A stretch of 62,985 nucleotides of DNA, the filler included, from Folioceros fuciformis (taxonomy: Eukaryota), in assembly GCA_049999805.1 (NCBI GenBank). It is 4 parts of 3 records of this genome, joined end to end, with 100 filler letters (N's around TTAATTAATTAA, not from the genome) between each part and the next. Parts side by side here need not be neighbours in the genome. Positions count along the whole stretch, not along the records: positions 49,860 to 57,005 come from JBNGIO010006367.1; 3 more parts are not named here. One strand, written 5' to 3'. This document shows, piece by piece, positions 1 to 62,985 of the stretch (position 1 is its first letter; every line of letters begins with the position of its first letter). A program made the position numbers and the translations under genes. The notes under the pieces were generated by a model that saw only the letters and a list, made by a program, of their open reading frames with translations, did no database searches and was not told where the DNA came from.

Positions 1-30
1 TACAGATGCTATGTTGAGCCCGAGGGGGAG

Positions 31-1709
31 TGTTGAGTTATCGAGCTCTATATGAGCTAAACTCATGTGGTGTTAGTTATCCCAGTTGGGTTCATACTAG
101 ACTAGTTCTAGTTATTAGTGAACTTAGGATAGTGTAGATTATCCCATATTGAACCTGGAAGTTGTGTAGCCCTAAATGTACTACTTAAATGGAGACCTCG
201 GACCTCCATAGTAAGACAGTGGTGATGTGTATTGATTTCATGGTTGTGATCACCAATACCACCCTCTCTTCTCTCCTCTCCTCTCCTACACTTGCACGTA
301 GACTGGAGTCGATCCTATTGACATCCTCAATGGCAGGTCTAGCCTCTTATACTACCTTGGCCCAAACCTCCATCTCTATCTATTAGGGTTAGCCTCAGTC
401 AACCACCCAACAATCTCTCTTTGACCTAAGCCGCCCCTAATTCTGACCTAAACCTAACTCTAACCTAACCCTAACTTTGACCCAAACCTAGTTCTGACCT
501 AATAGGGATTGTGTCCCATTGACACCACTGGGTGCCCTTACCAAAATTGACCAACCTCTCAAGACTACCAAAATGGTCAGTGCCTCTCAACCCTCTCCCT
601 CCTCTCTCAAATCATTCCATCCCTTCTCTCAGATTATTCCAGCAACCTTTCAAAGACACATCTCGCCTCACCATTAATCTAGCTACTAATCTAACCTAAT
701 CTTTTAACCATTTCACCACAGGGTTCACTTAGAGATTCCCAAAAAGAGAAATCCTACCATTTTCCAAGGACCTATTCAGCATGTGGAGTCCACAGGGCGC
801 TGAGCCGTTTGAGACTGAGCCGAGGTCCTGATTTCCCTTGCCACTAGGGGAACGTGGAGATCCCAAGACTGTCAAGATCCGTGTGGCCGGATCCGCAAGG
901 GCTGAATGATTCGCAGGCTAGCTGAAGTGAAGGGATAGAACCGTGAGCTTGGAGGGCTATCCAGTCCTAGTATCCACACTATGCTTAAAGGCTACAAGGA
1001 GTGAAGCCATTGTGTTCCAATTTCCAGGGGATAGCTGAAGCAAAGAGAGGAAGAGTTGGGGTGAAATGCATAGAAGTGAAGAGTGAGTTGCTGAAGTGCA
1101 GGAGTGTGTGTTGAAGTGAAGGGTGGAGGGCTGAAGTGAAGAGGAAGGGACTGAAGTGGGAATCATGGAGAGCTGAAGGGCTGAAGATCAAGAGTGTGAG
1201 TTGTGTGAGCTGATTTGGGGATAGGTTAGACTTCTAGCCTTTTTGTTGTGTGTGTATGGTCAGGCCTATAGACCGGCTGATAGGTAGAAGTGTGATAGGT
1301 AGTGTTCCTTGGCACTGGTTCACTCCCTTGGGAGCGAATCATAAGACTGCAACGACAATAAGGGGATGTGTGGTCCTTTGGTGGTTCTTGGGTGCAAGAA
1401 ATCACTCCACACTTACTTTCTATAGTAGTCTCCCAAATAGGGGATAGGTCCTTGGTGCCTTCCAACTATCCCACATTGTATCCCTAGCCCTATTGGGTCT
1501 CTCAAGAAGTGGAAGAGAACCTCCCTTGCTACCACAGGGTGGCGGAATGCCATCCTGCCGAAGCAAAGTGTGTGTAAGCTCAAGGGCGAAAGATAGCCAA
1601 GGACAATATGGAGGCTCTCCAAATGGAAGGCACATTGCTTAGGTTGAGTAGTCCTATCTTGTATTAACCCCGAACTCGAGATCTGACAAAAATAATAAAC
1701 ACCTCAACA
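31..1709 (+). mobile_element. 3' LTR (~1.68 kb) of an LTR retrotransposon, probably Copia-type; internal region lies outside the window
   Basis: Polypurine tract GAGGGGGAG at 22-30 immediately followed by TGTTGAG. The matching inverted terminus CTCAACA is at 1703-1709. No credible ORF lies between them. Confidence 0.75.
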
Positions 1710-2470
1710 AAAATCTACCCTATAGCCTGACCATCCACTCACTACGATTTTTCCTTGGCTTGATGGTTTGGTTCGACTAACAACTCCACGGCGCAACATT
1801 AAATGTTCGCTGGTGGGGTGATGCTAACTGCTAGTCGTGAGCTTGAAGTTAAGGTTGGAGGTGGCGATAGTAATGAAGCATCATTCGTGGGAGACTCACC
1901 CCTCCCTCAATGGTGATGGGAAGAGCAATTGTTCCCTCTTTTGGTGGGCCTCCTAGACTTAGTCCCAGTTTCGGCGTAAGGGAATGTTGGCTTCGGTCCA
2001 AACTAGCCGGATTGGATGGGACTGTCCTTGGGCCTAACATAGGCTTGACTAGCTCTTCAGTGTTGTTGAGCAGCTCCACTTCTTCATCGGATTCCTTAAG
2101 GACACAAAGCATCTCTTCGTGCTAGAAGCTGGAACTGTCATCCACTTGCTGGATGGTGTTTGTCATCGTTCATCGTAGGGTTCGGTACTCTTATCGCCAA
2201 TGAGCCTCTGGTAGGTCAGCCTCGACCTATGTCTCAAGAAGCCTCAACCTTAGAATTCCAACTCTCCATCTCGCAGACCTTTATTTGAAGACCTGTGTTC
2301 TCATTGCGAAGTTCTTCCATCTGCCCCTCCAACCTCTTCCATTCAATTTTCCCGCCATGTTTTTGGTAGTTCTTCACATGAGGGCCATCTCGGCCCTTAG
2401 TGTCTGGATTTCATGTTGAGAAGTCCAGTTTGCAGCCTAGGAGTTGCGGTACGTCACTTGAAGTTTGTCG

Positions 2471-3341
2471 TTATGGTAAAGCTCTCCACTCTCGTTTGCC
2501 CCCCCAATTTTGCTCCCCCTTATACCGATCTCGGTTTGCTACATGTTGTCTACAAGTCTCTTGTAGCTCGGACTCTTTTTGCACACAAGGTGCCCGTTCT
2601 TCTTCAATGGCATCTTCACTTGCCATCCCTTGGGCTTGTTGTAAATGTGCACACTCTGCTTTAGCCTCCCGGAGTTGCTTGCTTAACATGCTCTTCTCTT
2701 CTCCTCAGGCGTCGCGTTGTTTTTGGAGGTCCAAGATCGTGGCTTTGGCTTTGGTACCCTCTTGGACAGCCTGGTCTTTCTCCGAGCATAGTGCCTCGAA
2801 CTCCTCTTGGAGGGTTGTGGTGATCTCCATTGCCCGTGCATGGAGACCCGTGATCTGGGCTACCAACTCTGCCATGTGCCATCGAAGGGCCACAATTTCT
2901 CCCTCCCTGACTGCTACCTGTGTGAAGGACCAAGCAAATCCTTTGGCTATGGAGGTTACTATACTATTCCTTGTATGGCATGTATTGCCCGCTCCGACGT
3001 AGCTATGTTATAAAAATGGCTTTGAGCATGCATACGAGCCCTGGCGAAGGAGGTCCAGATGGCCTACCTGAGGCCATCTTCTGAGCCCATCTGGACCTCC
3101 TTTGCACGGGCTTCGCAACAAGCCTCCATGGTTTTCTTGCTTCAAGGAGCTAATATGGCACTACCTTTACAAACCAAAGCAGAGAGCGGGGAAATAAGCC
3201 GGAGCATATGGAGGGATGATGTAGGGAGGGAGGAGTGCGCAGAGAGGTTGGGGGAGTTGACAGCCAGCTATGGGAACATTCAGCACTAGGAGGTGAGGTG
3301 TTGGAGTCACGCATGAGGTAGCAAGGGAGCAAAAAAGGCAA
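2471..3341 (-). pseudogene. Decayed coiled-coil protein ORF, probably a retroelement accessory ORF
   Basis: Fragments 2705-2893 and 2471-2689 are in the same frame, separated by one stop, and rich in E/Q/K/A heptads (LQEEFEALCSEKDQAVQE, LSKQLREAKAECAHLQQAQ). Confidence 0.4.
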
Positions 3342-4709
3342 GATGGCGGTGAGGAGTGGAAAGAATAGTGGGGGTTGGGAGAGTAATCCCTAGTGTGCCA
3401 CATTGCAAAACCTTACACCGCTCATCTCTAACTTGTTCAGCTGATCCAACCAATTTGCGACGGTTACACTTGCTCTCCCTAATATCATAAATTTGAAGAT
3501 GAGTCGGTCATGACTTCCTTCAATTGGATTGCTAGCTAGTCTTTGCCAAGCCATCCTTCCACACACCCAAATTCATGAGTCGTACTGGAGTCCAAAGTAA
3601 AGTGAAGAGAGGAAAGAAAGAAAAAAGATTCAAATAAGACATGGGTGAGGCAATCCAGTCATCTACCAATGGAGTGCTACTCCACTTATTTTTAGCATCT
3701 ACCGAGTGCCTTCGGATCAAAAGTTCTATTCACATATACATTTTACACCAATACAAATAAAAGCAACTTTGGAGGCATTTCAGGTTCATAGAAAAGTGGT
3801 TTTCCAAGCTAGCATTCTTTCCACGGAGAAAGCCTTTTTCCATGGGTGACAACATGGAGAAGCCTATGTGCCTCCCATTTAAAGCCTACCCCTCTTCAAA
3901 GATGTTTACTTCATAAAAGTTTTTATGTTTATGAGTCAATCTACTTGTTAAGTAAAGTGAATTTGGTTGAGTTTTTAAGAACTTCCTATGAAAAGAATAG
4001 GTCTTGAATAGAATGGAGTGACACCCTACTTAGTCTACTTGTAAAATTGAGTCCTTCCTCTAGGGTTGACCTCTCCTTTTCTACTCAAAACCAGCCTCCT
4101 TTTAGTATATGAGTAAGGCTAAGGTGGTGTCATTCTTTGAGTGTCATTGATTGATCTATAGGCTCTATTTGTATTTATCATATATACCATACTCCATACA
4201 CCTTGTTATACTACCCCTTAGAAGGCCCTATGGCCCTCCTCCATATCCTAAGGGAGTTTAGGAGGGAGGTTCGACTGGTGCCTTATGGGCTTCTTCCCAA
4301 CCCTTTAAAGGGATATATTACTAGCTATACATAGCATGCTAGAGGCAACCTATATACACACGCAGCACTTAAAGAGCCTTGGATGAAGTTATAACATGCT
4401 GCCACTCGAAATATGTATTTGCTCCTCTCATTGATACCCTTCACCTAATAGACGTAACGTAGACTTCCCAATCCTGCATTCTCTTCTTCTTCTTCTTGGA
4501 TTGCAATACAATAGCCAGTAACAAAATTGGCTAACTCCTTAGGTGGCAACCATGCAACATGAATGTCTTGTTTTGTTGCTTGAAGAATAATAGGTGTTGC
4601 TAGTGCCGATGCCAACACCAACCCTATTTGTTCAAAGCTTTTTGCTTTCTTCTGAATTTGGATCTTCATGTTTCTTCTTGATCACAAGCATCTTTTAACA
4701 AACGCCATA

Positions 4710-6403
4710 TGTGGTCCCCTCATTTTGAAATGCAATCGTTAGTGAATTGTCAAAGAATTAGTGTTGAGTAGAATTAAAGATATAAAATAAATAACCTCAA
4801 ATCAAGCTTGATAAGCTCAAGTTGCTGAAAGATACATGATGAATAACTCCACAAAGAAGCCAATATGCTACTTTCCATATGTTTTGCATCTTTATATAAG
4901 GAGTCAGAATGAGCTTAATTAACATGTTATAGGAATAGACCTTCATAAGAAATTAAAGTTGTACCATTCACAAATAGACTTTCCAACTTCTATAATAGAT
5001 TTTATATGTATTCCCGTATTCTTTTCTTTTTATTTTCCAAATTTTACCTTTTTTATTTTTACCCCTATTTTCTAGATTTAATTCCAAAAATTCCAACTCA
5101 ACTCTAAATCACCTGCTTTCTTTTCCTCCTAGTTCGGGGCCTATTCCAACACCCCGGGGTTAGTCTTCCATAGCCAAAAAACCACTGCGACTGGAAGCTG
5201 ATTCTACTGAATAACTTGTCGTTTTCAGGCCAGGTTCCAGCTGCTGATCCCACTCCTTGCCACCTCTTCTCTATCTTTCTCACTGCTCATACTCCTCTCC
5301 TAGAAGCAGGCTCAGCCACCAAGGGAAAATAGTTGCAGAGGAAGGCTTAGCAGGCGACCATCCAGCAAGGAAGAGGCGGCATCCGCAAATCTTTGAAGAT
5401 CAGACATCCTCCGAAGTCTCATGATAGTCTAAGAGGTGATAGATCCTTGTGGTGGTAGGGTCAACAGGCTGTAGGGCTAGCTCATTGGCGGCAGGATGTG
5501 CTAGAAGTCTAAATAAGTGGCTGGTGATAGCCGCCTTGGCTAGTGGTCCTATTAAAATAATATTTGTCAAGTTAGAGAGAGGTGAAGTTAGAGAGAGAGA
5601 GGCTCCTATAAGATCAGGTGAGCCTGTAGGAGGTAGGTCATCAGTCACTTCACGAGCTCTTGTGGTCTGTCCCTGCTTGGTCCAGGACCTGCAGCGTGTT
5701 GCCGGCTGTGCAACGTCTAGTTGGATCGCAAGCAACGTGTTGCCGGTTGTATAGTGTCTGGTAGAATCATGAGGTGTAATGACTAGGGTGAAGGGGCTCG
5801 CCCCTATCTCTCGATTGTAAAGGATGTGTCTTTCTCTCGTCCTGTCCACTCTTGTTCCCTGATTGGACAAGTGCTGTAGGCTGGCCATGTTTCATGGCGT
5901 CTAGTAAGGTTGTGGGGAGGAATTATTCGAGAGGGGAGTGTGTTTCCCTCTTTCTCTTCTTTGGGGTTAGGCTAGTGACTCTTGCTGGGTAGGGGGAGTC
6001 AGTAGGGAAGTGTAGAAGGTAGTGATGTCGTTGTTGGTTGCTGGTGTTCGTGTTGGTGTTGGTGCTGGAGCGAGAGAGTGAGTGAGGGAGGTCGCAGACT
6101 TGAGAAGTTAGGGTCATTGTAGTGACTGAAGTGAGTTTGTGGGCATCAAGAGAGGTGCAGTTGACCGCTGGACAGCGAGGCCTGTCCCATGCCTGATCGG
6201 AGCTGGAGGGAAGCCCTCGAATCCGTCATCGAGTCGATTGAGTTTGACCCTCCATGCATGGCAGCGAGGAACCCCATCGCTCCGTCGTGAGAACGAAACC
6301 CAATGTCCCACGACGAAACCCAATGTCTCAACGATAGTGGGATAAGTGTGGCCACTAAAGGTGGAACCCGTTGGCAATCGGTGCCCAAGGTTTTGCCGCC
6401 ACA
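4710..6403 (-). repeat. LTR (~1.69 kb); its terminal ~280 bp is shared with the LTR starting at 23719
   Basis: Inverted termini TGTGG/CCACA. Bases 6120-6403 align with the reverse complement of 23719-23982. Confidence 0.6.
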
Positions 6404-6539
6404 GGGACAACAGTGTGTCACAGTGGATGGTGGAAACACAGGTGCTGGCCTACATTAGGGACGCGAAGTTTGGCAAAGGCAGAGTCACACTAGCATCTAG
6501 GGTGGTCTTCAAGGCTCATCTCGTTTTTGGGCTTACTTA

Positions 6540-6607
6540 CGGCCCCGATCTTGATAAAACTACCAGGCACTTGCGGCCCCGATCTTGATAAAACTACCAG
6601 GCACTTG
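6540..6607. repeat. Perfect 34-bp tandem duplication
   Basis: CGGCCCCGATCTTGATAAAACTACCAGGCACTTG x2. Confidence 0.95.
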
Positions 6608-9600
6608 GGAGGTCAGATGGGAAGAAGACATGTTAGTGTGCCTACGGAGATGGATCTTGACAATGACAAGCACACTCGGAAAGCAGGGTCGGCACTAGCA
6701 AATACTTTCTGTGACCCTCTTAAAGAGAGCCAAGTTGCAACCGGGGATTCAGACAAGTTGTTGCACGGGTTTCAACTTGCATGCCACGCGAGTGCACCGG
6801 CCAGGAGAGACTTGAAGGCGTTGTTTGATGCCACCAAGCCACACATTGCCTCTAAGGTGTTACTGACTGCTTGCAGTAAGATTCGCACTTCGGTGGGTGT
6901 CTCTGGAGTAACCCTGGACACTGTTCCTGAGGGGGTGGAGGAATGGTCAGTGCCCTCGGGTAAGCCTGTGGATGGTGGGAATGTTTTGGCAGCTTGTAAG
7001 GGTGTAGGGCAGCAAGTCTGGAGACAGGTACACAAACCGGATGTTTTGAGCTCGAAGAAAACTTTTGGGTTTGGCTCTCATGAGGTTGCTGCCCGGGAGG
7101 ATCAGGGCCTGGTGGTAGGTGTGCCNNNNNNNNNNNNNNNNNNNNNNNNNNNNNNNNNNNNNNNNNNNNNNNNNNNNNNNNNNNNNNNNNNNNNNNNNNN
7201 NNNNNNNNNNNNNNNNNNNNNNNNNACGATTCCCGGGGGTCGGTGGGTGCAGAGAGTTGTGCCGATTTTTTGGCCCCGGAAGGATCCTTGGTGCTGGATC
7301 TGGCTGTTCGTCCCTCTGGCTTTTCGGCGGTGGGCTTTGGGCTCCTCCTCGTGCTAGTAAGGGGAGGCGAGGGAAGCGCACCTCAGGAGCTGACGGAGGG
7401 TGGACACATTCGCGAGGCAAGTGTGGACGGTCTGGGGAACCATCCTAGCAGGCGACTTCAACCAGCCCCTCCTGGGGCTCTGGACGACTGGCTTCTGCGA
7501 GCACGATCCAGCGAGGCTTCTCTAGGTTCGGGGGATGTGGGGAAGAGATGCAAGATTCTCCCATCGAGATGGTTTGGGAGGACGAGGTCTTGGCTGCAAG
7601 GATTGCTGTCGAGGCGGTGGTCCAGCTTGTCGGGGGGGTCTTGGTGTCGGTGCAAGCAAACTCGTCGTTGGCTTCTCTTAAGGCTCAGAAGAACTGCTCC
7701 AAAGTAGCCACTGGTGCAGGCTGGGATTGGGTGGAGGACGTCCCAAGGGCTGGCGGCAGCCATATGATGGGTGATCACGAGAACCTTGGGGTCGCTGTCG
7801 AAGATCGTGCTGCTTTAGTGAGGCATCCGAGTGAGGTGACCGAACGTTGGCTGATCAATCCACTGGCTGATCAATCCACTGGCCTTTCGGCAGCAAGCTC
7901 AAGGCCCCTCTCCCTGCTGACAAAGAGAGATGAGGGATGAGCTATCAAGGAGCCTCCGGTGCGGGGGCCCAACCGTGAGGCAGGGAAGGACGGTCTAGAG
8001 AGCCTTGCAGGTAGGTGGCCTCAACAAGCCCCTCCCGGGGATGTTGGCGAAGGGTGCTGTCGGGCACGATCTAGCGTGTCTCCTCCAAGAACGGAGGAAG
8101 AGAGCGGTGTGGAAGTGCTGCAAGCATCTCCTACAACGATGGTGTGGGAAAACCATGTTTCGGAGGCGAGAGAGTCAAGATATCATCAATTAGACCTGGG
8201 AGAGGCGGGCGCAGTCGGCTCTCAGCGATGGGAGTGTCCATATTGTGTTTGTCCAAGAGGGCGAAGTATTTTTGGATGCTGGGGTGGCTGCTACCTGCCA
8301 AAAAACAACTGTGGAAAGCTAGAGTGGCCTGTCAGGAAGAGAATTCAACAGATGTGCTCCCAGCTGGTCCCGTGGTGATGGGCAGGCAATCTGAAGACTA
8401 TCGGGGGGATCCAGCAGCTAAGAGGTGGGATGCTCAGGCTAAGGGCTGCAGCGCGTCGTATGTTGTAGGGAACAGGCCGGGGTTTTTGTCCCAGGAGTAC
8501 CATTTGGCTTAGGATGGGGACCCTCAACATACTGGTTCCCGGGTAACAGGTTTTGGTTCCCATACATGCAACTTGATGGGGAGGAGGAAGAAGGTCCGAG
8601 GGTGCAGCCTAAAGGGGATCCTAACTCTGAGGTAGGGTGGGGTAGCTTGGTGATCACTCTAGGTGCGCGGCAGCGGTTTTTTCCTCTAGGGACATCGAAA
8701 AGCCACAATCCTCGAGATCGAGATTGTTAGAGTTCTCCGAAGACGGGGGATTCGAGGGGTGGGGAGGTGTTGCATGTACCCCCTACTCTGTTGAGTGGGA
8801 AGGATGAGGTGAATGCAGAGAACGGTGTCGCTGGGCTGGAGATCCATTGTGCCGACAAAAGACAAGGCTAGGAGGAGGCTCTGGATCCCCTAAAGGCGAA
8901 TATGCAGGGGTAGACGAGCGAAAAGGTGCTTTCCAGTGGTGGTGTATGCCAGGTGGGGGACTCACAAGGTGGGAAGGTGAGATCGGTGACGTACCTCCCT
9001 GTTGCTGGCAAGAAAGAGTCCTCTGATTCCGGGCTTGGGGCTACCAATATGGGTCGCCAAGTGGAGGATTTCGCTTATGAGCAACTGGCGGCTTCTGCAG
9101 CGAGGTTATGCGATGGGATGGCTCCTGCGGGCTCGATCCAGTGGTCAAGTTCTGTCCCTCCCTTGCAAGTAGTCGATGTAGAGGTGGGAAGGGAGTCTTC
9201 CAAGGTGCTTCACGGGCCACAGTTTCTCGCTTCTCCGGAGTTTCTCCACAGTTTCTCCGGAGCAGACAGGGTGTGGGTTGTTGGGAGGTCCCAACACCCC
9301 ACACCATGTCTGCTCCGGGCCATCAGTCGCCAGGGCTTGGAGGGGGCCTCGAACCTGCTGGAATAGCTGAGTCAGTCAGGTGTAGTAGTATCGGCTGGAA
9401 GTTCCACTGCCTTAGAACACGATGGCTACATTTGGCTTGACCATAGGCAAATAGAGGAACTTGGAGGCGGGGTAGCGAAAAGGACTCGTGTTTCTAAAGA
9501 TTTGGCATCAGGCCTTAAACGCCAGGATCATATTGCTGATTGCTGTGGCCAAAGCAGGGAAGGCGCTGAACAAAGTCGTTCTAAACGCCAGTGGCCTCTA

Positions 9601-9679
9601 AACTCCAGTGGCCAAAGCAAGGAAGGCGACGCCAGTGGCCAAAGCAAGGAAGGCGCTGAACAAAGTCGTTCAGCGCATG

Positions 9680-9945
9680 GCCCTGGAAATCACCTCCCCG
9701 GAAGGAGAAAAGTTTAAGCCCTGGATATCACCTCCCCGGAAGGAAAAAAGTTTAAGCCCTGGATATCACCTCCCTGGAAGGAAAAAAGTTTAAGCCCTGG
9801 ATATCACCTCCCCTGAAGGAAAAAAGTTTAAGCCCTGGATATCACCTCCCCGGAAGGGAAAAAGTTTAAGCCCTGGATATCACCTCCCCGGAAGGAAAAA
9901 AGTTTAAGCCCTGGATATCACCTCCCCGGAAGGGAAAACGTTTAA
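9680..9945. repeat. Minisatellite, 7 x 38 bp
   Basis: GCCCTGGATATCACCTCCCCGGAAGGAAAAAAGTTTAA units, head-to-tail, no spacers. Confidence 0.95.
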
Positions 9946-10048
9946 GGTGCTGGATGTGCAAAAGGATGGCAATAGGTTTCATGGGAAGATCACCGCTGGC
10001 ATGGGGAACCACCCTGTGGCAATGCACAGTCAACACAGATTTGGAGCA

Positions 10049-10136
10049 GAACTGGAGTCTGGAAGGGAGGGAACTAGAGTCTGGAAGGGAGGAGACTGGA
10101 GTCTGGAAGGGAGGGAACTGGAGTCTGGAAGGGAGG
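10049..10136. repeat. Minisatellite, 4 x 22 bp
   Basis: GAACTGGAGTCTGGAAGGGAGG units. Confidence 0.9.
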
Positions 10137-13100
10137 GAACCGGTTCTACGTGTCTCGAACAAAAACTGGTGGATTGTGCCAGCCCTGTAAAATGGGGTAG
10201 CCTCACCATGAGAGATAACACAGTGTACGCATCCGAGGGGGACTTGTTCTCCTCTCCTTGTGTTGAGGACGATGAGGATTCTGCGACTGTCTGGAATGAA
10301 GTACAAGCCGTTTTCTTTGGGGACGAAGGTAACACCTCCCCGTTAAATTCCTTGGAAAAGGACCCGATGCGGGTTAAGGAGGCGCAAGATGAGTATCCTC
10401 CTCCACGGCAGGAGGTTTCTTGCTTGCTAAGTGGCCAGGAGTTTAGGAAGGCAGAAGGTACAACAAGGAGGAAAGACAGACAGTTGGTGATCAAACTGAT
10501 GGTTATGAGAAAGGTGCAAGATTTTTATTCTTTTCTAGTTATGATAGGTGGCGGGGGGGGAGCAGCTGCCCCTTATCATTATAGTGCACAAGTTGCATGC
10601 TGGGCAGGAAAGGATATTTGAATACTTGGCCGCCGGAGGGGTTCCTGTCGGAAAGGATGGAAAGGAGGTGGAATTCTTTAGTGGTCTTTACCAGAAGGAT
10701 GGTCAATTTTTTGCCAGCATCTGGCTAAAACAAGTTTATGGACCCAGTATGCCACTTATCCCAGAGTGGAGGTGGTCCTTGGACGTGCCTTGGGCTAAAG
10801 ACAGGATATGGAATTCAGATATGGCTGTAGGGGATGCTGAGGGGCTTTTAGATGGTTGGGACAAGAGGAATGCTCCTACTGTTCGCAAATCTGAAAGGCT
10901 GCAAAGATTGTCCCTTCAGCTCAAAACAAAGGATCGTCTGGCGCGGCCCAAATCAGTGTCGGGGGCTAGGTTGCCCAAGCCCTCTGCTGTCCACAATCTC
11001 TCAAGCAAGTCCTACTAATGGGTATTGACACTTTGAGGAGCTATGAAAGGGGGTCTCACCTGCGGATCATTTCCTGGAATGTTAGGGGTTTGGGGGGATG
11101 GTCGAAGACAGCATCAAAGTGTAGACAACTAAAGAATCTACTAGAAGAGGAGGTCACTTGGGATTTTGTGTGCCTCCAAGAACATAAACTGTCTCCGGAG
11201 CAAATCCAGCGAGTGAAGAAGATCTTTCTTCCTGGTCGAACAAAATGGGCAGCAGCTAGAGCAGAGGATACAAGAGATGGAGAAAGGTCTTCTCAACGAG
11301 TTTTGGTGATCCGCGGAGGTGTGTCCATTACAGTGCACCCAGAGCAAACCCACAACATCCTGGAATCGGGGCAAGATGAGGAAGGGAGGTTTGTGTGGGT
11401 GGCGCTGCAAACTCCTTAAGGCCCAGTTGAAATCTACAATATTTATGCGCCTAATGCTGCCATGGACAGGAGTATCCTTTGGTGTAGGCTGGGGGATCAA
11501 CTTGATGAGCAGATCCCGTGGATGCTGGTTGGTGACTTCAATTTTGTTGAACGTTGTGAGGACATTCGAGGGGATAGCCCAGGAGATATTCGGGCGGTGC
11601 CTATGTCTTGGCAGGAGCTGAGAGACACGGTCTTGGCTGTGCAGGATCCTTGGGTAGCCCTCCTGGCTCATCACCAACCACAATCCTTGATGTTCAGCTA
11701 GTCCAATCAACAACAATAGAATTTGGGAGAGCGCAGGTTGGACAGGTTTTATTTACCCTCCGGGTGGTTGGCCTTTGTACAGTCATACAGTATTCTCGCT
11801 GGTACGATCCTTTCCAACCACCACCCTATTAGCTTGCACTTGGGGCTTGCTCCGGAGGTTGAGCGCCCAAGGAGGCATATGCAAAATTTTCAAATGAATA
11901 CATCCTTACTGAAGGAAAAAGGTGTCTTTGAAGATATAAAAAACATATGGCAGGGAGTTGAATAGGGGGAAGAAATGCGGCGGTCAAATTGATGTGTGCT
12001 AACAATGAGGCGACTAGGTATATGAGGAGACTAGGGGTTCAACGAGCACGAGAACAACGCCAGCAAGAACATTTTTTGAGGGAGGACCTATGCCGGTTAA
12101 AGAGGAGCTGCAAGGGCAGGGATCTCACAAATGCGGAAGAGGCCAGGAAAACGGAGGTGCAGTGCGCTTTGGCCAAGTTGGAAGAAGACAGGGCCAGTTG
12201 GTTTAAGCGTGCCAAAGTCAAGTGGGTGAGGGAGGGGGACGGCCTCTCTAAATTCTTCTTCGACAAGGTGGCCTCTAACCGACATAGAACGCAAATTCCT
12301 GCCCTTCCAGACGCGCGCGGAGTGGTACAAGAATCGCTTGAAGGCTTAAAAACTCTTATTACCCTCTTCTTTGTTGACATATTTTCCAGCGTTGGGAAGA
12401 TGGTAGGGTGGGAACGGCTTTGGTCTTCTTCTTATGGCACACTTACGGCTAAAGTGTCTGATGACTAGCGCATGGTTTTGGATAAGCCGATAACTGGTGA
12501 CAAGGTGTTCCAGGCCCTGAAGGGGATGCCGAGGGATAAATCCCCGGGTCATGATGGTATCCCTCCCAAGTTCCTGCTATGGGGGTCAGAATTTATGCAG
12601 CCATTATTTATGGAAGCGGTTAGTATGTTTTGGCAAGAAGGTAGCATGGGGAGTTGGTTCAACATAAGGGTTATCTCCCTACTCCCTAAGCAAGGTGCCA
12701 GCCTATAAACCTCCAATTGGCGCTCAATTACCTTGCTCACTACCACGTACGAGGTGATTGCTAAGGTATTGGCTAACCGAATTACACCCTTTCTTGATGA
12801 ATGGATTGAGAAAGAACAGCGAGGGTTTATTCAAAATATGTGCATCCTGGACAACCTACTACTCCTCAGGGAAGCAAAATTCTACACTCAAGTATAGAAG
12901 AAAGCCGTTGTTTTCATTTCCCTTGATTTTTACAAGGCTTATGATTCTGTTGAGTGGCATTTCCGATGGCGATGCCTGCGTAGCTTTGGTTTTGGGAATA
13001 ATTTCTGCATATGGATAGCCATTCTATGTGAAGACGCAGGAGCCAAGGTGGCTGTTAATGGGTCCTTTACATATCACTTTGGCATCTCTCGGTCGCTATG

Positions 13101-14067
13101 TTAGGGTTGCCCCCTTGCTCCGTTCTTATTTATCATCGTCACTAACTTCTTTCTTTGAGCAGTCAAGCAAGACCAGGCAGTGGTGGGAATTCGGAACCCA
13201 GATGGAATGTAGTTGAGGGTCTCTGCATTTGCAGATGATACTCTCCTCTTCTCTTCGGCTGAGGAGGCCTCATTGAAAGCGTTGCTCCAACAGGTCAAGG
13301 TCTTTGGCGAACTATCGGGCTGTAAGGTGAATTGGAGTAAGACACGCATGATGTGTCTTCACTTGGACGGGGAGACTCCTCAATGTATTAACCACATTAG
13401 GCGAGTGACTCAGAGTTCTACTCACAAGTATTTGGGGCTTCCGTTCCAAGAGGAGGATGAGAATGGGGAGATTGGGAAGTACGTCTACCTCAGGTTCATT
13501 TGCAAAGCGGCTAGTCTTTAGTTGCTGGAGCTCAATCTGGCAGGTAGGCTGGTGGTGATTAATCATATCCTTACTGCCTCTTTATGGTATTATCTGTTTT
13601 TATGGGCCCCTATTGAAATAACTTAGGATTATTTATATAACCACTCCTTAAGGTTAAATAGCTAGGGTTACCGAAAGGTCACTTAGAGAACAAGACATCT
13701 GTATATAAGATATTCTATTTGACCGCAATAATTATGATGTTTTATTTCCATGTTTTCTTAGTCTGCTGTCCCAGCGATTCTAAGCAAATTGACTTGGTAT
13801 CAGAGCACCAGGCTTTGATATCTGATCCTAATCTAATCTGCTTTGTGTTTCAAAATCTGATGTGGTAGATGCATGTAGTGCAAGGGCTGATTGGGCACAA
13901 AACCCAATAACCATTTCCCATGGCCCCTGGTTCATGTGACCGACAGTCCTTCACCACCTACATGACCACATTAGCTGTAGATCACAAATAAAAAGCAAAC
14001 TGTAAGGAAAAGACTTCCGCTGCACCACTGCTGGGTAGCATGCAGAGAGGGCACACGGAATTACAAA

Positions 14068-14556
14068 ATGCCTCGCAGGAACAGGCAACCGGGAAGTAGG
14101 AGCTATAACAACTTTATCACAGAGAGGTTCATTAGAGAAAGGGATCGCCTCCAACGGCGTGGCCTGCTCTCCAGAAGTTCCTCTGTTGATCCAATTCCCC
14201 CACGCCTGCATCCAGACTCGCGCCAGCAAACGGCCAGAAATAGACCGGCCAGAGCCAAGCATACCCTACACCCAAATAGGCCACATTCCATCAGGCCTGG
14301 TAACAACAATTGGAAGAAGGGCTGCACCCATCAAGTTCAGGAAGACGGTGATGCCCAGGCTGCCTCTCACTGTCATCTGCTGAGCGTGATTCCGCTTGTA
14401 ACCCCACCAATCGATCACCAAGACCTGCAGGCTATGCTATTCCGTCACACTACCAAAAATCAGACTTTGCAAGCACAAATCCTTCTAGACATCCAAGAAA
14501 TCAAGGCACAGATCAATACCCTAGCAGTACACCTGAAGGGCACTCTTGTTTTTTGA
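14068..14556 (+). CDS. Copia-1 extra ORF upstream of gag (Arg-rich N-terminus, C-terminal heptad region), function unknown
   Basis: 162-aa open frame with AAAATG start, between PBS and gag. A positional counterpart exists in Copia-2. Confidence 0.45.
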   Translation: MPRRNRQPGSRSYNNFITERFIRERDRLQRRGLLSRSSSVDPIPPRLHPDSRQQTARNRPARAKHTLHPNRPHSIRPGNNNWKKGCTHQVQEDGDAQAASHCHLLSVIPLVTPPIDHQDLQAMLFRHTTKNQTLQAQILLDIQEIKAQINTLAVHLKGTLVF

Positions 14557-14867
14557 AGAAGAATCTCCGAAGGACGGCTATCGCAGCATCATTTTCTGAT
14601 GTTGGGACGCGATTTCACCATCCCCCAGCTCAACGCACCTGCGCGCAGCAAGAGGGAGATGTGAAGGGTCGCATTCACTATAACGAAGCGGCACAAGAAT
14701 TTGGAAGACGCTTACCTGGCACAAGGATTGCAGACTCGCACCTTTGCAGGCGCCTCTTCAGATTTGCGCTCCTTCCCGTGAGAAGATGTAACCTTTCCGC
14801 AGGGATACAAGACTCTTGAGAAAACCAACAGTCTTACCTTTCTACGCTACCAATCTGAGCATCCACC

Positions 14868-17800
14868 ATGGCCGGAAACCCAGATACCACCCTGGGACTT
14901 GGGCAGGCAACCACTGGCGCTTTGCTAGGTGCCACTGGTGCGAGCGCTTCTGCGCCATCTTCTTCAAGTGGCTCTGCGCCAACAGCCATCGCTCCAATTG
15001 CCCCTCCACCATCTGAGACATCCGGGCCATCATCAGCATCGACCACACAAGCTGTTACATCTACACATGCCACAAACATAGAGCCATATACCTTCACCGC
15101 ATCTGCGCAAGGAACTGGAACTGTGCCATCATACCTTCCTGCCACATCAGGAGCAGGCTTTTACAACCCATTGCCGAGCTTTGGAGTTGGCTTCGGGAAT
15201 CCTCTGCCTATACTAGGAGCAGGACCCGCGAATCCACTGCCAAGGGGAGGAGCTGGCTACGTGAATCCCTTCTCTGCATTCGGCACAGGACTTTATGGAC
15301 AAGCCCAGCCTCCTGTGCCCGCTGCAACTGCAGGCCCTCAGCAACCCTTGCCTCCACTTCTTGGAGCAGGATACGGTACTCCATACCCTCCAACCTATCA
15401 GCCTTCTTATACTGTGGAGTTCAAAGAACGTGACAGGTTCAACGGGAACAAGTACCCCGTGTGGAGCGTCCGCATGCAGGTAGCCCTTGATGCCAAACAC
15501 TTATGGAGCGTCGTGAGCGGCCAGTTTCAACAACCTGCCATCACTGCTCCTCAAGTGGACAAGGATAGGTGGGATAATGCTAACAATGTGGCACGAGCTT
15601 TGATCATCAGTGGCCTTGATGAGGTCCTTGTACCAGATGTTGCCTTCCTCTCTAAAGCTGAAGACATCTGGAACCAACTTTCACAAACCTACGATGTCAA
15701 AAACATTCTAACACTTGTAGCTGTTAGGGGCGAGTTGTTTACCCTTCGTATGAAAGACAGTGAGAAAGTTGCTGTCTTCATAGCCAAGTTTAGACATCTG
15801 CGTTCCCAACTTGCCTCTCTAGGTTCTCCCATGACAGAACTAGATGCAGTAGCTCACCTTTTGACTAGCCTGCCTCCAAGCTACCAGCCTTTCGTTTCCA
15901 GTTATGGAGCATCATTACATGATGCAGGAAAAGCTGCAGCTACAGGATAGCCAGTCTAGATTAGCTTCACTGATGTAGTAAGAGCTTTATTCCAAGAGGA
16001 ACAGTCACACAGCAGTTCATATTTCAACCATGGGCGCAATAAAACGGATAAAGTTCTGTTTACCTCTAAACCCCGATTTCCCAACAAGAATAGGAATACA
16101 TGTGCTGCTGGCCCCTCCAAGGACACGAAACCAGGACAGACCAAAAGAGTTGGCTCTTGTAACTGGTGCGGCTCCCCCGGCCACTGGGAGATGGAATGTC
16201 GTAAAAAGAAATCTGGAGAGCCTAAGAAGGCCGAGAAGGCCCACAAAGGGGCTGAGGCACATACGGTCTCCAAGGACAAACTTCCATCAGGCAAGCAGCC
16301 AATTGTGATGGTGACAACCTGTCTCTCAACATCCTCCAAGCATGATGCTTGGTACCTGGATTCGGGAGCAACAACTCATATCTGCCACAACAGGAGTTTG
16401 CTCAGTAACTTTGTTCCCATGCATACATCTGAGAAGAAGGAGTTGCCTTTTCCCTCTACCCTTGCATTCAGGACATCCAACGTCTTGGACCTCGTCCACA
16501 TCGACATCTCAGGGAAGATACACATACCCTCACTTGGTGGTTCTCTCTATTATTTGACCATCACCGATGACTACAGCCGCTACTCTTGGACTTATCCGAT
16601 GAAGAGGAAATCTGATACATTCCAGTTTTTCAAAGAATGGTTAGTCATGGCGCAACGACAGATAGGTTGCTACCTTCGCTGCCTCAGATCCGACAATGCA
16701 GAACGGAGTTGCCGAGCGCCAAAATCAGACCCTGCTCAGCATGACAAGGAGCATGTTAGCTTGGTTTGGCCTTAGCAAAGCCTATTGGGCAGAGGCTGTT
16801 GTTTGTGCAACCTACATCCTTAATAGGCTTCTCACCAAATCAGTTCCGGGACGCACACCTTATGAGGTCATCTGGAAGCGGAAACCTAGCTTGTTACATT
16901 TCAGGGTGTTTGGTTCCCCTGCATATGCCTTTATCCATGCAGAGCAATGTAGGAAGCTTGATGACAGAGCTCGACCTCTCATATTTGTTGGCTATGGTGA
17001 AGAGACTAAGGCTTATAAACTCTATGATCCACCAACCAAATCCTTGATATTTGCCCGAAGTGTGACTTTCAAGGAATTACTCCACCCTGCCCCCCGGACA
17101 GATGCTGTGGATGCTGAGTTTATGAGCTCCTCGTCCCCTTCCCAAGAGATCACAGACTTTGATGAATCTCTTTCTGAGTACCCACATGATGCTGCTTACG
17201 AAGCGCCTTCTGCTCTCCCTGTTTGGCCCCATCCAGCAGCCGGCAGTTCAGGGGGAGGAATTAACCTAGCATCTTAGTTTCACCACACAGCTCAGCAGCC
17301 ACAGTCGTATCAACCATCTCCACAACAGTTCCAACCTCAGCAGTCACAGCAGCCCACGCTAGTGCCCCCTGCACAGCAATCACAGCCTGTGCCACTTATG
17401 CCTCTACCTGCTACACTGCCTGCTATTCCACACGATGATGACTCTGAAGCACATGCTGCTAACGCTGATGCAGCGAATCCTGCGGATATAGATTCAGGGT
17501 CAAAACCTGATGACACTGCCGACACAGGAGCAGCTGATCATGCTGAAGTGGACACTTCTTACCAAGATCAGGAAGAGACACCTGGCCCTGTTGAGGATGT
17601 GACCCCGTCACTGAACCTGTTGTTGCAAAAAGAAGATACCCTACTAGATCACATCCTACTCGTGATCAATGGCACGCGAAACCTTATCAGCCAGAAGATT
17701 TCAAGCTTCCTCGGTCAGCCAGGCTGTGTGAAGCCTTCTCCACCAGTACAGCTCACCCTGCTAAACCCCGTACTTATAAGGAAGCAATATCTGGACATGA

Positions 17801-19363
17801 CAAGGATCACTGGATCCCATCCATTCAGGACGAGTATGATTCACTCATGAAGAACGAGACCTGGGAGTTATGTCCTTTACCTGCTGGACGGAAGACAGTG
17901 AGTTGCAAATGGGTGTTTAAGCACAAGCTCAACGCCCAAGGTGAAATTGCCAGATATAAAAGTCGCCTTGTAGCCTGAGGATTTTCTCAAGTAGCTGGGT
18001 CGATTTCAACGAAACCTTTAGTCCTGTAGTAAAGACCAAATCTATTAGGATGATGCTCGCTCTAGTAGCTGCCAAGGACTGGGATCTTGAGCAAATGGAT
18101 GTCTCAACAGCGTTTCTATATGGAGACCTTGAGGAGGACATTTACATGGACCAACCTGAGGGTTTCGTCAACCCTGAGCACCTCGACTGGGTTTGCAAGC
18201 TGAAGAAGACTCTGTATGGCTTAAAGCAAAGCGCACGAGAATGGTACAAGTGCATGGACAAGTACCTGAAATCCATATGCTTCATTCAGAACCCTACTGA
18301 TGCCAATGTGTACACATATACTGATGGAGAACACATGGTGATATTAGCACTCTATGTTAATGATGCGATCCTCGCGTCAAATAGTAGGAAGCTGTTGGAT
18401 TGGGTTAAAGGCATGCTTCACAAGCAATATGATATGAAAGATATCGGAGCTCTTACCTTTGTGCTTGGTGTCCAGCTTATTCGTGATAGACCTAACAAGA
18501 CCCTGATCCTTCATCAAACAAAGTATATCAATGAAACACTTCGCCGTTTCAATCTGCAAGATGCAAAGCCCGTTAGTACACCTGGCAGTGTTGGTGTCAA
18601 ACTCAGCTCTCTTCAGTGTCCTCAGGATGATACTGATCGAGAGGAAATGAGTGTGATTCCTTACCGACATGCAGTTGGATGTCTTAACTACAGCAGTTGC
18701 TGGACATGACCAGATATCCAGCATTCTGTCAGCGCAGTATCTCAGTATTTGGAAAACCCTGGCCAGGATCATTGGACTGCTGTTAAGCGAATCCTGCGCT
18801 ATCTTAAAGGCACCTCCACACTTGGGCTATGCTTTAGAGGAACGGATGATGGGATCAGAATGGTAGGTTATGCAGATGTTGACTGGGCAACCGATCCAGA
18901 CCAGCGCAAGAGCATCTCTGCCTACTGCTTCACTCTTTCTGGAGCTGCAGTGAATTGGAGTTCTAAGAAACAGGTCTCAGTCGCACTCTCATCTATAGAA
19001 GCTGAGTATAAGGCTTTGACTGATTCTGCTAAGGAGGTAGAATGGGAGCGGACCTTCCTAGCCGATTTGCATTTCAAGCAGCTGGATCCAACCACCATAT
19101 TTTGTGATAATATGTCGACCATAGCACTAGTAGGGAATCCACGCTTCCACGCTCGCACAAAACACATAGAGATTCATCATCACTTTGTTAGGCACTCTGT
19201 TGAACGCAAAATCGTCTCAATAGAACATATCTCTACAGAGCTTAATCCCGCAGACCTTCTCACTAAGAGTCTTTCTACTCTTAAGCACAACTTTCATACA
19301 GAAGCCCTTGGCTTAGTAGCTTACAATTCCTACCTTCAGAATGCACCTCCTGAAGACGGCTAG
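14868..19363 (+). pseudogene. Copia-1 gag-pol with stops, frameshifts and internal deletions
   Basis: DRFNGNKYPVWSVRMQ (gag), CNWCGSPGHWEMEC (zinc knuckle), WYLDSGAT (protease), LVHIDISG/LRSDN/QNGVAER (integrase), QMDVSTAFL/LYVND (RT), YADVDWA/EAEY/CDN/ADLLTK (RNase H). Confidence 0.95.
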
Positions 19364-19429
19364 CTAGAAGCTCCTCAGTGCAGACAGGTGGATGAAGCTC
19401 GACGGCTCTATCCAATCACCTGGCTTCAC

Positions 19430-19666
19430 TTAATCCGGCGGCATCTTCACCTCCAACGACAGGAGCAGTTTGATTTTCCATCCCGCTATGCTCAGTCCTT
19501 GCTCGGTGATGTCCTCCATGGCTATTTCTGCTTGCTCTGTTCGCTGTGGCGCAGCTCGTTGCCTTCTATTGGCCTTGATCTTCAGCTCATCCCGCCAGTG
19601 GCGCAACGGTAGGAAGACTGCGCTTGCTAGCGTACAGAGATTCACAGCTATTAGGATGACCGGCAT
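19430..19666 (-). CDS. Copia-1 antisense ORF in the 3' region with a hydrophobic N-terminus
   Basis: MPVILIAVNLCTLASAVFLPL followed by a charged segment. Same position and orientation as the antisense ORF of Copia-2. Confidence 0.35.
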   Translation of the reverse strand: MPVILIAVNLCTLASAVFLPLRHWRDELKIKANRRQRAAPQRTEQAEIAMEDITEQGLSIAGWKIKLLLSLEVKMPPD

Positions 19667-22378
19667 CGTTTTCAGTCTCGCGCTCGCTTCGCGCCTGTTG
19701 CCCGTTGCTAGTTAACCCCTCTTGTGGTTAAGGGGGTGTGTTGGAATAACTTAGGATTATTTATATAACCACTCCTTAGGGTTAAATAGCTACCGAAAGG
19801 TCACTTAGAGAACAAGACATATGTATATAAGATATTCTCTTTGACCGCAATAATTATGATGTTTTATTTCCATGTTTTCTTAGTCTGCTGTCCCAGCGAT
19901 TCTAAGCAAATTGACAGCCCCTTCCAAGCTAGAGGTGAAACGCTTACAACAAGTGTTGACCTTCTTCCTGTGGAAGCGTTCGGGGGATAGTATGGCTGGG
20001 TGTTCTAAAGTGGCTTGGCAGCATATTATTCAGGTGCGTGGTTTGGGGGGTCTTGGGGTGGTGGACCCGATTGCCAAGATGAAAGTGTTGCATGCTCAGT
20101 GAGTTATGAGGGCAGCGGATCCGACGTACTACCCTTGGAAGAGCCTTCTAACACAGCATCTGGACTGCGCCCAAGTTGTTCCTAGGGGAAGATCTATCGA
20201 CAACATTCTGGCTGACAAACCAATACTCGATACTGCAGAATGCTCCCCACTCTTCAAGTCCATCTGGAGCAGTTACTTGGAGGTTAAACAATATATTATC
20301 CCGGGTGACTTTTCTTGTGCGGATGATGTTCTTGGTATTCCTTTACAGGGATTCTCGAGGTTGTGGGTGCAGGAGTTCAGGTCAAGGGTATATCCGATAT
20401 GGTCACAAATTTTCGGGTTGGCTTGTCAGAGAGGTGTTATCCAACTTGGTCATTTATGGAATAGATCAAAGTCTCGTTGGAAGGAGGTAGAGGAGGTCAA
20501 AGGGGAGTTTGGATTAGGGGCTTGGCACGTCAAACTCATTTTCTTGTGGATGCACGAGGGGCTAGAGGAAAAGGTGCAACAGATCTTAAGGCAACAACCT
20601 ATCATAGGAGGTGAAGGGTGGTATGCATATTCCATGGATAGTAGGGGAGTCGACTCGGAGGAGGAGGATGAACAGGTGGAAGCATTAGAATTAGATAGGG
20701 CAGTCTGGCTTGCGAGAGCGGATGTCAAAGAGACGTTGAAATCGTTCAAGGTCATGTCGCCTGACAGAGTTTTGGAAGACCAAGGCAGGGATGACGGGGA
20801 AGCCCGAGGAGGGGATTTGCGGGCAATCATTGTCCTTGTTAAGTCCGTTCGGGCAGGGCGATAGTGCATCCCAAACGAACGCCCAATTGGGCCACAAACC
20901 TCCGATAAAGTAAAGGTTCATTGTTGGCTCCGATTGGGTGAGAACTGGGCTTTGACCTTCAAACCAGATCTCTACAAGTGGCCTAGGCATCCAGGGTGCA
21001 AGAAGGCTATCTCTCGATCTTTCTTCAACTTCCCAACGCTGGACTTGTTCCTTTGGTTGGTGCGAGCGCAGAAAATCAAGCAAAGACAACCAATGGCTCC
21101 CCGATTGTAGTTAGCTGGATGGCGACAAAGGGAAGCCATCAAACTTCTATGGAAGTCCGCAGGAATCCCCCCCAAGGTGAGGTCTACGGTCTGGTGTTTT
21201 TTTCAAGCGTGTTTGCCTAATGCGGATCGTTGGGATGGGCTTTTAGCTGCAACGGGGGAGGATGTGTGTCGACTATGCACCGCTGGGGGTCCCAAACAAG
21301 AGTCAACACATGTTCTTTGCCCAAGAGATCTGGAGGGAGGTGGGCAGGTGTCTTCGTTTGATTTTTCCTGGTGCTAACCTCATGATCATGACACAATCAG
21401 CCTTATTTGGGCTAGACGCAACCTCGGGCAAACCTCTCCTTAAAACACAATGGTGGGGCTTACTATGGTCTTCTTGCCTTTTTCATCTCTGGGTCAACTG
21501 GTCCACGGTGGTCTATGGAGGACAAGAATCAGCTTCATCGAAAGCTTTGTTATGGCGCATATGGGAGCATTCGTTGATTGTAGCAGAAGCTTTGGAGCAA
21601 TCCCGTTGGAAACAATTTAAGTGGAGTGACTGGAGGATGGCGGGATTCCTAGCACCTGGGAAAGATACTCGTTGGAATCATTCGTGCCCCTGGGGAAGGT
21701 GAGCCCTTAGGGTCCTTGGGAGACTTCGAGGTGTAAGTATAAGTGGCTTTGGCAGTTCGTGGGTACCATAGTGTAGGGAGCGCTCTCTGAGCGCCTTGTC
21801 TTGAGTTTTGGACTCAAGGCCAGTTCCCCCCCCTCTCTTTTGGTGCTTGATCTATGTGCATACGTTAGCATGTTTTTCCCTTTGTATTGTAGTGGGAGGC
21901 ATCTGCCAATCATAATCTGAATTCTTTTTTTCGTCCCGTATTCTCTCAACGAGCTTGCCTAACAGCTGTAAGCTTGTAAAATTGAAGCGTTTGCTTCCTT
22001 CAGACACCACAAAATCTCCTCCACTTGCATCCACACTTCTCAGAGTTGTAACTTGGCCTCTCAAATCCTCGATCGAGTCACATAATCTTGTACACTGCGC
22101 ACACGCACACCTCAACTGGATTTCCAACAAGAGAATGCTCCCTCAAGAGAAAGCCTATTCCCAAAAAGCAAGAGAATACAAGCTTACAATTGCAGCAGAC
22201 ACCACTGAGCCAGACTTTTATGCCTGCTACCTCAGACCTGCTGCAACCACATCCACACATCTAGTTGTGTGTCTATCTAGTTGACTTTATATTATATTTT
22301 CTAATCATCTCCACAAATAATTATTAATTACCACTGACACCATTTATTAGCATCACTTAATTATTAACTAATTACTAT

Positions 22379-23437
22379 TTGCATGCATCTAAGCGACAGC
22401 ACACAATCATGCTTTACATAATGGAGTTGGAGGTTGTGTCTTCCCTTCATAGTTGGAAACCGGTTAGAGAAGTCAAGGTCGAGGAGGAGAAACCTAAAGA
22501 AGTTTCAGGAGAGGACTCCAATACATGGGAGCTTGAACCACCAGAGGATTCCGAGGGGGAGGTCACAAAGGACAGAAAGAGGAAGAGCCAAGCAACGATG
22601 TAGAGCGCGGCTAATAAAGAGAAGACAATTGCAGGCGAATAAGAGGTGGTGACTGCGTCTCGTGTAACCAGGCTGAAGGTAGCTGCAGAGCCACGAGGGG
22701 GACAAGAAAAAGGGAGAAAGCAGGCTGGCCCTACCGAGGTGTTGAAGAATGAAACGCAAGGGGTTAATGAGTCAATAGTGTGTGAAGAAGGGTTAATACT
22801 GGCAGTAGAGGCTTCCAAGGAGTGGGAGAGTATTTTTGGGGCCAATCCTTTGAACTGTCCAACTGAGGCAAGAGCCAAAGACACAACGCGAGTAAGGGAG
22901 TGGTTGTGGAAGAGGATGGGCAGTAGAACAACCCACATCAATTTGCAGGGGTTGACCTAAGCTATGGCCCACACCTAGGTGGACCTTCTCAACCAGGCCG
23001 TAATAGCACTCACATGGCTCAACATGCAAGGGCAACAGGAGAAGCTGCTAAAGGAAAAACTAGAAGAAGTTGAAGGTAGGAAAAAAGCAGCAAAAGACTG
23101 TGAGCAGGTGAGCGATGAATTGCTGAGCCAAGCGCAGCAGGAGTTGAAGGTGATGGTGGATCAATAGGAAGCCTTGGTAAATCAAATGAAGACGGCCCAT
23201 GCCACAAGTGAAGAGCTCTAGAATAAACTTTCCCTGGCTCAAGAGCCAGTGGCGCCATTGGAGAAATTCAAAAATTTGGCCGAGAGGTACAAGAGGGAGT
23301 GGGATGAGGCTAGTGTTAGAGTCAAGCGTGAGGCAACAAGACTGAAGAAGGGGAAGGGTTCAGCCATCGTGGTGGCTAAAGCAGAAAACCGTGGCAGAAT
23401 CAGCCACGGTTGCCGAAAAAGGAATCAAGGTGGCTGA
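22379..23437 (+). pseudogene. Decayed ~350-codon charged/coiled-coil ORF, probably TE-derived
   Basis: ORFs starting at 22379, 22646, 22979 and 23249 are all in one frame, separated only by stops, and E/K/Q-rich. Confidence 0.5.
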
Positions 23438-23718
23438 ACCAGCCACCGTCAGAACTATGGCAGAGGAGCATGCAACTCCCCTAGAATGCAGGAGGCAGCC
23501 GGCCTAGAACTGTCAACGGGAGGAGAGGGTAAGGACCTCTTTAGTAGGGGGACACATTTTGTTGTGACATAGGGATGAGGATACCCATGTTCTTCGCTTC
23601 CAATTGTATAGTGAGCGAGTGCTACCTCTAAATGTGCATGTGGTGGTTGGAATAAGAGGGTGTAGGAACTTCTGGTTGCACATCTTAAAACAACCACAGG
23701 GTGTTATCAGTGGTTCCT

Positions 23719-24632
23719 TGTGGTGGCAAAACCCCGGGCACTGATTGCCAACGGGTTCCACCTTTAGTGGCCACACTTATCCCACTATCGTTGAGACATT
23801 GGGTTTCGTTCCCACGAAGGAGCGATGGGGTTCCTTGCTGTTGTGGATGGAGGGTCGGACTTGATCAACTCGATGATGGATTCGAGGGCTCCCCTCCAGC
23901 TCCGATCAAGCGTAGGACAGGCCTCGCTGTCCGGCGGTCAGCTGCACCTCTCTCGGTGCCCACAAACTCACTCCAGTCACTAGCACTGTCCAGTCAGGTT
24001 GGCGGATTTTGGCAAGCAAGGAGGTAAGCTGAATTGGCAGGGCTGTCTGGGTTGGCGGGCACGCAGATGGTAGGAAGGCTGGGGCGGCAAGCTGGTTGGC
24101 AAGGCGTTGCGCTACAGGCAGGGGATCTAGGCGGTTCCACCTTTCCCCTCGAATAGCGGGCTTGTTGCCCGATGCTATTGAATAGGTCCGATTTGGAGGT
24201 CTGGCTAGTGGGGAAGCTGGTGAAGGAAGTACTGAGGCCTTCCAGCCTCACCCCAGGTTTCGGGAGCCAGAAGCAGGGGGGAATTGAGAGGCTGCGGATA
24301 GTTGCGATGGTGATCCAGTTGTGAACCTCCAAAGTTTGGGGTAGTAGTTTGTTTTGGTTGAAAAAGGGTTAATAGTGGTATGGTTTGGTTTTCTTTTTCA
24401 ACTTATTTTCCCTAATTTTCCTTGATTTTCTGGTCATTTTTCCTATTTTTCTTTGTGCTAATTAGGTTAATTGACCAGGAAATAGTTGGTTTGGTTATAA
24501 GAGTGGGTATAGGTTTGGTCCCAGACCTGGGAAGGTTTAGGTTTGGTACCAAGCCATAGGGTTGGGAAAGTTTGAGTCTAGGTCTGGTGATTAGTTTAAT
24601 ATTAATTAAAGATATATAATATTAAATGATTA
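23719..24632 (+). mobile_element. Partial LTR of the same family as 4710-6403, truncated by the contig end
   Basis: Begins TGTGGTGGCAAAACC. The first ~264 bp are homologous to the reverse complement of 6120-6403. Confidence 0.65.
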
Positions 24633-24732
24633 NNNNNNNNNNNNNNNNNNNNNNNNNNNNNNNNNNNNNNNNNNNNTTAATTAATTAANNNNNNNNNNNN
24701 NNNNNNNNNNNNNNNNNNNNNNNNNNNNNNNN
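24633..24732. other. Artificial contig linker
   Basis: N run + TTAATTAATTAA (stops in all six frames) + N run. Confidence 0.98.
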
Positions 24733-25770
24733 GAGAGGAGACGGTGCAGAGCACCGGATGCACTGCTGGGTGCTGGTGCTGTTGGTGGAAGCCTGTGCTG
24801 CGACTGTCTCGTGACTGCGGTGCGCTGCCAAAGGTGCGCGGGGACAGGGCCAGGCCCAGGTCCAGGCCCAGGCCCGGCAGACCCGCTGCTTCTCCCTCTA
24901 CACACACAAAGAGAGAGGCGCCGGGCAGGGCTGGAGCAGGCCCGTTCCGGACTCCGGAGGGCTGCCGCAAGTCTTCCCCATGGAGAGAGAAAAGAAAAAT
25001 GGAACAGGGACCGCAGCGGCAGCAGCAGCAGGCTGGAGGAGGCGGCACAGGAGGAGTGCTTCCCGGAGGTCATAATAAAAGCGAAGCCATCTGCAGGAAA
25101 TGCGAGCCAGCTTCCATCACACTGCCGTCTGCCTAGATCGTTGGAGCAAGACTCGGAGACGCAGCCAGATTGGCAGAAAGAGACGGTGCAGTGCGAACGC
25201 AACGCATCGTTTTCCAATCCCAGCTGCTGCCGCAGACGGTGCGCAAGAGCAAGGGGGAAGGAAGCTCAAGCACAGCAGCAGCAGCAGTCACCTGCTAAAG
25301 CCATCCCGGCGTCCGGGGCCGCATGCAGATACCGACAGTCTACAGCAACAGTGTGAAGGAAAGCAGCGTAGGAGAGAGACTCGGCACGGGCCAAGGCACG
25401 ACATTGCCAGCCCAGACAGCGTGACCAGCGCCAGCTCCAGCTCCAGCGCCCACGCCACCTCCACCTCCAGCGCCAGCGCCACCGGACGCTCCTCGCAGGA
25501 AACGAATCACGAATCCATTCCATTTTCCTCCCCATTTCTCCTCTCCCATTTAACACCGCACTAACAGCCGCCGCCTAACTTAACGGACCACAAAAGGACC
25601 GCGCTATCTGCTGGACATCCACGCATACCAACCCTGACAACGGGAACAATACCTCGTACCCCGCACTCCATACATTACATACCTACCGGCTTGGGCCATG
25701 TCCACATGCCTGCCCATCATTCACGCTCAATGGCTACAAGGGGATAGGCTACTTGAATTCCATCTAGGGC

Positions 25771-25815
25771 AGAACATAACATAACAGAACAGAACATAAC
25801 AGAACATAACAGAAC
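25771..25815. repeat. Microsatellite of AGAAC/ATAAC units
   Basis: agaacataac ataacagaac agaacataac agaacataac agaac. Confidence 0.8.
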
Positions 25816-28800
25816 ACTACAGGTAGGTAGAGAGAGGATGTTGCATCCCGGACCCCATAAAACACGGGGATACAGGAGGCGGGCCCAGCATTCGCAACCT
25901 ACTGTTTGCATCCCTTCTCATATTATGCTTATCAGCCCAACAGCCTGCATACTGTACGTACTTAAAGTGGTATCTACTCCACAGTTTGGGAGCTGGAATC
26001 TTGTCTTCGTCCTCGTCCTATCTATCACGGCTTCCACCTTCCTTCCGCTTTCACTCCGAAAACGAAAAGTGTGTCTGGAGAAACCCGAGTCCACAAATTT
26101 CTCACAAGTACAGACATGGCCTACACAGATGACACGGAAAAGCTTCCTGCCCATTCCACCTTTCCTCCCATCTGACTTCCTGGAACCACACCACACGTAG
26201 GAGCTTTCCTTCCACTAAACCCTGAAGTCTGGGTCAAGTGGACAGACACGCTGCCGTTCTGCCATGCCCTGCCCGGCCCTGCAAGTCGCACGCATTCGAG
26301 ACTGACGTCTTCCACCTCCCCCGAGAGAAGTCTAGGCAGAGACGAGAGTTCGGCATCTCGGTCTTGGGCTTTGTAAGTACAGTACATACTACTTATCGAC
26401 CATTTCTTTCGAACTGGGTTTATTTGTGTGTTTGAGTGACGTTGGGAGTGAATAATCCACACACATCCCGCCGCTTTCGGCTCGGATTTCGTGCGGGGAG
26501 AGTCCTAGCTCTGGCCCTGGCCGTGGGCGTGGCCCTAGCCCTGGCCCCTCCCTCTCTGGGGCCTGGGGGGCGGGAGAGGACGTACTGTAGGTGGAACCGG
26601 ATCTCGGAGCAGATTAGGCTCATGGCCACTGGATGCAGAGAGGAGCAATCAGATCTAGGTCGACAAGTGTGTCCACGTGCTATCTCTAGTGTCGTTACTC
26701 CTTCGCTCTCGACATTCTTGGAGTTTGTTGCAATGTGAGCCGCAAGGGTTTGCCCGCGTCTGCGCAGTCACTTGGACCAGGCTGAGCAGATGTTGAGGAG
26801 GCTGCGAGCGTGGGATAATGTGGTTTCAGCTCTGCATGAATAGGATGTGCAAAAGCTTCGCGAAGAGTGTCATCTGCTGGGAATGTTTGACATGAGCTCG
26901 GCGTGTCACCCGTCTCGTCACGGTCTTGAGTGCTTGTGCCGGGGTTTTGGTTGTGAAGGGCTTGATTGTGTCGATGCTATGTAGAGTCAGGGGCAATTCC
27001 AGGCGGTAGTCCCCCTGATCCCTGCCCTGTGTGTAGGCAGCCTCTCACGCGCAGGTACTGCTTGCCTGGTCCGTCTGAAGCCCAGCCCCATGCCAGTTAG
27101 CATTTGTTCAATTCCGAGTACCAGATTGTGCGAGTCCGTGTTTGTTCCTCTCTCATTGCTTCGCGCTCTGCGTTCTTGTCCCCGACAGATTGTGGCTGTC
27201 GTGGTACTGAATCCCATGCCGGAGTTGTGGGGTCGGTCCTTGTGGCCGTTTCTTTGGCTCGCTGCCTCTCAGTCCGGGTCAGCCCTGGGATGACCTGTTG
27301 GCGCGTCCATCTTGAATGACGGGGTAGTTTTGTACTGTTGGCAGGGATGTGGTCATGCCGTCTTGCAGGATGCTGATGAGATGAACAAGGAAATCATGCC
27401 AAATACGCTACAATCCTATTAGCTTCCCAAGGTGAGTTAGGGCAGCAGCTGGGATTACTTGCATCGTTTTGACGGGAGTGACACTGGGTGCAGGTGGCTG
27501 CATAGGATGAGATCTTGTGGGGGGTGGTGCAACGGGTGCAATGATGTTTGAGTACTTGCAGGATGGCTGTCACTACCTAGCCAGGGAGAAATTTTGAACC
27601 AATGCTGAAGGCGGAAGAATGCCTCTTTCGTCTCAAGTGCATTTTCTTCAAGTATTGGGAGTGAGACAATCCAAAAGCCACACAGCTAAATCGCCAAGAC
27701 TGCCAAAAGCTGTACTCTAACTTTGGCCTCGTGTAAGTCACTGACATCCTATCCTGTATATACAGACATATATATATCAGGACTCAGGATTGTCTTCTTA
27801 TACAAGGCAAACGTTTCTCTGCCTCCGATACATTTTATAATAATTTACAGCAGCAGAAGACTTTCATCATCAAGAAGGAATGTTTGTTTGGAGACTTGGC
27901 ATGATTGCGTGGGAGCACAATTCCCCTCTTCGTCAATTTTGGCTCATGGTATGAGTCAAATGATAGACAAATCTTTCCATGAAATGCAAAGTCAATTGTG
28001 AGGCACACCTCTCCTCTCCAGCAGCTTCCTCTACTCGCCCAGATTCTTGCCGGCTTCTGTTGCTTTCCTGTTTTGAGTGAGGTAGCAGGAACTGGTTTTC
28101 GGCCTACTCTTACCGGTTTTCCTCTACACGAAGCTTGCAAACTGAAACCAAACTGTCGAAAGAGATGTGGGTTTAAGTGTCAGACCGTATTTCAAAACCC
28201 GAAGCGAGGTTGGACGCGTTCGTCGACTGCATCTACCTTGAAAGACTCATCAAGCCTGCCTCGCATTACATGATTGGTATCTCTCCTCGGCACACAAATT
28301 GGTTTCATTGGCGGGAACCTGGGTTGATGCCAGATTCTTCGTTCCTCATTACGGACTTAATTCCAGATTCCCAACCCTCACCACAACACGCGCTGAAGGC
28401 AGCGTAGCACTTTAGCCTCACTGTCTGGCACATCAGCCCACCGAACCCCACCCTACGCCTCGGAGGCCAGGCCTTGGAGCTGACAAAACTAGCGCCAAGG
28501 CAGACGTGTCAAACGGGTTTTTGTCCCTGGGAACGGAATCTCTTGCGCGACAGAACCACGATATTATACATCAATATTCCCGTCCTGTCTACAGGAGCTC
28601 CACCAACCTGCACATTCCGGGTGCCTGTTGAGGTGAAGTTCACCGTCTGCCTTATCTACAAATGGTGGGAAGACACGTCTCTTGCTGAGAATTCCTGTTC
28701 TACCCGGCAATGCAGGGGCTCGCTTCTCAACAAAGACCTACCGAACTGTAAAATCTTGTAGAGCAAACGTGATTATTAGGCATGTTGAGATTAGTGATTC

Positions 28801-29260
28801 CGAAGTCACTCTTCCACTGATTTCCGCTGATTCCATCATTAATGCTGTCGGTGTAGGTAGGTACTCAAACTGCAAGAGGTTTGGGAAGTGTCAGCGATCA
28901 TAGCCAAAAGGTACATACAAGTCCCCAGTTTCCCAAACGTGGGAAGGATGTGCCTAATTTTTCTGAGGACTGATGTCCTGAGAAAATACACGTACTGTAT
29001 GTGCATATGTGATACACTGATGGAGAACCGTCACAGTCTGGCAAGACACGTTTAGTTGCGGGAACTAGTAGGCTTGGCAACTGTGTTTAGCATGGCGTTG
29101 CATGCCCATCCGCAGGCACTTGTTCCAGTCGGGACGCGCAGATCAGCAGGATAAACATCGAAGGCTGCTCCTGCTTCGTCTGTCACAGGGCTGTCTTCTT
29201 CCTGGGCGTCCACAGCTCTGCTCGTAAGACAATCCTTTGCAAGTGATTGCAACTGCAAGC

Positions 29261-31100
29261 ATGGCGCCGCCCTCCGATAGGCCGGAAGCTTTGGTTCTCG
29301 GCCTCGTGCTGGCTACGCTGGTGGCCGCGGCGACGGCAGACCAGGCTCAGTGCGCGAGGCTGCAAACCGATACAGTGGTCGAGTCTGACGGGGGCCGATT
29401 TGACATGTGGAGATCGGATCGGTGCGAGGCTCTGGAGAACGCGGGCATGGAAGGCGCGCGCATCCAGTTGAGGGAGCGCGGGTTGCTGCTGCCCAGGTAC
29501 ACGGACTCCGCGCTGCTCATTTATTGCACTCGAGGTACGTCTGTGCATCTCGTTGTCCCAGTCCAGTGAAAACGTGTGCCTTCAGCGTGCATGTTCTGAA
29601 CAACCGTCCTCGGCGTGTTCGGATTGCTCGTTGTGTGGCATGGTTCTTGCGTACAGGGCAGGCAATGATGGGGATGAGCCTGCCCATGGGCGCCCGCCGG
29701 GACTACCGCATGATGAGGGAGGGCGAGGTTGTGGCAGTCCCCCGCGGCATGGTGTTCTGGTTCTACAACTTGGGAGAAAGTCAGGGCTGCGAGTGTGCGC
29801 ATGGGCGGGACGAGGAGCACGAACGGAGGCACGGGCATGAACGCTCTCGTAGGGAGGAGGAACACGGTGGAGAGTGCCACTTGGTGGCCATGGCTGACAC
29901 CTCCATGGCAGCAGTCCAGCCTGGGCGATGCGGCGTAAGACAGCTTACTGGCAAACGGAGATAGATACCCGGATACATGTTTTGATTATCGCTGCAAGGC
30001 GGGCGGCGAGTGTTGATGACAGATACCGGAGTGCTGTGTGCGCAGGGCTTCATGTTGATGGGAGGCAGAAGCGAGCAGTGCGGCGGCGTGATGCAAGGAT
30101 TCAGCAAGGAGATGCTGGCGGCGGCTTGGAACGTGGACGAGCAGATGGTGGACCGGCTGGTTAACAGTCAGGAGGAAAGCGGTATCATCCGAGTGGACAA
30201 GGATCATCCCTTCCACGACCTCATGTGCTACCAGTGTGGACGTGAAGGGAGCGAGTCCGAGTCCATGGCTTCCATGTCCATGGTGCACTTCATGTACGAC
30301 ATGGAGCACGCCAACTGCGACCACTACAGCAGCCAGGGAGGGTGCATTACTAGGCTCAACCGCTTCCGCCTGCCTGTGCTCCAGACCATGCGACCGCAGA
30401 CTGGAATGGGTGCTATCCGAATTCGCCTGGAACCGGTAAGTCCCGATCGCCTGCTCCATCCGTATAGATCTGTCTCTGACTTGTTGATCTCCTTCGACGA
30501 GAATTCTCATCCTTCGATATCCCTCAGGAGGCGATGGTGGCCCCTGGATACATGTCCAACGGTCACAACATGCTGTACTGCAGCAAGGGGTCCGTGCATG
30601 TGCAAGTGGTCAGCCCCAACGGTGAGCGCTGCTTCGACGAGGAAATGGAGGAGGGTCAAATGTTGATGGTGCCCATGGGCCACCCGGTAATGAAGCGAGC
30701 TGGCCGCGAAGGTTGCGAGCTAATCGCCTTCACCACCACCGACATGTATGTCATCAAACACACCTGTTCGCCCCTGCTGTTGTTGACAATCATCTGATTT
30801 GCGGGTTGCTAGCTGTGACTCTTACTGCTGAAGCTGGCTTGCTCCGATGAATGCAGGCCCATTTCCATGCATATGGCCGGGGAAGACAGCGTGTTCAGGA
30901 ACATGCCCCAGGAATTGCTGATGGCCGCATTCAACGTGGACCAGAAGACGGTGACGGAGATGATGAAGCGCCGCACCAGGCATGCTGCCATCCTGCCGTC
31001 GAGCCGCCGTGAGGGAAGAAAGGATGATGGGAGTCACTACCCTGCCGGCCACGCGGTTAACATCGACCTCGAGATGTTTTATCAGAACTTGAAGGTATGA
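29261..31100 (+). CDS. 11S globulin/legumin-like bicupin storage protein, 5 exons (29261-29534, 29657-29934, 30046-30435, 30528-30745, 30857-31100), ~467 aa
   Basis: Signal peptide. Legumin motifs RGLLLPRYT, GEVVAVPRGMVFWFYN, QGFSKEMLAAAWNVD, GGCITRLN..LPVL and AGEDSVFRNMP. All GT-AG introns keep the frame. Confidence 0.92.
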
Positions 31101-31967
31101 AAAACCAGGGAACGATTTTGAGCTTCCGTAGCAGAGGAACGCAGTAATTTAGATACAATCGTATCGGCGGTGTTGAGGACTGTAATACATATTTCGAGCT
31201 GGATTCAGCGTCTTGCTGACTAGCGCAGTTTCGCACAAGTAAACATCTTTCAGTTTGTGTTCTGCTCTTCACTGGTCTAGGTCTCTAAGAGGCCATCGGA
31301 TTCGGGTCTTTGTTCCGCTCAAACAAATGACTAGAGCAGCCACGTAGACATGAAGCAGCTGGGCATGGAGGCCCTTGAAGCAGACATTAGTCCTCGGTCG
31401 GCACCTCTTTCCTTGAATTGAGTCCCACTCCGAGTCGGTCAGCACCTTTTTTTCCCTTACGATGTTGGGGTGAGAGTCCCACAAGCTTACCTGCTACAGG
31501 CAGTGTGTTGGGATCTGTGCTGCATTCTTGCAGAAGCAAAAGCACAGGTTCTCCTGCTGAATGTTTTCTCTATTTTGTTGTTCGGATCTGTGAAGCTGAA
31601 CAGGTGTGCATTTTTGCGAATGCAAAACCACAGGTTCTGCTGGGATTGCCTCCTCGAATTGGTAATCAGGGGAGTTCTGCTTCGAAAAAGACGAGAGCTT
31701 GGCAAACGCTGAGGTGGTACCGGGTTCTCGAGTCAGGACAGGTTCTCATCTTCGGGGACGCTGCTGAAGCATACACCGCACTTGAAGACCATGAAACCTG
31801 TTCGCGCTCCTATTCCCAGACTGTTTAATTGAACATCAATCACTCAAAGAAAACCCACTACACTTCACATCACCATGATCCGGCGAGCATGTTATACGTC
31901 CGCACATCTAGGGCAATGCTTTGCCAAAGAATGATAATGATTAGGGTTTAAGAAACCATTCGAATAG

Positions 31968-32636
31968 CTAATCGTGGTGACGAGCTCCCACGCTGTTCTT
32001 GTACTCGAACTCCAAAACATTTGGTATGTGAGAACTATCCTTGATTAGAAAGTAGCTACAGATCCGCAATTTCTCCAGAAGAGGGAAGTACTTAGCTAAT
32101 TTTCTGTTGACTAGCAAATACCATGCAAACCCAAAAACAATGCCCATAGCCCCTCCTGCAATCACCTGTTCGAGGCTGTGATATCCCAAATATATCCTAG
32201 AATACATGGTGAGAAATGTGAAAGGCCAGGATACGAGTGCAGTGAACCACTTGCTCAGCCTATCTGAGAATGACCACCTTCTCAGGGCCAGGAGGGTGAG
32301 ATAAGTAGAGAAAAAACACATGAACTGAGAATGTGAGGAAGGCCATCCATGGGAATCGCACATTTCCAGTAGGGCACATGTCGTTGGCCTGTCCTGTTTG
32401 ACCCAGTCCTTGATTATGAGATTTAAACCCTCTGATAGTACGATGCCCAAACCAAAGAAGAAGGCCTGGAGCTCTCTTCTGAAAATGAAATGGGTGACAA
32501 ACCCACCGACCCCTATGAAGATGGGAGTCAAAGACCCCCATGCGAGCACATATCCAAGGGCGTCATCTTCCTGGTACCTCACATGAACAAGTGACACAGC
32601 CCGGTTGCAGCTCCATGATTTTGCAATAGAGACCAT
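31968..32636 (-). CDS. LPPG: Lipid phosphate phosphatase gamma / dolichyl-diphosphatase-like PAP2 protein, single coding exon
   Basis: PAP2 motifs KDWVKQDRP, GWPSSHSQ and SRIYLGYH; family N-terminus AVSLVHVRY..GGFVTHFIFRRELQ; first in-frame ATG at 32636. Confidence 0.93.
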   Translation of the reverse strand: MVSIAKSWSCNRAVSLVHVRYQEDDALGYVLAWGSLTPIFIGVGGFVTHFIFRRELQAFFFGLGIVLSEGLNLIIKDWVKQDRPTTCALLEMCDSHGWPSSHSQFMCFFSTYLTLLALRRWSFSDRLSKWFTALVSWPFTFLTMYSRIYLGYHSLEQVIAGGAMGIVFGFAWYLLVNRKLAKYFPLLEKLRICSYFLIKDSSHIPNVLEFEYKNSVGARHHD

Positions 32637-33754
32637 GTTCACAATACAAAGTGAACAACCCCCTGAATCAACCCGCCAAAGTGCTAGCAGCGGCCCAGAT
32701 AAGAAATACCCACCCAGAAAGGAGAACCAATGCTTAATCAGATCCCAATCTCAAGACCTGGTCTTGTCTGAGAGGCATGAGCACCACAAGCAAGGAGAAT
32801 CCTCTGGGAAAACTGCACAGCTGAAAACAGCTGAACGTAGAGGCGCCTCTGCACAAGCCAAAGAATCCCTACCCAAATATTCAGAGGATTTCACTTGGAA
32901 AGAAGTTGGTGTCCAGATTCTCTCGCCTTTCCGTGGCTGACAAAACAACTCTACTATGTCTTGGCAAGAGCTCCGACCGTCTTGGAGATGCAGCAATATC
33001 CGTTTGGAAAATAAGTTCGCCTGATGACATAGTTGCAAGCACCGCAGCGATCATGCTTCCGAACAGGACGAGTCATCCAGTCAACCTTGCCAACATCACC
33101 TCAGGAGACGCGCCGTTTGGCATATGCTAGACACTACGAAGTACCTTAGGGTTCTTGTACTGCCAAGATATTTCAATTTGCAGAAGTAACGAGTCAATGT
33201 TCGGTCAACAGCTTGGGCAGAAGTCACAATGCCAAGTTGCCATGCACCATACAGACGCACCAGGGGCACTGATGCTCAGGTGGGCCAGCAGGAGGAGATG
33301 GGAAGGAACGTAATCCGGATCGGGTCAAATATTGTGTTCTCTGCTGGAGAGGCCTAGTTTCTTGAAGTCAAACCGTAGCAATGTAGTTACAATTGACTAG
33401 CCTTCCGTGCTTGTTTATAGCCACCGGCATTGTCCAACGACTCCATCTTAAGAATCACAACCAAACAGCTTAGGAAGCTTGCTTGAGAAGAGACTGTTGT
33501 AGGGTTTCGCAAACGACTTTGGTGGAACCGTACACGCCCAGGCTGTAGAGGGTGGCAAGGAGGGCAAGGGACCAGGCCACGGAGAGGAAGCTCGCAGCTA
33601 AGACCTTCAATCTCAGGGCCAGCAAAAGTAGGAAAAGGCATTTTAGGCCAAAATCAACAGCGGTAACCGCAGGGCGCCGCTAGTCTCCATCTAGATTATT
33701 TCACTCACTATTGTATACATGCACTTCATATCTGGGCATCGGTTTGCAACTCAC

Positions 33755-35660
33755 AACTCCATATTTAAGATGGCACTTCTTCTGCTGGGGGCACAGTAGT
33801 ATTACCATGCACATTATTAGGGCCAAGTATTATTACCCATAATTGATTGGGATATCATGGTTGAAGGATGTGAGTTTCTTTCTATACAGAGCATCTATAT
33901 ACTTTGTGCAGAGATTTTCACCTCGTAACTCCATATTTAAATGGTACTGGTTTTGTTGAGGGCGTAGTATTGTCACCCATATAGTTAAGTGGCACTAGTT
34001 TTGGTTCGTGTGGGGCGTGGTATTGTCGCCTATCATAGCTCGGGATATCATGGCTAGAGAATGTGAGTTTGTTCCGTGTAGGGAGCATCTATATACTTTG
34101 TGCAACAAGGTTTTACTAATCTTTTTTTGACTAAGGGAATAATTTTTTCTACTATTGCTAATGTGTTCTTACGGATACTACTATGGAATAGATTTGTGAG
34201 CACGTTTGTCATCAAGCCTCGTATAGAGGTTGTACAAGTGTTAAAGTCCATAAATATTTTTTCTACAAGACAGTATATTTTCATCCCCTTGGCTCTTGAG
34301 ACCTAAGGAGTATAGGTAAAGACTTACTCTTGAGATTCATGGGACATGGGCCAGGACTTTTCAAGGTTGATCAAAGAGTGCACAAATATATATCATAGTT
34401 GTAGGAATAAATTTCTCATATTTCCTTTGTGGTGGCCTTCTTTCAACAACACGTATTCATTGCTTCACAAAGAACATTGGCTAATGCGGCTTTTAGAATA
34501 GCAATGAGCGCAACTTCTTGGTCACCGGTGGTCGGTAGGCTTGTTGTTTTTCAACATCAATAAGATTTTGGATGTCCACATCGCGATGTTTTGGGTGTTA
34601 TTCCACATCACATTTTGCTAACATTAGACAGTTTTTGAGAATGATATTTCAAGGGGCTAGTCCCCTTTTTGGTCTTTGGCCTTATTCGGAGTAGTCCTCT
34701 TATGAAGGTCTTGTTCNNNNNNNNNNNNNNNNNNNNNNNNNNNNNNNNNNNNNNNNNNNNNNNNNNNNNNNNNNNNNNNNNNNNNNNNNNNNNNNNNNNN
34801 NNNNNNNNNNNNNNNNGTTTCTCTATCTTTAGATTGTTTAGGTTGTTCCTCTTTCAGGTTGTTCCTCTTTCAGGTTGTTTCTCTATCTTTAGATTGTTTA
34901 GGTTGTTCCTCTTTCAGGTTGTTTCTCTATCTTTAGATTGTTTAGGTTGTTCCTCTTATGGTGTTCCTCCTATCTTATGTCTGTTTGAGTTGTTCCTCCT
35001 GAACTCAAGTTGTTTTTCCTATAAAGGCCCTATTTGATTGTCCCTCCTCCTACTCTTATTATCTTGCACTCATGTTGTTCCTCCTTTACAAGCCCTATTT
35101 GATTGTCCCTCCTCCTTCTCTTCTTATTTTTGGAGTAATCCTTGTTTGGTTGTTTCTCCTCTTTCTTTTATCTCCTCTTTCTTTTATCTCCTCTTTCTTT
35201 TATCTTTGGAGTAGTCCTTGTTGGGTTGTTCCTCCTCNNNNNNNNNNNNNNNNNNNNNNNNNNNNNNNNNNNNNNNNNNNNNNNNNNNNNNNNNNNNNNN
35301 NNNNNNNNNNNNNNNNNNNNNNNNNNNNNNNNNNNNNGAGTAGTCCTTGTTGGGTTGTTCCTCCTCTTTCTCGTATCTTTGGAGTAGTCGCTCTTTCGAG
35401 TAATCCTTGTTTGGTTGTTTCTTCTCTTTTTCTTGTCTTTGGAGTAGTGCTCTTTGAAGTAATTCTTTTTCTTGTCTTTGGAGTAGTCGCTCTTTGAAGT
35501 AATTCTTGTTTGGTTGTTCCTCCTCGTTTTCTCATCTTTGGTATAGTCACTCTTTGGAGTAATCCTTGTTTGGTTGTTTCTCCTCATTCTCTTTATCTTT
35601 GGAGTAGTCCCTCTTTGGAGTAGGTTGTTCCTCCTCTTTCTCATCTTTGGAGTACTCCCT
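33755..35660. mobile_element. AT-rich transposon remnant with degenerate ~175-bp duplications (33755-34117) and ~40-60-bp minisatellites (34650-35660, containing two N gaps)
   Basis: Sharp GC drop relative to the flanking genes; repeated AACTCCATATTTAA..GAGCATCTATATACTTTGTGCA and GGAGTAATCCTTGTTTGGTTGTT units; family not identifiable. Confidence 0.55.
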
Positions 35661-36174
35661 TGTATGAGCTCAAATCCAAGGCCTTACATATTTCATCAAC
35701 TTTTTCAAGATTTTTTTACTAGATACTTAATGATCATATGATTTTATTATCTAGACAGTATACATAAAAAAAACTCTACCCCACTAAGCAACAATCCAAC
35801 ATCAAACATGGTGCAAACCAACACCAAACCACACAATAACCCAATAACAAACCAAACACCAACCCACTCCAAATGCACGATGCTTAAATCATACACTTTT
35901 ATCTATTTCCCTCCTGGGAATATCATCGCCCATGCGAGAGGTATCTTGGAGAATATGTACTCCCCCGTGTGAGCTCAACCCAGGACCGGTACTGTAAAGA
36001 AGGGGCGAGAACAACTTCGTATGAGAGAGACTACGCCCTGGCTTCTTAGAATATCATCATCGCCCATGAGAGAGCGTATCATGCACAAGGGACTCGGCTA
36101 ACAGTACTTTCCCCGCACTTGGACTTCGCAGGGACACCACACTCCATTACATTCAACTCGACCATCCATACAGC

Positions 36175-37314
36175 TCAACTCCGGGCTTTGCTTTTGCCAC
36201 CACCACCTTTGACTCCTTTCTTAGAGTCCAGCTTCTCTTTCATACGTAATGCCGCAGCTGCTTTTGCCTCCTCGCGTTTCTTCTTTTCTTCCTCCTTCTT
36301 CGCATTTGCTAGCTCCCTGTCCCTACGAATTTCTCTGCACGTCATACCATACACATATTTACCTGTACAACCGAGGAGAACGAAACCCAGAATGACAAGG
36401 AAATCAAGTGCGTGTTGGCAAAGGGTAGCAGAAACGTACTCGAGCCTAGCTTTCTCAGCAACTACATTCTCGGCACGAGAGCCTTTTGGCGGGTTAGCAG
36501 CTAGCAGTTCGATCTCAAACATCAGCCTTGCCCTGCACATTCACAGTCATGAAGCGAGGCATTAGTCTGCAATGTCAGGACGGAGAAAAATACGCCGCGT
36601 AAGGCTTTTGTAACCTAGGCATCAGGCAGGAATGAAGAGTACCCGGGAGGTATATCAGGAGGCGATCCAGCTTTGCCATACGCATAATCAGCATCACAAG
36701 TTATGATCGCCACTTCTCCAACCTGCTCCAAAAAGGACATATTCCACAGCAACCAAGTTTATTCAACACGAGACGGGTTGAATTCCCATGAATCGCCACA
36801 CACCTAGCACCTGCATGCTCTGCATACCTGCATGGTCTTCACAGCTATGTCCCATGCCCGAATAACACTCCCTTGTCCCACATCAAACGAGAAGATCGTG
36901 TTGTCATCCCGGGTTGAGTCAAAGACTTGGCCAGTTTCCGCCAGCTTGCCTTCATAATGAACTGCATTCAAATTCCCCTAGCTATGTTACGGAGCAAAGA
37001 ATTACAAGCGGAGCAACAAGAAAGGAGGAGTTGACAGCTTAGTGACAAGAAGCTCGACACTCAGTATCCTCCGAGTGACAAGACCAGCAACGCAGCACAT
37101 ACACCAAACCAGGTCAGGAAGAGTCATCGCAGGTTTTAGGCGGGATTCACGCAAATTTCGGGACGTACATCCGGAAGCCGTGAAAACTTCACTTACCATC
37201 GACATTTGGAAGAATCTCTGACGGCTTTGGGGCATCGGGTTTGGCCCGACGGATAATCTTCTTCAGAACACCTCCGTCGCCTGTGAGATCCAGCTCCTCG
37301 CCGGTTCCTTCCAT
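36175..37314 (-). CDS. FKBP20-1: FKBP-type peptidyl-prolyl isomerase (FKBP20-1 type), 5 coding exons (37314-37197, 36961-36828, 36722-36643, 36532-36440, 36334-36175)
   Basis: DLTGDGGVLKKI, VHYEGKLAETGQVFDSTR, VIRAWDIAVKTMQVGE, YAYGKAGSPPDIP, FEIELL and a Lys-rich tail KKKREEAKAAAA; GT-AG introns in frame. Confidence 0.95.
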
Positions 37315-38337
37315 CTCAACGCCTGAGGTTTCTACCCGGCCACCACAATTTACAAGACTTCAGTGCTCACATACTTCCAGGACTCAGCACCCTGTCGACG
37401 AGCACCACGTCATGCACCGTACAAGGAGCATGGCTAGCTCCTCTACCAAAACAGTCTCCAAAGCATACCATTCCCACAGATTGCAACCATACCTAAGGAC
37501 AACAAATCAAAGAAACCAAACAGCACAAATCATCGCAAGGATAACATGCGACGGCCTTCTTCGCAAATCTCAAGCGATGTCACAACACACAGCTCTCACC
37601 AGGAAAGAAACCGCTCCCCGCAGATTCGAAAATCTGAAGCGGGCTGTGCTGCTATTACTCCCGCGGCCCCAGCTGCAGCCACTGATGCGGACAAGGAGAG
37701 TGCAAACTGAGCCTTGGCTGGAAGGGAGCCGAGACAGTACCGCGCCAACTGAAGATGCAAAGAAGCAGGTGGCCGCAGGGGCAGTGCGCCATAGCCCACA
37801 GACGACAACAAAAACACAACCCACAGCGCCCACAACACGCCTCTCTCCTACCCTATCCTCGCTACCCCGGCTCCCGCTGCTGCCTTTAAGAGTTTGCTTT
37901 CAGCTACCAGTGAGTAAAATCGCCCAGTTCACTGGGTCCCTAACATCTTTTATTCCGTTTCGGCTTCTGTCTCATCTCGTTACCTTGTCGGCCACATAAT
38001 CTGGAAGGACGGAACCGACAGACCTGCTGGTAAACTCAATGTTGATGCACTCTGTGTGTACCAAACTTCGGTTCCACAGGCCCAGGCTGCTGATGACTGA
38101 TTGATGAGGTTTTCAGGTCGCACCACTCAATCCAATGACAAAGAATCGTTGTTTTTCCATTTCAGATCAGTGGGTCTGGAACAATGTCAGGCGTACAATT
38201 GTCTACTCTGGTGCCAAACGTCTGATCTTGTACAGCACACTGGTCGATGGAAGGGCATGGAAGAAGCTGAATCATAGTACGTTTGTCAGACATAGAGGCG
38301 AGGCTTTGCTGCCCCGCTCCACGACTTGGTTACTTCT

Positions 38338-41042
38338 TTATCCCTTAATGAGGAAACTATGCACCATGCCGTCCATGTCTGTCCACCAGCTCTGACCTGG
38401 CTCCTTCCATGCCCTCATTTCTGTCCTTCAGGCCTGCATCTCCTGTGCCTGCTCCCACATATGAGCACCGGTGTAAATGTTGGACATCAACACATATCTT
38501 GCACCATCACGCTCGTCTCGCTTCACAGCTTGGTCAAAAGCATGGCGTCCGACCTCAACGTTGCTCCACTTTTGACAGGCGTCTAACGGGGTGTGCCAAA
38601 CTGCGGCATCAGGCGGTAAGGGCATCAAGCGCCTCGGTAAGCTGGCCTGCACGGCCCAAGAGATCCACGATGCATGTGTAGCGTTCCACGCCGGGAGTAA
38701 TGCTGTAGTGTGTGCTCATAGAATCAAAGTACTCCCTGCCCTCCTTGACTAGACCCGCATGACTGCATACAGTTAGGATGCTAAGGAATGTAGAACAGCT
38801 GGCTGTATTCCTTCTTTCTCATTCTCTCCAGCAAATCGAAGACGACTTCAATGTCTCCTTGACAGGTGTAGCCTGCAATCAGTGAGCTCCAGACGACAGT
38901 GGCATCAAACACCTGCTGCGCATCGACCATACTCCCAGACTTCCGTACATGTTTATCAGACTGCCGGCTACAAACTCCACGGCTTAAAGCCCTTGTTCTC
39001 GAATCTGTGCATGTAGCTGCCTCCCCAGATGCAGAACTACCAAATCTGCGCATGCCTGCAACAGGCACACCAACGCTACAGAATTGGGGTAACGTGATGC
39101 CTTCTCTTTGCATGGCACTGTAAAGACGAATGGCTTCCACGCCCATACCTTTGCTGGGAATACCCTGCTATCATGGCATTCCATGTTACCACATCTTTCT
39201 GACGAAGTCCGTCAAACACTCTCTGAGCATCTTCCAAGCTGCCACATTTTGCATACATGTTCAACAGACTGCTACCTACAAATCAATCACCTTGATATCC
39301 TTGTTCTCTGATTTGAGAATGAAGCTGCTTCCCCGTCTCTAATGCCAGGATGCCCACGCTGGCACATGCCAGCAGAAGATACACAAATGTCACTGAATTC
39401 GGTACAGCACCACCACCTTCTTCCATAGCATTGTGAAGCTGAAGGGCTTGCTGGCCCATGTCCTGAAAGGCAATACCCGGCTATTGAGGGCATTCCACGT
39501 CACTACGTCCTTTTCACCAAGTTCGTCAAACACACGTTGAGCATCTGTCAAGCTACCGCACCTTGCATACATGTTCACCAGGCTGCTGCCTACAAACATA
39601 TCAGCTTGATGCCCTTGTCCTCACATTTGCGAATGGATCTGCTCCCCCTTCTCCAATGCCGTGTTGCCCACACTTGCACACGCCTGCAGATGTCACAGAA
39701 TTGGGTACCGCATTGCCTTCTTGCATAGCTGCATAGAGACGACGGGCTTCCTGGCCCATGCCCAGCTGGGAATATCCTGCGATCATCGCATTCCATGTCA
39801 CCACATCTTTTCGACCCAGTCCGTCAAAAACGCCCTGAGCGTCCTTCATGCTGCCACTTTTCGCATACATGTTTACCAGACTGTTGGCTACAAACACATC
39901 ATCCTGATGTCCTCTCTGTCTAATTTGCGCATGAAGCTCCTTCCCCATCTCGAACGCTGTGGTGCCCACACGTGCACAAGCCTGCAGAAGACACACGTAC
40001 GTCACAGAATCAGGAGCTCAAAGTCCCTCATCTTCCATAACCCTGTACAGACTAAGGGGTTCCAACCCCATGCCCTTCCGAGAGAACCCTGCTAACATAG
40101 CATTCCATGAGACCACGTTTTTTCCCCAAGTCCGTTAAACACATCCTGAGCCTCTTCCAAACTACCGCACTTTGCATACATGTCCACCAAGCAACTACAA
40201 ACGAATAAGTCAGGCTCGACGCCAGTGGCCAACACATCAGCATGCACTCGCTGCCCAGCTTCCAAGTCCGATGCCCTTGCACAAGCTTGAAGGGCTGCCA
40301 TGAACACATGGCCGTCTGGCTTCGTACTTGAACAGCGCATCCTGCGATATAGTTGTATGGCATGCTTGTTCTGTCCACATTTAACATGCGAAGAAATGAT
40401 AGAACACCACATAAAAGTATCTGGTTTGGGAACCAAGGTAAACACATCCATGGCGTCTTGCAACCTCTCACACGAAGCATACATTCGAAGGACATGATTG
40501 CACAGGAACGTGTCCGACTGGTACCCATGTTTCACCGGTAACGCATGTGCTCAGCGACCCAGCACGAGATCCTTTTTCTCCACACACTTCTTCAGGACAG
40601 CGTAGAACAGAGAGTTAGAAATACAATCGACTTTCTGCACCAAAACTCCCAAAGCCTCAACAGCCTCAGTGACATGCCCCGCATGGCAAACCTTTGTCAC
40701 GGTATCTGCAGTAATGCCCCCATCATGTACTGTAAGCTCAGTCCCGCCGGGATCCGGATCTTCCCGTGATCTCCAGTTGCATTTCCAGACTTTGCCACCA
40801 CCCTTGCGGGTAGACCCGTCTGTTGCTGAACATACTCTCAGACGGGCTGTCCCTCCAGCATACCGGCTGCAACAGGCGGCTTGGCTGTTTGGCAGAGGAT
40901 GGTCTTTGGATAACAGGCGAGCGGGAGCTACCGTTCCCCGAATACTCATTAGCCCACCACTTTGTCTTGCCCACCAAACCTGTCCGGACAACGGGTCCTG
41001 TTGACCAGTGAGTAACTCCGTTGCAACCCAGGACACAGCCAT
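38338..41042 (-). pseudogene. PLS-class PPR RNA-editing-factor gene with E domain and WW-type PG box, disrupted by stops and frameshifts
   Basis: Repeated LVxMYAKCGSLxxAxxVF..DVVTWNAMIAGY motifs spread over several frames; TGA at 40551; E-domain YVLMSNIY; KEPGQSWWTD..VHSF followed by a stop. Confidence 0.9.
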
Positions 41043-41538
41043 GGGTCATAGGAGCAGGCGCTGGGCCTACGAGAGCCGGTCCGTAGCTGGACATCATGTG
41101 TATTCTTGCTCAGCCGAGGTGTAGCACGGCCAGCCTCCGGTGGGGATCCTGGACTGTGGCCTGAGAGGGCGAGCACATCCGTCTTGAAGCCAGAACACTG
41201 CTTGATCATTCCTGACTAGAAGCAAAGCATGTTCCTTCTAATCCGGTCAGCCATGTTTTGATCTGTAGAACATGAGCAACAAAGCCAGTGACGGCTTTAA
41301 GCAAGCGTTACAGATGCTCGTCTGCGTGATGTGGTGTTGTTGCCGGGTAGTAAGTAGTTTGCTAGTCAAGGTAAGAGCAAGTGGTATTCAACTCGGGCAC
41401 CAAACTGCCGTGTTGATGGTGGTACATGAGATGCTTTTGAAAGCGACCCCGGCGATGGCCGAATGCCAAGAGTCTTGTAAGTAGAGCCATCGTGGAAGCA
41501 GAGGTCGAGCTCGGCAAATACTCTCGACGGATGTGTTC

Positions 41539-43412
41539 TCAAAATGGTGATGAGGAAAGACATTGACAAGACATCCACTGCGGAAGTTGCTCAATAACTT
41601 TACTCCGCAAGGTACTAGTGTAGCATTCCCATTGCCGTTGAGCCTCGTAGATGCTGTGTGCTTCGTCAATTGTAGGGCATGGTGTTTCTGCAACAATGCA
41701 AGGACTGCCCAGTTTCGTCATACTTGGGGAGACCTGATGTTCAAGCTGATGGTTGCAAGCCCCTGACTCCTTTTGCCATACCCGGAACTGCAAGACCTGG
41801 GCAACAGCGTACAAGTCACCAACAAGGTCCCGAGGCATGTTCAAATGGAGACGAAAACAATCAGTGTTCACCTGAAGTGCATGCAAGCTGTTCTTGAAAG
41901 TGTAGGAAACACCGGTGCTTGTCGACTCCAGCTTCAAGTCGTGTGCTGACTCGCTCGGTCCCTGTGCTGTCCTCTCTGTCTGCTGCTCAGCAGATGGAGG
42001 CAGACTCGATATCCATTTCAGAGGAGTGAACCCCAAAGAAGCCAACCGATCAAGGCAGATGTCATAGCCTGAATTTGAGCTATCCTGATCACAGTTCGCA
42101 GTCCAGTACATGTTCGGTGATGCTGGAACTGGGCAACAAGAGAAAGGTGGTTCAATGACAGTGCCAGTCTTCCCAGAGCTTCCATTGCTTGTATCAACAC
42201 TGTTCGCAGATAATATGAGAGTTCGAGCCAGCTGCTGAATGAGCTTGCCATCTTCATCATGAGCACTGTCCCTTGTGAACCACAACGCTAGTGTACAGCG
42301 CTCTCCACATAAAATCTGCAATCTCTATTGTCATACAAAGGCGTCCGTCCGAAGGCGTAGATCGGCAGGGAGAGTTTGTTTCAAACATACTGTGCAACTA
42401 ACAGTCCAATACAGGTCTCACATGAAGGGAAAGCAATCATTCTCATATTACAGCTCGTTTGTTCAGACCTCATCCACGCTGTGCATATTCTTTTCGTCCG
42501 CAGAATATATTACAACAGTCTGCAGTCAGCAGCAGCAGTTTCAGTGAAGAAGCCATTGCTGCCTGTACCCAAAGCTATCACAACTTGCACAAACATCAAA
42601 GCAATGCCACAGGCATCCGACTCACCCCCTTTGTTGGCACAACAGTTGATGGTTCTCCCTTCTCAAAACGAAACAAACCACCTCTGAAGTCAACGTCGTA
42701 ATCGTTCAGGTAGCACACTGCCTGCATCGCCGATAATACGGTCAGTCAGGACTGTTCGCGGAACACTCCATGTTTTCAAGCGTGTCCGATGTGTCCTTTC
42801 ACCCGTACAGAGAAGTGTCGCTGCTTCAAGTAGGGCTTGTTATCATCACTGTGCCACCCAATCCTAGCACCTTTGGTCCAGCTGCACTGCAATCAGAGAA
42901 AGGTTACGAACATTGAAGCACAGACAAGCCACAAGAGAAAGTTCAGCATTCACGTGCCTGATTAGCCCAGTGAACTCAACGAAAAGCTCAAACTCACAGC
43001 CAAATCGTTCTTCAATAAGCTCCTTCAATCTTTCTGCTTCAGCGTGACAGTGTTTGACTGAGTGACTAAGCCGAACATCACATAGGGTGCTGAAGGTCAG
43101 AAACGTGACCTCGAATGGAGAGGAAGGGCAGCACAAGCCCGCTGCAATTGGTTGCGATTAGATGTGACAGAGTTGTTGACCGGACATGTGGGCGATACCC
43201 CATGACGCTGCAGCTCTTGTGAATAAATTCCAGTTCCTGACTACCAAGAGCTTGGGACATCAGATAGAAAGCCATCACAGGGTAGACCGAACATGAAGGA
43301 AGCGTTGCTCGATCAAAACCCAGTACAACCGACGCACACAAGGTTAGGTGGGCACCTTACACACACCAGCGGAAAGAAAGCCCTCAACCACCAGCCGATG
43401 GACGTCCTCCAT
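41539..43412 (-). CDS. 2-oxoglutarate/Fe(II) oxygenase, prolyl 3-hydroxylase/leprecan-like plant family, multi-exon
   Basis: Exon peptides MEDVHRLVVEGFLS, ELEFIHKS..GYRPHVRSTTLSHLIATN, ELFVEFTGLI, IGWHSDDNKPYLKQR (HxD), AVCYLN..FRGGLF, NMHSVDE and GERCTLALWFT; GT-AG boundaries. Confidence 0.9.
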
Positions 43413-43650
43413 GAATCCACGCAGTTCCGATACAGCAATTCACGAGCACCTGCAAGATCTCATTTTGAGGGTTTGCGAAGGATGTAAAAGGTCGGTGACC
43501 GAGTGAGCTGGAATGTTTTCGAAGACGAAGGTTACAAGAACTGTGAAGTGAAGCGGGTGACAACAATATGCGCGCACGATCGACGTTGTCATAGAACCGA
43601 ATTACAGCCAACCGCTTCTGTAGAGATTCCGGGGAAAGTACGCAAACGGA

Positions 43651-44936
43651 CTACTTTACTGCAAGAAGCGGGATCGCGGCTGAATCTGCTGTCGTCTCAC
43701 AGCTGACGTCCGTATCACGCACAACCTTGCGAGATGGAAGCACTACGGCAGCTATTGGCAAGTGATCTAGACCACCACTTTCATCAATGATGAGTCTCTT
43801 CTCGTCCTCAAACATGCTGCCATGGTGCCCACTGACAAGCAACACTCCTTGATCTTGCAGCTCCTGAATCAACGAACAGTTTCCACACTCAATTCATGCT
43901 TGAGCCTGAACGGGGTAGAAGCACGCGGCAGCGACGACCCAGGATGGTATGCACTCTGGAGCTTACCTTCGGATTATCCCAAACGTTCTTCCTCCCACTC
44001 AGAGCTTCTATGCGGGGATAGGTCACATCCCTCTTACGAAGGACTCCTAACTGTTGCTCAATGGGCTTCGACTTCTCCAGTCCGGCGTGTACAACAATCA
44101 GCCTGCTGTAGCTTGTGGCTGGATCACCAGTCTCCACCCCCTCCTGTTAGTTCAACTAGTCATCAGACCCAAGCGTATCCTCAAGCATCAACTTGGAGCC
44201 CTTGCCGCAGGAAAAGAGGCACAAGATACTGACCTGTTCGTGCACCCACACAAGGTCCTGCAGAAACTTCTTGTGGGTGTCCGGCATTGCCTTGAGCAAA
44301 CCTGCAGCCACAGAGCTGTTTGAAAATAGAACTCCACACTCATGGTTTAGCTATTTCACACTCCACCAACCACCAGACGCTGGTGTTCCTTTCCAAACAA
44401 AAGTTAAACAGAGAATAAATCTGACCTTCCCGGTCTCCATGTGCAACACCGTAGCACTCAAAAGTCGGCCTGGAGTCGTAGATGGAGCCCTGGTAATACG
44501 TGCCCTTTATGCTGTTGAACTCCACTGTCATGCGGCCTGCCCATCGGACACCCTGCACATGGATGTCTTCCTCCCCTCTTCCGCTCCACCAGCCCTCCCT
44601 CTCCTTGCTCTTCTCAAACTCTTTCCATGTGCGGGCAAACGAAAATCCCGGCGGGGCGGGAGGAAGCAATCCCAGGAACGCAGCAAACGCGAAGTCGTGG
44701 TTGCCGCACAGAAAGACGTGTTTCTGCCCAGGGTATCGCCGGGGCAGGGAGACGAGAAAGTCCAACACCCCTGCCGTCTCCGGGCCTCGGTCATTGAAGT
44801 CCCCCAGGAAGATGATGGTGCAGGATTTGAAGACCTCCGACCCCAAGTGCAGCTCCAAGTTGTCCCACAGCTTAAGCAGGCGCTGCAAGTGCCCATGAAT
44901 ATCCCCCACGCACACGGTCACGCTCCCGCCCGTCAT
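43651..44936 (-). CDS. RLPH2: Rhizobiales-like phosphatase (RLPH; PPP-family metallophosphoesterase), multi-exon
   Basis: GDIHG, LGDFNDRG, CGNHD, VHAGLE, VSGHHG and RLIIDESGG motifs; RLPH-type WAGR..YQGSIYD segment. Confidence 0.92.
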
Positions 44937-45417
44937 TCGCACCTCCTGTCCCGCCTCACACACAGCACAATACAGTGAACGGCATCACACAATCCGAACT
45001 CTCTCCTCTCCCTCAAATGCTTCCCTCTCGCATGCGAAGACCCTTCAATACCAATCCCATCCTCACGCCCCTCAATGGCTCATTTCATGCTCGCCCCCCG
45101 CAAGGAACGCAGGGGAGGAAAATGGACAAGAAGCTTCGCTAAAATATCACAGCGTCCGGAAGCAACAAACACCACATTGGAGACACCTCCCTCACATGCA
45201 TAAGCCCAGGTTGAGATTGTGGCCCAGGTTTGTGCTACCGGCTAACACCGGTCACCAAGAAAACATGCAACCCGTCATGTGACCGTTTCAATTCACCGCT
45301 TGCCAGTCACCACAGTCAAATCACGTATTGCCAAGTTCCCGAGGCTCTCTTTGCGTCACTACTGAAAGCTAAATCTGTTTCCAGCTCATCGGCAAAGCAA
45401 CGCTTATGTCCACAGCA

Positions 45418-45665
45418 TTGAGCTTGGATTTGAGATCCTCTACTGCGCCAAAGTAACACTCCCCGACCCGAAGCGGGCTCGAAGCGTAGAGGTTGACACA
45501 GCAGAGGAGTCTCAAATCCCACCTCAACTCTGTTCCCAGTTCGACTTTGGTAGGGCGCGGCTGACTATCGAATATGAGACTCCTCGGCTGTGTCTGGATT
45601 ACTGCAGGTATGTGCATTACACACGCTGGAAAATCCCGACACAGCAGAGGAGTCTCAAATTCGAT
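45418..45665 (-). ncRNA. Two tandem pre-miRNA-like hairpins (45418-45527, 45567-45665), candidate polycistronic MIR locus
   Basis: Identical 23-nt arm GACACAGCAGAGGAGTCTCAAAT at 45495-45517 and 45638-45660, each paired with a different imperfect complementary arm. Confidence 0.6.
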
Positions 45666-46722
45666 CACCATCCGCTCATTCACCTCCGCATTGGGAAAAG
45701 CTCAGTCCCAGTCTCCCCCGCACTGCAAAAGATGTGAAGCTCGATGGCTGCGTCGTTCAGATTCCAGACCAGACTCTTTAAAGAGAATCCAATACTACTG
45801 TTCCGCAGCTTGCATGACACGGCAGCGGTAAGGACGCAGGTGCAACTGCAGGTGCACCGCTGCCGCAGCTGCTGCTGCTATGTCTTCAAACTATCTAAAG
45901 TTTGTCCTGACAAGGGGTCAACGATTTATTGCTGAGATTGGGATTTCAGAGCTGTAGAAGGCTCACGATCTGGAATCTCGCACTGTATTAGTGTCAGAAC
46001 CTCGATCAGGAAAGTCTGCCAATCAGGGGCCGTCTGACGCTTTCCTCTTGTGTTTCGACTGGCGGGTTTTGCAGGGTGACTGCCCGTTGTGACGCGTTCG
46101 CGCGCTCACGATTTGCTGCATGCGCGAGAGTCCAGGATGCTCGGGACTCCAACGCCGCGTGAAAGCGGACACTCGGCCGAGCGGGATTGGCCATGGCACC
46201 GGCTGGCCACCGGCTATCATCGGTTGCCGAGCTTCGCTTCGCGCTGTACCGTGAGCCTACGCCACCCCATGAAGAGCAGGGAAGCTGGGGACGACGGACT
46301 CCTCCGGGGCCGATGGCATGGCCGCGTCCACCGGCCGAGGAGCAGAAGCTGGGATCCGAGGTCGGGGCCCGACAGCATACTGCGCAAGCCGCTACACCTT
46401 GCGATTCGAGGAGGAAGCTCTGGGCGGACGCCGCGGAGGATTTTTTTTGGCCGGCCTCGGGGAAGGCGCGGAGGAAGGAGGCAGGGCCCAGAGGAGCGGC
46501 CGCTGCCTCCTGCCACAGACAATGGAAGCGACAGCGGCAGAAGCCGCGCGTGAAGAGGAAGCCGCGTTGAGGCGGGCGACGTAGGAAGTGATTAGGGTTT
46601 GGGTAATTGCCGATCGTGACGGGAGTTACGAGCTTTTGGACCTTTGCGAGGAGGAGGATGTGCGTACAATTGTCATTGCTATGGACTGGAGGTAGCTCTG
46701 GGAATTGAGCTTCGACGGCAGG

Positions 46723-49700
46723 ATGCTGCCTCAGGAATGGCTGGCCCTTCTGCAGCAGCAGCTGCAGAATTGGTCGCAGCAGAGGCAGCCGGGGCGAGGG
46801 AAGGGACAGCCAGGGACGACGCTGCTCTCCCGGCTCAGGTGGAAGTGGCCGTGGCAAGCCGGGGCGGAGCAGAAGCAGAAGCTGCAGGATGAGATGATGC
46901 GGAGGAGGCAGCAAATTGAGGCGCTGCAGACTGCCGTGAAGGCGGAGAGCGTGCAGGACTTGGAGGACATTTTGTGCGCTATGGTCATGTCCGAATGCGT
47001 GTATAAGAGGCCAGAAGGTGACGTGATTCGCGCTGTGAACAAGTTCAAGACAGATTTCGGGGGCCAATTGGTGACGTTGCAGCGTATTCAAGCATCGTTG
47101 AATCACGTGCCGCATCAGTATTTGCTCGCGGAGAGCGATAGTACTCTGTATGCGTCGTTCATTGGGACGAAGGCTTACAAGGATGTCATCGCTGATGCAA
47201 GTTTTCTGCAGAAAGATCTGTTCAAGGACGAGCCGGATGCGGAGAACAGCTTGGTGGAGCAGGAGGAGGAGCTGGATGGTGAGCCTGGCAAACCGGTTGG
47301 GGGTTCTGGGAGAGGACTTCCGGACAGGCTCGCTGCTACGTCGAGACCCAAAATGGCTCGTCTCAGTCGTGTCAAACCGGCTGTTCACAGCGGATTTCTC
47401 GCTAGAGCCAAGGGTTTACCAGTCCTAGAGATTTACCGCTTAGCACAGAAGAAGGATCGACGGTTGGTGCTATGTGGTCATTCTTTGGGTGGAGCAGTGG
47501 CTGTGCTGGCAACTCTGGCCATCCTGCGAGCTTGTGCCTCTGTGTCATTTCTGAAGCCAGGTGCGGCTCCACCTCAGATTAGGTGTATCACGTTTTCGCA
47601 GCCTCCTGTTGGGAATTCCGCTCTGAGGGACTATGTCTATCGTAACGGCTGGCAACGACACTTCAGAACTTATTGCATTCCAGAAGATGTCGTGCCTCGC
47701 ATCCTATCACCAGCTTACTTTCAGCATTTCCGAAGGCAAGCCTCCGAATTGGAGCCTCAGACGGATCTCGGTGCATCTCCAGCCAAGACGCAGAAGGATG
47801 CATTTTTCGGAATAAAGGCTCTCACAAAGAAGACGGAGACGGAAGGCGGGAGGGAACGAATCACATTAGGTCTTGGCCCTGTCCATGATTCTCTCTGGAG
47901 GTTGCACAGGCTTGTTCCTCGTGCTGCCATCGAAAGGTGGCTTCCGTGGAGAGGAAGTCGTTCGGATGGCACCGCAGGTGGAGGGGGAGGGAGCCATAAT
48001 ACTGTGAGAGACAACACTGCTGGATTACCGGCTCCGACGGAAATCAGGGACGGTAGTGCAGGAGCTGAACTGACTCCCCTTGATCCTCCGTCCAATGTGG
48101 AGCATATTCAGAACAATCCCTCGGTTCGTGGAAGCAAGGACTCGAAGACTGGAGACAATTCTCCATGGCGCAGAAGGGTACCATATCTCCCTCAGTTGCC
48201 GGAGTATGTGCCTTTTGGGGAGCTGTACTTGTTGGAAAAATCAACTGTGGAACCATTTTCGGCTTCTGAGTATACGAAATTGACAACAGTCCAGTCAGTC
48301 CTGATTGAGTTGAGAGGTCGCTTTCAGTCACATACTATGAAGTCTTATCGTACCCGATTTCAAAGGATGTATGATGTTTGCATGACTGAAGACTTCTCCT
48401 CCTTGTCTTCAAGGATGGATTATCTACCACACCTACCACATCTGCGCAAATGGTTTGGGATTATTGAAGGAGGGCTGGCAGAAGCAGGTATGATTGCGGA
48501 ATCAATGTCCATTCAGTCAGCTACCTCGCTTGTGCCCCTGGGCTGGGCTGGCTCTACTGGAGAGAGAAGGAGATCTCGTCCCCTGGTGGTGGATGTTCAA
48601 GGATATGGCTTACACCATTGCACCCTGGTGGAGGCCCAAATTAATGGAAGGTGGTGTGCAACTTCCGTAGAAGCTTCACCTTCTCATCCAACGGACGATG
48701 GCGATGGGGATGAATCAACGAGGTTGCAGAGACTGCAGATCCGTGTTGGGCCACCTTTGCAGAAGCCCGTACGTCATGAAGGACCTGCTGTGGACGTGTC
48801 TGACTATGTACCTGGTGTTCAAACCAGTCTGGATCTGATCCATGGTAGACTCAGCAATGTTTCCGTCGTAGGGCTGGAACATGTAGTGATCTATTGTAGT
48901 ACAGACTTCGTGACTGTGGCAAAAGGCGTTGCTCTGAGGCTGAGACGCGTTCGGTTTTTAGGCCTTGATGGTGCGGGCAAAACTTCTCTGTGCCATGCTC
49001 TTTTAGGCCGACCAGGAAATGCAAAGAATACTGGTACAGGGGGAGGTGGTTTTGCAGATACCAATTTAAGGGAAGGGGTGAATGCTGGAGTTCATTATGT
49101 AGATGGGGTAGGGATAAATCTCCAAAATCTGGATGTGGAGGCTAAGCGGTTAAGACAGGAACTAAATGTGAGAGCTGGTGAGCTTAGTAAGAAGCTTGAT
49201 CTCGTCATACTTGTACACAATTTGGCTCATAAAATACCTTACATTCGGAATCCAACAGCGTTGAAGTCAGAACCTCAGAGACCTGCGTTGGGGCTTTTGA
49301 TAGATGAGGTGACTGCTGCAGGTGTTCCCTTTGTTCTGGCCATAACGAACAAATTTTCAGTCAGTGCAGATCATCGCCAGGTAGCAACAGCTGCTGTGAT
49401 GGATAGCTATGAAGTGCCTCCTACTCTCACCGTTGTTCTCAACTCTCGCCCCTACAGAGGAAATTCAGATTACGATTTGCAGAATCCAGAGGCTGGGCAG
49501 GAAACCAACAAAAACCTCATGGGAAGGGTGCAGGATTTCCAGAAGCTGATGTACAGCCCATTTCAAGGGAAGGTTGTCGTGCCCGCTGAGGGGGTGAACA
49601 GTTTGCGGCAACTCATACACAAAGTGTTACAAAATGCTGAAGAAACTGCGCGTCAAGAGCTGTTACATGAGGCTTTGGCACTAGAAATGGCGAATAGGAT

Positions 49701-49759
49701 GCCGATCAGGAGCAAGCAACCAAGACCTGGGCAGGTGGGAACTGCTGCAGTGGGTGCAG
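46723..49759 (+). CDS. Class 3 lipase family protein with C-terminal P-loop NTPase-like domain, intronless, 3' end cut by the contig break
   Basis: MVMSECVYKRP, YLLAE..LYASFIGTK, HSGFLARAK, GHSLGG, DVVPRILSP; later GLDGAGKTS and TNKF; more than 1000 codons open. Confidence 0.92.
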
Positions 49760-49859
49760 NNNNNNNNNNNNNNNNNNNNNNNNNNNNNNNNNNNNNNNNN
49801 NNNTTAATTAATTAANNNNNNNNNNNNNNNNNNNNNNNNNNNNNNNNNNNNNNNNNNNN
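49760..49859. other. Artificial contig linker
   Basis: N run + TTAATTAATTAA + N run. Confidence 0.98.
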
Positions 49860-50263
49860 AGCTCCAGAGTTAGATCTGTTCCTCGGCATTTTCCCTATAA
49901 TAAAATCACCAGCGTATGGTGCTCTGATACCATAACTAAAATATAGCACGCTGGTATAACATCAAGATAGCTTGACATTCTGTGCATACAGCACAAAGGG
50001 GGCACGAAGTTGACCAGCACACGAAAACGTTGAGCAAGAAGAATGATGATATATATTAACAATTAATGAAGATGTATTTATACTAAATGTAGTCTATTAA
50101 CCCTAAATAATATGACCTAAAGGTAAGTAGGGATATTTAACCGTCGGGGTTATTAATCCAACACTCCCACTTAATCTCGACGGGTTAAAATCAGGGAAAT
50201 CCACTTATCCAAACATTTTTTTTTTTTTTTTTTTTTTTTTTTATTCCCGTTCCGCAATCCAGA

Positions 50264-50734
50264 ATGGAAGAAAATGGCATAAACAGCAATCCTGTTGCCT
50301 GGCTCGTATTGTCACTGCTGCTGCTAGAAGTCACGATCTTCACATTGCTTGCTGCGCCGTCGATTGTTGGCTGCTTCATCACCATGCCGCGGGCTATTAG
50401 ACATGGGTTATCCAGCCAAAGGTGCCCGCAAAGGAGGGATCTGGAAGAAGGATCTCAGGGTTCCAACAGACCCGAACCAGCGCGGAAGCTTTGGCCTACC
50501 ACTGCTCACAGGCGCACGCTGCTCAACCTAGCTAGGGCCGACGCTGAGTGCGAGGAACTGGGCAGACTGCTGGAGGAGGCCCAGGCACAAACTGCTCGAC
50601 TGAGGCAACAAGCTGAAGCTGGTGTGGAAACTAGGGACGATGACAGAGAGCTAACAGTGGAGGAGTACAGAGAGATGTTGAACGAGTTGGCTGCCCAAGG
50701 CTTGTACAATCCGCAGAAGGGAAAGGACACATAA
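50264..50734 (+). CDS. Copia-2 antisense ORF: N-terminal transmembrane helix plus coiled coil, 156 aa (partial second copy at 56680-57005)
   Basis: ATG start; PVAWLVLSLLLLEVTIFTLLAAPSIVGCFI, then RRTLLNLARADAECEELGRLLEEAQAQTARLRQQAE; lies between pol and the PPT. Confidence 0.6.
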   Translation: MEENGINSNPVAWLVLSLLLLEVTIFTLLAAPSIVGCFITMPRAIRHGLSSQRCPQRRDLEEGSQGSNRPEPARKLWPTTAHRRTLLNLARADAECEELGRLLEEAQAQTARLRQQAEAGVETRDDDRELTVEEYREMLNELAAQGLYNPQKGKDT

Positions 50735-51066
50735 CTCAAAAAAAAGTAAGAACTGTCTCCATGCCACAGGATTAGAACAGAGTGTTGCTTCATCCACTGA
50801 GGACACAAAGTGATGGCTGGGCTTGGCTAACCGAACTCCCACTGCAGGTGAACAGAGTCCTCAAGCTGGAAACGTGAGGACGTAGGAAGGCTAAGTCTGT
50901 TGCAAACTCTGTGGGTTTGCCCACCATGTAAGCACGCAATCATGCAGTAAAGCACTTGCTGAAATCTATGTGACCTGAAACCTCTACATGCGATTAATGT
51001 TTGTGTTTGGGCAGAGGTTTAGTGTTTTGGTTTCCAAAAACCAACAGGTTAGGTGTCACCTTGGAT

Positions 51067-54000
51067 TTACTTCACTCCTGTTCCTGGCAGTAAGTAGCTG
51101 AAATCTTGTATGCCAAGAGAATCCATGTGTTGTGAGTGCTTGAACTTTGGCAGAGCCTTCGTCATAATGTCTGCTACATTATCAGCAGTAGGGATATACT
51201 TGAATTGAATCACTCCTCGTGCTACTGTATCTCTAACATAGTGATGCTTAATTTCTATGTGCTTTGTCCGCGCATGAAAGCAGGGATTGGCCACGAGAGC
51301 AATTGCAGAGTTGTTGTCGCAATAGACAGTTGTTGGCTCAAGCTGCTCTAGATGAAGATCCTTGAGATAAGACCTCTCCCACTCAGCTTCTTTTGCTGTA
51401 TCTATCAGTGACATATATTCAGCCTCTGTTGATGATAATGCTATTGACGTTTGTTTCTTGCAGGACCAATTAACAGCTCCTCCAGCTAATAAGAAACAGT
51501 ATGTTGATAGGCTTTTACGTGAGTCAATATCAGAGGCCCAGTGTGCATCTGTATATGCAGAAAGAGATAGCCCAGAGGGGAGACCAGCTTGATAGAAAAT
51601 GCCATAGTGCATGGTGCCTTTCAAGTAGCGATATATGCCCTTCAGTGTTGCCCAATGAGCGCGGCCTGGTTTCTCCAGGAATTGTGAAACACTGCTGACG
51701 GAGAAGGCAATATCTGGCCGTGTCCAATTCGATATGAAAATCAGGCATCCAACAGCGTGTCTATAAGGTACCTTTTCCATATCAGAGATTTCCTCAGCAA
51801 TAGAAGCACATTGGTCGGCTATCAATTTTACTCCCACAGAACCTGGAGTGCTGACGGGTCTTGCTTGATCAAGCTGGAAACGCTTGAGGATTTCTGTTAG
51901 GTACTTTTTTTGGTGGATAACAATTAAACCCTTCTCTCTGTTGCGCAGAACTTGTACACCAAGACAGAACTGTAAGGCTCCCACATCCTTCATCACAAAC
52001 TTGGCTTGCAGGAGGTCCTTGACCTTGTCTAGAATAAAGGTGTTGGTGCAAGCAAAGATACAATCGTCAACGTACACAGCAAGGATACAAAATGCGGAGC
52101 CATCAACTAAGTAATACACAGATGAGTCAGCTGCACTTTGCACAAAACCTAGGGCCTTTAATTCTGCATCCAGTTTCTCGTTCCATAGCATAGCGCTTTG
52201 TTTAAGCCCGTATAAGGCTTTGAGCAACCTAAGTACCTTGTTAGGATAGCACTTGTCCACATAGCCTTGTGGCTGCTCTCCATGTATATTTCCTCCTTGA
52301 TCTCTCCATGCAAAAATGCTGTGCATACATCCATTTGATGTAGTTCCAGATTGAATTCGGCTGCAATGGCTAACAACATCCTTATGGACTGTGCCCTGAC
52401 GACAGGGGAGAAGGTCTCCTGGTAGTCCAAACCAGGAACCTGGGTAAAGCCCCGAGCACAAAGCCTGGCTTTGTACCTGACGATCTCGCCTTCAGCGTTC
52501 AATTTGGCCTTGAAAACCCATTTGCATGTAACAGCCTTCCGTCCGGGTGGCAAGTCTGTAAGTTCCCATGTCTTGTTTTTTAAAATAGAGTGGTATTCCT
52601 CCTCAACTGCAGCTTGCCATTTTTCTGCATCTGGACCAGCATAAGCAGCATCCATGGAAACAGGATCTAACAGCAGAGAGGAACTACCAGCAGTGGCAGC
52701 ACATGCAGATGGCCGAAAGTCATGGGATTCATAAGGAGGCTCAGCCCACTGTGAGCGAGGAAGACGAGAACGAGGTGGGTTACGTCTAGGAGGGACTATG
52801 ACGTAAGGGTCCTCCTCTGCGACTGGTGGGACGGGATCAACATCTGGCAGAGGGTGAACTTCAGGGGCTATGATGGGGTCAACATCCTGAACTGCAAAAT
52901 CTGTGTCATCTAGGGGATCCGGCAGGGCAGGATCAGCATCTGCAGGAGGATCATGAAGCTGATTGTTAACGGGAACTTGTGGATTAGCTGCAGGTGGATT
53001 TACAGGTACAACTGTAGGTTGCTGGATAGCAGGGACTGGACCTTGTGGAAACTGAATAGGTTGAGCATCAAAACCAATCAGATTAGGAGTGAAGTCTGCA
53101 TCATCTGAGGATTCAGAGTCTGTGTCAGCATGTACACCAGATTTGTTCGAAGAACCAGAATCTAATAGCTCTTTAAAAACAACACTGCGGGCTAAAACTA
53201 GAGCAGAGGTAAGTGGGTCAATCAGTTTATAAGCTTTTGCCTCCTCACTATACCCAATGAAAATTAAAGCTCTAGACCTGTCATCTAATTTTTGACGTTT
53301 GGCTTGTGGAATATAGGCAAAAGCTGGAGATCCAAAAACCCTGAGGTGAAGAATGCTCGGCTTACGGCCCCATATCATCTCATAAGGAGTCTTCCTTTGA
53401 AGAGAGCTGGTAAGAAGGCGGTTGAGAATGTATGTTGAAGTCACCAACGCCTCAGCCCAGTACTCTGCTGGTAAGCCAGCCCAGCTAAGCATACTCCTTG
53501 TCATGCCCATAAGTGTTTGATTTTTACGCTCCGCGACACCGTTTTGTTGTGGTGTGTAGGGAACGGTGAGCTGCCGAAGGATGCCTTGATCTTGAAGATA
53601 CTGATCAAATTGAGTGTTACAAAATTCTGTCCCATTGTCCGTGCGAATGCACTTGAGAAAACAGCCTGTCTACTTTTTTGCCATGGGCAGCCACTCCTGG
53701 AAACAGCTGAATGTGTCACTTTTCCTTGCAATTGGATATGTCCAAGTATAACGGCTAAAATCGTCGGTGATGGTCAGGTAATAGGAAGAGCCGCCAATGG
53801 ACTTAGTCTGCAACTTGCCAGAGATGTCAGAATGTATGAGATCAAGGACTGCTGAAGAACGAAAACTTGAATGCGGGAAAGGCTTCTCCCGCTATTTGGC
53901 CAACAAGCAGGCTTCACAAATCGGTAAGTCCTTGAAACAAGAGGGTAAAGATTCAGCGTAACAGTCTTCTGTAGACATCTTGACTAAAGTGTTTTTGTTG

Positions 54001-55514
54001 ACATGGCCGAGCCGAGCATGCCACAATTTAGCTTGTTCAGTTGCTGGAAGGTAGGCAAGAGTGGTTGCTGCAGCAACAGGCCCTGAGGTTGAAGCCTCAC
54101 ACAGCACATCCAGTCGATAGAGATCATAATCGGGAATGCCTCGACCAATGCATTGTGTAGCAGAGGCACGCCTGAAAATTTCACAAGTGGTGCCAAAGAA
54201 ACGAAACTCGAGGTTGAAATGTTGGGCAAGGAGTTTTACAGAAAGGAGATTTTTCGCCATTCCCGGCACATATAGAATTCCTGGAACATGCAAGACTGAG
54301 TTGTTAGTCATAATAAAACGGCAAGTACCATATCCCTTAATTGGTAAGCTTGTCGATTTTTGCTCGTCTCCAAGAAGAACTGATTGAGTAGAATTGTGAA
54401 TCTCCTTATAGTTGCTAAATAAATGCTTGTTCTTGCAGATATGCACAGTGGCGCCAGAATCCAAAAATCAGCTGCCAGGATCACTTGATGAAGAGGAAAG
54501 ACAGATGGTATATAGCTTAACCACAGCTTTGCCTCCTTCAGTCAAAGGTCTCTCCTTGGCAATAGAATTCACCTCTGGTTTAGGTCGACGAGGCTCGCCT
54601 GCCTTCTTGCGGCGATAGTCTCTCTCCCAGTGACCTGGTGTGTGGCACCAATTGCAGCTACCAGGTTTCTTTGTACTCGTGGAAGAGGATCCAGCAGTGG
54701 AGGTTTGGCTATTTTGTCGGCCTCTACCTCCTCTGCCTCTCCCCCTCCCAAAACCTCCATGCTGAGCAGAGGTATAAAGGACCCTGTTGGTTCGTAACTT
54801 TCCAGAACCGCTGGGGTTGAGTCGAAACCGGCTCTGCTCCTCTTGAAAGAGGGCAGCAATAACACTCTCAAGAGTGATGCCTGCTGCTTGACCAGCTGTC
54901 ACATTCTGGCCAGCAATAGCGAAAGGTCCATTCTGAAGGGAGACAAATGTTTGATATGATGCAGGCAAGGTGAGAAGAAAACGTACAATGGCATCCTCCT
55001 CAGACATCGTAGAGTTCAACTGAGCAAGGCGGGAGCGAAGGTAACGGAATTTGCTTGTGTGGGCAGCCACACTGTCACCCTCCCGCATCTTCAGAGTGTA
55101 GAACTCATGCATAGCTGCAGATTTTGAAAGCATTGTCTTCACGGCATATGTACCAGTAAGCTGATCCCATATGTCTTTTGCCTGCGTCAGGGACTCGACG
55201 TTAGGAATGATAACTTCATCTAACCCGTAGATAATGATGGCAACAGCCACACTGTTCAACGCATTCCACTTGTCGACATCAGCCTGAGTAACAGCAGTAG
55301 CTCCAGCTGGAGTAGCAGCTCTAGCAGCTGGAAGAACGGGTTCTGGATAGGTACCATCTACCACTGTCCAAACACCTCTAGCTCTTAGTGTAGTTTGCAT
55401 GCGAACACGCCAAATTTCAAAGTTTGTACCATTGAACCTATCTTTATCCTTGATTTCTGATGTGAAGGTTGGCGTGGCTGCCATGACTACTGGACTATAT
55501 GCAAGAGTTGACAT
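51067..55514 (-). pseudogene. Copia-2 gag-pol with three in-frame stops (54468, 53892, 53670) and one frameshift (~52280)
   Basis: DRFNGTNFEIW, CNWCHTPGHWERD, FLDSGAT, LWHARLGH, IRTDNG, QQNGVAER, QMDVCTAFL, VYVDD, EAEY, CDNNSAI, ADIMTK. Confidence 0.95.
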
Positions 55515-55756
55515 ACATGCTTGCCAAAACCCAAGGCTGAACAGGTCTGAACAGGTAAACAGTTACAGATCTAAAAAGTTTTTTTTTTTAGGGTTTCTAA
55601 TTCAGCAGAAAACTTAAGCTAACCTGCTGACTTTCTATCTAGGGCTTGTGAGATCAGAAAAACGGTTAATAACCGCCTGTCATGTGGCAGCGGAAGGTTC
55701 ATATGAAAAAGGCCTCTACAACGCAAGATCCCTAGACAAGAACAGAGGATATCAAA

Positions 55757-56305
55757 TCAATCGAAGTGCTCCTCATTAGAGGAGCGAAGGGTCTTGTTCA
55801 AGATCTGTAATTGCCTGGTCAGTCTGCCAACTTCTGAAGAAAACTTGGTGACAATTGTGTGGATTTTCAGATCTGTTGAGTCTAGCCGTTTGGAAAAGGA
55901 CTCCTGACGCTGAACTGCAGCATTCAATGTACCCTCCAGGTCTTGTAGCCTGGGCTGAAAATCCAGAAATGTGTCTGATGAGGTACTGGTGGTCTTCGTG
56001 CAGGATTGTAGGGGTAAGGTAGGACGTCTCAAGAATGGTCTGCCAGCAGATTGATCTGAATTGAAAACTCTGCCACAAGTATCACAAGATTTGAATGTAG
56101 CAGATTTCTTTGTTGAACGCCTAGAATCACAGCGATTCTGACAATTCCGATAATTCTCCAAAATTCTGAGATCACGTTCTGCCTTAGATTCAGCCTCAAA
56201 CCAAGGGACGCTTGAAGGGGCAGATACTCTGCCAATAGGTCGTGAGAAAGCTTTAACAAAACCTCCTCTACCTCCAGCTCCAGAGTTAGATCTGTTCCTC
56301 GGCAT
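55757..56305 (-). CDS. Copia-2 extra ORF upstream of gag, 182 aa (basic/Gly N-terminus, Cys pairs, C-terminal coiled coil)
   Basis: AAAATG about 30 nt after the PBS; MPRNRSNSGAGGRGG..CQNRC..CDTC..RLQDLEGTLNAAVQRQESFSKRLDSTDLKI..VGRLTRQLQILNKTL. Confidence 0.55.
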   Translation of the reverse strand: MPRNRSNSGAGGRGGFVKAFSRPIGRVSAPSSVPWFEAESKAERDLRILENYRNCQNRCDSRRSTKKSATFKSCDTCGRVFNSDQSAGRPFLRRPTLPLQSCTKTTSTSSDTFLDFQPRLQDLEGTLNAAVQRQESFSKRLDSTDLKIHTIVTKFSSEVGRLTRQLQILNKTLRSSNEEHFD

Positions 56306-57005
56306 TTTCCCTATAATAAAATCACCAGCGTATGGTGCTCTGATACCATAACTAAAATATAGCACGCTGGTATAACATCAAGATAGCTTGACATTCTGTG
56401 CATACAGCACAAAGGGGGCACGAAGTTGACCAGCACACGAAAACGTTGAGCAAGAAGAATGATGATATATATTAACAATTAATGAAGATGTATTTATACT
56501 AAATGTAGTCTATTAACCCTAAATAATATGACCTAAAGGTAAGTAGGGATATTTAACCGTCGGGGTTATTAATCCAACACTCCCACTTAATCTCGACGGG
56601 TTAAAATCAGGGAAATCCACTTATCCAAACATTTTTTTTTTTTTTTTTTTTTTTTTTTATTCCCGTTCCGCAATCCAGAATGGAAGAAAATGGCATAAAC
56701 AGCAATCCTGTTGCCTGGCTCGTATTGTCACTGCTGCTGCTAGAAGTCACGATCTTCACATTGCTTGCTGCGCCGTCGATTGTTGGCTGCTTCATCACCA
56801 TGCCGCGGGCTATTAGACATGGGTTATCCAGCCAAAGGTGCCCGCAAAGGAGGGATCTGGAAGAAGGATCTCAGGGTTCCAACAGACCCGAACCAGCGCG
56901 GAAGCTTTGGCCTACCACTGCTCACAGGCGCACGCTGCTCAACCTAGCTAGGGCCGACGCTGAGTGCGAGGAACTGGGCAGACTGCTGGAGGAGGCCCAG
57001 GCACA

Positions 57006-57105
57006 NNNNNNNNNNNNNNNNNNNNNNNNNNNNNNNNNNNNNNNNNNNNTTAATTAATTAANNNNNNNNNNNNNNNNNNNNNNNNNNNNNNNNNNNNNNN
57101 NNNNN
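57006..57105. other. Artificial contig linker
   Basis: N run + TTAATTAATTAA + N run. Confidence 0.98.
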
Positions 57106-60100
57106 GTTAACTAACCTAATGACTGGACCTATTTAAGTTATTTACTGTTTCACTCCCACTCAGGAGTTAGGCTAGTTATATAGTTTTAATAACTATCCTA
57201 AAGCATGCGTTCTAAGAAACTTCACCTAAACAAAAACTTCTAAGAAACTTGACGCTAAAAAAAGAACGTTATCCTCTTCAACGGGACCCTAAAAATCAAA
57301 AAAAGTCTTCAGTCTTCTCCTTCGCTGTCGCGTCCGTCCAAGTCGCCGCCGCCGTGTGTGGCTGAGCTTTGCGAGCTGCCTGCCGGGCATGGCTTCGCCC
57401 TACCTGCCGGCAACGCCCGCGTGAAGGTGCCGCCGCCTGCTTGTGATGACCGCCCGATGCTGCCGCCAGCTGGAGATCGCCGCACGACGCCGCCGCCTGA
57501 TGGAGATGGCCGCCCGACTCCATTTCTAGCTGCTGCCAGTTCTGTTGAGCTGGATTCGCCATCGCCAGGTGAGCTTGAACCGGGGGCGGATGCGCCAGCT
57601 GTGCGCGAGCTAGGAATGTCCACGCCAGCTGCTGATCCACTCCAGATTGACTTACCTGATGCTGACCGCAATCCCATGCCGAAAGCGTGCTGTTGATGCT
57701 TGGCCTTGCTCAAGGCCTTAGTTAGAACATCTGCCGTCATCAGATCTATAGGGCAGTAGACAACTTGAACCATTCCGCTTGCAACTTGTTCTCTAATAAA
57801 GTGATGCTGTACCTCCAGGTGTTTGGTTCGAGCATGGAAGCGAGGATTCTCAGATAGTGCTATGGCACTTTGATTATCGCACATCAACCTCAGAGGTAAC
57901 TGCTGTGGAGCTCCCAACTCTGCGAGTGCTCCCACTGCCCATATAACTTCCTTACAAGCTTCAGTTAGGGATTTGTATTCAGCCTCCGTGGAGGATAGGG
58001 CCACTGTTGGCTGACGTTTGCTGCACCAGGAAATTGCACTGCCAGCTAAAAGGAATACATAACTGGAAATGGAGCGTCTACTGTCCTGGTTCCCTGCCCA
58101 ATCAGCGTCGCTGAAGGCTGTAAGAGTAAGAGCTTCAGGTGCATCAGCACTGTAGAGTAAGCCCCAGTCCTCAGTGGCCTTTATATACCTGAACAGCCTT
58201 CGCATGGCATGCCAATGAGCCATTGCTGGATTTGCTAGAAATTGTGATAGCATGCCAACAGTAAATGCAAGGTCTGGACGGGTTCCAAGCATGAGATACA
58301 TCACGCTGCCACTGAGGGATGCATATGGGAACTCAGCCATGAGGTATTCTTCTTCAGCAGTGAGTTCAGCTTCTCCCACTTCTGCCTTATATTTCACATT
58401 CTGCTCAAGCGGGGTTGAGACTGGTTTACAGTCAGTCATTTTAAATCGTGCTAGGATTTGTCTGATGTACTTACTCTGATGCATAAAGATTCTTTGTCTC
58501 TTTCTATCTCTATTTATCTGCATGCCCAGGCAGAAGGCGAGGGCTCCGGCATCCGTCATCCTGAATTCTGACCGCAGCTGGTCTTTCAACTCTTCAATCA
58601 TGCTCCAGCTGTTAGACATAATTATGATATCATCTACGTAGATGGCCAGGGCCAAAAAATTCTTTCCTTTGCCTCTTTTGATGTAGACATTGCTATCAGC
58701 ATGCAATGGCATGTAGCCATGTGAGACTAGAAAATTATGGATGCGTGCAAACCATGCACGTGGACTTTGCTTGAGTCCGTAGAGTGTTTTCTTCAATTTG
58801 CAGACATACTGATGTTTGTCATCTTGTGCTATAAGGCCAGCTGGAGGTTCCATGTATATTTCTTCATTCAGCTGACCATACAAGAAGGCCGTTGTCACAT
58901 CCAGTTGTTCTAATTCGTAGTCGTGGACTGCTGACAAGGCCAGGAAGAGTCTAAGTGTACTCATCTTCACTACCGGACTAAAGGTGTCCGTGTAGTCTAC
59001 TCCAGCAACTTGGGAGTAGCCTTTGGCTACTACTCTGCCCTTGTAACGTTCTATGCTTCCATCAGATTTCAGTTTAACCTTGAAAACCCATTTGCTGCCC
59101 ACAGCTTTCCTTCCGGGTGGCAGCTGAGTAAGTTGCCAGGTTTCATTCTCCTTGAGGGAATTCAACTCCGATGCAATGGCCTTCCTCCAATGATCAGCAT
59201 CTGGACATGAGAGGGCTTCCTCATACGTTTGAGGCTCAAAATGCTCTGCAGATGCTGCCAAACAGTAAGTCAAGTTTGACTTGGAATGATCTGCCTTTTT
59301 AGGATGCCTCCAATCATGGACCTTGTAAAGGTCAATCTTCCCTGCAGTGGACCTCACAGGTCTCTCCCTTGGTGGAGTTGGAAAACTAACAATCTTTTTC
59401 TTCTTGCGCTGCAGAATTCCAGGATTGGACACATTTTGATAGCTTGAAGGTGTAGCAAACAAGTCCCCAGGTGAGACCACTCCTTCCATATCGAAATCGC
59501 CAAATATTATGGGCTCATCCTCACTCTGCGATGGCCTGATTGGTGTTTGAATGCTTGGCGTGGAAGGTATTTGTTGTACAGCTGGTACTACTACTGGTGG
59601 GATTGGTGCTGGTGCTGCAGGCACTGGGTCTGCTAGCACATAAGAGTCTTCTTCTTGCTCTTCGTCTGACCCTTGAGGTGAGTCAGGGACAGCAACTCCC
59701 ACTGAGTCATGTGACTCAACGCCTTCTACAAAAATAACATCTCTTGAGTGCATTACTCTTTTGGTACGTCTGTCTATTACCTTGTACCCTTTTATGCCAT
59801 TTGTGAATCCAATGAATATGCATGAGGTTGACTTAGGCTCAAACTTCTTTCTCAGGTCCTTGTGTACATGCACATACACTGGAGCTCCAAACACTCTCAT
59901 GTGGGAAATGTCAGGTTTTACTCCAGTCCACACTTCAAATGGTGTTTTGCCTTGTACAGCTGAATGCTCTATCCGGTTTTGAATGTAAGTAGCATACGCG
60001 ACTGCCTCAGCCCAATAACATTTGGGAAGTTTCGCATATGACAGCATGCTAGATGCTGAAGTTTCCAAGGCCTTGTTTTTATTTTCTGCAACTCCGTTTT

Positions 60101-62985
60101 GCTGAGGAGTTCTAGCATTGGTTAGCTGTCTAGCTATACCATGCTGTGTGCAGTAGGCTTGGAACTCACCGGATATATATTCTCCCCCATTGTCTGATCG
60201 GAGAGCTTGCAATGATTGTTCAGTTTGTGTTTCTGCCCACGCCTTATACTCCTTGAAGCATTCCAGGGTGGAAGACTTTAGCCGCATGTGGTAGACAACA
60301 GTGAACCTTGAGAAATCATCAATGAAGGTAATAAAATAAATTTTGCCTCCAAGAGAAGTGGGAAGTGGCCCACACACATCGCTGTGTACCAGCCCGAGCA
60401 CTCTGGTGGCTCTCTCAGCTGGTTCAGTTGGGAATGCACTGCGGTGATGCTTCCCAATGACACATGCATCGCATACTCCGAAATCGGACAATGTATCCAA
60501 CTTCAGACCATCTACAAGCTTATTTTGATGCATTCTGACTAGCTTTTGGAAGTTCAAATGTCCTAGCCTAAGGTGCCACAAGTATGTGAGCGATGGCCTG
60601 ACCATGTGAGCTGTGCTTGTTGCAGCGGTAACATGATCCTTCTTCACATCCAGATGGTAGAGGTCATCAGATCGCAAACCTCCAGTGGCCATCAGTTTAC
60701 CATCTAGTGTTTCTACTACACATCTCCTACCACCAAAGCAGATGTAACATCCAGATTCGTCAATCTTCCTCACCGATACCAGGTTTTTGGCAAGCCCTGG
60801 TACGTATAAAACATCTGGTATCTCCAGATGTTGATCTGGTTCCAAATCAAGCTGAATTGTTCCATGACCTTCTATCTTATGTGTAGAGTCATCTCCTAAG
60901 CAGACAAATCTCTCACCTTCCATGGGCTGCAGGCTAGTGAAGTAAGAGTGATGCGGTGTCATATGCTGCGAGGCCCCCGAATCTATGTACCACGCATGTT
61001 GTGCCTTGGTTGCAAAACAGGTAACCACCAATGCTGAATCGCTTCCTGCATGTGTACTTCGATCTGGCCCATCATTTACACATGCTGTGAACGCTTTAGA
61101 ATATTTTTTCATAGTGACAGCCAGATTGCCACCTGAATGGCTGCGTCCTGACTCATTTGCCAACCTCTTCCTGCAGACCTCCCATGTGTGATTTGGTATG
61201 CCACAAAATCCACATGGTGCTTTGGGTCTGCTGCCATTGAATGAGGAAGGTCGGGATGGGAAGCCTCGACCTCGTCCCCTGCCTCTAAAGGCAGGTCTGC
61301 CTCTGCCTCTACCTCTGCCACCTCCAAACTTATTGGTGAACAGGGCTTTGTCTCCTGCCGATATGGAGGATGTCGCCATCTTGCGGCGGTTCTCCTCAGT
61401 GAGCATTGTGGAAATCACGCGGTTAACCGTGATTGCTGCTACGTTTTGCAGGGACTGCACAACATTTGTCCAACTTTCAGGCAGGTGAGACAGTAGAATG
61501 ACTGCCATCACTTCTTCTTCAAGCTTGAAACCTAGTGCTAGGAATTTGGTCTGCCAGCTCCTCCATGTGAGCACAAATTCTGCTACATTGTCGGTTTCAG
61601 CCATTCTTAACCCCACAAAGGACTTTAGTGTGTGGGTCTTTAGAATGAGGTCTGATGCATCGTACACCTCTAACAATTGTTGCCACAATGCAGCTGCAGA
61701 TGTGATGGACCCCATCAAAGTGGCAATGTGTGAGCTCTTTACGCTCATGGTGAGAGTGCTTCGTGCTTGCTGATTCGAAGCCTTCCATGCTGCAATGTCG
61801 GCGGATGCAGCAGTTGTTGGTGGTTCAGGTGTTGGAATTGCTGCACCGACGAACTCCCACAGGTTCCTTGACTTCAACAACTCTTCCATTCTAAACTTCC
61901 ATAGGTTGAAGTTAGTGCCATCAAATCTGTCCTCTTTGGCTAGGGCAGTCGGCACATTTGATTGTTGACCTTGACCTGCCATGACACTGGGATGGACTGG
62001 ATGGACACACTAAATTGGGTGAAACCAGACCTTGCAGGAGGAATCTTTGTCTAATGGGCCCTCTACTTCTAGGGTGACTTCAAGATTGATCATTTCAGCA
62101 AAACAGTACTCAGAATGGATTTTATGAATTATATAACATGCATAGGTGTAGACGTAGTTGAGAGTTGGTGACAATGGTTGCTGTTTAAAAAGGGTGTCTA
62201 GCTTAAATAGGATGACCTGAAAAACGTGATCAGGTGTTGAAGGAAGGTTGATGACAAACTTGGAGACAGAAGGGGGAGACATCTTCACTTCACAGGTAGA
62301 TATCTGAAATGTCAACTTGGGTCCAATCGTAGTCCTCCCCTGCAGGAACTCCTTGTACTAGGTTTGTCGCCATCAGCTCTAGGATTATGCAAAGTCTAAT
62401 CCAAACTTGCTGCCATCTGTTTCCATGCGACAGCGATTCTTGATACTCTCTCTCAGACCTCCAATAGTAGGCAGCTCTTGCTGCCTCTCTTATTGCACGC
62501 CTGAGCAGGCGCTCTCTTCTCCGTGATCCAGGCATGGTGCACAAGGAACCTGCACTACATTCCTCCAAGAAGGGCTCCTAGAGTTCATCTGTGTGCTAAT
62601 TCTTGTGCTCCACTTGCAGGTTCTACATAAAGAAGAGAAGAGCTTCTGCTGGCGTGCTCTGTCCAAGAGAAGATCAAAACTTTGCTACGATCAGTCCTCC
62701 TTGGGAGAGCAGCATTTGTGCAGCATCTCCCAAACCCCTGCAGGCGCACCCATTGGCCAACGTAAATTAATCAAAAAAAAAACAAGAGACCCGAATTCCG
62801 AGATGGAAATAGGATTCTTGCAGGTGGTGCGATTGCAAACGGGGCAGGCTACTCGATCCATGGCTCCGATACCATGAGACGATTTTTTTTATTGCGAGTG
62901 CTCGAACGCACCTTGTGTGTGTTCAGGACTCCGTGAACGGTTACAACGACATTACCTGTCGTGTTAGGGTTTCGTCTTAATTAAG
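57106..62985 (-). mobile_element. Ty1/Copia element (Copia-3), internal region complete, both LTRs partial
   Basis: The 5' LTR ends ..GTCTCA at 62875, followed by PBS TGGTATCGGAGCCA (62861-62874). PPT GAGTGGGAG (57153-57161) is followed by the LTR start TGAAAC at 57152. Confidence 0.93.
57309..61982 (-). CDS. Intact Copia gag-pol polyprotein, 1557 aa
   Basis: Single ORF: DRFDGTNFNLW, CGFCGIPNHTWEVC, WYIDSGAS, LWHLRLGH, VHSDVCG/LRSDNGGEY/QQNGVAE, YVDD, FSDADWAG/EAEY/CDNQSAI/ADVLTK. Confidence 0.97.
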   Translation of the reverse strand: MAGQGQQSNVPTALAKEDRFDGTNFNLWKFRMEELLKSRNLWEFVGAAIPTPEPPTTAASADIAAWKASNQQARSTLTMSVKSSHIATLMGSITSAAALWQQLLEVYDASDLILKTHTLKSFVGLRMAETDNVAEFVLTWRSWQTKFLALGFKLEEEVMAVILLSHLPESWTNVVQSLQNVAAITVNRVISTMLTEENRRKMATSSISAGDKALFTNKFGGGRGRGRGRPAFRGRGRGRGFPSRPSSFNGSRPKAPCGFCGIPNHTWEVCRKRLANESGRSHSGGNLAVTMKKYSKAFTACVNDGPDRSTHAGSDSALVVTCFATKAQHAWYIDSGASQHMTPHHSYFTSLQPMEGERFVCLGDDSTHKIEGHGTIQLDLEPDQHLEIPDVLYVPGLAKNLVSVRKIDESGCYICFGGRRCVVETLDGKLMATGGLRSDDLYHLDVKKDHVTAATSTAHMVRPSLTYLWHLRLGHLNFQKLVRMHQNKLVDGLKLDTLSDFGVCDACVIGKHHRSAFPTEPAERATRVLGLVHSDVCGPLPTSLGGKIYFITFIDDFSRFTVVYHMRLKSSTLECFKEYKAWAETQTEQSLQALRSDNGGEYISGEFQAYCTQHGIARQLTNARTPQQNGVAENKNKALETSASSMLSYAKLPKCYWAEAVAYATYIQNRIEHSAVQGKTPFEVWTGVKPDISHMRVFGAPVYVHVHKDLRKKFEPKSTSCIFIGFTNGIKGYKVIDRRTKRVMHSRDVIFVEGVESHDSVGVAVPDSPQGSDEEQEEDSYVLADPVPAAPAPIPPVVVPAVQQIPSTPSIQTPIRPSQSEDEPIIFGDFDMEGVVSPGDLFATPSSYQNVSNPGILQRKKKKIVSFPTPPRERPVRSTAGKIDLYKVHDWRHPKKADHSKSNLTYCLAASAEHFEPQTYEEALSCPDADHWRKAIASELNSLKENETWQLTQLPPGRKAVGSKWVFKVKLKSDGSIERYKGRVVAKGYSQVAGVDYTDTFSPVVKMSTLRLFLALSAVHDYELEQLDVTTAFLYGQLNEEIYMEPPAGLIAQDDKHQYVCKLKKTLYGLKQSPRAWFARIHNFLVSHGYMPLHADSNVYIKRGKGKNFLALAIYVDDIIIMSNSWSMIEELKDQLRSEFRMTDAGALAFCLGMQINRDRKRQRIFMHQSKYIRQILARFKMTDCKPVSTPLEQNVKYKAEVGEAELTAEEEYLMAEFPYASLSGSVMYLMLGTRPDLAFTVGMLSQFLANPAMAHWHAMRRLFRYIKATEDWGLLYSADAPEALTLTAFSDADWAGNQDSRRSISSYVFLLAGSAISWCSKRQPTVALSSTEAEYKSLTEACKEVIWAVGALAELGAPQQLPLRLMCDNQSAIALSENPRFHARTKHLEVQHHFIREQVASGMVQVVYCPIDLMTADVLTKALSKAKHQQHAFGMGLRSASGKSIWSGSAAGVDIPSSRTAGASAPGSSSPGDGESSSTELAAARNGVGRPSPSGGGVVRRSPAGGSIGRSSQAGGGTFTRALPAGRAKPCPAGSSQSSATHGGGDLDGRDSEGED

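Follow-up and report, generated by a model that had tools for sequence, protein, structure and literature searches.

The antisense open reading frames (ORFs) close to the 3' LTR of plant Ty3/gypsy retrotransposons have been puzzling for a long time, and they have functional counterparts in retroviruses. In Tat/Retand elements of Ty3/gypsy they are found between pol and the 3' LTR, e.g., gene23 of maize Grande, the antisense ORFs of rice RIRE2 and Silene Retand, and ORF2 of bean PvRetro13, and their function is unknown (PMC7264820, PMC4093653). The antisense ORF of Grande has a promoter of its own, which was demonstrated (PMC7264820), and Transposase_28 is present in 57 of 104 antisense ORFs of Retand elements (PMC11963269). 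In bean, all 15 families with an antisense ORF2 are Ty3/gypsy, and both Copia families with an extra ORF carry a sense, env-like one (PMC4093653). The sequence-only reading of the locus described here had placed antisense 3' ORFs mainly in Gypsy/Tat elements and sense env-like ORFs in SIRE-type Copia, in agreement with these accounts, in which Ty1/copia figures only with the sense env-like ORFs of SIRE (PMC7264820, PMC4093653). For Ty1/copia, Neumann et al. set a minimum of 250 codons and reported extra ORFs from 582 elements, which fall into 45 groups and four classes of position and orientation (PMC6317226). These ORFs are highly heterogeneous and were possibly acquired many times: those of SIRE elements (eORF-3'F) alone make up 19 groups without mutual similarity, and heterogeneity without similarity within a lineage is the rule for the extra ORFs of plant LTR elements (PMC6317226). 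Our full-text searches brought up no paper with an antisense ORF in a Copia; the supplements of the survey by Neumann et al., with the eORF classes per Copia lineage, may record the eORF-3'R class (PMC6317226).

The DNA analysed (hereafter the window) is a stretch of 62,985 nucleotides from Folioceros fuciformis. It consists of four contigs joined by N44-TTAATTAATTAA-N44 linkers (24633-24732, 49760-49859 and 57006-57105). Among its host ORFs are those for a PPR protein, a class-3 lipase, a PAP2 and a metallophosphatase, which, with a primer binding site of the initiator tRNA-Met type, suggest a land plant. A 38-nt unit is repeated in tandem at 9642-9984 (seven overlapping copies of 115 nt reported), within a region whose long ORFs have no Pfam match. 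On the last contig, a third Copia, from another lineage, has a single gag-pol ORF of 1557 aa without interruption (57309-61982, minus strand), with a low-complexity, G+C-rich extension at its C-terminus; the contig stops about 200 nt past this ORF, so that the 3' spacer is out of view. The 7146-nt third contig (49860-57005) carries an element, Copia-2, whose Pfam domains lie on the minus strand in the order Retrotran_gag_2, Pol_BBD, gag_pre-integrs, SH3_retrovirus and RVT_2. This is the gene order of Ty1/copia, with a reverse transcriptase (RT) of the RVT_2 type. On the other strand, at 50264-50734 (+), between the pol stop and the LTR, we confirmed an ORF of 156 aa (P0001) that runs uninterrupted from ATG to stop, opposite to gag-pol, as had been claimed.

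The 156-aa ORF has the place and the orientation of the plant aORF-3R, or eORF-3'R, and like them it has no clear relatives in databases (PMC7264820, PMC4093653); at 156 codons it is shorter than the minimum of 250 codons used in the survey of extra ORFs (PMC6317226). The known aORF-3R elements belong instead to Ty3/gypsy, and their spacers measure 2.9-6.6 kb and their ORFs 211-939 aa (PMC11963269, PMC4093653), whereas Copia-2 is Ty1/copia and its spacer is 0.9 kb long. Most Retand ORFs contain Transposase_28, whereas P0001 has no Pfam domain and Transposase_28 itself (PF04195) gave no Pfam match in it at E<=1. Furthermore, the ORF2s resemble one another from one bean family to the next (PMC4093653), whereas the ORF of Copia-2 is unlike that of Copia-1, the other Copia compared here. 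The env-like ORF of SIRE/Sirevirus elements (eORF-3'F) is comparable in that the element is a Copia and the extra ORF lies past pol and has a predicted transmembrane segment and helices. In contrast, it is in sense orientation and about 380-390 aa long in bean, within elements of about 10 kb that have LTRs of about 1.7 kb (PMC4093653), while the ORF of Copia-2 is antisense, in a repeat unit of 6.4 kb with an LTR of about 230 nt. The likeness to HBZ of HTLV-1 and ASP of HIV-1 is one of analogy only, i.e., a minus-strand ORF near the 3' LTR that would be transcribed from the LTR, and Pfam gave no sequence or domain relation between P0001 and these retroviral antisense proteins. HBZ is a helical zipper protein, and ASP is a hydrophobic protein associated with membranes. 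An antisense promoter of HTLV is cited in PMC7264820. Finally, gene transduction of the Bs1 type resembles this case in that foreign, host-like coding sequence occupies the internal region, in one or few copies (PMC7264820); unlike transduced gene fragments, the 156-aa ORF is complete and has no donor among the protein and contig collections searched.

The anatomy of Copia-2 can be followed along the minus strand. The primer binding site (PBS) TGGTATCAGAGC, which we take to be the complement of the 3' end of the initiator tRNA-Met, is found at 49921-49932 and again at 56337-56348. The leader between PBS and gag contains a sense ORF of 182 aa (ORF0, 55757-56305). Then follow gag (55514-54468), the protease and pre-integrase (54467-53895), the integrase/SH3 region together with RVT_2 up to its position 100 (53669-52161), and the remainder of RVT_2 with RNase H (52491-51070), up to the pol stop at 51069-51067. 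A spacer of 903 nt (50164-51066) separates this stop from the edge of the LTR. It has no Rfam match and no tandem repeat besides a homopolymer, and it ends with the polypurine tract (PPT)-like TTAAGTGGGAG (50164-50174), immediately ahead of TGTTGG. At the junction TTAAGTGGGAG / TGTTGGATTAA, 19 of 22 positions agree with the 3' junction of Copia-1, TTAAGGGGGTG / TGTTGGAATAA (19728-19749). The single LTR (49933-50163, about 231 nt, with an inferred boundary) ends at the PBS; its start could reach 50180, or 50214 after the A27 tract, and under every one of these placements (50163, 50180, 50214) the ATG of the 156-aa ORF (50264) is 50-101 nt internal to the LTR. The sequence-only reading had the ORF begin about 100 nt from the LTR edge, and this distance holds: the ATG is 101 nt internal to the inferred edge at 50163, with the ORF outside the LTR.

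The homopolymer of the spacer is a T27 tract on the plus strand, i.e., A27 on the sense strand of the element (50216-50242). On that strand the LTR edge is 52 nt further downstream, and on the plus strand the tract precedes the ATG of the 156-aa ORF by 22 nt. We considered the insertion of a retroposon as its origin and rejected it: there is no target-site duplication longer than 7 nt and no Rfam family, and the homopolymer is the only repeat. A run of eight A is also found on the plus strand at 50738-50745, 3 nt past the stop of the ORF.

The LTR itself has to be described differently from the earlier account, which took it for the 3' LTR. The contig begins and ends with 730 nt that are 100% identical (49860-50589 and 56276-57005), this overlap holds the PBS and the sequences that flank the LTR on both sides, and the PBS sits "downstream" of the supposed 3' LTR. 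Because of these identical ends, and of a PBS beyond the supposed 3' LTR, the contig is a circular permutation of one unit of 6416 nt, with one LTR and one internal region, and the "3' LTR" is not an independent LTR. The contig could be a tandem array, a 1-LTR circle or an assembly loop, and is not a provirus with two independent LTRs. The PBS and the PPT-like motif are present, while any second LTR and target-site duplication are hidden by the permutation. Since the contig ends share 730 identical nt, the 156-aa ORF is also seen twice: its second appearance (56680-57005, +) is truncated by the contig end and is not an independent copy. Caution is in order with such contigs, where a circular permutation can make one LTR look like two.

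The coding region of the element is damaged. The gag-pol of Copia-2 (51067-55514, minus strand) is in one frame save for a break in RT, placed by the Pfam coordinates between 52274 and 52290, and it contains three in-frame stops: a TGA at the junction of gag and protease, and two TAG in the integrase, where Pfam reported no rve core at E<=0.001 and where the two stops lie. The word intact, used in the earlier account, is thus right for the ORF and wrong for the element that carries it. Contigs made from public reads differ from the window by 2 nt in length at 52276, throughout the depth found there, and for this reason the RT break may be limited to this copy or come from the assembly. By our arithmetic, four lesions in about 4.45 kb of gag-pol imply that a neutral stretch of 471 nt stays open about two thirds of the times. 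The intact 471-nt frame is therefore no sign of selection.

Two DNA runs of one sample, among the six runs listed, cover the stretch (shares of 0.89 and 0.74). In each of them the 156-aa ORF is covered by one unitig, 50145-50686 at a depth of 10.2 and 50255-50686 at a depth of 13.2, and the depths of other element-specific unitigs range from 6.7 to 31. The first of these unitigs carries the junction from LTR to ORF with one substitution and no indel. The sole difference between window and reads inside the ORF is a C>T at 50357, which in our reading of the frame changes Pro32 to Ser, and a 1-nt length variant occurs at 50738, 4 nt past the stop. Neither of the two DNA runs yielded another spacer that had diverged while staying at least 85% alike, and the Copia-2 family is low-copy in the public reads. 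Over 49860-57005, run X3 shows 325 C>T and 139 G>A, a large excess relative to X1 and X2 from the same sample and a pattern of the bisulfite type.

The frame of the ORF is free of stops for 181 codons (50189-50731). The two other plus-strand frames have about six stops each over the same stretch, and the same frame has nine in the 110 codons that follow its stop. The ATG lies in the context AGAATGG, with A at -3 and G at +4. The hydrophobic helix of about 30 residues noted in the sequence-only reading was recovered at residues ~10-42: the Kyte-Doolittle mean over 19 residues reaches 2.39, and AlphaFold2 (AF2) predicts helices at 10-30 (pLDDT 80-86) and 32-39. Run without an alignment, AF2 gave a mean pLDDT of 70.2 and a pTM of 0.30, with residues 38-66 below 50, and added helices at 80-120 (pLDDT 89-96) and 132-144. 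The predicted layout is thus a hydrophobic helix (~10-42), a basic disordered linker (43-79), a long helix (80-120) and a short one (132-144); the first nine residues are acidic and five Arg lie within residues 43-58. The same reading had also seen a clear heptad region. This did not withstand a crude register test: residues 80-120 are predicted as one long helix, but the best register has strong hydrophobics at 33% of the a/d positions, a value equalled by 1002 of 2000 shuffles. On the sense strand of the spacer, the longest candidate gene has 100 aa, is rich in Ser and Leu, and has codon scores below 98% of the nulls; we rejected it, and it reads as a shadow of the plus-strand frame.

Searches for relatives of P0001 covered protein families, protein clusters and contigs. 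No Pfam family rose above threshold (best score 15.1 bits, for a cut-off of 27.8), and a word-seeded search of 5.8 billion clusters returned 251 candidates, none of them at E<=0.01. HMMER gave a single match among 1.84 billion representatives (E 2.4e-6), to a tandem-repeat product of 672 aa matched in ten short stretches, which we judged spurious. Pattern matches to the ORF were obtained in metagenome contigs (512), viral contigs (16) and prokaryote contigs (409), of which none was confirmed, and Rfam found no family in the ORF region. The ESM Atlas provided no usable match for P0001. Its recognition value of 1775 (91 of 100 proteins of known families reach 2300) is not informative, because ORF0, whose length is reached by none of 2000 shuffles, scores 1635. 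A query with RT-RNase H in metagenome contigs yielded three loci from 47 candidate stretches, at 27-38% identity, which is too distant; the one with a 3' flank (L001) has there only a 50-aa antisense ORF and serves as a single unrelated control.

We then compared the ORF with chance expectations, using null models that are less patchy than real DNA. Dinucleotide shuffling of the 903-nt spacer gave an antisense-strand ORF of at least 156 aa 6 times in 2000; when an ORF on either strand was counted, in an 825-nt version, the figure was 30 in 2000. The three-base periodicity of the ORF (chi-square 14.9) was reached by 12 of 400 stop-free Markov nulls, and by 8 of 300 in the first version of this null. 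The two tests are independent by construction, the null for periodicity being conditioned on an open frame. The length is, by itself, weak evidence, because 47 stretches of 150 or more codons without a stop occur in the window, several of them with similar periodicity. The composition of the codon positions of the ORF (G1 0.35, T1 0.13, A2 0.30, G3 0.35) resembles that of the four host genes of the window (G1 0.34, T1 0.20, A2 0.28, G3 0.33) and not that of the element's own gag-pol: G3 is 0.22 in the TE genes, and GC3 is 0.59 in the ORF against 0.40-0.42 in gag-pol. The codon-usage score was matched or exceeded by 31 of 400 nulls under a host model and by 288 of 400 under a TE model, and is not distinct from the nulls under the TE and combined models; the usage is not TE-like, and host-like to a weak degree. 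This likelihood has low power and is uninformative, because the nulls and the real genes excluded from training alike score about 0. Taken together, the sequence statistics lean, by a modest amount, to real or recently real coding sequence.

The sequence-only reading had drawn support from a second element, Copia-1, and most of what it said of this element holds. Copia-1 is on a different contig (the first one, plus strand, separated by the linker at 24633-24732), and its RT shares PVSTPGSVGVKL..PYRHAVGCL with that of Copia-2. It has a 5' LTR (13595/13611-13794), a PBS (13797), a pol stop at 19363 and, after a spacer of 360-375 nt, a 3' LTR (19723/19739-19916). Fragments of a reverse transcriptase of the non-LTR type (RVT_1) are found immediately upstream of its 5' LTR (12472-13521, plus strand). 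Between pol stop and 3' LTR lies the reported antisense ORF of 78 aa (P0002, 19430-19666, minus strand). Its start is 57-73 nt away from the 3' LTR, and a hydrophobic segment (Kyte-Doolittle 2.35) comes first in the protein. An ORF of at least 78 aa is present in 63 of 2000 shuffles of this spacer. The region of the ORF is strongly 3-periodic, to an extent reached by none of 400 nulls. However, the pol frame of Copia-1 is open for 83 codons past its stop (19364-19612, +) and is the codon-aligned complement of the 78-aa ORF, so that the openness and the periodicity of the antisense frame have a rival cause.

The absence of obvious similarity between the two antisense proteins was borne out (BLASTP E 0.85, with the local score reached by 431 of 1000 shuffles and the global score by 134 of 1000). 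The two spacers share nothing by blastn or tblastx, and no homologue of P0002 was found. The elements themselves are 46% identical in gag (81/178), 46% in RT (92/200) and 55% in RNase H (108/197). The ORF of Copia-1 is therefore a positional counterpart only: it shares the position and the hydrophobic start, between elements 46-55% identical in gag and pol, which leaves the claim of a trait of the whole lineage unsupported.

What, then, is the 156-aa ORF? Our preferred answer, held tentatively and with somewhat less than even confidence, is a family-specific extra antisense gene of the eORF-3'R type in one low-copy Ty1/copia family. The Copia-2 family would have acquired it secondarily, rather than inherited it from the ancestor of the lineage, because Copia-1, though related, carries at this place a sequence of another kind. 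Transcription of the plus strand would come from the side of the LTR, which holds TATAAATA at 50082-50075; the plus strand reads there TATTTATA (50075-50082), and the ATG follows at a distance of about 180 nt, with only one upstream ATG, opening a frame of 2 codons, between the two. The encoded protein would be small and cross the membrane once. Under the positive-inside rule, its acidic N-terminus of nine residues would be lumenal or outside, and the basic linker and the long charged helix would be cytosolic. Such a protein might modulate its own element, by membrane tethering or dosage control, a speculative role suggested by analogy with retroviral antisense proteins and the aORF-3R of gypsy elements; also speculatively, the antisense RNA could pair with the 3' end of the genomic RNA. 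Backward transcription from the 3' LTR and a membrane-anchored accessory protein are thus, as when first proposed, matters of inference. If this is true, a small, compact Copia with an antisense gene for a membrane protein would mean that this layout arises independently in both superfamilies, and it would offer a short and tractable case for testing what antisense extra genes do.

An alternative is a frame that is open by chance in a non-coding spacer and makes no protein, any function of the region being that of a cis-acting RNA or DNA (PPT region, 3' UTR) or, at most, of non-coding antisense transcription. We regard this as only slightly less probable than the extra gene. The ORF is an orphan in every search (Pfam, clusters, representatives, contigs and Atlas), shares nothing conserved with Copia-1 despite the 46-55% identity in gag and pol, scores like the nulls in codon usage (TE and combined models), and has heptads no better than those of shuffles; moreover, it was picked after the fact from 63 kb that hold 47 stop-free stretches of at least 150 codons. 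A hydrophobic start followed by a helix-prone stretch of E/A/Q/L/R is common in translated G+A-rich DNA. What such a frame accounts for less well is that length (6/2000) and periodicity (12/400) are each unusual while being independent by construction, that the composition of the codon positions matches host genes, and that only the frame of the ORF is open, the neighbouring frames and its own continuation being full of stops. In another explanation, a piece of host or foreign coding sequence was captured in reverse transcription or recombination, as in Bs1, and persists as a relic useless to the element. It would account for the third-position and overall composition, host-like and unlike gag-pol, for a codon score better under the host model (31/400) than under the TE model (288/400), and for a spacer of 903 nt compared with ~360-375 nt in Copia-1, without similarity between them. 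The low, single-variant read cover (one unitig, depth 10-13, compared with 16-31 in other unitigs specific to the element) fits it as well, and so does the position of A27, on the sense strand at the LTR-proximal end of an insert-like segment, as for a captured poly(A) tail. Yet A27 is on the strand opposite the ORF, and a captured polyadenylated RNA would therefore be antisense to it; the ORF is complete, having a start and a stop that belong to it; and the segment is flanked by no target-site duplication (7-mers only). No donor or homologue was found among 1.84 billion representatives, which one would not expect of a land-plant gene other than an orphan. We consider such a capture unlikely, and the small probability left goes to other explanations. 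Should the frame be a product of chance or a passenger, the lesson would be one of caution, since open frames in G+A-rich spacers easily yield the position, the hydrophobic start and the helix-prone tail.

The two elements also carry sense ORFs in their leaders, between PBS and gag: 182 aa in Copia-2 (ORF0, P0003; 55757-56305, minus strand) and 162 aa in Copia-1 (14068-14556, plus strand). Both start with MPR..NR and there is no similarity between them; no homologue of P0003 was found, with an Atlas recognition of 1635. Both Copias thus have a leader sense ORF and a spacer antisense ORF, and extra frames at both ends therefore recur in the group. One could imagine that this plant Copia group is "complex", each family having a leader sense ORF0 and a small antisense membrane protein transcribed from the LTR, as for HBZ of HTLV-1 and ASP of HIV-1, with accessory genes whose turnover is so fast, or whose replacement is so frequent, that all that related families still have in common is where these genes lie and how they are laid out (hydrophobic N-terminus, basic stretch, acidic helix). 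We find this scenario improbable. As for the leader ORFs, shuffling of the leaders produced an ORF of such length in none of 2000 cases for Copia-2 and in 27 of 2000 for Copia-1.

Follow-up and report, generated by a model that had tools for sequence, protein, structure and literature searches.

Sense open reading frames upstream of gag in two Ty1/copia elements of Folioceros fuciformis, a possible 5′ extra gene

Extra ORFs in retrotransposons and pararetroviruses

Among LTR retrotransposons, Ty1/copia elements are commonly considered the simplest in structure. The extra ORFs of LTR elements are heterogeneous and devoid of conserved domains even within one lineage, according to a large survey (Neumann et al. 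2019; PMC6317226). In that survey an upstream ORF in sense orientation that is free of tandem repeats is classed as eORF-5′F if it comprises at least 250 codons. Its Additional file 5 gives eORF-5′F for the gypsy elements Ogre, TatII and Tekay, while among 5410 plant copia elements 14 of 16 copia lineages are without it. For Bianca and Ikeros a few per cent each are given in a column of figures whose assignment is uncertain, so that at most two Ty1/copia lineages carry an eORF-5′F (PMC6317226). Within the limits of this source, upstream extra ORFs are thus typical of Ogre/Tat gypsy elements and rare in copia, as had been assumed in the initial annotation of the DNA studied here. For the Ogre family an ORF of 1527 bp upstream of GAG is described in another study (PMC2533021).

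The window, i.e. the whole stretch of 62,985 nt of Folioceros fuciformis DNA (filler included) that was analysed, contains three Copia elements. Two of them have a long ORF in sense orientation between the PBS (primer-binding site) and gag, designated ORF0-2 in Copia-2 and ORF0-1 in Copia-1. As far as it is described, the Ogre ORF1/eORF-5′F (Tat clade, Ty3/gypsy) shares with them the sense orientation, the location in the PBS-gag interval, an unknown function, the lack of a conserved domain and the heterogeneity between families. Neither ORF0 is built of tandem repeats; TRF detected one weak 22-nt repeat inside ORF0-2 and none in ORF0-1. Unlike the Ogre ORF, however, ORF0 is carried by Ty1/copia elements and with 182 (ORF0-2) and 162 codons (ORF0-1) stays below the size of 250 codons. 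If ORF0 is a genuine gene, annotation thresholds of this kind miss shorter extra ORFs.

A second similar case is ORF0 of rice Retrosat2, which follows the 5′ LTR, precedes the retrotransposase ORF and is said to be absent from other organisms (PMC3485330, PMC4093653). This likeness is one of description only, and unlike the present Copias Retrosat2 has LTRs of more than 3.2 kb. The one well-known extra ORF of copia elements is the env-like ORF (eORF-3′F) of SIRE/Sirevirus, which is fast-evolving like the proposed ORF0: according to the survey 74% of the SIRE elements have an extra ORF, and these ORFs form 19 groups that hardly resemble one another (PMC6317226). Nevertheless, the SIRE ORF lies downstream of pol and is much longer than ORF0, and SIRE elements have a mean length of 9.9 kb compared to a period of 6.4 kb here.

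Long leaders with multiple AUGs in front of the main ORFs are also found in the reverse-transcribing elements CaMV and RTBV, which have a tRNA-Met primer site as well (PMC5902531). In contrast to ORF0-2 with its 182 codons, the pararetroviral leader ORFs are short and arranged around a stable stem-loop for ribosome shunting, whereas the Copia leader folds like shuffled sequences. For the Arabidopsis copia element EVD, alternative RNA isoforms that balance Gag and Pol (the shGAG strategy) are described (PMC5580714).

Carrier elements and their long leaders

The intact gag-pol gene of Copia-3 (61982..57309, minus strand) encodes a polyprotein with the Pfam domains Retrotran_gag_2 (residues 41-212), Pol_BBD (340-421), gag_pre-integrs (449-521), rve (535-635) and RVT_2 (955-1202), which represents the Ty1/copia order GAG, protease, integrase, RT and RNase H. 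The pol pieces of Copia-1 and Copia-2 align to this polyprotein in the same order, and the two elements are 51% identical in their RT/RH pieces, 56% in their INT pieces and 46% in gag. The gag of Copia-2 (54468..55514, minus strand, ATG at 55514; Retrotran_gag_2, E = 1.8e-30) ends at an in-frame stop, which is absent from the contigs of two DNA runs (X1 and X2), and is followed by pol in at least three pieces. The gag of Copia-1 (14868..15950, plus strand; Retrotran_gag_2, E = 3.4e-27) is extended at its N-terminus by about 180 aa with a high content of Pro, Gly and Ala, a part absent from the other two Copias of the window.

The 5′ LTR of Copia-1 (13611-13794, plus strand) is paired with a 3′ LTR at 19739-19916 (94.5% identical), and GCCCC on both flanks forms a 5-bp target-site duplication. 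The proposed 5′ LTR of Copia-2 (56349..56579, minus strand) starts with TGTTGG and has TATAAATA at 56498; its start is tentative, being modelled on that of the Copia-1 LTR and on the purine tract in front. Directly after the 5′ LTR both elements have the 12-mer TGGTATCAGAGC as PBS (Copia-1, 13795-13806, plus strand; Copia-2, 56337..56348, minus strand, next to the LTR end at 56349), and 16 nt of the PBS region are identical between them. We take this 12-mer to be a match to the 3′ end of tRNA-Met; the PBS of Copia-3 is TGGTATCGGAGC. A tRNA scan detected no tRNA gene in the window. Use of a tRNA-Met primer by Ty1/copia elements is stated in general terms in the survey (PMC6317226).

A repeat of 730 nt and 100% identity (49860-50589 = 56276-57005) was considered as an LTR pair and rejected, since it spans the LTR, the PBS and the first 30 nt of ORF0-2. 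These contents, and the fact that both copies abut scaffold gaps, point to a contig wrapping round or to a tandem arrangement. The LTR boundary of Copia-2 is accordingly provisional; an LTR pair with target-site duplication is seen in Copia-1, and the 5′ LTR of Copia-3 runs off the window. Two DNA runs from a single sample contain Copia-2 (0.74 and 0.70 of the words sampled). A further run looks bisulfite-converted, and a run guessed to be RNA contributed a single 38-nt piece, which is uninformative on expression.

All three Copias of the window have a long leader, with 822-1061 nt between PBS and gag (880 nt in Copia-3). Leader length was compared with that of 20 distant metagenomic Copia loci, which share 22-29% identity by gag and serve as a control, not as family members. 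A PBS-like motif was present in 18 of these 20 loci (the exact 12-mer TGGTATCAGAGC in 13 of the 20), and in those 18 the gag match begins 94-181 nt after the motif. In 16 of the 18 an ORF of at least 50 aa begins 43-158 nt past the PBS and continues into the gag match. Among viral contigs no related loci were found by gag.

The two upstream ORFs and their relationship

ORF0-2 extends on the minus strand from its ATG at 56305 to its stop at 55757 and starts with MPRNRSNS. The order on this strand is LTR end (56349), PBS (56348-56337), ORF0-2 and gag ATG (55514), and the ATG of ORF0-2 is located 43 nt past the first base of the PBS. ORF0-1 (14068..14556, plus strand) starts with MPRRNRQP, its ATG lying 273 nt past the first PBS base. 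Thus, the previously annotated ORFs of 182 aa, just after the Copia-2 PBS, and of 162 aa in Copia-1 were both recovered. The spacers to the gag ATG comprise 242 nt in Copia-2 (55515..55756, minus strand) and 311 nt in Copia-1 (gag ATG at 14868), in agreement with the distance of 240-310 nt given before.

An ORF of the length of ORF0-2 or more occurred in 1 of 5000 dinucleotide shuffles of the Copia-2 leader. The ORF0-2 frame has no stops, compared to 6, 12, 13, 6 and 12 stops in the other five frames (expected 9.9). For ORF0-1 the corresponding length was reached in 53 of 5000 shuffles of the Copia-1 leader, and its frame has 0 stops compared to 6, 8, 4, 8 and 9 in the other frames (expected 6.7). 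The earlier caveat that such short ORFs may stay open by chance is therefore unlikely to apply to ORF0-2, but an opening by chance is still possible for ORF0-1. Read in antisense, the leaders of Copia-2 and Copia-1 are unremarkable, their ORF length being reached in 2643 and 299 of 3000 shuffles, respectively.

Both proteins have the basic N-terminus that had been noted before, with 6 K+R versus 0 D+E (ORF0-2) and 9 versus 3 (ORF0-1) in the first 30 residues. The N-terminus of ORF0-2 is rich in Gly, Arg and Ser, and four Cys residues (CX3C...CX2C) are present between residues 55 and 77. Single-sequence AlphaFold2 predicted a C-terminal amphipathic helix at residues 117-180 of ORF0-2 (block pLDDT up to 96) and helices at residues 13-30 and 117-160 of ORF0-1 (block pLDDT up to 94). 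The heptad-like C-terminus proposed for both ORFs was found in ORF0-2, where within residues 139-173 the a/d positions are hydrophobic in 9 of 10 cases versus 3 of 25 elsewhere, a pattern reached by 0 of 500 shuffles. For ORF0-1 it did not hold up: 7 of 10 a/d positions are hydrophobic, which was reached by 130 of 500 shuffles and is not significant. Thus, ORF0-2 has the heptads of a coiled coil and ORF0-1 does not, while a long C-terminal helix is modelled in both, in models of low confidence. A prediction of a two-copy complex of residues 105-182 of ORF0-2, run without controls, scored 0.02 compared to a mark of 0.32. Judged by composition alone, the basic N-terminus may bind nucleic acids and the helix may mediate self-association, which is the extent of the RNA-binding and oligomerising role suggested earlier.

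Both ATGs lie within AAAATGCC, which confirms the described AAA-ATG-CC context. This is part of a start region common to the two elements (56278..56309, minus strand; 14064-14094, plus strand), which consists of AAAATGCC, 1-4 nt and AGGAACAG and codes for MPR(R)NR. When the -4 to +27 context of ORF0-2 was compared with 2204 other ATG contexts from the two strands of the window, that of ORF0-1 ranked first. Apart from the PBS and the start region the leaders of Copia-1 and Copia-2 share no match at E < 0.5. On the protein level BLASTP revealed no similarity between ORF0-1 and ORF0-2 (E = 19) and local alignment gave z = -0.48, so that the homology by which the initial annotation had wished to be judged was not borne out beyond weak hints. 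These hints are the match of the start regions and the end-to-end alignment of the two proteins, which has z = 2.07 (101 of 3000 shuffles score as high) and surpasses 70 of 70 other segments of 162 aa with an open frame in the window (50 of 51 in the reverse test). On this basis a common origin of ORF0-1 and ORF0-2 is weakly suggested. An in-frame match of 16 nt between the ORFs (QDL, codons 121/118) had a blastn E value of 1.9 and was treated as chance.

In a comparison of the window copy of ORF0-2 with the run contigs, the five best-supported differences were four non-synonymous and one synonymous. Since gag shows the same ratio, they represent private decay and are silent on selection. Diverged copies covering ORF0-2 are present in the X1/X2 contigs placed at 80% likeness, e.g. 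one of 377 nt (64 differences, no gaps) and another of 365 nt (56 differences, 3 gaps), and point to a diverged subfamily (about 83-85%).

No relatives of ORF0-2 at E ≤ 0.001 were found among 1.84 billion representative proteins, and a word-indexed search of 5.8 billion proteins found none of ORF0-2 or ORF0-1. These results carry little weight, because in the searched length range the same collection contains only one relative of the Copia-2 gag, with 28% identity. In Pfam (hmmscan, E ≤ 1) ORF0-2 matched DUF4559 (17.2 bits, cut-off 27) and Snapin_Pallidin (13 bits, cut-off 29.6) only, and ORF0-1 had no match; Athila ORF-1 (PF03078), the plant mobile domain (PF10536) and Transposase_28 (PF04195) were not matched above gathering score by either protein. 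A sequence search of the PDB with the ORF0 proteins returned nothing meaningful, and in the ESM Atlas the best value for ORF0-2 was 0.78, to unnamed Streptophyta clusters and under the counting level. A codon model trained on gag-pol pieces, applied with stops skipped, gave 0.056 for the ORF0-2 frame versus 0.065 in another frame, and -0.035 for ORF0-1; in gag-pol control pieces the true frame was preferred in 10 of 10. Coding support for ORF0 from codon usage had been apparent with stops scored, was gone with stops skipped and was rejected.

We tentatively favour, with a confidence slightly short of even, the reading that ORF0-2, and less certainly ORF0-1, is a real, lineage-restricted extra gene in sense orientation at the 5′ end of plant Ty1/copia elements that form a small clade and have a leader of 0.8-1.1 kb. 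ORF0 would be translated and have a role in the life cycle of the element. Its product would be a small basic protein of 160-180 aa in three parts: the N-terminus, disordered and rich in Arg, Gly and Ser, would start with MPR(R)NR, the middle would be poorly conserved, and the C-terminal part would form a long amphipathic helix. The protein would evolve fast, with only its start region still recognisable between the two families, comparable to other extra ORFs of retrotransposons. A conserved small 5′ gene together with a kb-long leader would imply accessory functions in some copia lineages, and a control of translation or splicing in copia elements that is more complex than assumed.

A non-coding leader, with a regulatory or packaging function and with ORFs that are relics or accidents without protein function, is a rather unlikely alternative. 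In this case the common stretch of about 30 nt would be a conserved cis-acting RNA or DNA signal that includes an ATG by accident. Several results would fit: the ORF0 frames are not preferred once stops are ignored, unlike those of the gag-pol controls, the two proteins are dissimilar beyond their first residues, the protein searches yielded no homologue, and the AUGs of the ORFs are preceded by 4 and 10 further AUGs. Moreover, ORF0-1 is marginal in length, and the long leader of Copia-3 has no significant ORF, its longest (90 aa) being reached in length in 437 of 5000 shuffles. Nevertheless, an ORF of 182 codons that arises once in 5000 shuffles argues against an accident, and a heptad pattern over 35 residues would be unexpected in an accidental frame. 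There is no sign of a structured RNA either: folding was unexceptional compared to shuffles (z = -0.37 for the Copia-2 spacer, -0.93 for the Copia-1 spacer and -0.77 for ORF0-2), and Rfam gave no match across the whole window. If the leader is non-coding after all, it is a useful warning that a long ORF by itself (p about 2e-4) and helix predictions may seem persuasive in the absence of comparative support.

ORF0-2 is far more convincing than ORF0-1 with regard to shuffles and heptads, and the capture of genes in sense orientation by LTR retrotransposons is documented (PMC7264820). This would be consistent with ORF0-2 having been acquired by transduction, as a piece of either a host gene or a different mobile element, and with ORF0-1 being an unrelated accident. 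We consider such an origin very improbable: the 1.84 billion representatives include no similar protein, no second copy of ORF0-2 is present elsewhere in the window, and the start region in common with Copia-1 argues for an ancestral feature of the leader rather than a recent capture.

Routes to gag-pol and additional ORFs

As an extra gene, ORF0 would follow short uORFs in U5 and the PBS and be read from the full-length RNA of the element, which would leave reinitiation, leaky scanning or a spliced RNA as the routes to gag-pol. Four AUGs are located upstream of the ORF0-2 AUG, in the LTR (U5) and PBS, one of them in a strong context, and their short ORFs end at 56352 or 56311. Translation of these uORFs would terminate as close as 5 nt before the ORF0-2 AUG. 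Ten AUGs precede that of ORF0-1, three in the LTR and seven after the PBS. The Copia-2 spacer contains AUGs at 55702, 55683 and 55518, and a pyrimidine-rich ...TTCAG is present in it twice (55537-55556).

A GT is found 34 nt (Copia-2, 56271) and 28 nt (Copia-1, 14096) past the A of the ORF0 ATG and represents a candidate splice donor. Most of the leader might accordingly be an intron, with the ORF0 AUG and about the first ten codons as a common first exon. Splicing from this GT to an acceptor just before gag would join gag-pol in frame to the ORF0 AUG, with the body of ORF0 translated from unspliced RNA only, or never. Such an arrangement, which would take out every AUG in between, would agree with the restriction of conservation between the two leaders to the start region and with the corresponding position of the GT in both elements, where it leaves the same codon phase. 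A junction with gag that is in frame and open is obtained with the acceptor TGTTTACCTGTTCAG/A (55546) in Copia-2 and with the AG at 14860 in Copia-1. We nevertheless judge it improbable. The donors fit the consensus only moderately (5 of 9 positions), the Copia-1 acceptor (...TGAG) is poor, and many GT/AG pairs were screened, about one third of which are in frame by chance. Furthermore, joints of DNA contigs across the region are without canonical minus-strand ends. The shGAG intron of EVD reportedly lies in the pol region instead of the leader and gives rise to no extra protein. A precedent for splicing within a leader is RTBV, where a leader uORF is joined to the distal ORF IV (PMC5902531).

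Still slightly less probable in our estimation is a clade of plant Ty1/copia elements with a retrovirus-like layout of 5′ ORF0, gag-pol and 3′ antisense membrane ORF, combined with RTBV-like splicing of the leader. Here, unspliced RNA would give rise to the ORF0 protein and spliced RNA to gag-pol behind the same AUG, a division of labour to which we assign the same low probability. For the Pseudoviridae both the strategy of expression and the accessory gene would be new.

Of the three-ORF architecture suggested in the initial annotation, the antisense ORF of Copia-2 was retrieved, but sharing across the lineage was not, given the lack of a significant leader ORF in Copia-3. An ORF of 81 codons in that leader (62290..62535, minus strand), which starts with MPGSRRRER, is no longer than expected by chance and unlike ORF0-2 in its start. 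The antisense ORF (50264..50734, plus strand; 156 aa) is located between pol and the 3′ LTR of Copia-2, and its length was reached in 11 of 3000 shuffles. Its N-terminal stretch is hydrophobic, with a Kyte-Doolittle maximum of 2.39 over 19 residues, and a second, partial copy of the ORF is present at 56680-57005.

Copia elements of the window and their leaders

The window is plant DNA and contains, in addition to transposons, genes for PPR, PAP2, cupin and metallophosphatase proteins; its scaffold gaps are spelled 44 N + TTAATTAATTAA + 44 N. Three Ty1/copia elements were identified. Copia-1 (plus strand) is bounded by LTRs at 13611-13794 and 19739-19916, which are 94.5% identical and carry GCCCC on either flank. 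Its PBS (13795-13806) is followed by a 162-codon leader ORF (ORF0-1, 14068-14556), the gag ATG at 14868 and a pol region in many pieces. Copia-2 (minus strand) has a proposed LTR at 56579-56349 with TATAAATA at 56498, the PBS TGGTATCAGAGC at 56348-56337, a 182-codon leader ORF (ORF0-2, ATG at 56305, stop at 55757), gag from the ATG at 55514 to an in-frame stop at 54468, and pol downstream in at least three pieces. Copia-3 (57309-62874, minus strand) carries the PBS variant TGGTATCGGAGC and an intact, uninterrupted gag-pol of 1557 aa (61982..57309), with a long Ser/Gly/Ala-rich tail beyond RNase H; its 3′ end is truncated by the gap at 57006-57105. Copia-1 and Copia-2 are related but distant (46% identity in gag, 51% in RT/RH, 56% in INT), and Copia-3 is more remote from both (33-45%).

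The Gag protein of Copia-1 has a Pro/Gly/Ala-rich N-terminal extension of about 180 aa (14868-15407, plus strand) ahead of the conserved copia-gag DRFNG start, which according to the gag alignment is absent from Copia-2 and Copia-3. Two features of Copia-2 are private to the window copy: the in-frame stop between gag and protease (54468) and a substitution at the last Cys of the CCHC knuckle (54616, minus strand). Contigs from the public sequencing runs X1 and X2 read otherwise at both sites.

The initial annotation had described an extra sense ORF upstream of gag in two related Copia elements and proposed a three-ORF architecture. The observation is confirmed: both leader ORFs are present with the first residues reported (MPRNRSNS in ORF0-2, MPRRNRQP in ORF0-1), both start in the ATG context AAAATGCC and encode a basic N-terminus, and they end 242 nt (ORF0-2) and 311 nt (ORF0-1) before gag. 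The coordinates of ORF0-2 were correct, while its strand had to be changed to minus. The interpretation is partly supported.

The distance between PBS and gag is 822 nt in Copia-2, 1061 nt in Copia-1 and 880 nt in Copia-3. Metagenome contigs searched with a gag alignment of these elements yielded 20 distant Copia loci (22-29% identity), which form a handy reference set for leader length. The exact PBS TGGTATCAGAGC occurs in 13 of them and a PBS-like motif in 18, in which the gag match starts 94-181 nt past the motif. In 16 of those 18 there is an ORF, 50 aa or longer, that starts 43-158 nt past the PBS and continues into the gag match. The long leaders of the window elements are thus unusual. 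The ATG of ORF0-2 lies 43 nt past the PBS start, which is the gag start position in six of the metagenome loci.

Open frames and tests for coding

In dinucleotide-shuffled leaders an ATG-initiated ORF of at least the observed length appeared in 1 of 5000 cases for Copia-2, 53 of 5000 for Copia-1 and 437 of 5000 for Copia-3, whose 880-nt leader contains 16 AUGs and unremarkable ORFs of 81 and 90 aa. On their antisense strands, the Copia-2 and Copia-1 leaders were ordinary (2643 and 299 of 3000 shuffles, respectively). Stops are missing from the ORF0-2 frame versus 6-13 in the other five frames, and from the ORF0-1 frame versus 4-9; TRF detected no tandem repeat in either ORF that could explain the open frames. 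Based on these shuffle counts, stop counts and the lack of an explanatory repeat, an accidental origin of ORF0-2 is very unlikely, and ORF0-1 is borderline.

The claim that matters is that of a conserved, protein-coding ORF0. Support for the ORF0 frames from a codon model trained on gag-pol was rejected, since it disappeared once stop codons were skipped instead of scored. With stops skipped, the ORF0-2 frame scored 0.056 versus 0.065 in another frame, and the ORF0-1 frame (−0.035) was not the best one; the true frame was best in 10 of 10 control gag-pol pieces. In the main rival reading, rather unlikely in our view, the leader is non-coding, its ORFs are relics, and what has been conserved at their start is a cis-signal. 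A structured leader RNA is unsupported, with folding z-scores of −0.37 to −0.93 and no support from Rfam.

Upstream AUGs likewise speak against coding. No other AUG lies between the PBS and that of ORF0-2, but counted from the likely transcription start the ORF0-2 AUG is number five. The four short upstream ORFs before it end at 56352 or at 56311, the latter 5 nt ahead of the AUG. The AUG of ORF0-1 is preceded by 10 others, three in the LTR and seven past the PBS. The public runs yielded DNA contigs, in which diverged copies cover ORF0-2 (one match of 377 nt with 64 differences and no gaps, another of 365 nt with 56 differences and three gaps). The best-supported single differences in ORF0-2 (four non-synonymous, one synonymous) are uninformative on selection, because they are private to the window copy and gag has the same ratio. 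On 54400-57005, C>T (135) and G>A (140) differences are in large excess in run X3 compared to X1/X2, as from a bisulfite-converted library; if so, it could yield methylation data for the window Copias.

Relationship of the leader ORFs and comparison to known extra ORFs

BLASTP revealed no similarity between ORF0-1 and ORF0-2 (E = 19), and their local alignment scored under the shuffle mean. Three weaker signals nevertheless suggest a relationship. Of the 2204 other ATG contexts on either strand of the window, that of ORF0-1 (−4 to +27) matches that of ORF0-2 best; besides this start region only the PBS is common to the two leaders at E < 0.5. The end-to-end protein alignment (z = 2.07, score reached by 101 of 3000 shuffles) outscored every one of the 70 other open-frame segments of 162 aa in the window, and 50 of 51 in the reciprocal test. 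We read this as a start region that was probably conserved while the remainder of the protein diverged past proof; homology of the two ORFs is weakly suggested.

Conservation of the start region alone would also be accounted for by leader splicing, in which the ORF0 AUG and first codons are joined in frame to gag. In each element a GT lies behind the first 9-11 codons, at equivalent positions and with matching codon phase. A good acceptor at 55546 just 5′ of gag in Copia-2, and a poor one at 14860 in Copia-1, would each create an open in-frame junction. Such a splice would parallel that between leader uORF and ORF IV described for rice tungro bacilliform virus (PMC5902531). However, about one third of GT/AG pairs would be in frame by chance alone, and we consider this explanation improbable.

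AlphaFold2 without alignment gave low overall confidence (mean pLDDT 61.5 for one ORF0 protein, 62.0 for the other), with mostly disordered N-terminal and middle parts. A C-terminal helix is predicted from residue 117 in both proteins (117-180 in ORF0-2, 117-160 in ORF0-1; block pLDDT up to 96 and 94). In ORF0-2 hydrophobic residues occupy 9 of 10 a/d versus 3 of 25 other heptad positions (reached by 0 of 500 shuffles), which supports a coiled-coil-like helix; the same test gave no support for ORF0-1 (130 of 500). By eye, ORF0-2 also contains GGRGG close to the N-terminus and four Cys residues spaced CX3C-X14-CX2C.

Against 1.84 billion representative proteins ORF0-2 had no match at E ≤ 0.001, and word-indexed searches of 5.8 billion proteins gave none for either ORF; Pfam gave nothing over cut-off and PDB sequences no match. 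These nulls are weak, because the gag of Copia-2 itself matches a single, 28%-identical protein within the searched length range. The lineage is evidently poorly represented in the searched collections. Capture of a host fragment as the origin of ORF0 ranks last among the readings and seems highly improbable.

Our preferred, still tentative, reading is that ORF0 is a genuine 5′ accessory gene that is restricted to its lineage and evolves fast. It would be translated from the full-length element RNA, and gag-pol would then be reached via reinitiation, leaky scanning or a spliced RNA. Extra ORFs of plant LTR retrotransposons are well described, heterogeneous and mostly without conserved domains (PMC7264820; PMC6317226). 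Additional file 5 of PMC6317226 lists 5′ forward extra ORFs in 33% of Tekay, 23% of TatII and 21% of Ogre elements. Of the 16 copia lineages, 14 have a dash, and for Bianca and Ikeros a few per cent are given with ambiguous column assignment. As far as this file goes, the initial annotation was right that upstream extra ORFs typify Ogre/Tat Gypsy and not Copia elements. The survey left out ORFs below 250 codons and would therefore have missed ORFs such as ORF0-1 and ORF0-2. A literature search of a limited library and set of terms found no copia element that carries an ORF ahead of gag. What is new is that copia elements combine a short 5′ sense ORF with a long leader and an antisense ORF at the 3′ end; extra ORFs as a kind are already known.

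Antisense ORFs and repeats

Between pol and the 3′ LTR, Copia-2 carries an antisense ORF of 156 aa (50264-50734, plus strand; length reached by 11 of 3000 shuffles) and Copia-1 one of 78 aa (19430-19666, minus strand; 194 of 3000). The N-terminal stretch of both is hydrophobic and membrane-like (Kyte-Doolittle maxima over 19 residues of 2.39 and 2.35, respectively), and the Copia-2 ORF as tblastn query had no counterpart in Copia-1.

The two copies of a 730-nt repeat (49860-50589 and 56276-57005) are 100% identical and each run up to a scaffold gap (49760-49859 and 57006-57105). The repeat was rejected as an LTR pair, since besides the LTR it holds the PBS and the opening 30 nt of ORF0-2. With this content and these gap-abutting ends, the 7146-nt contig wraps round a 6416-nt unit and therefore reflects a tandem element or a collapsed repeat. 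The repeat is uninformative on the age of Copia-2, and dating by LTR identity is meaningless there. Further repeats are a tandem repeat of about 300 nt at 38905-40212 (70-78% identity) overlapping minus-strand PPR-repeat ORFs, a 38-nt tandem array at 9642-9984 with at least seven overlapping registers, and a 288-nt inverted pair (6120-6407 and 23715-23982) that is 84% identical.
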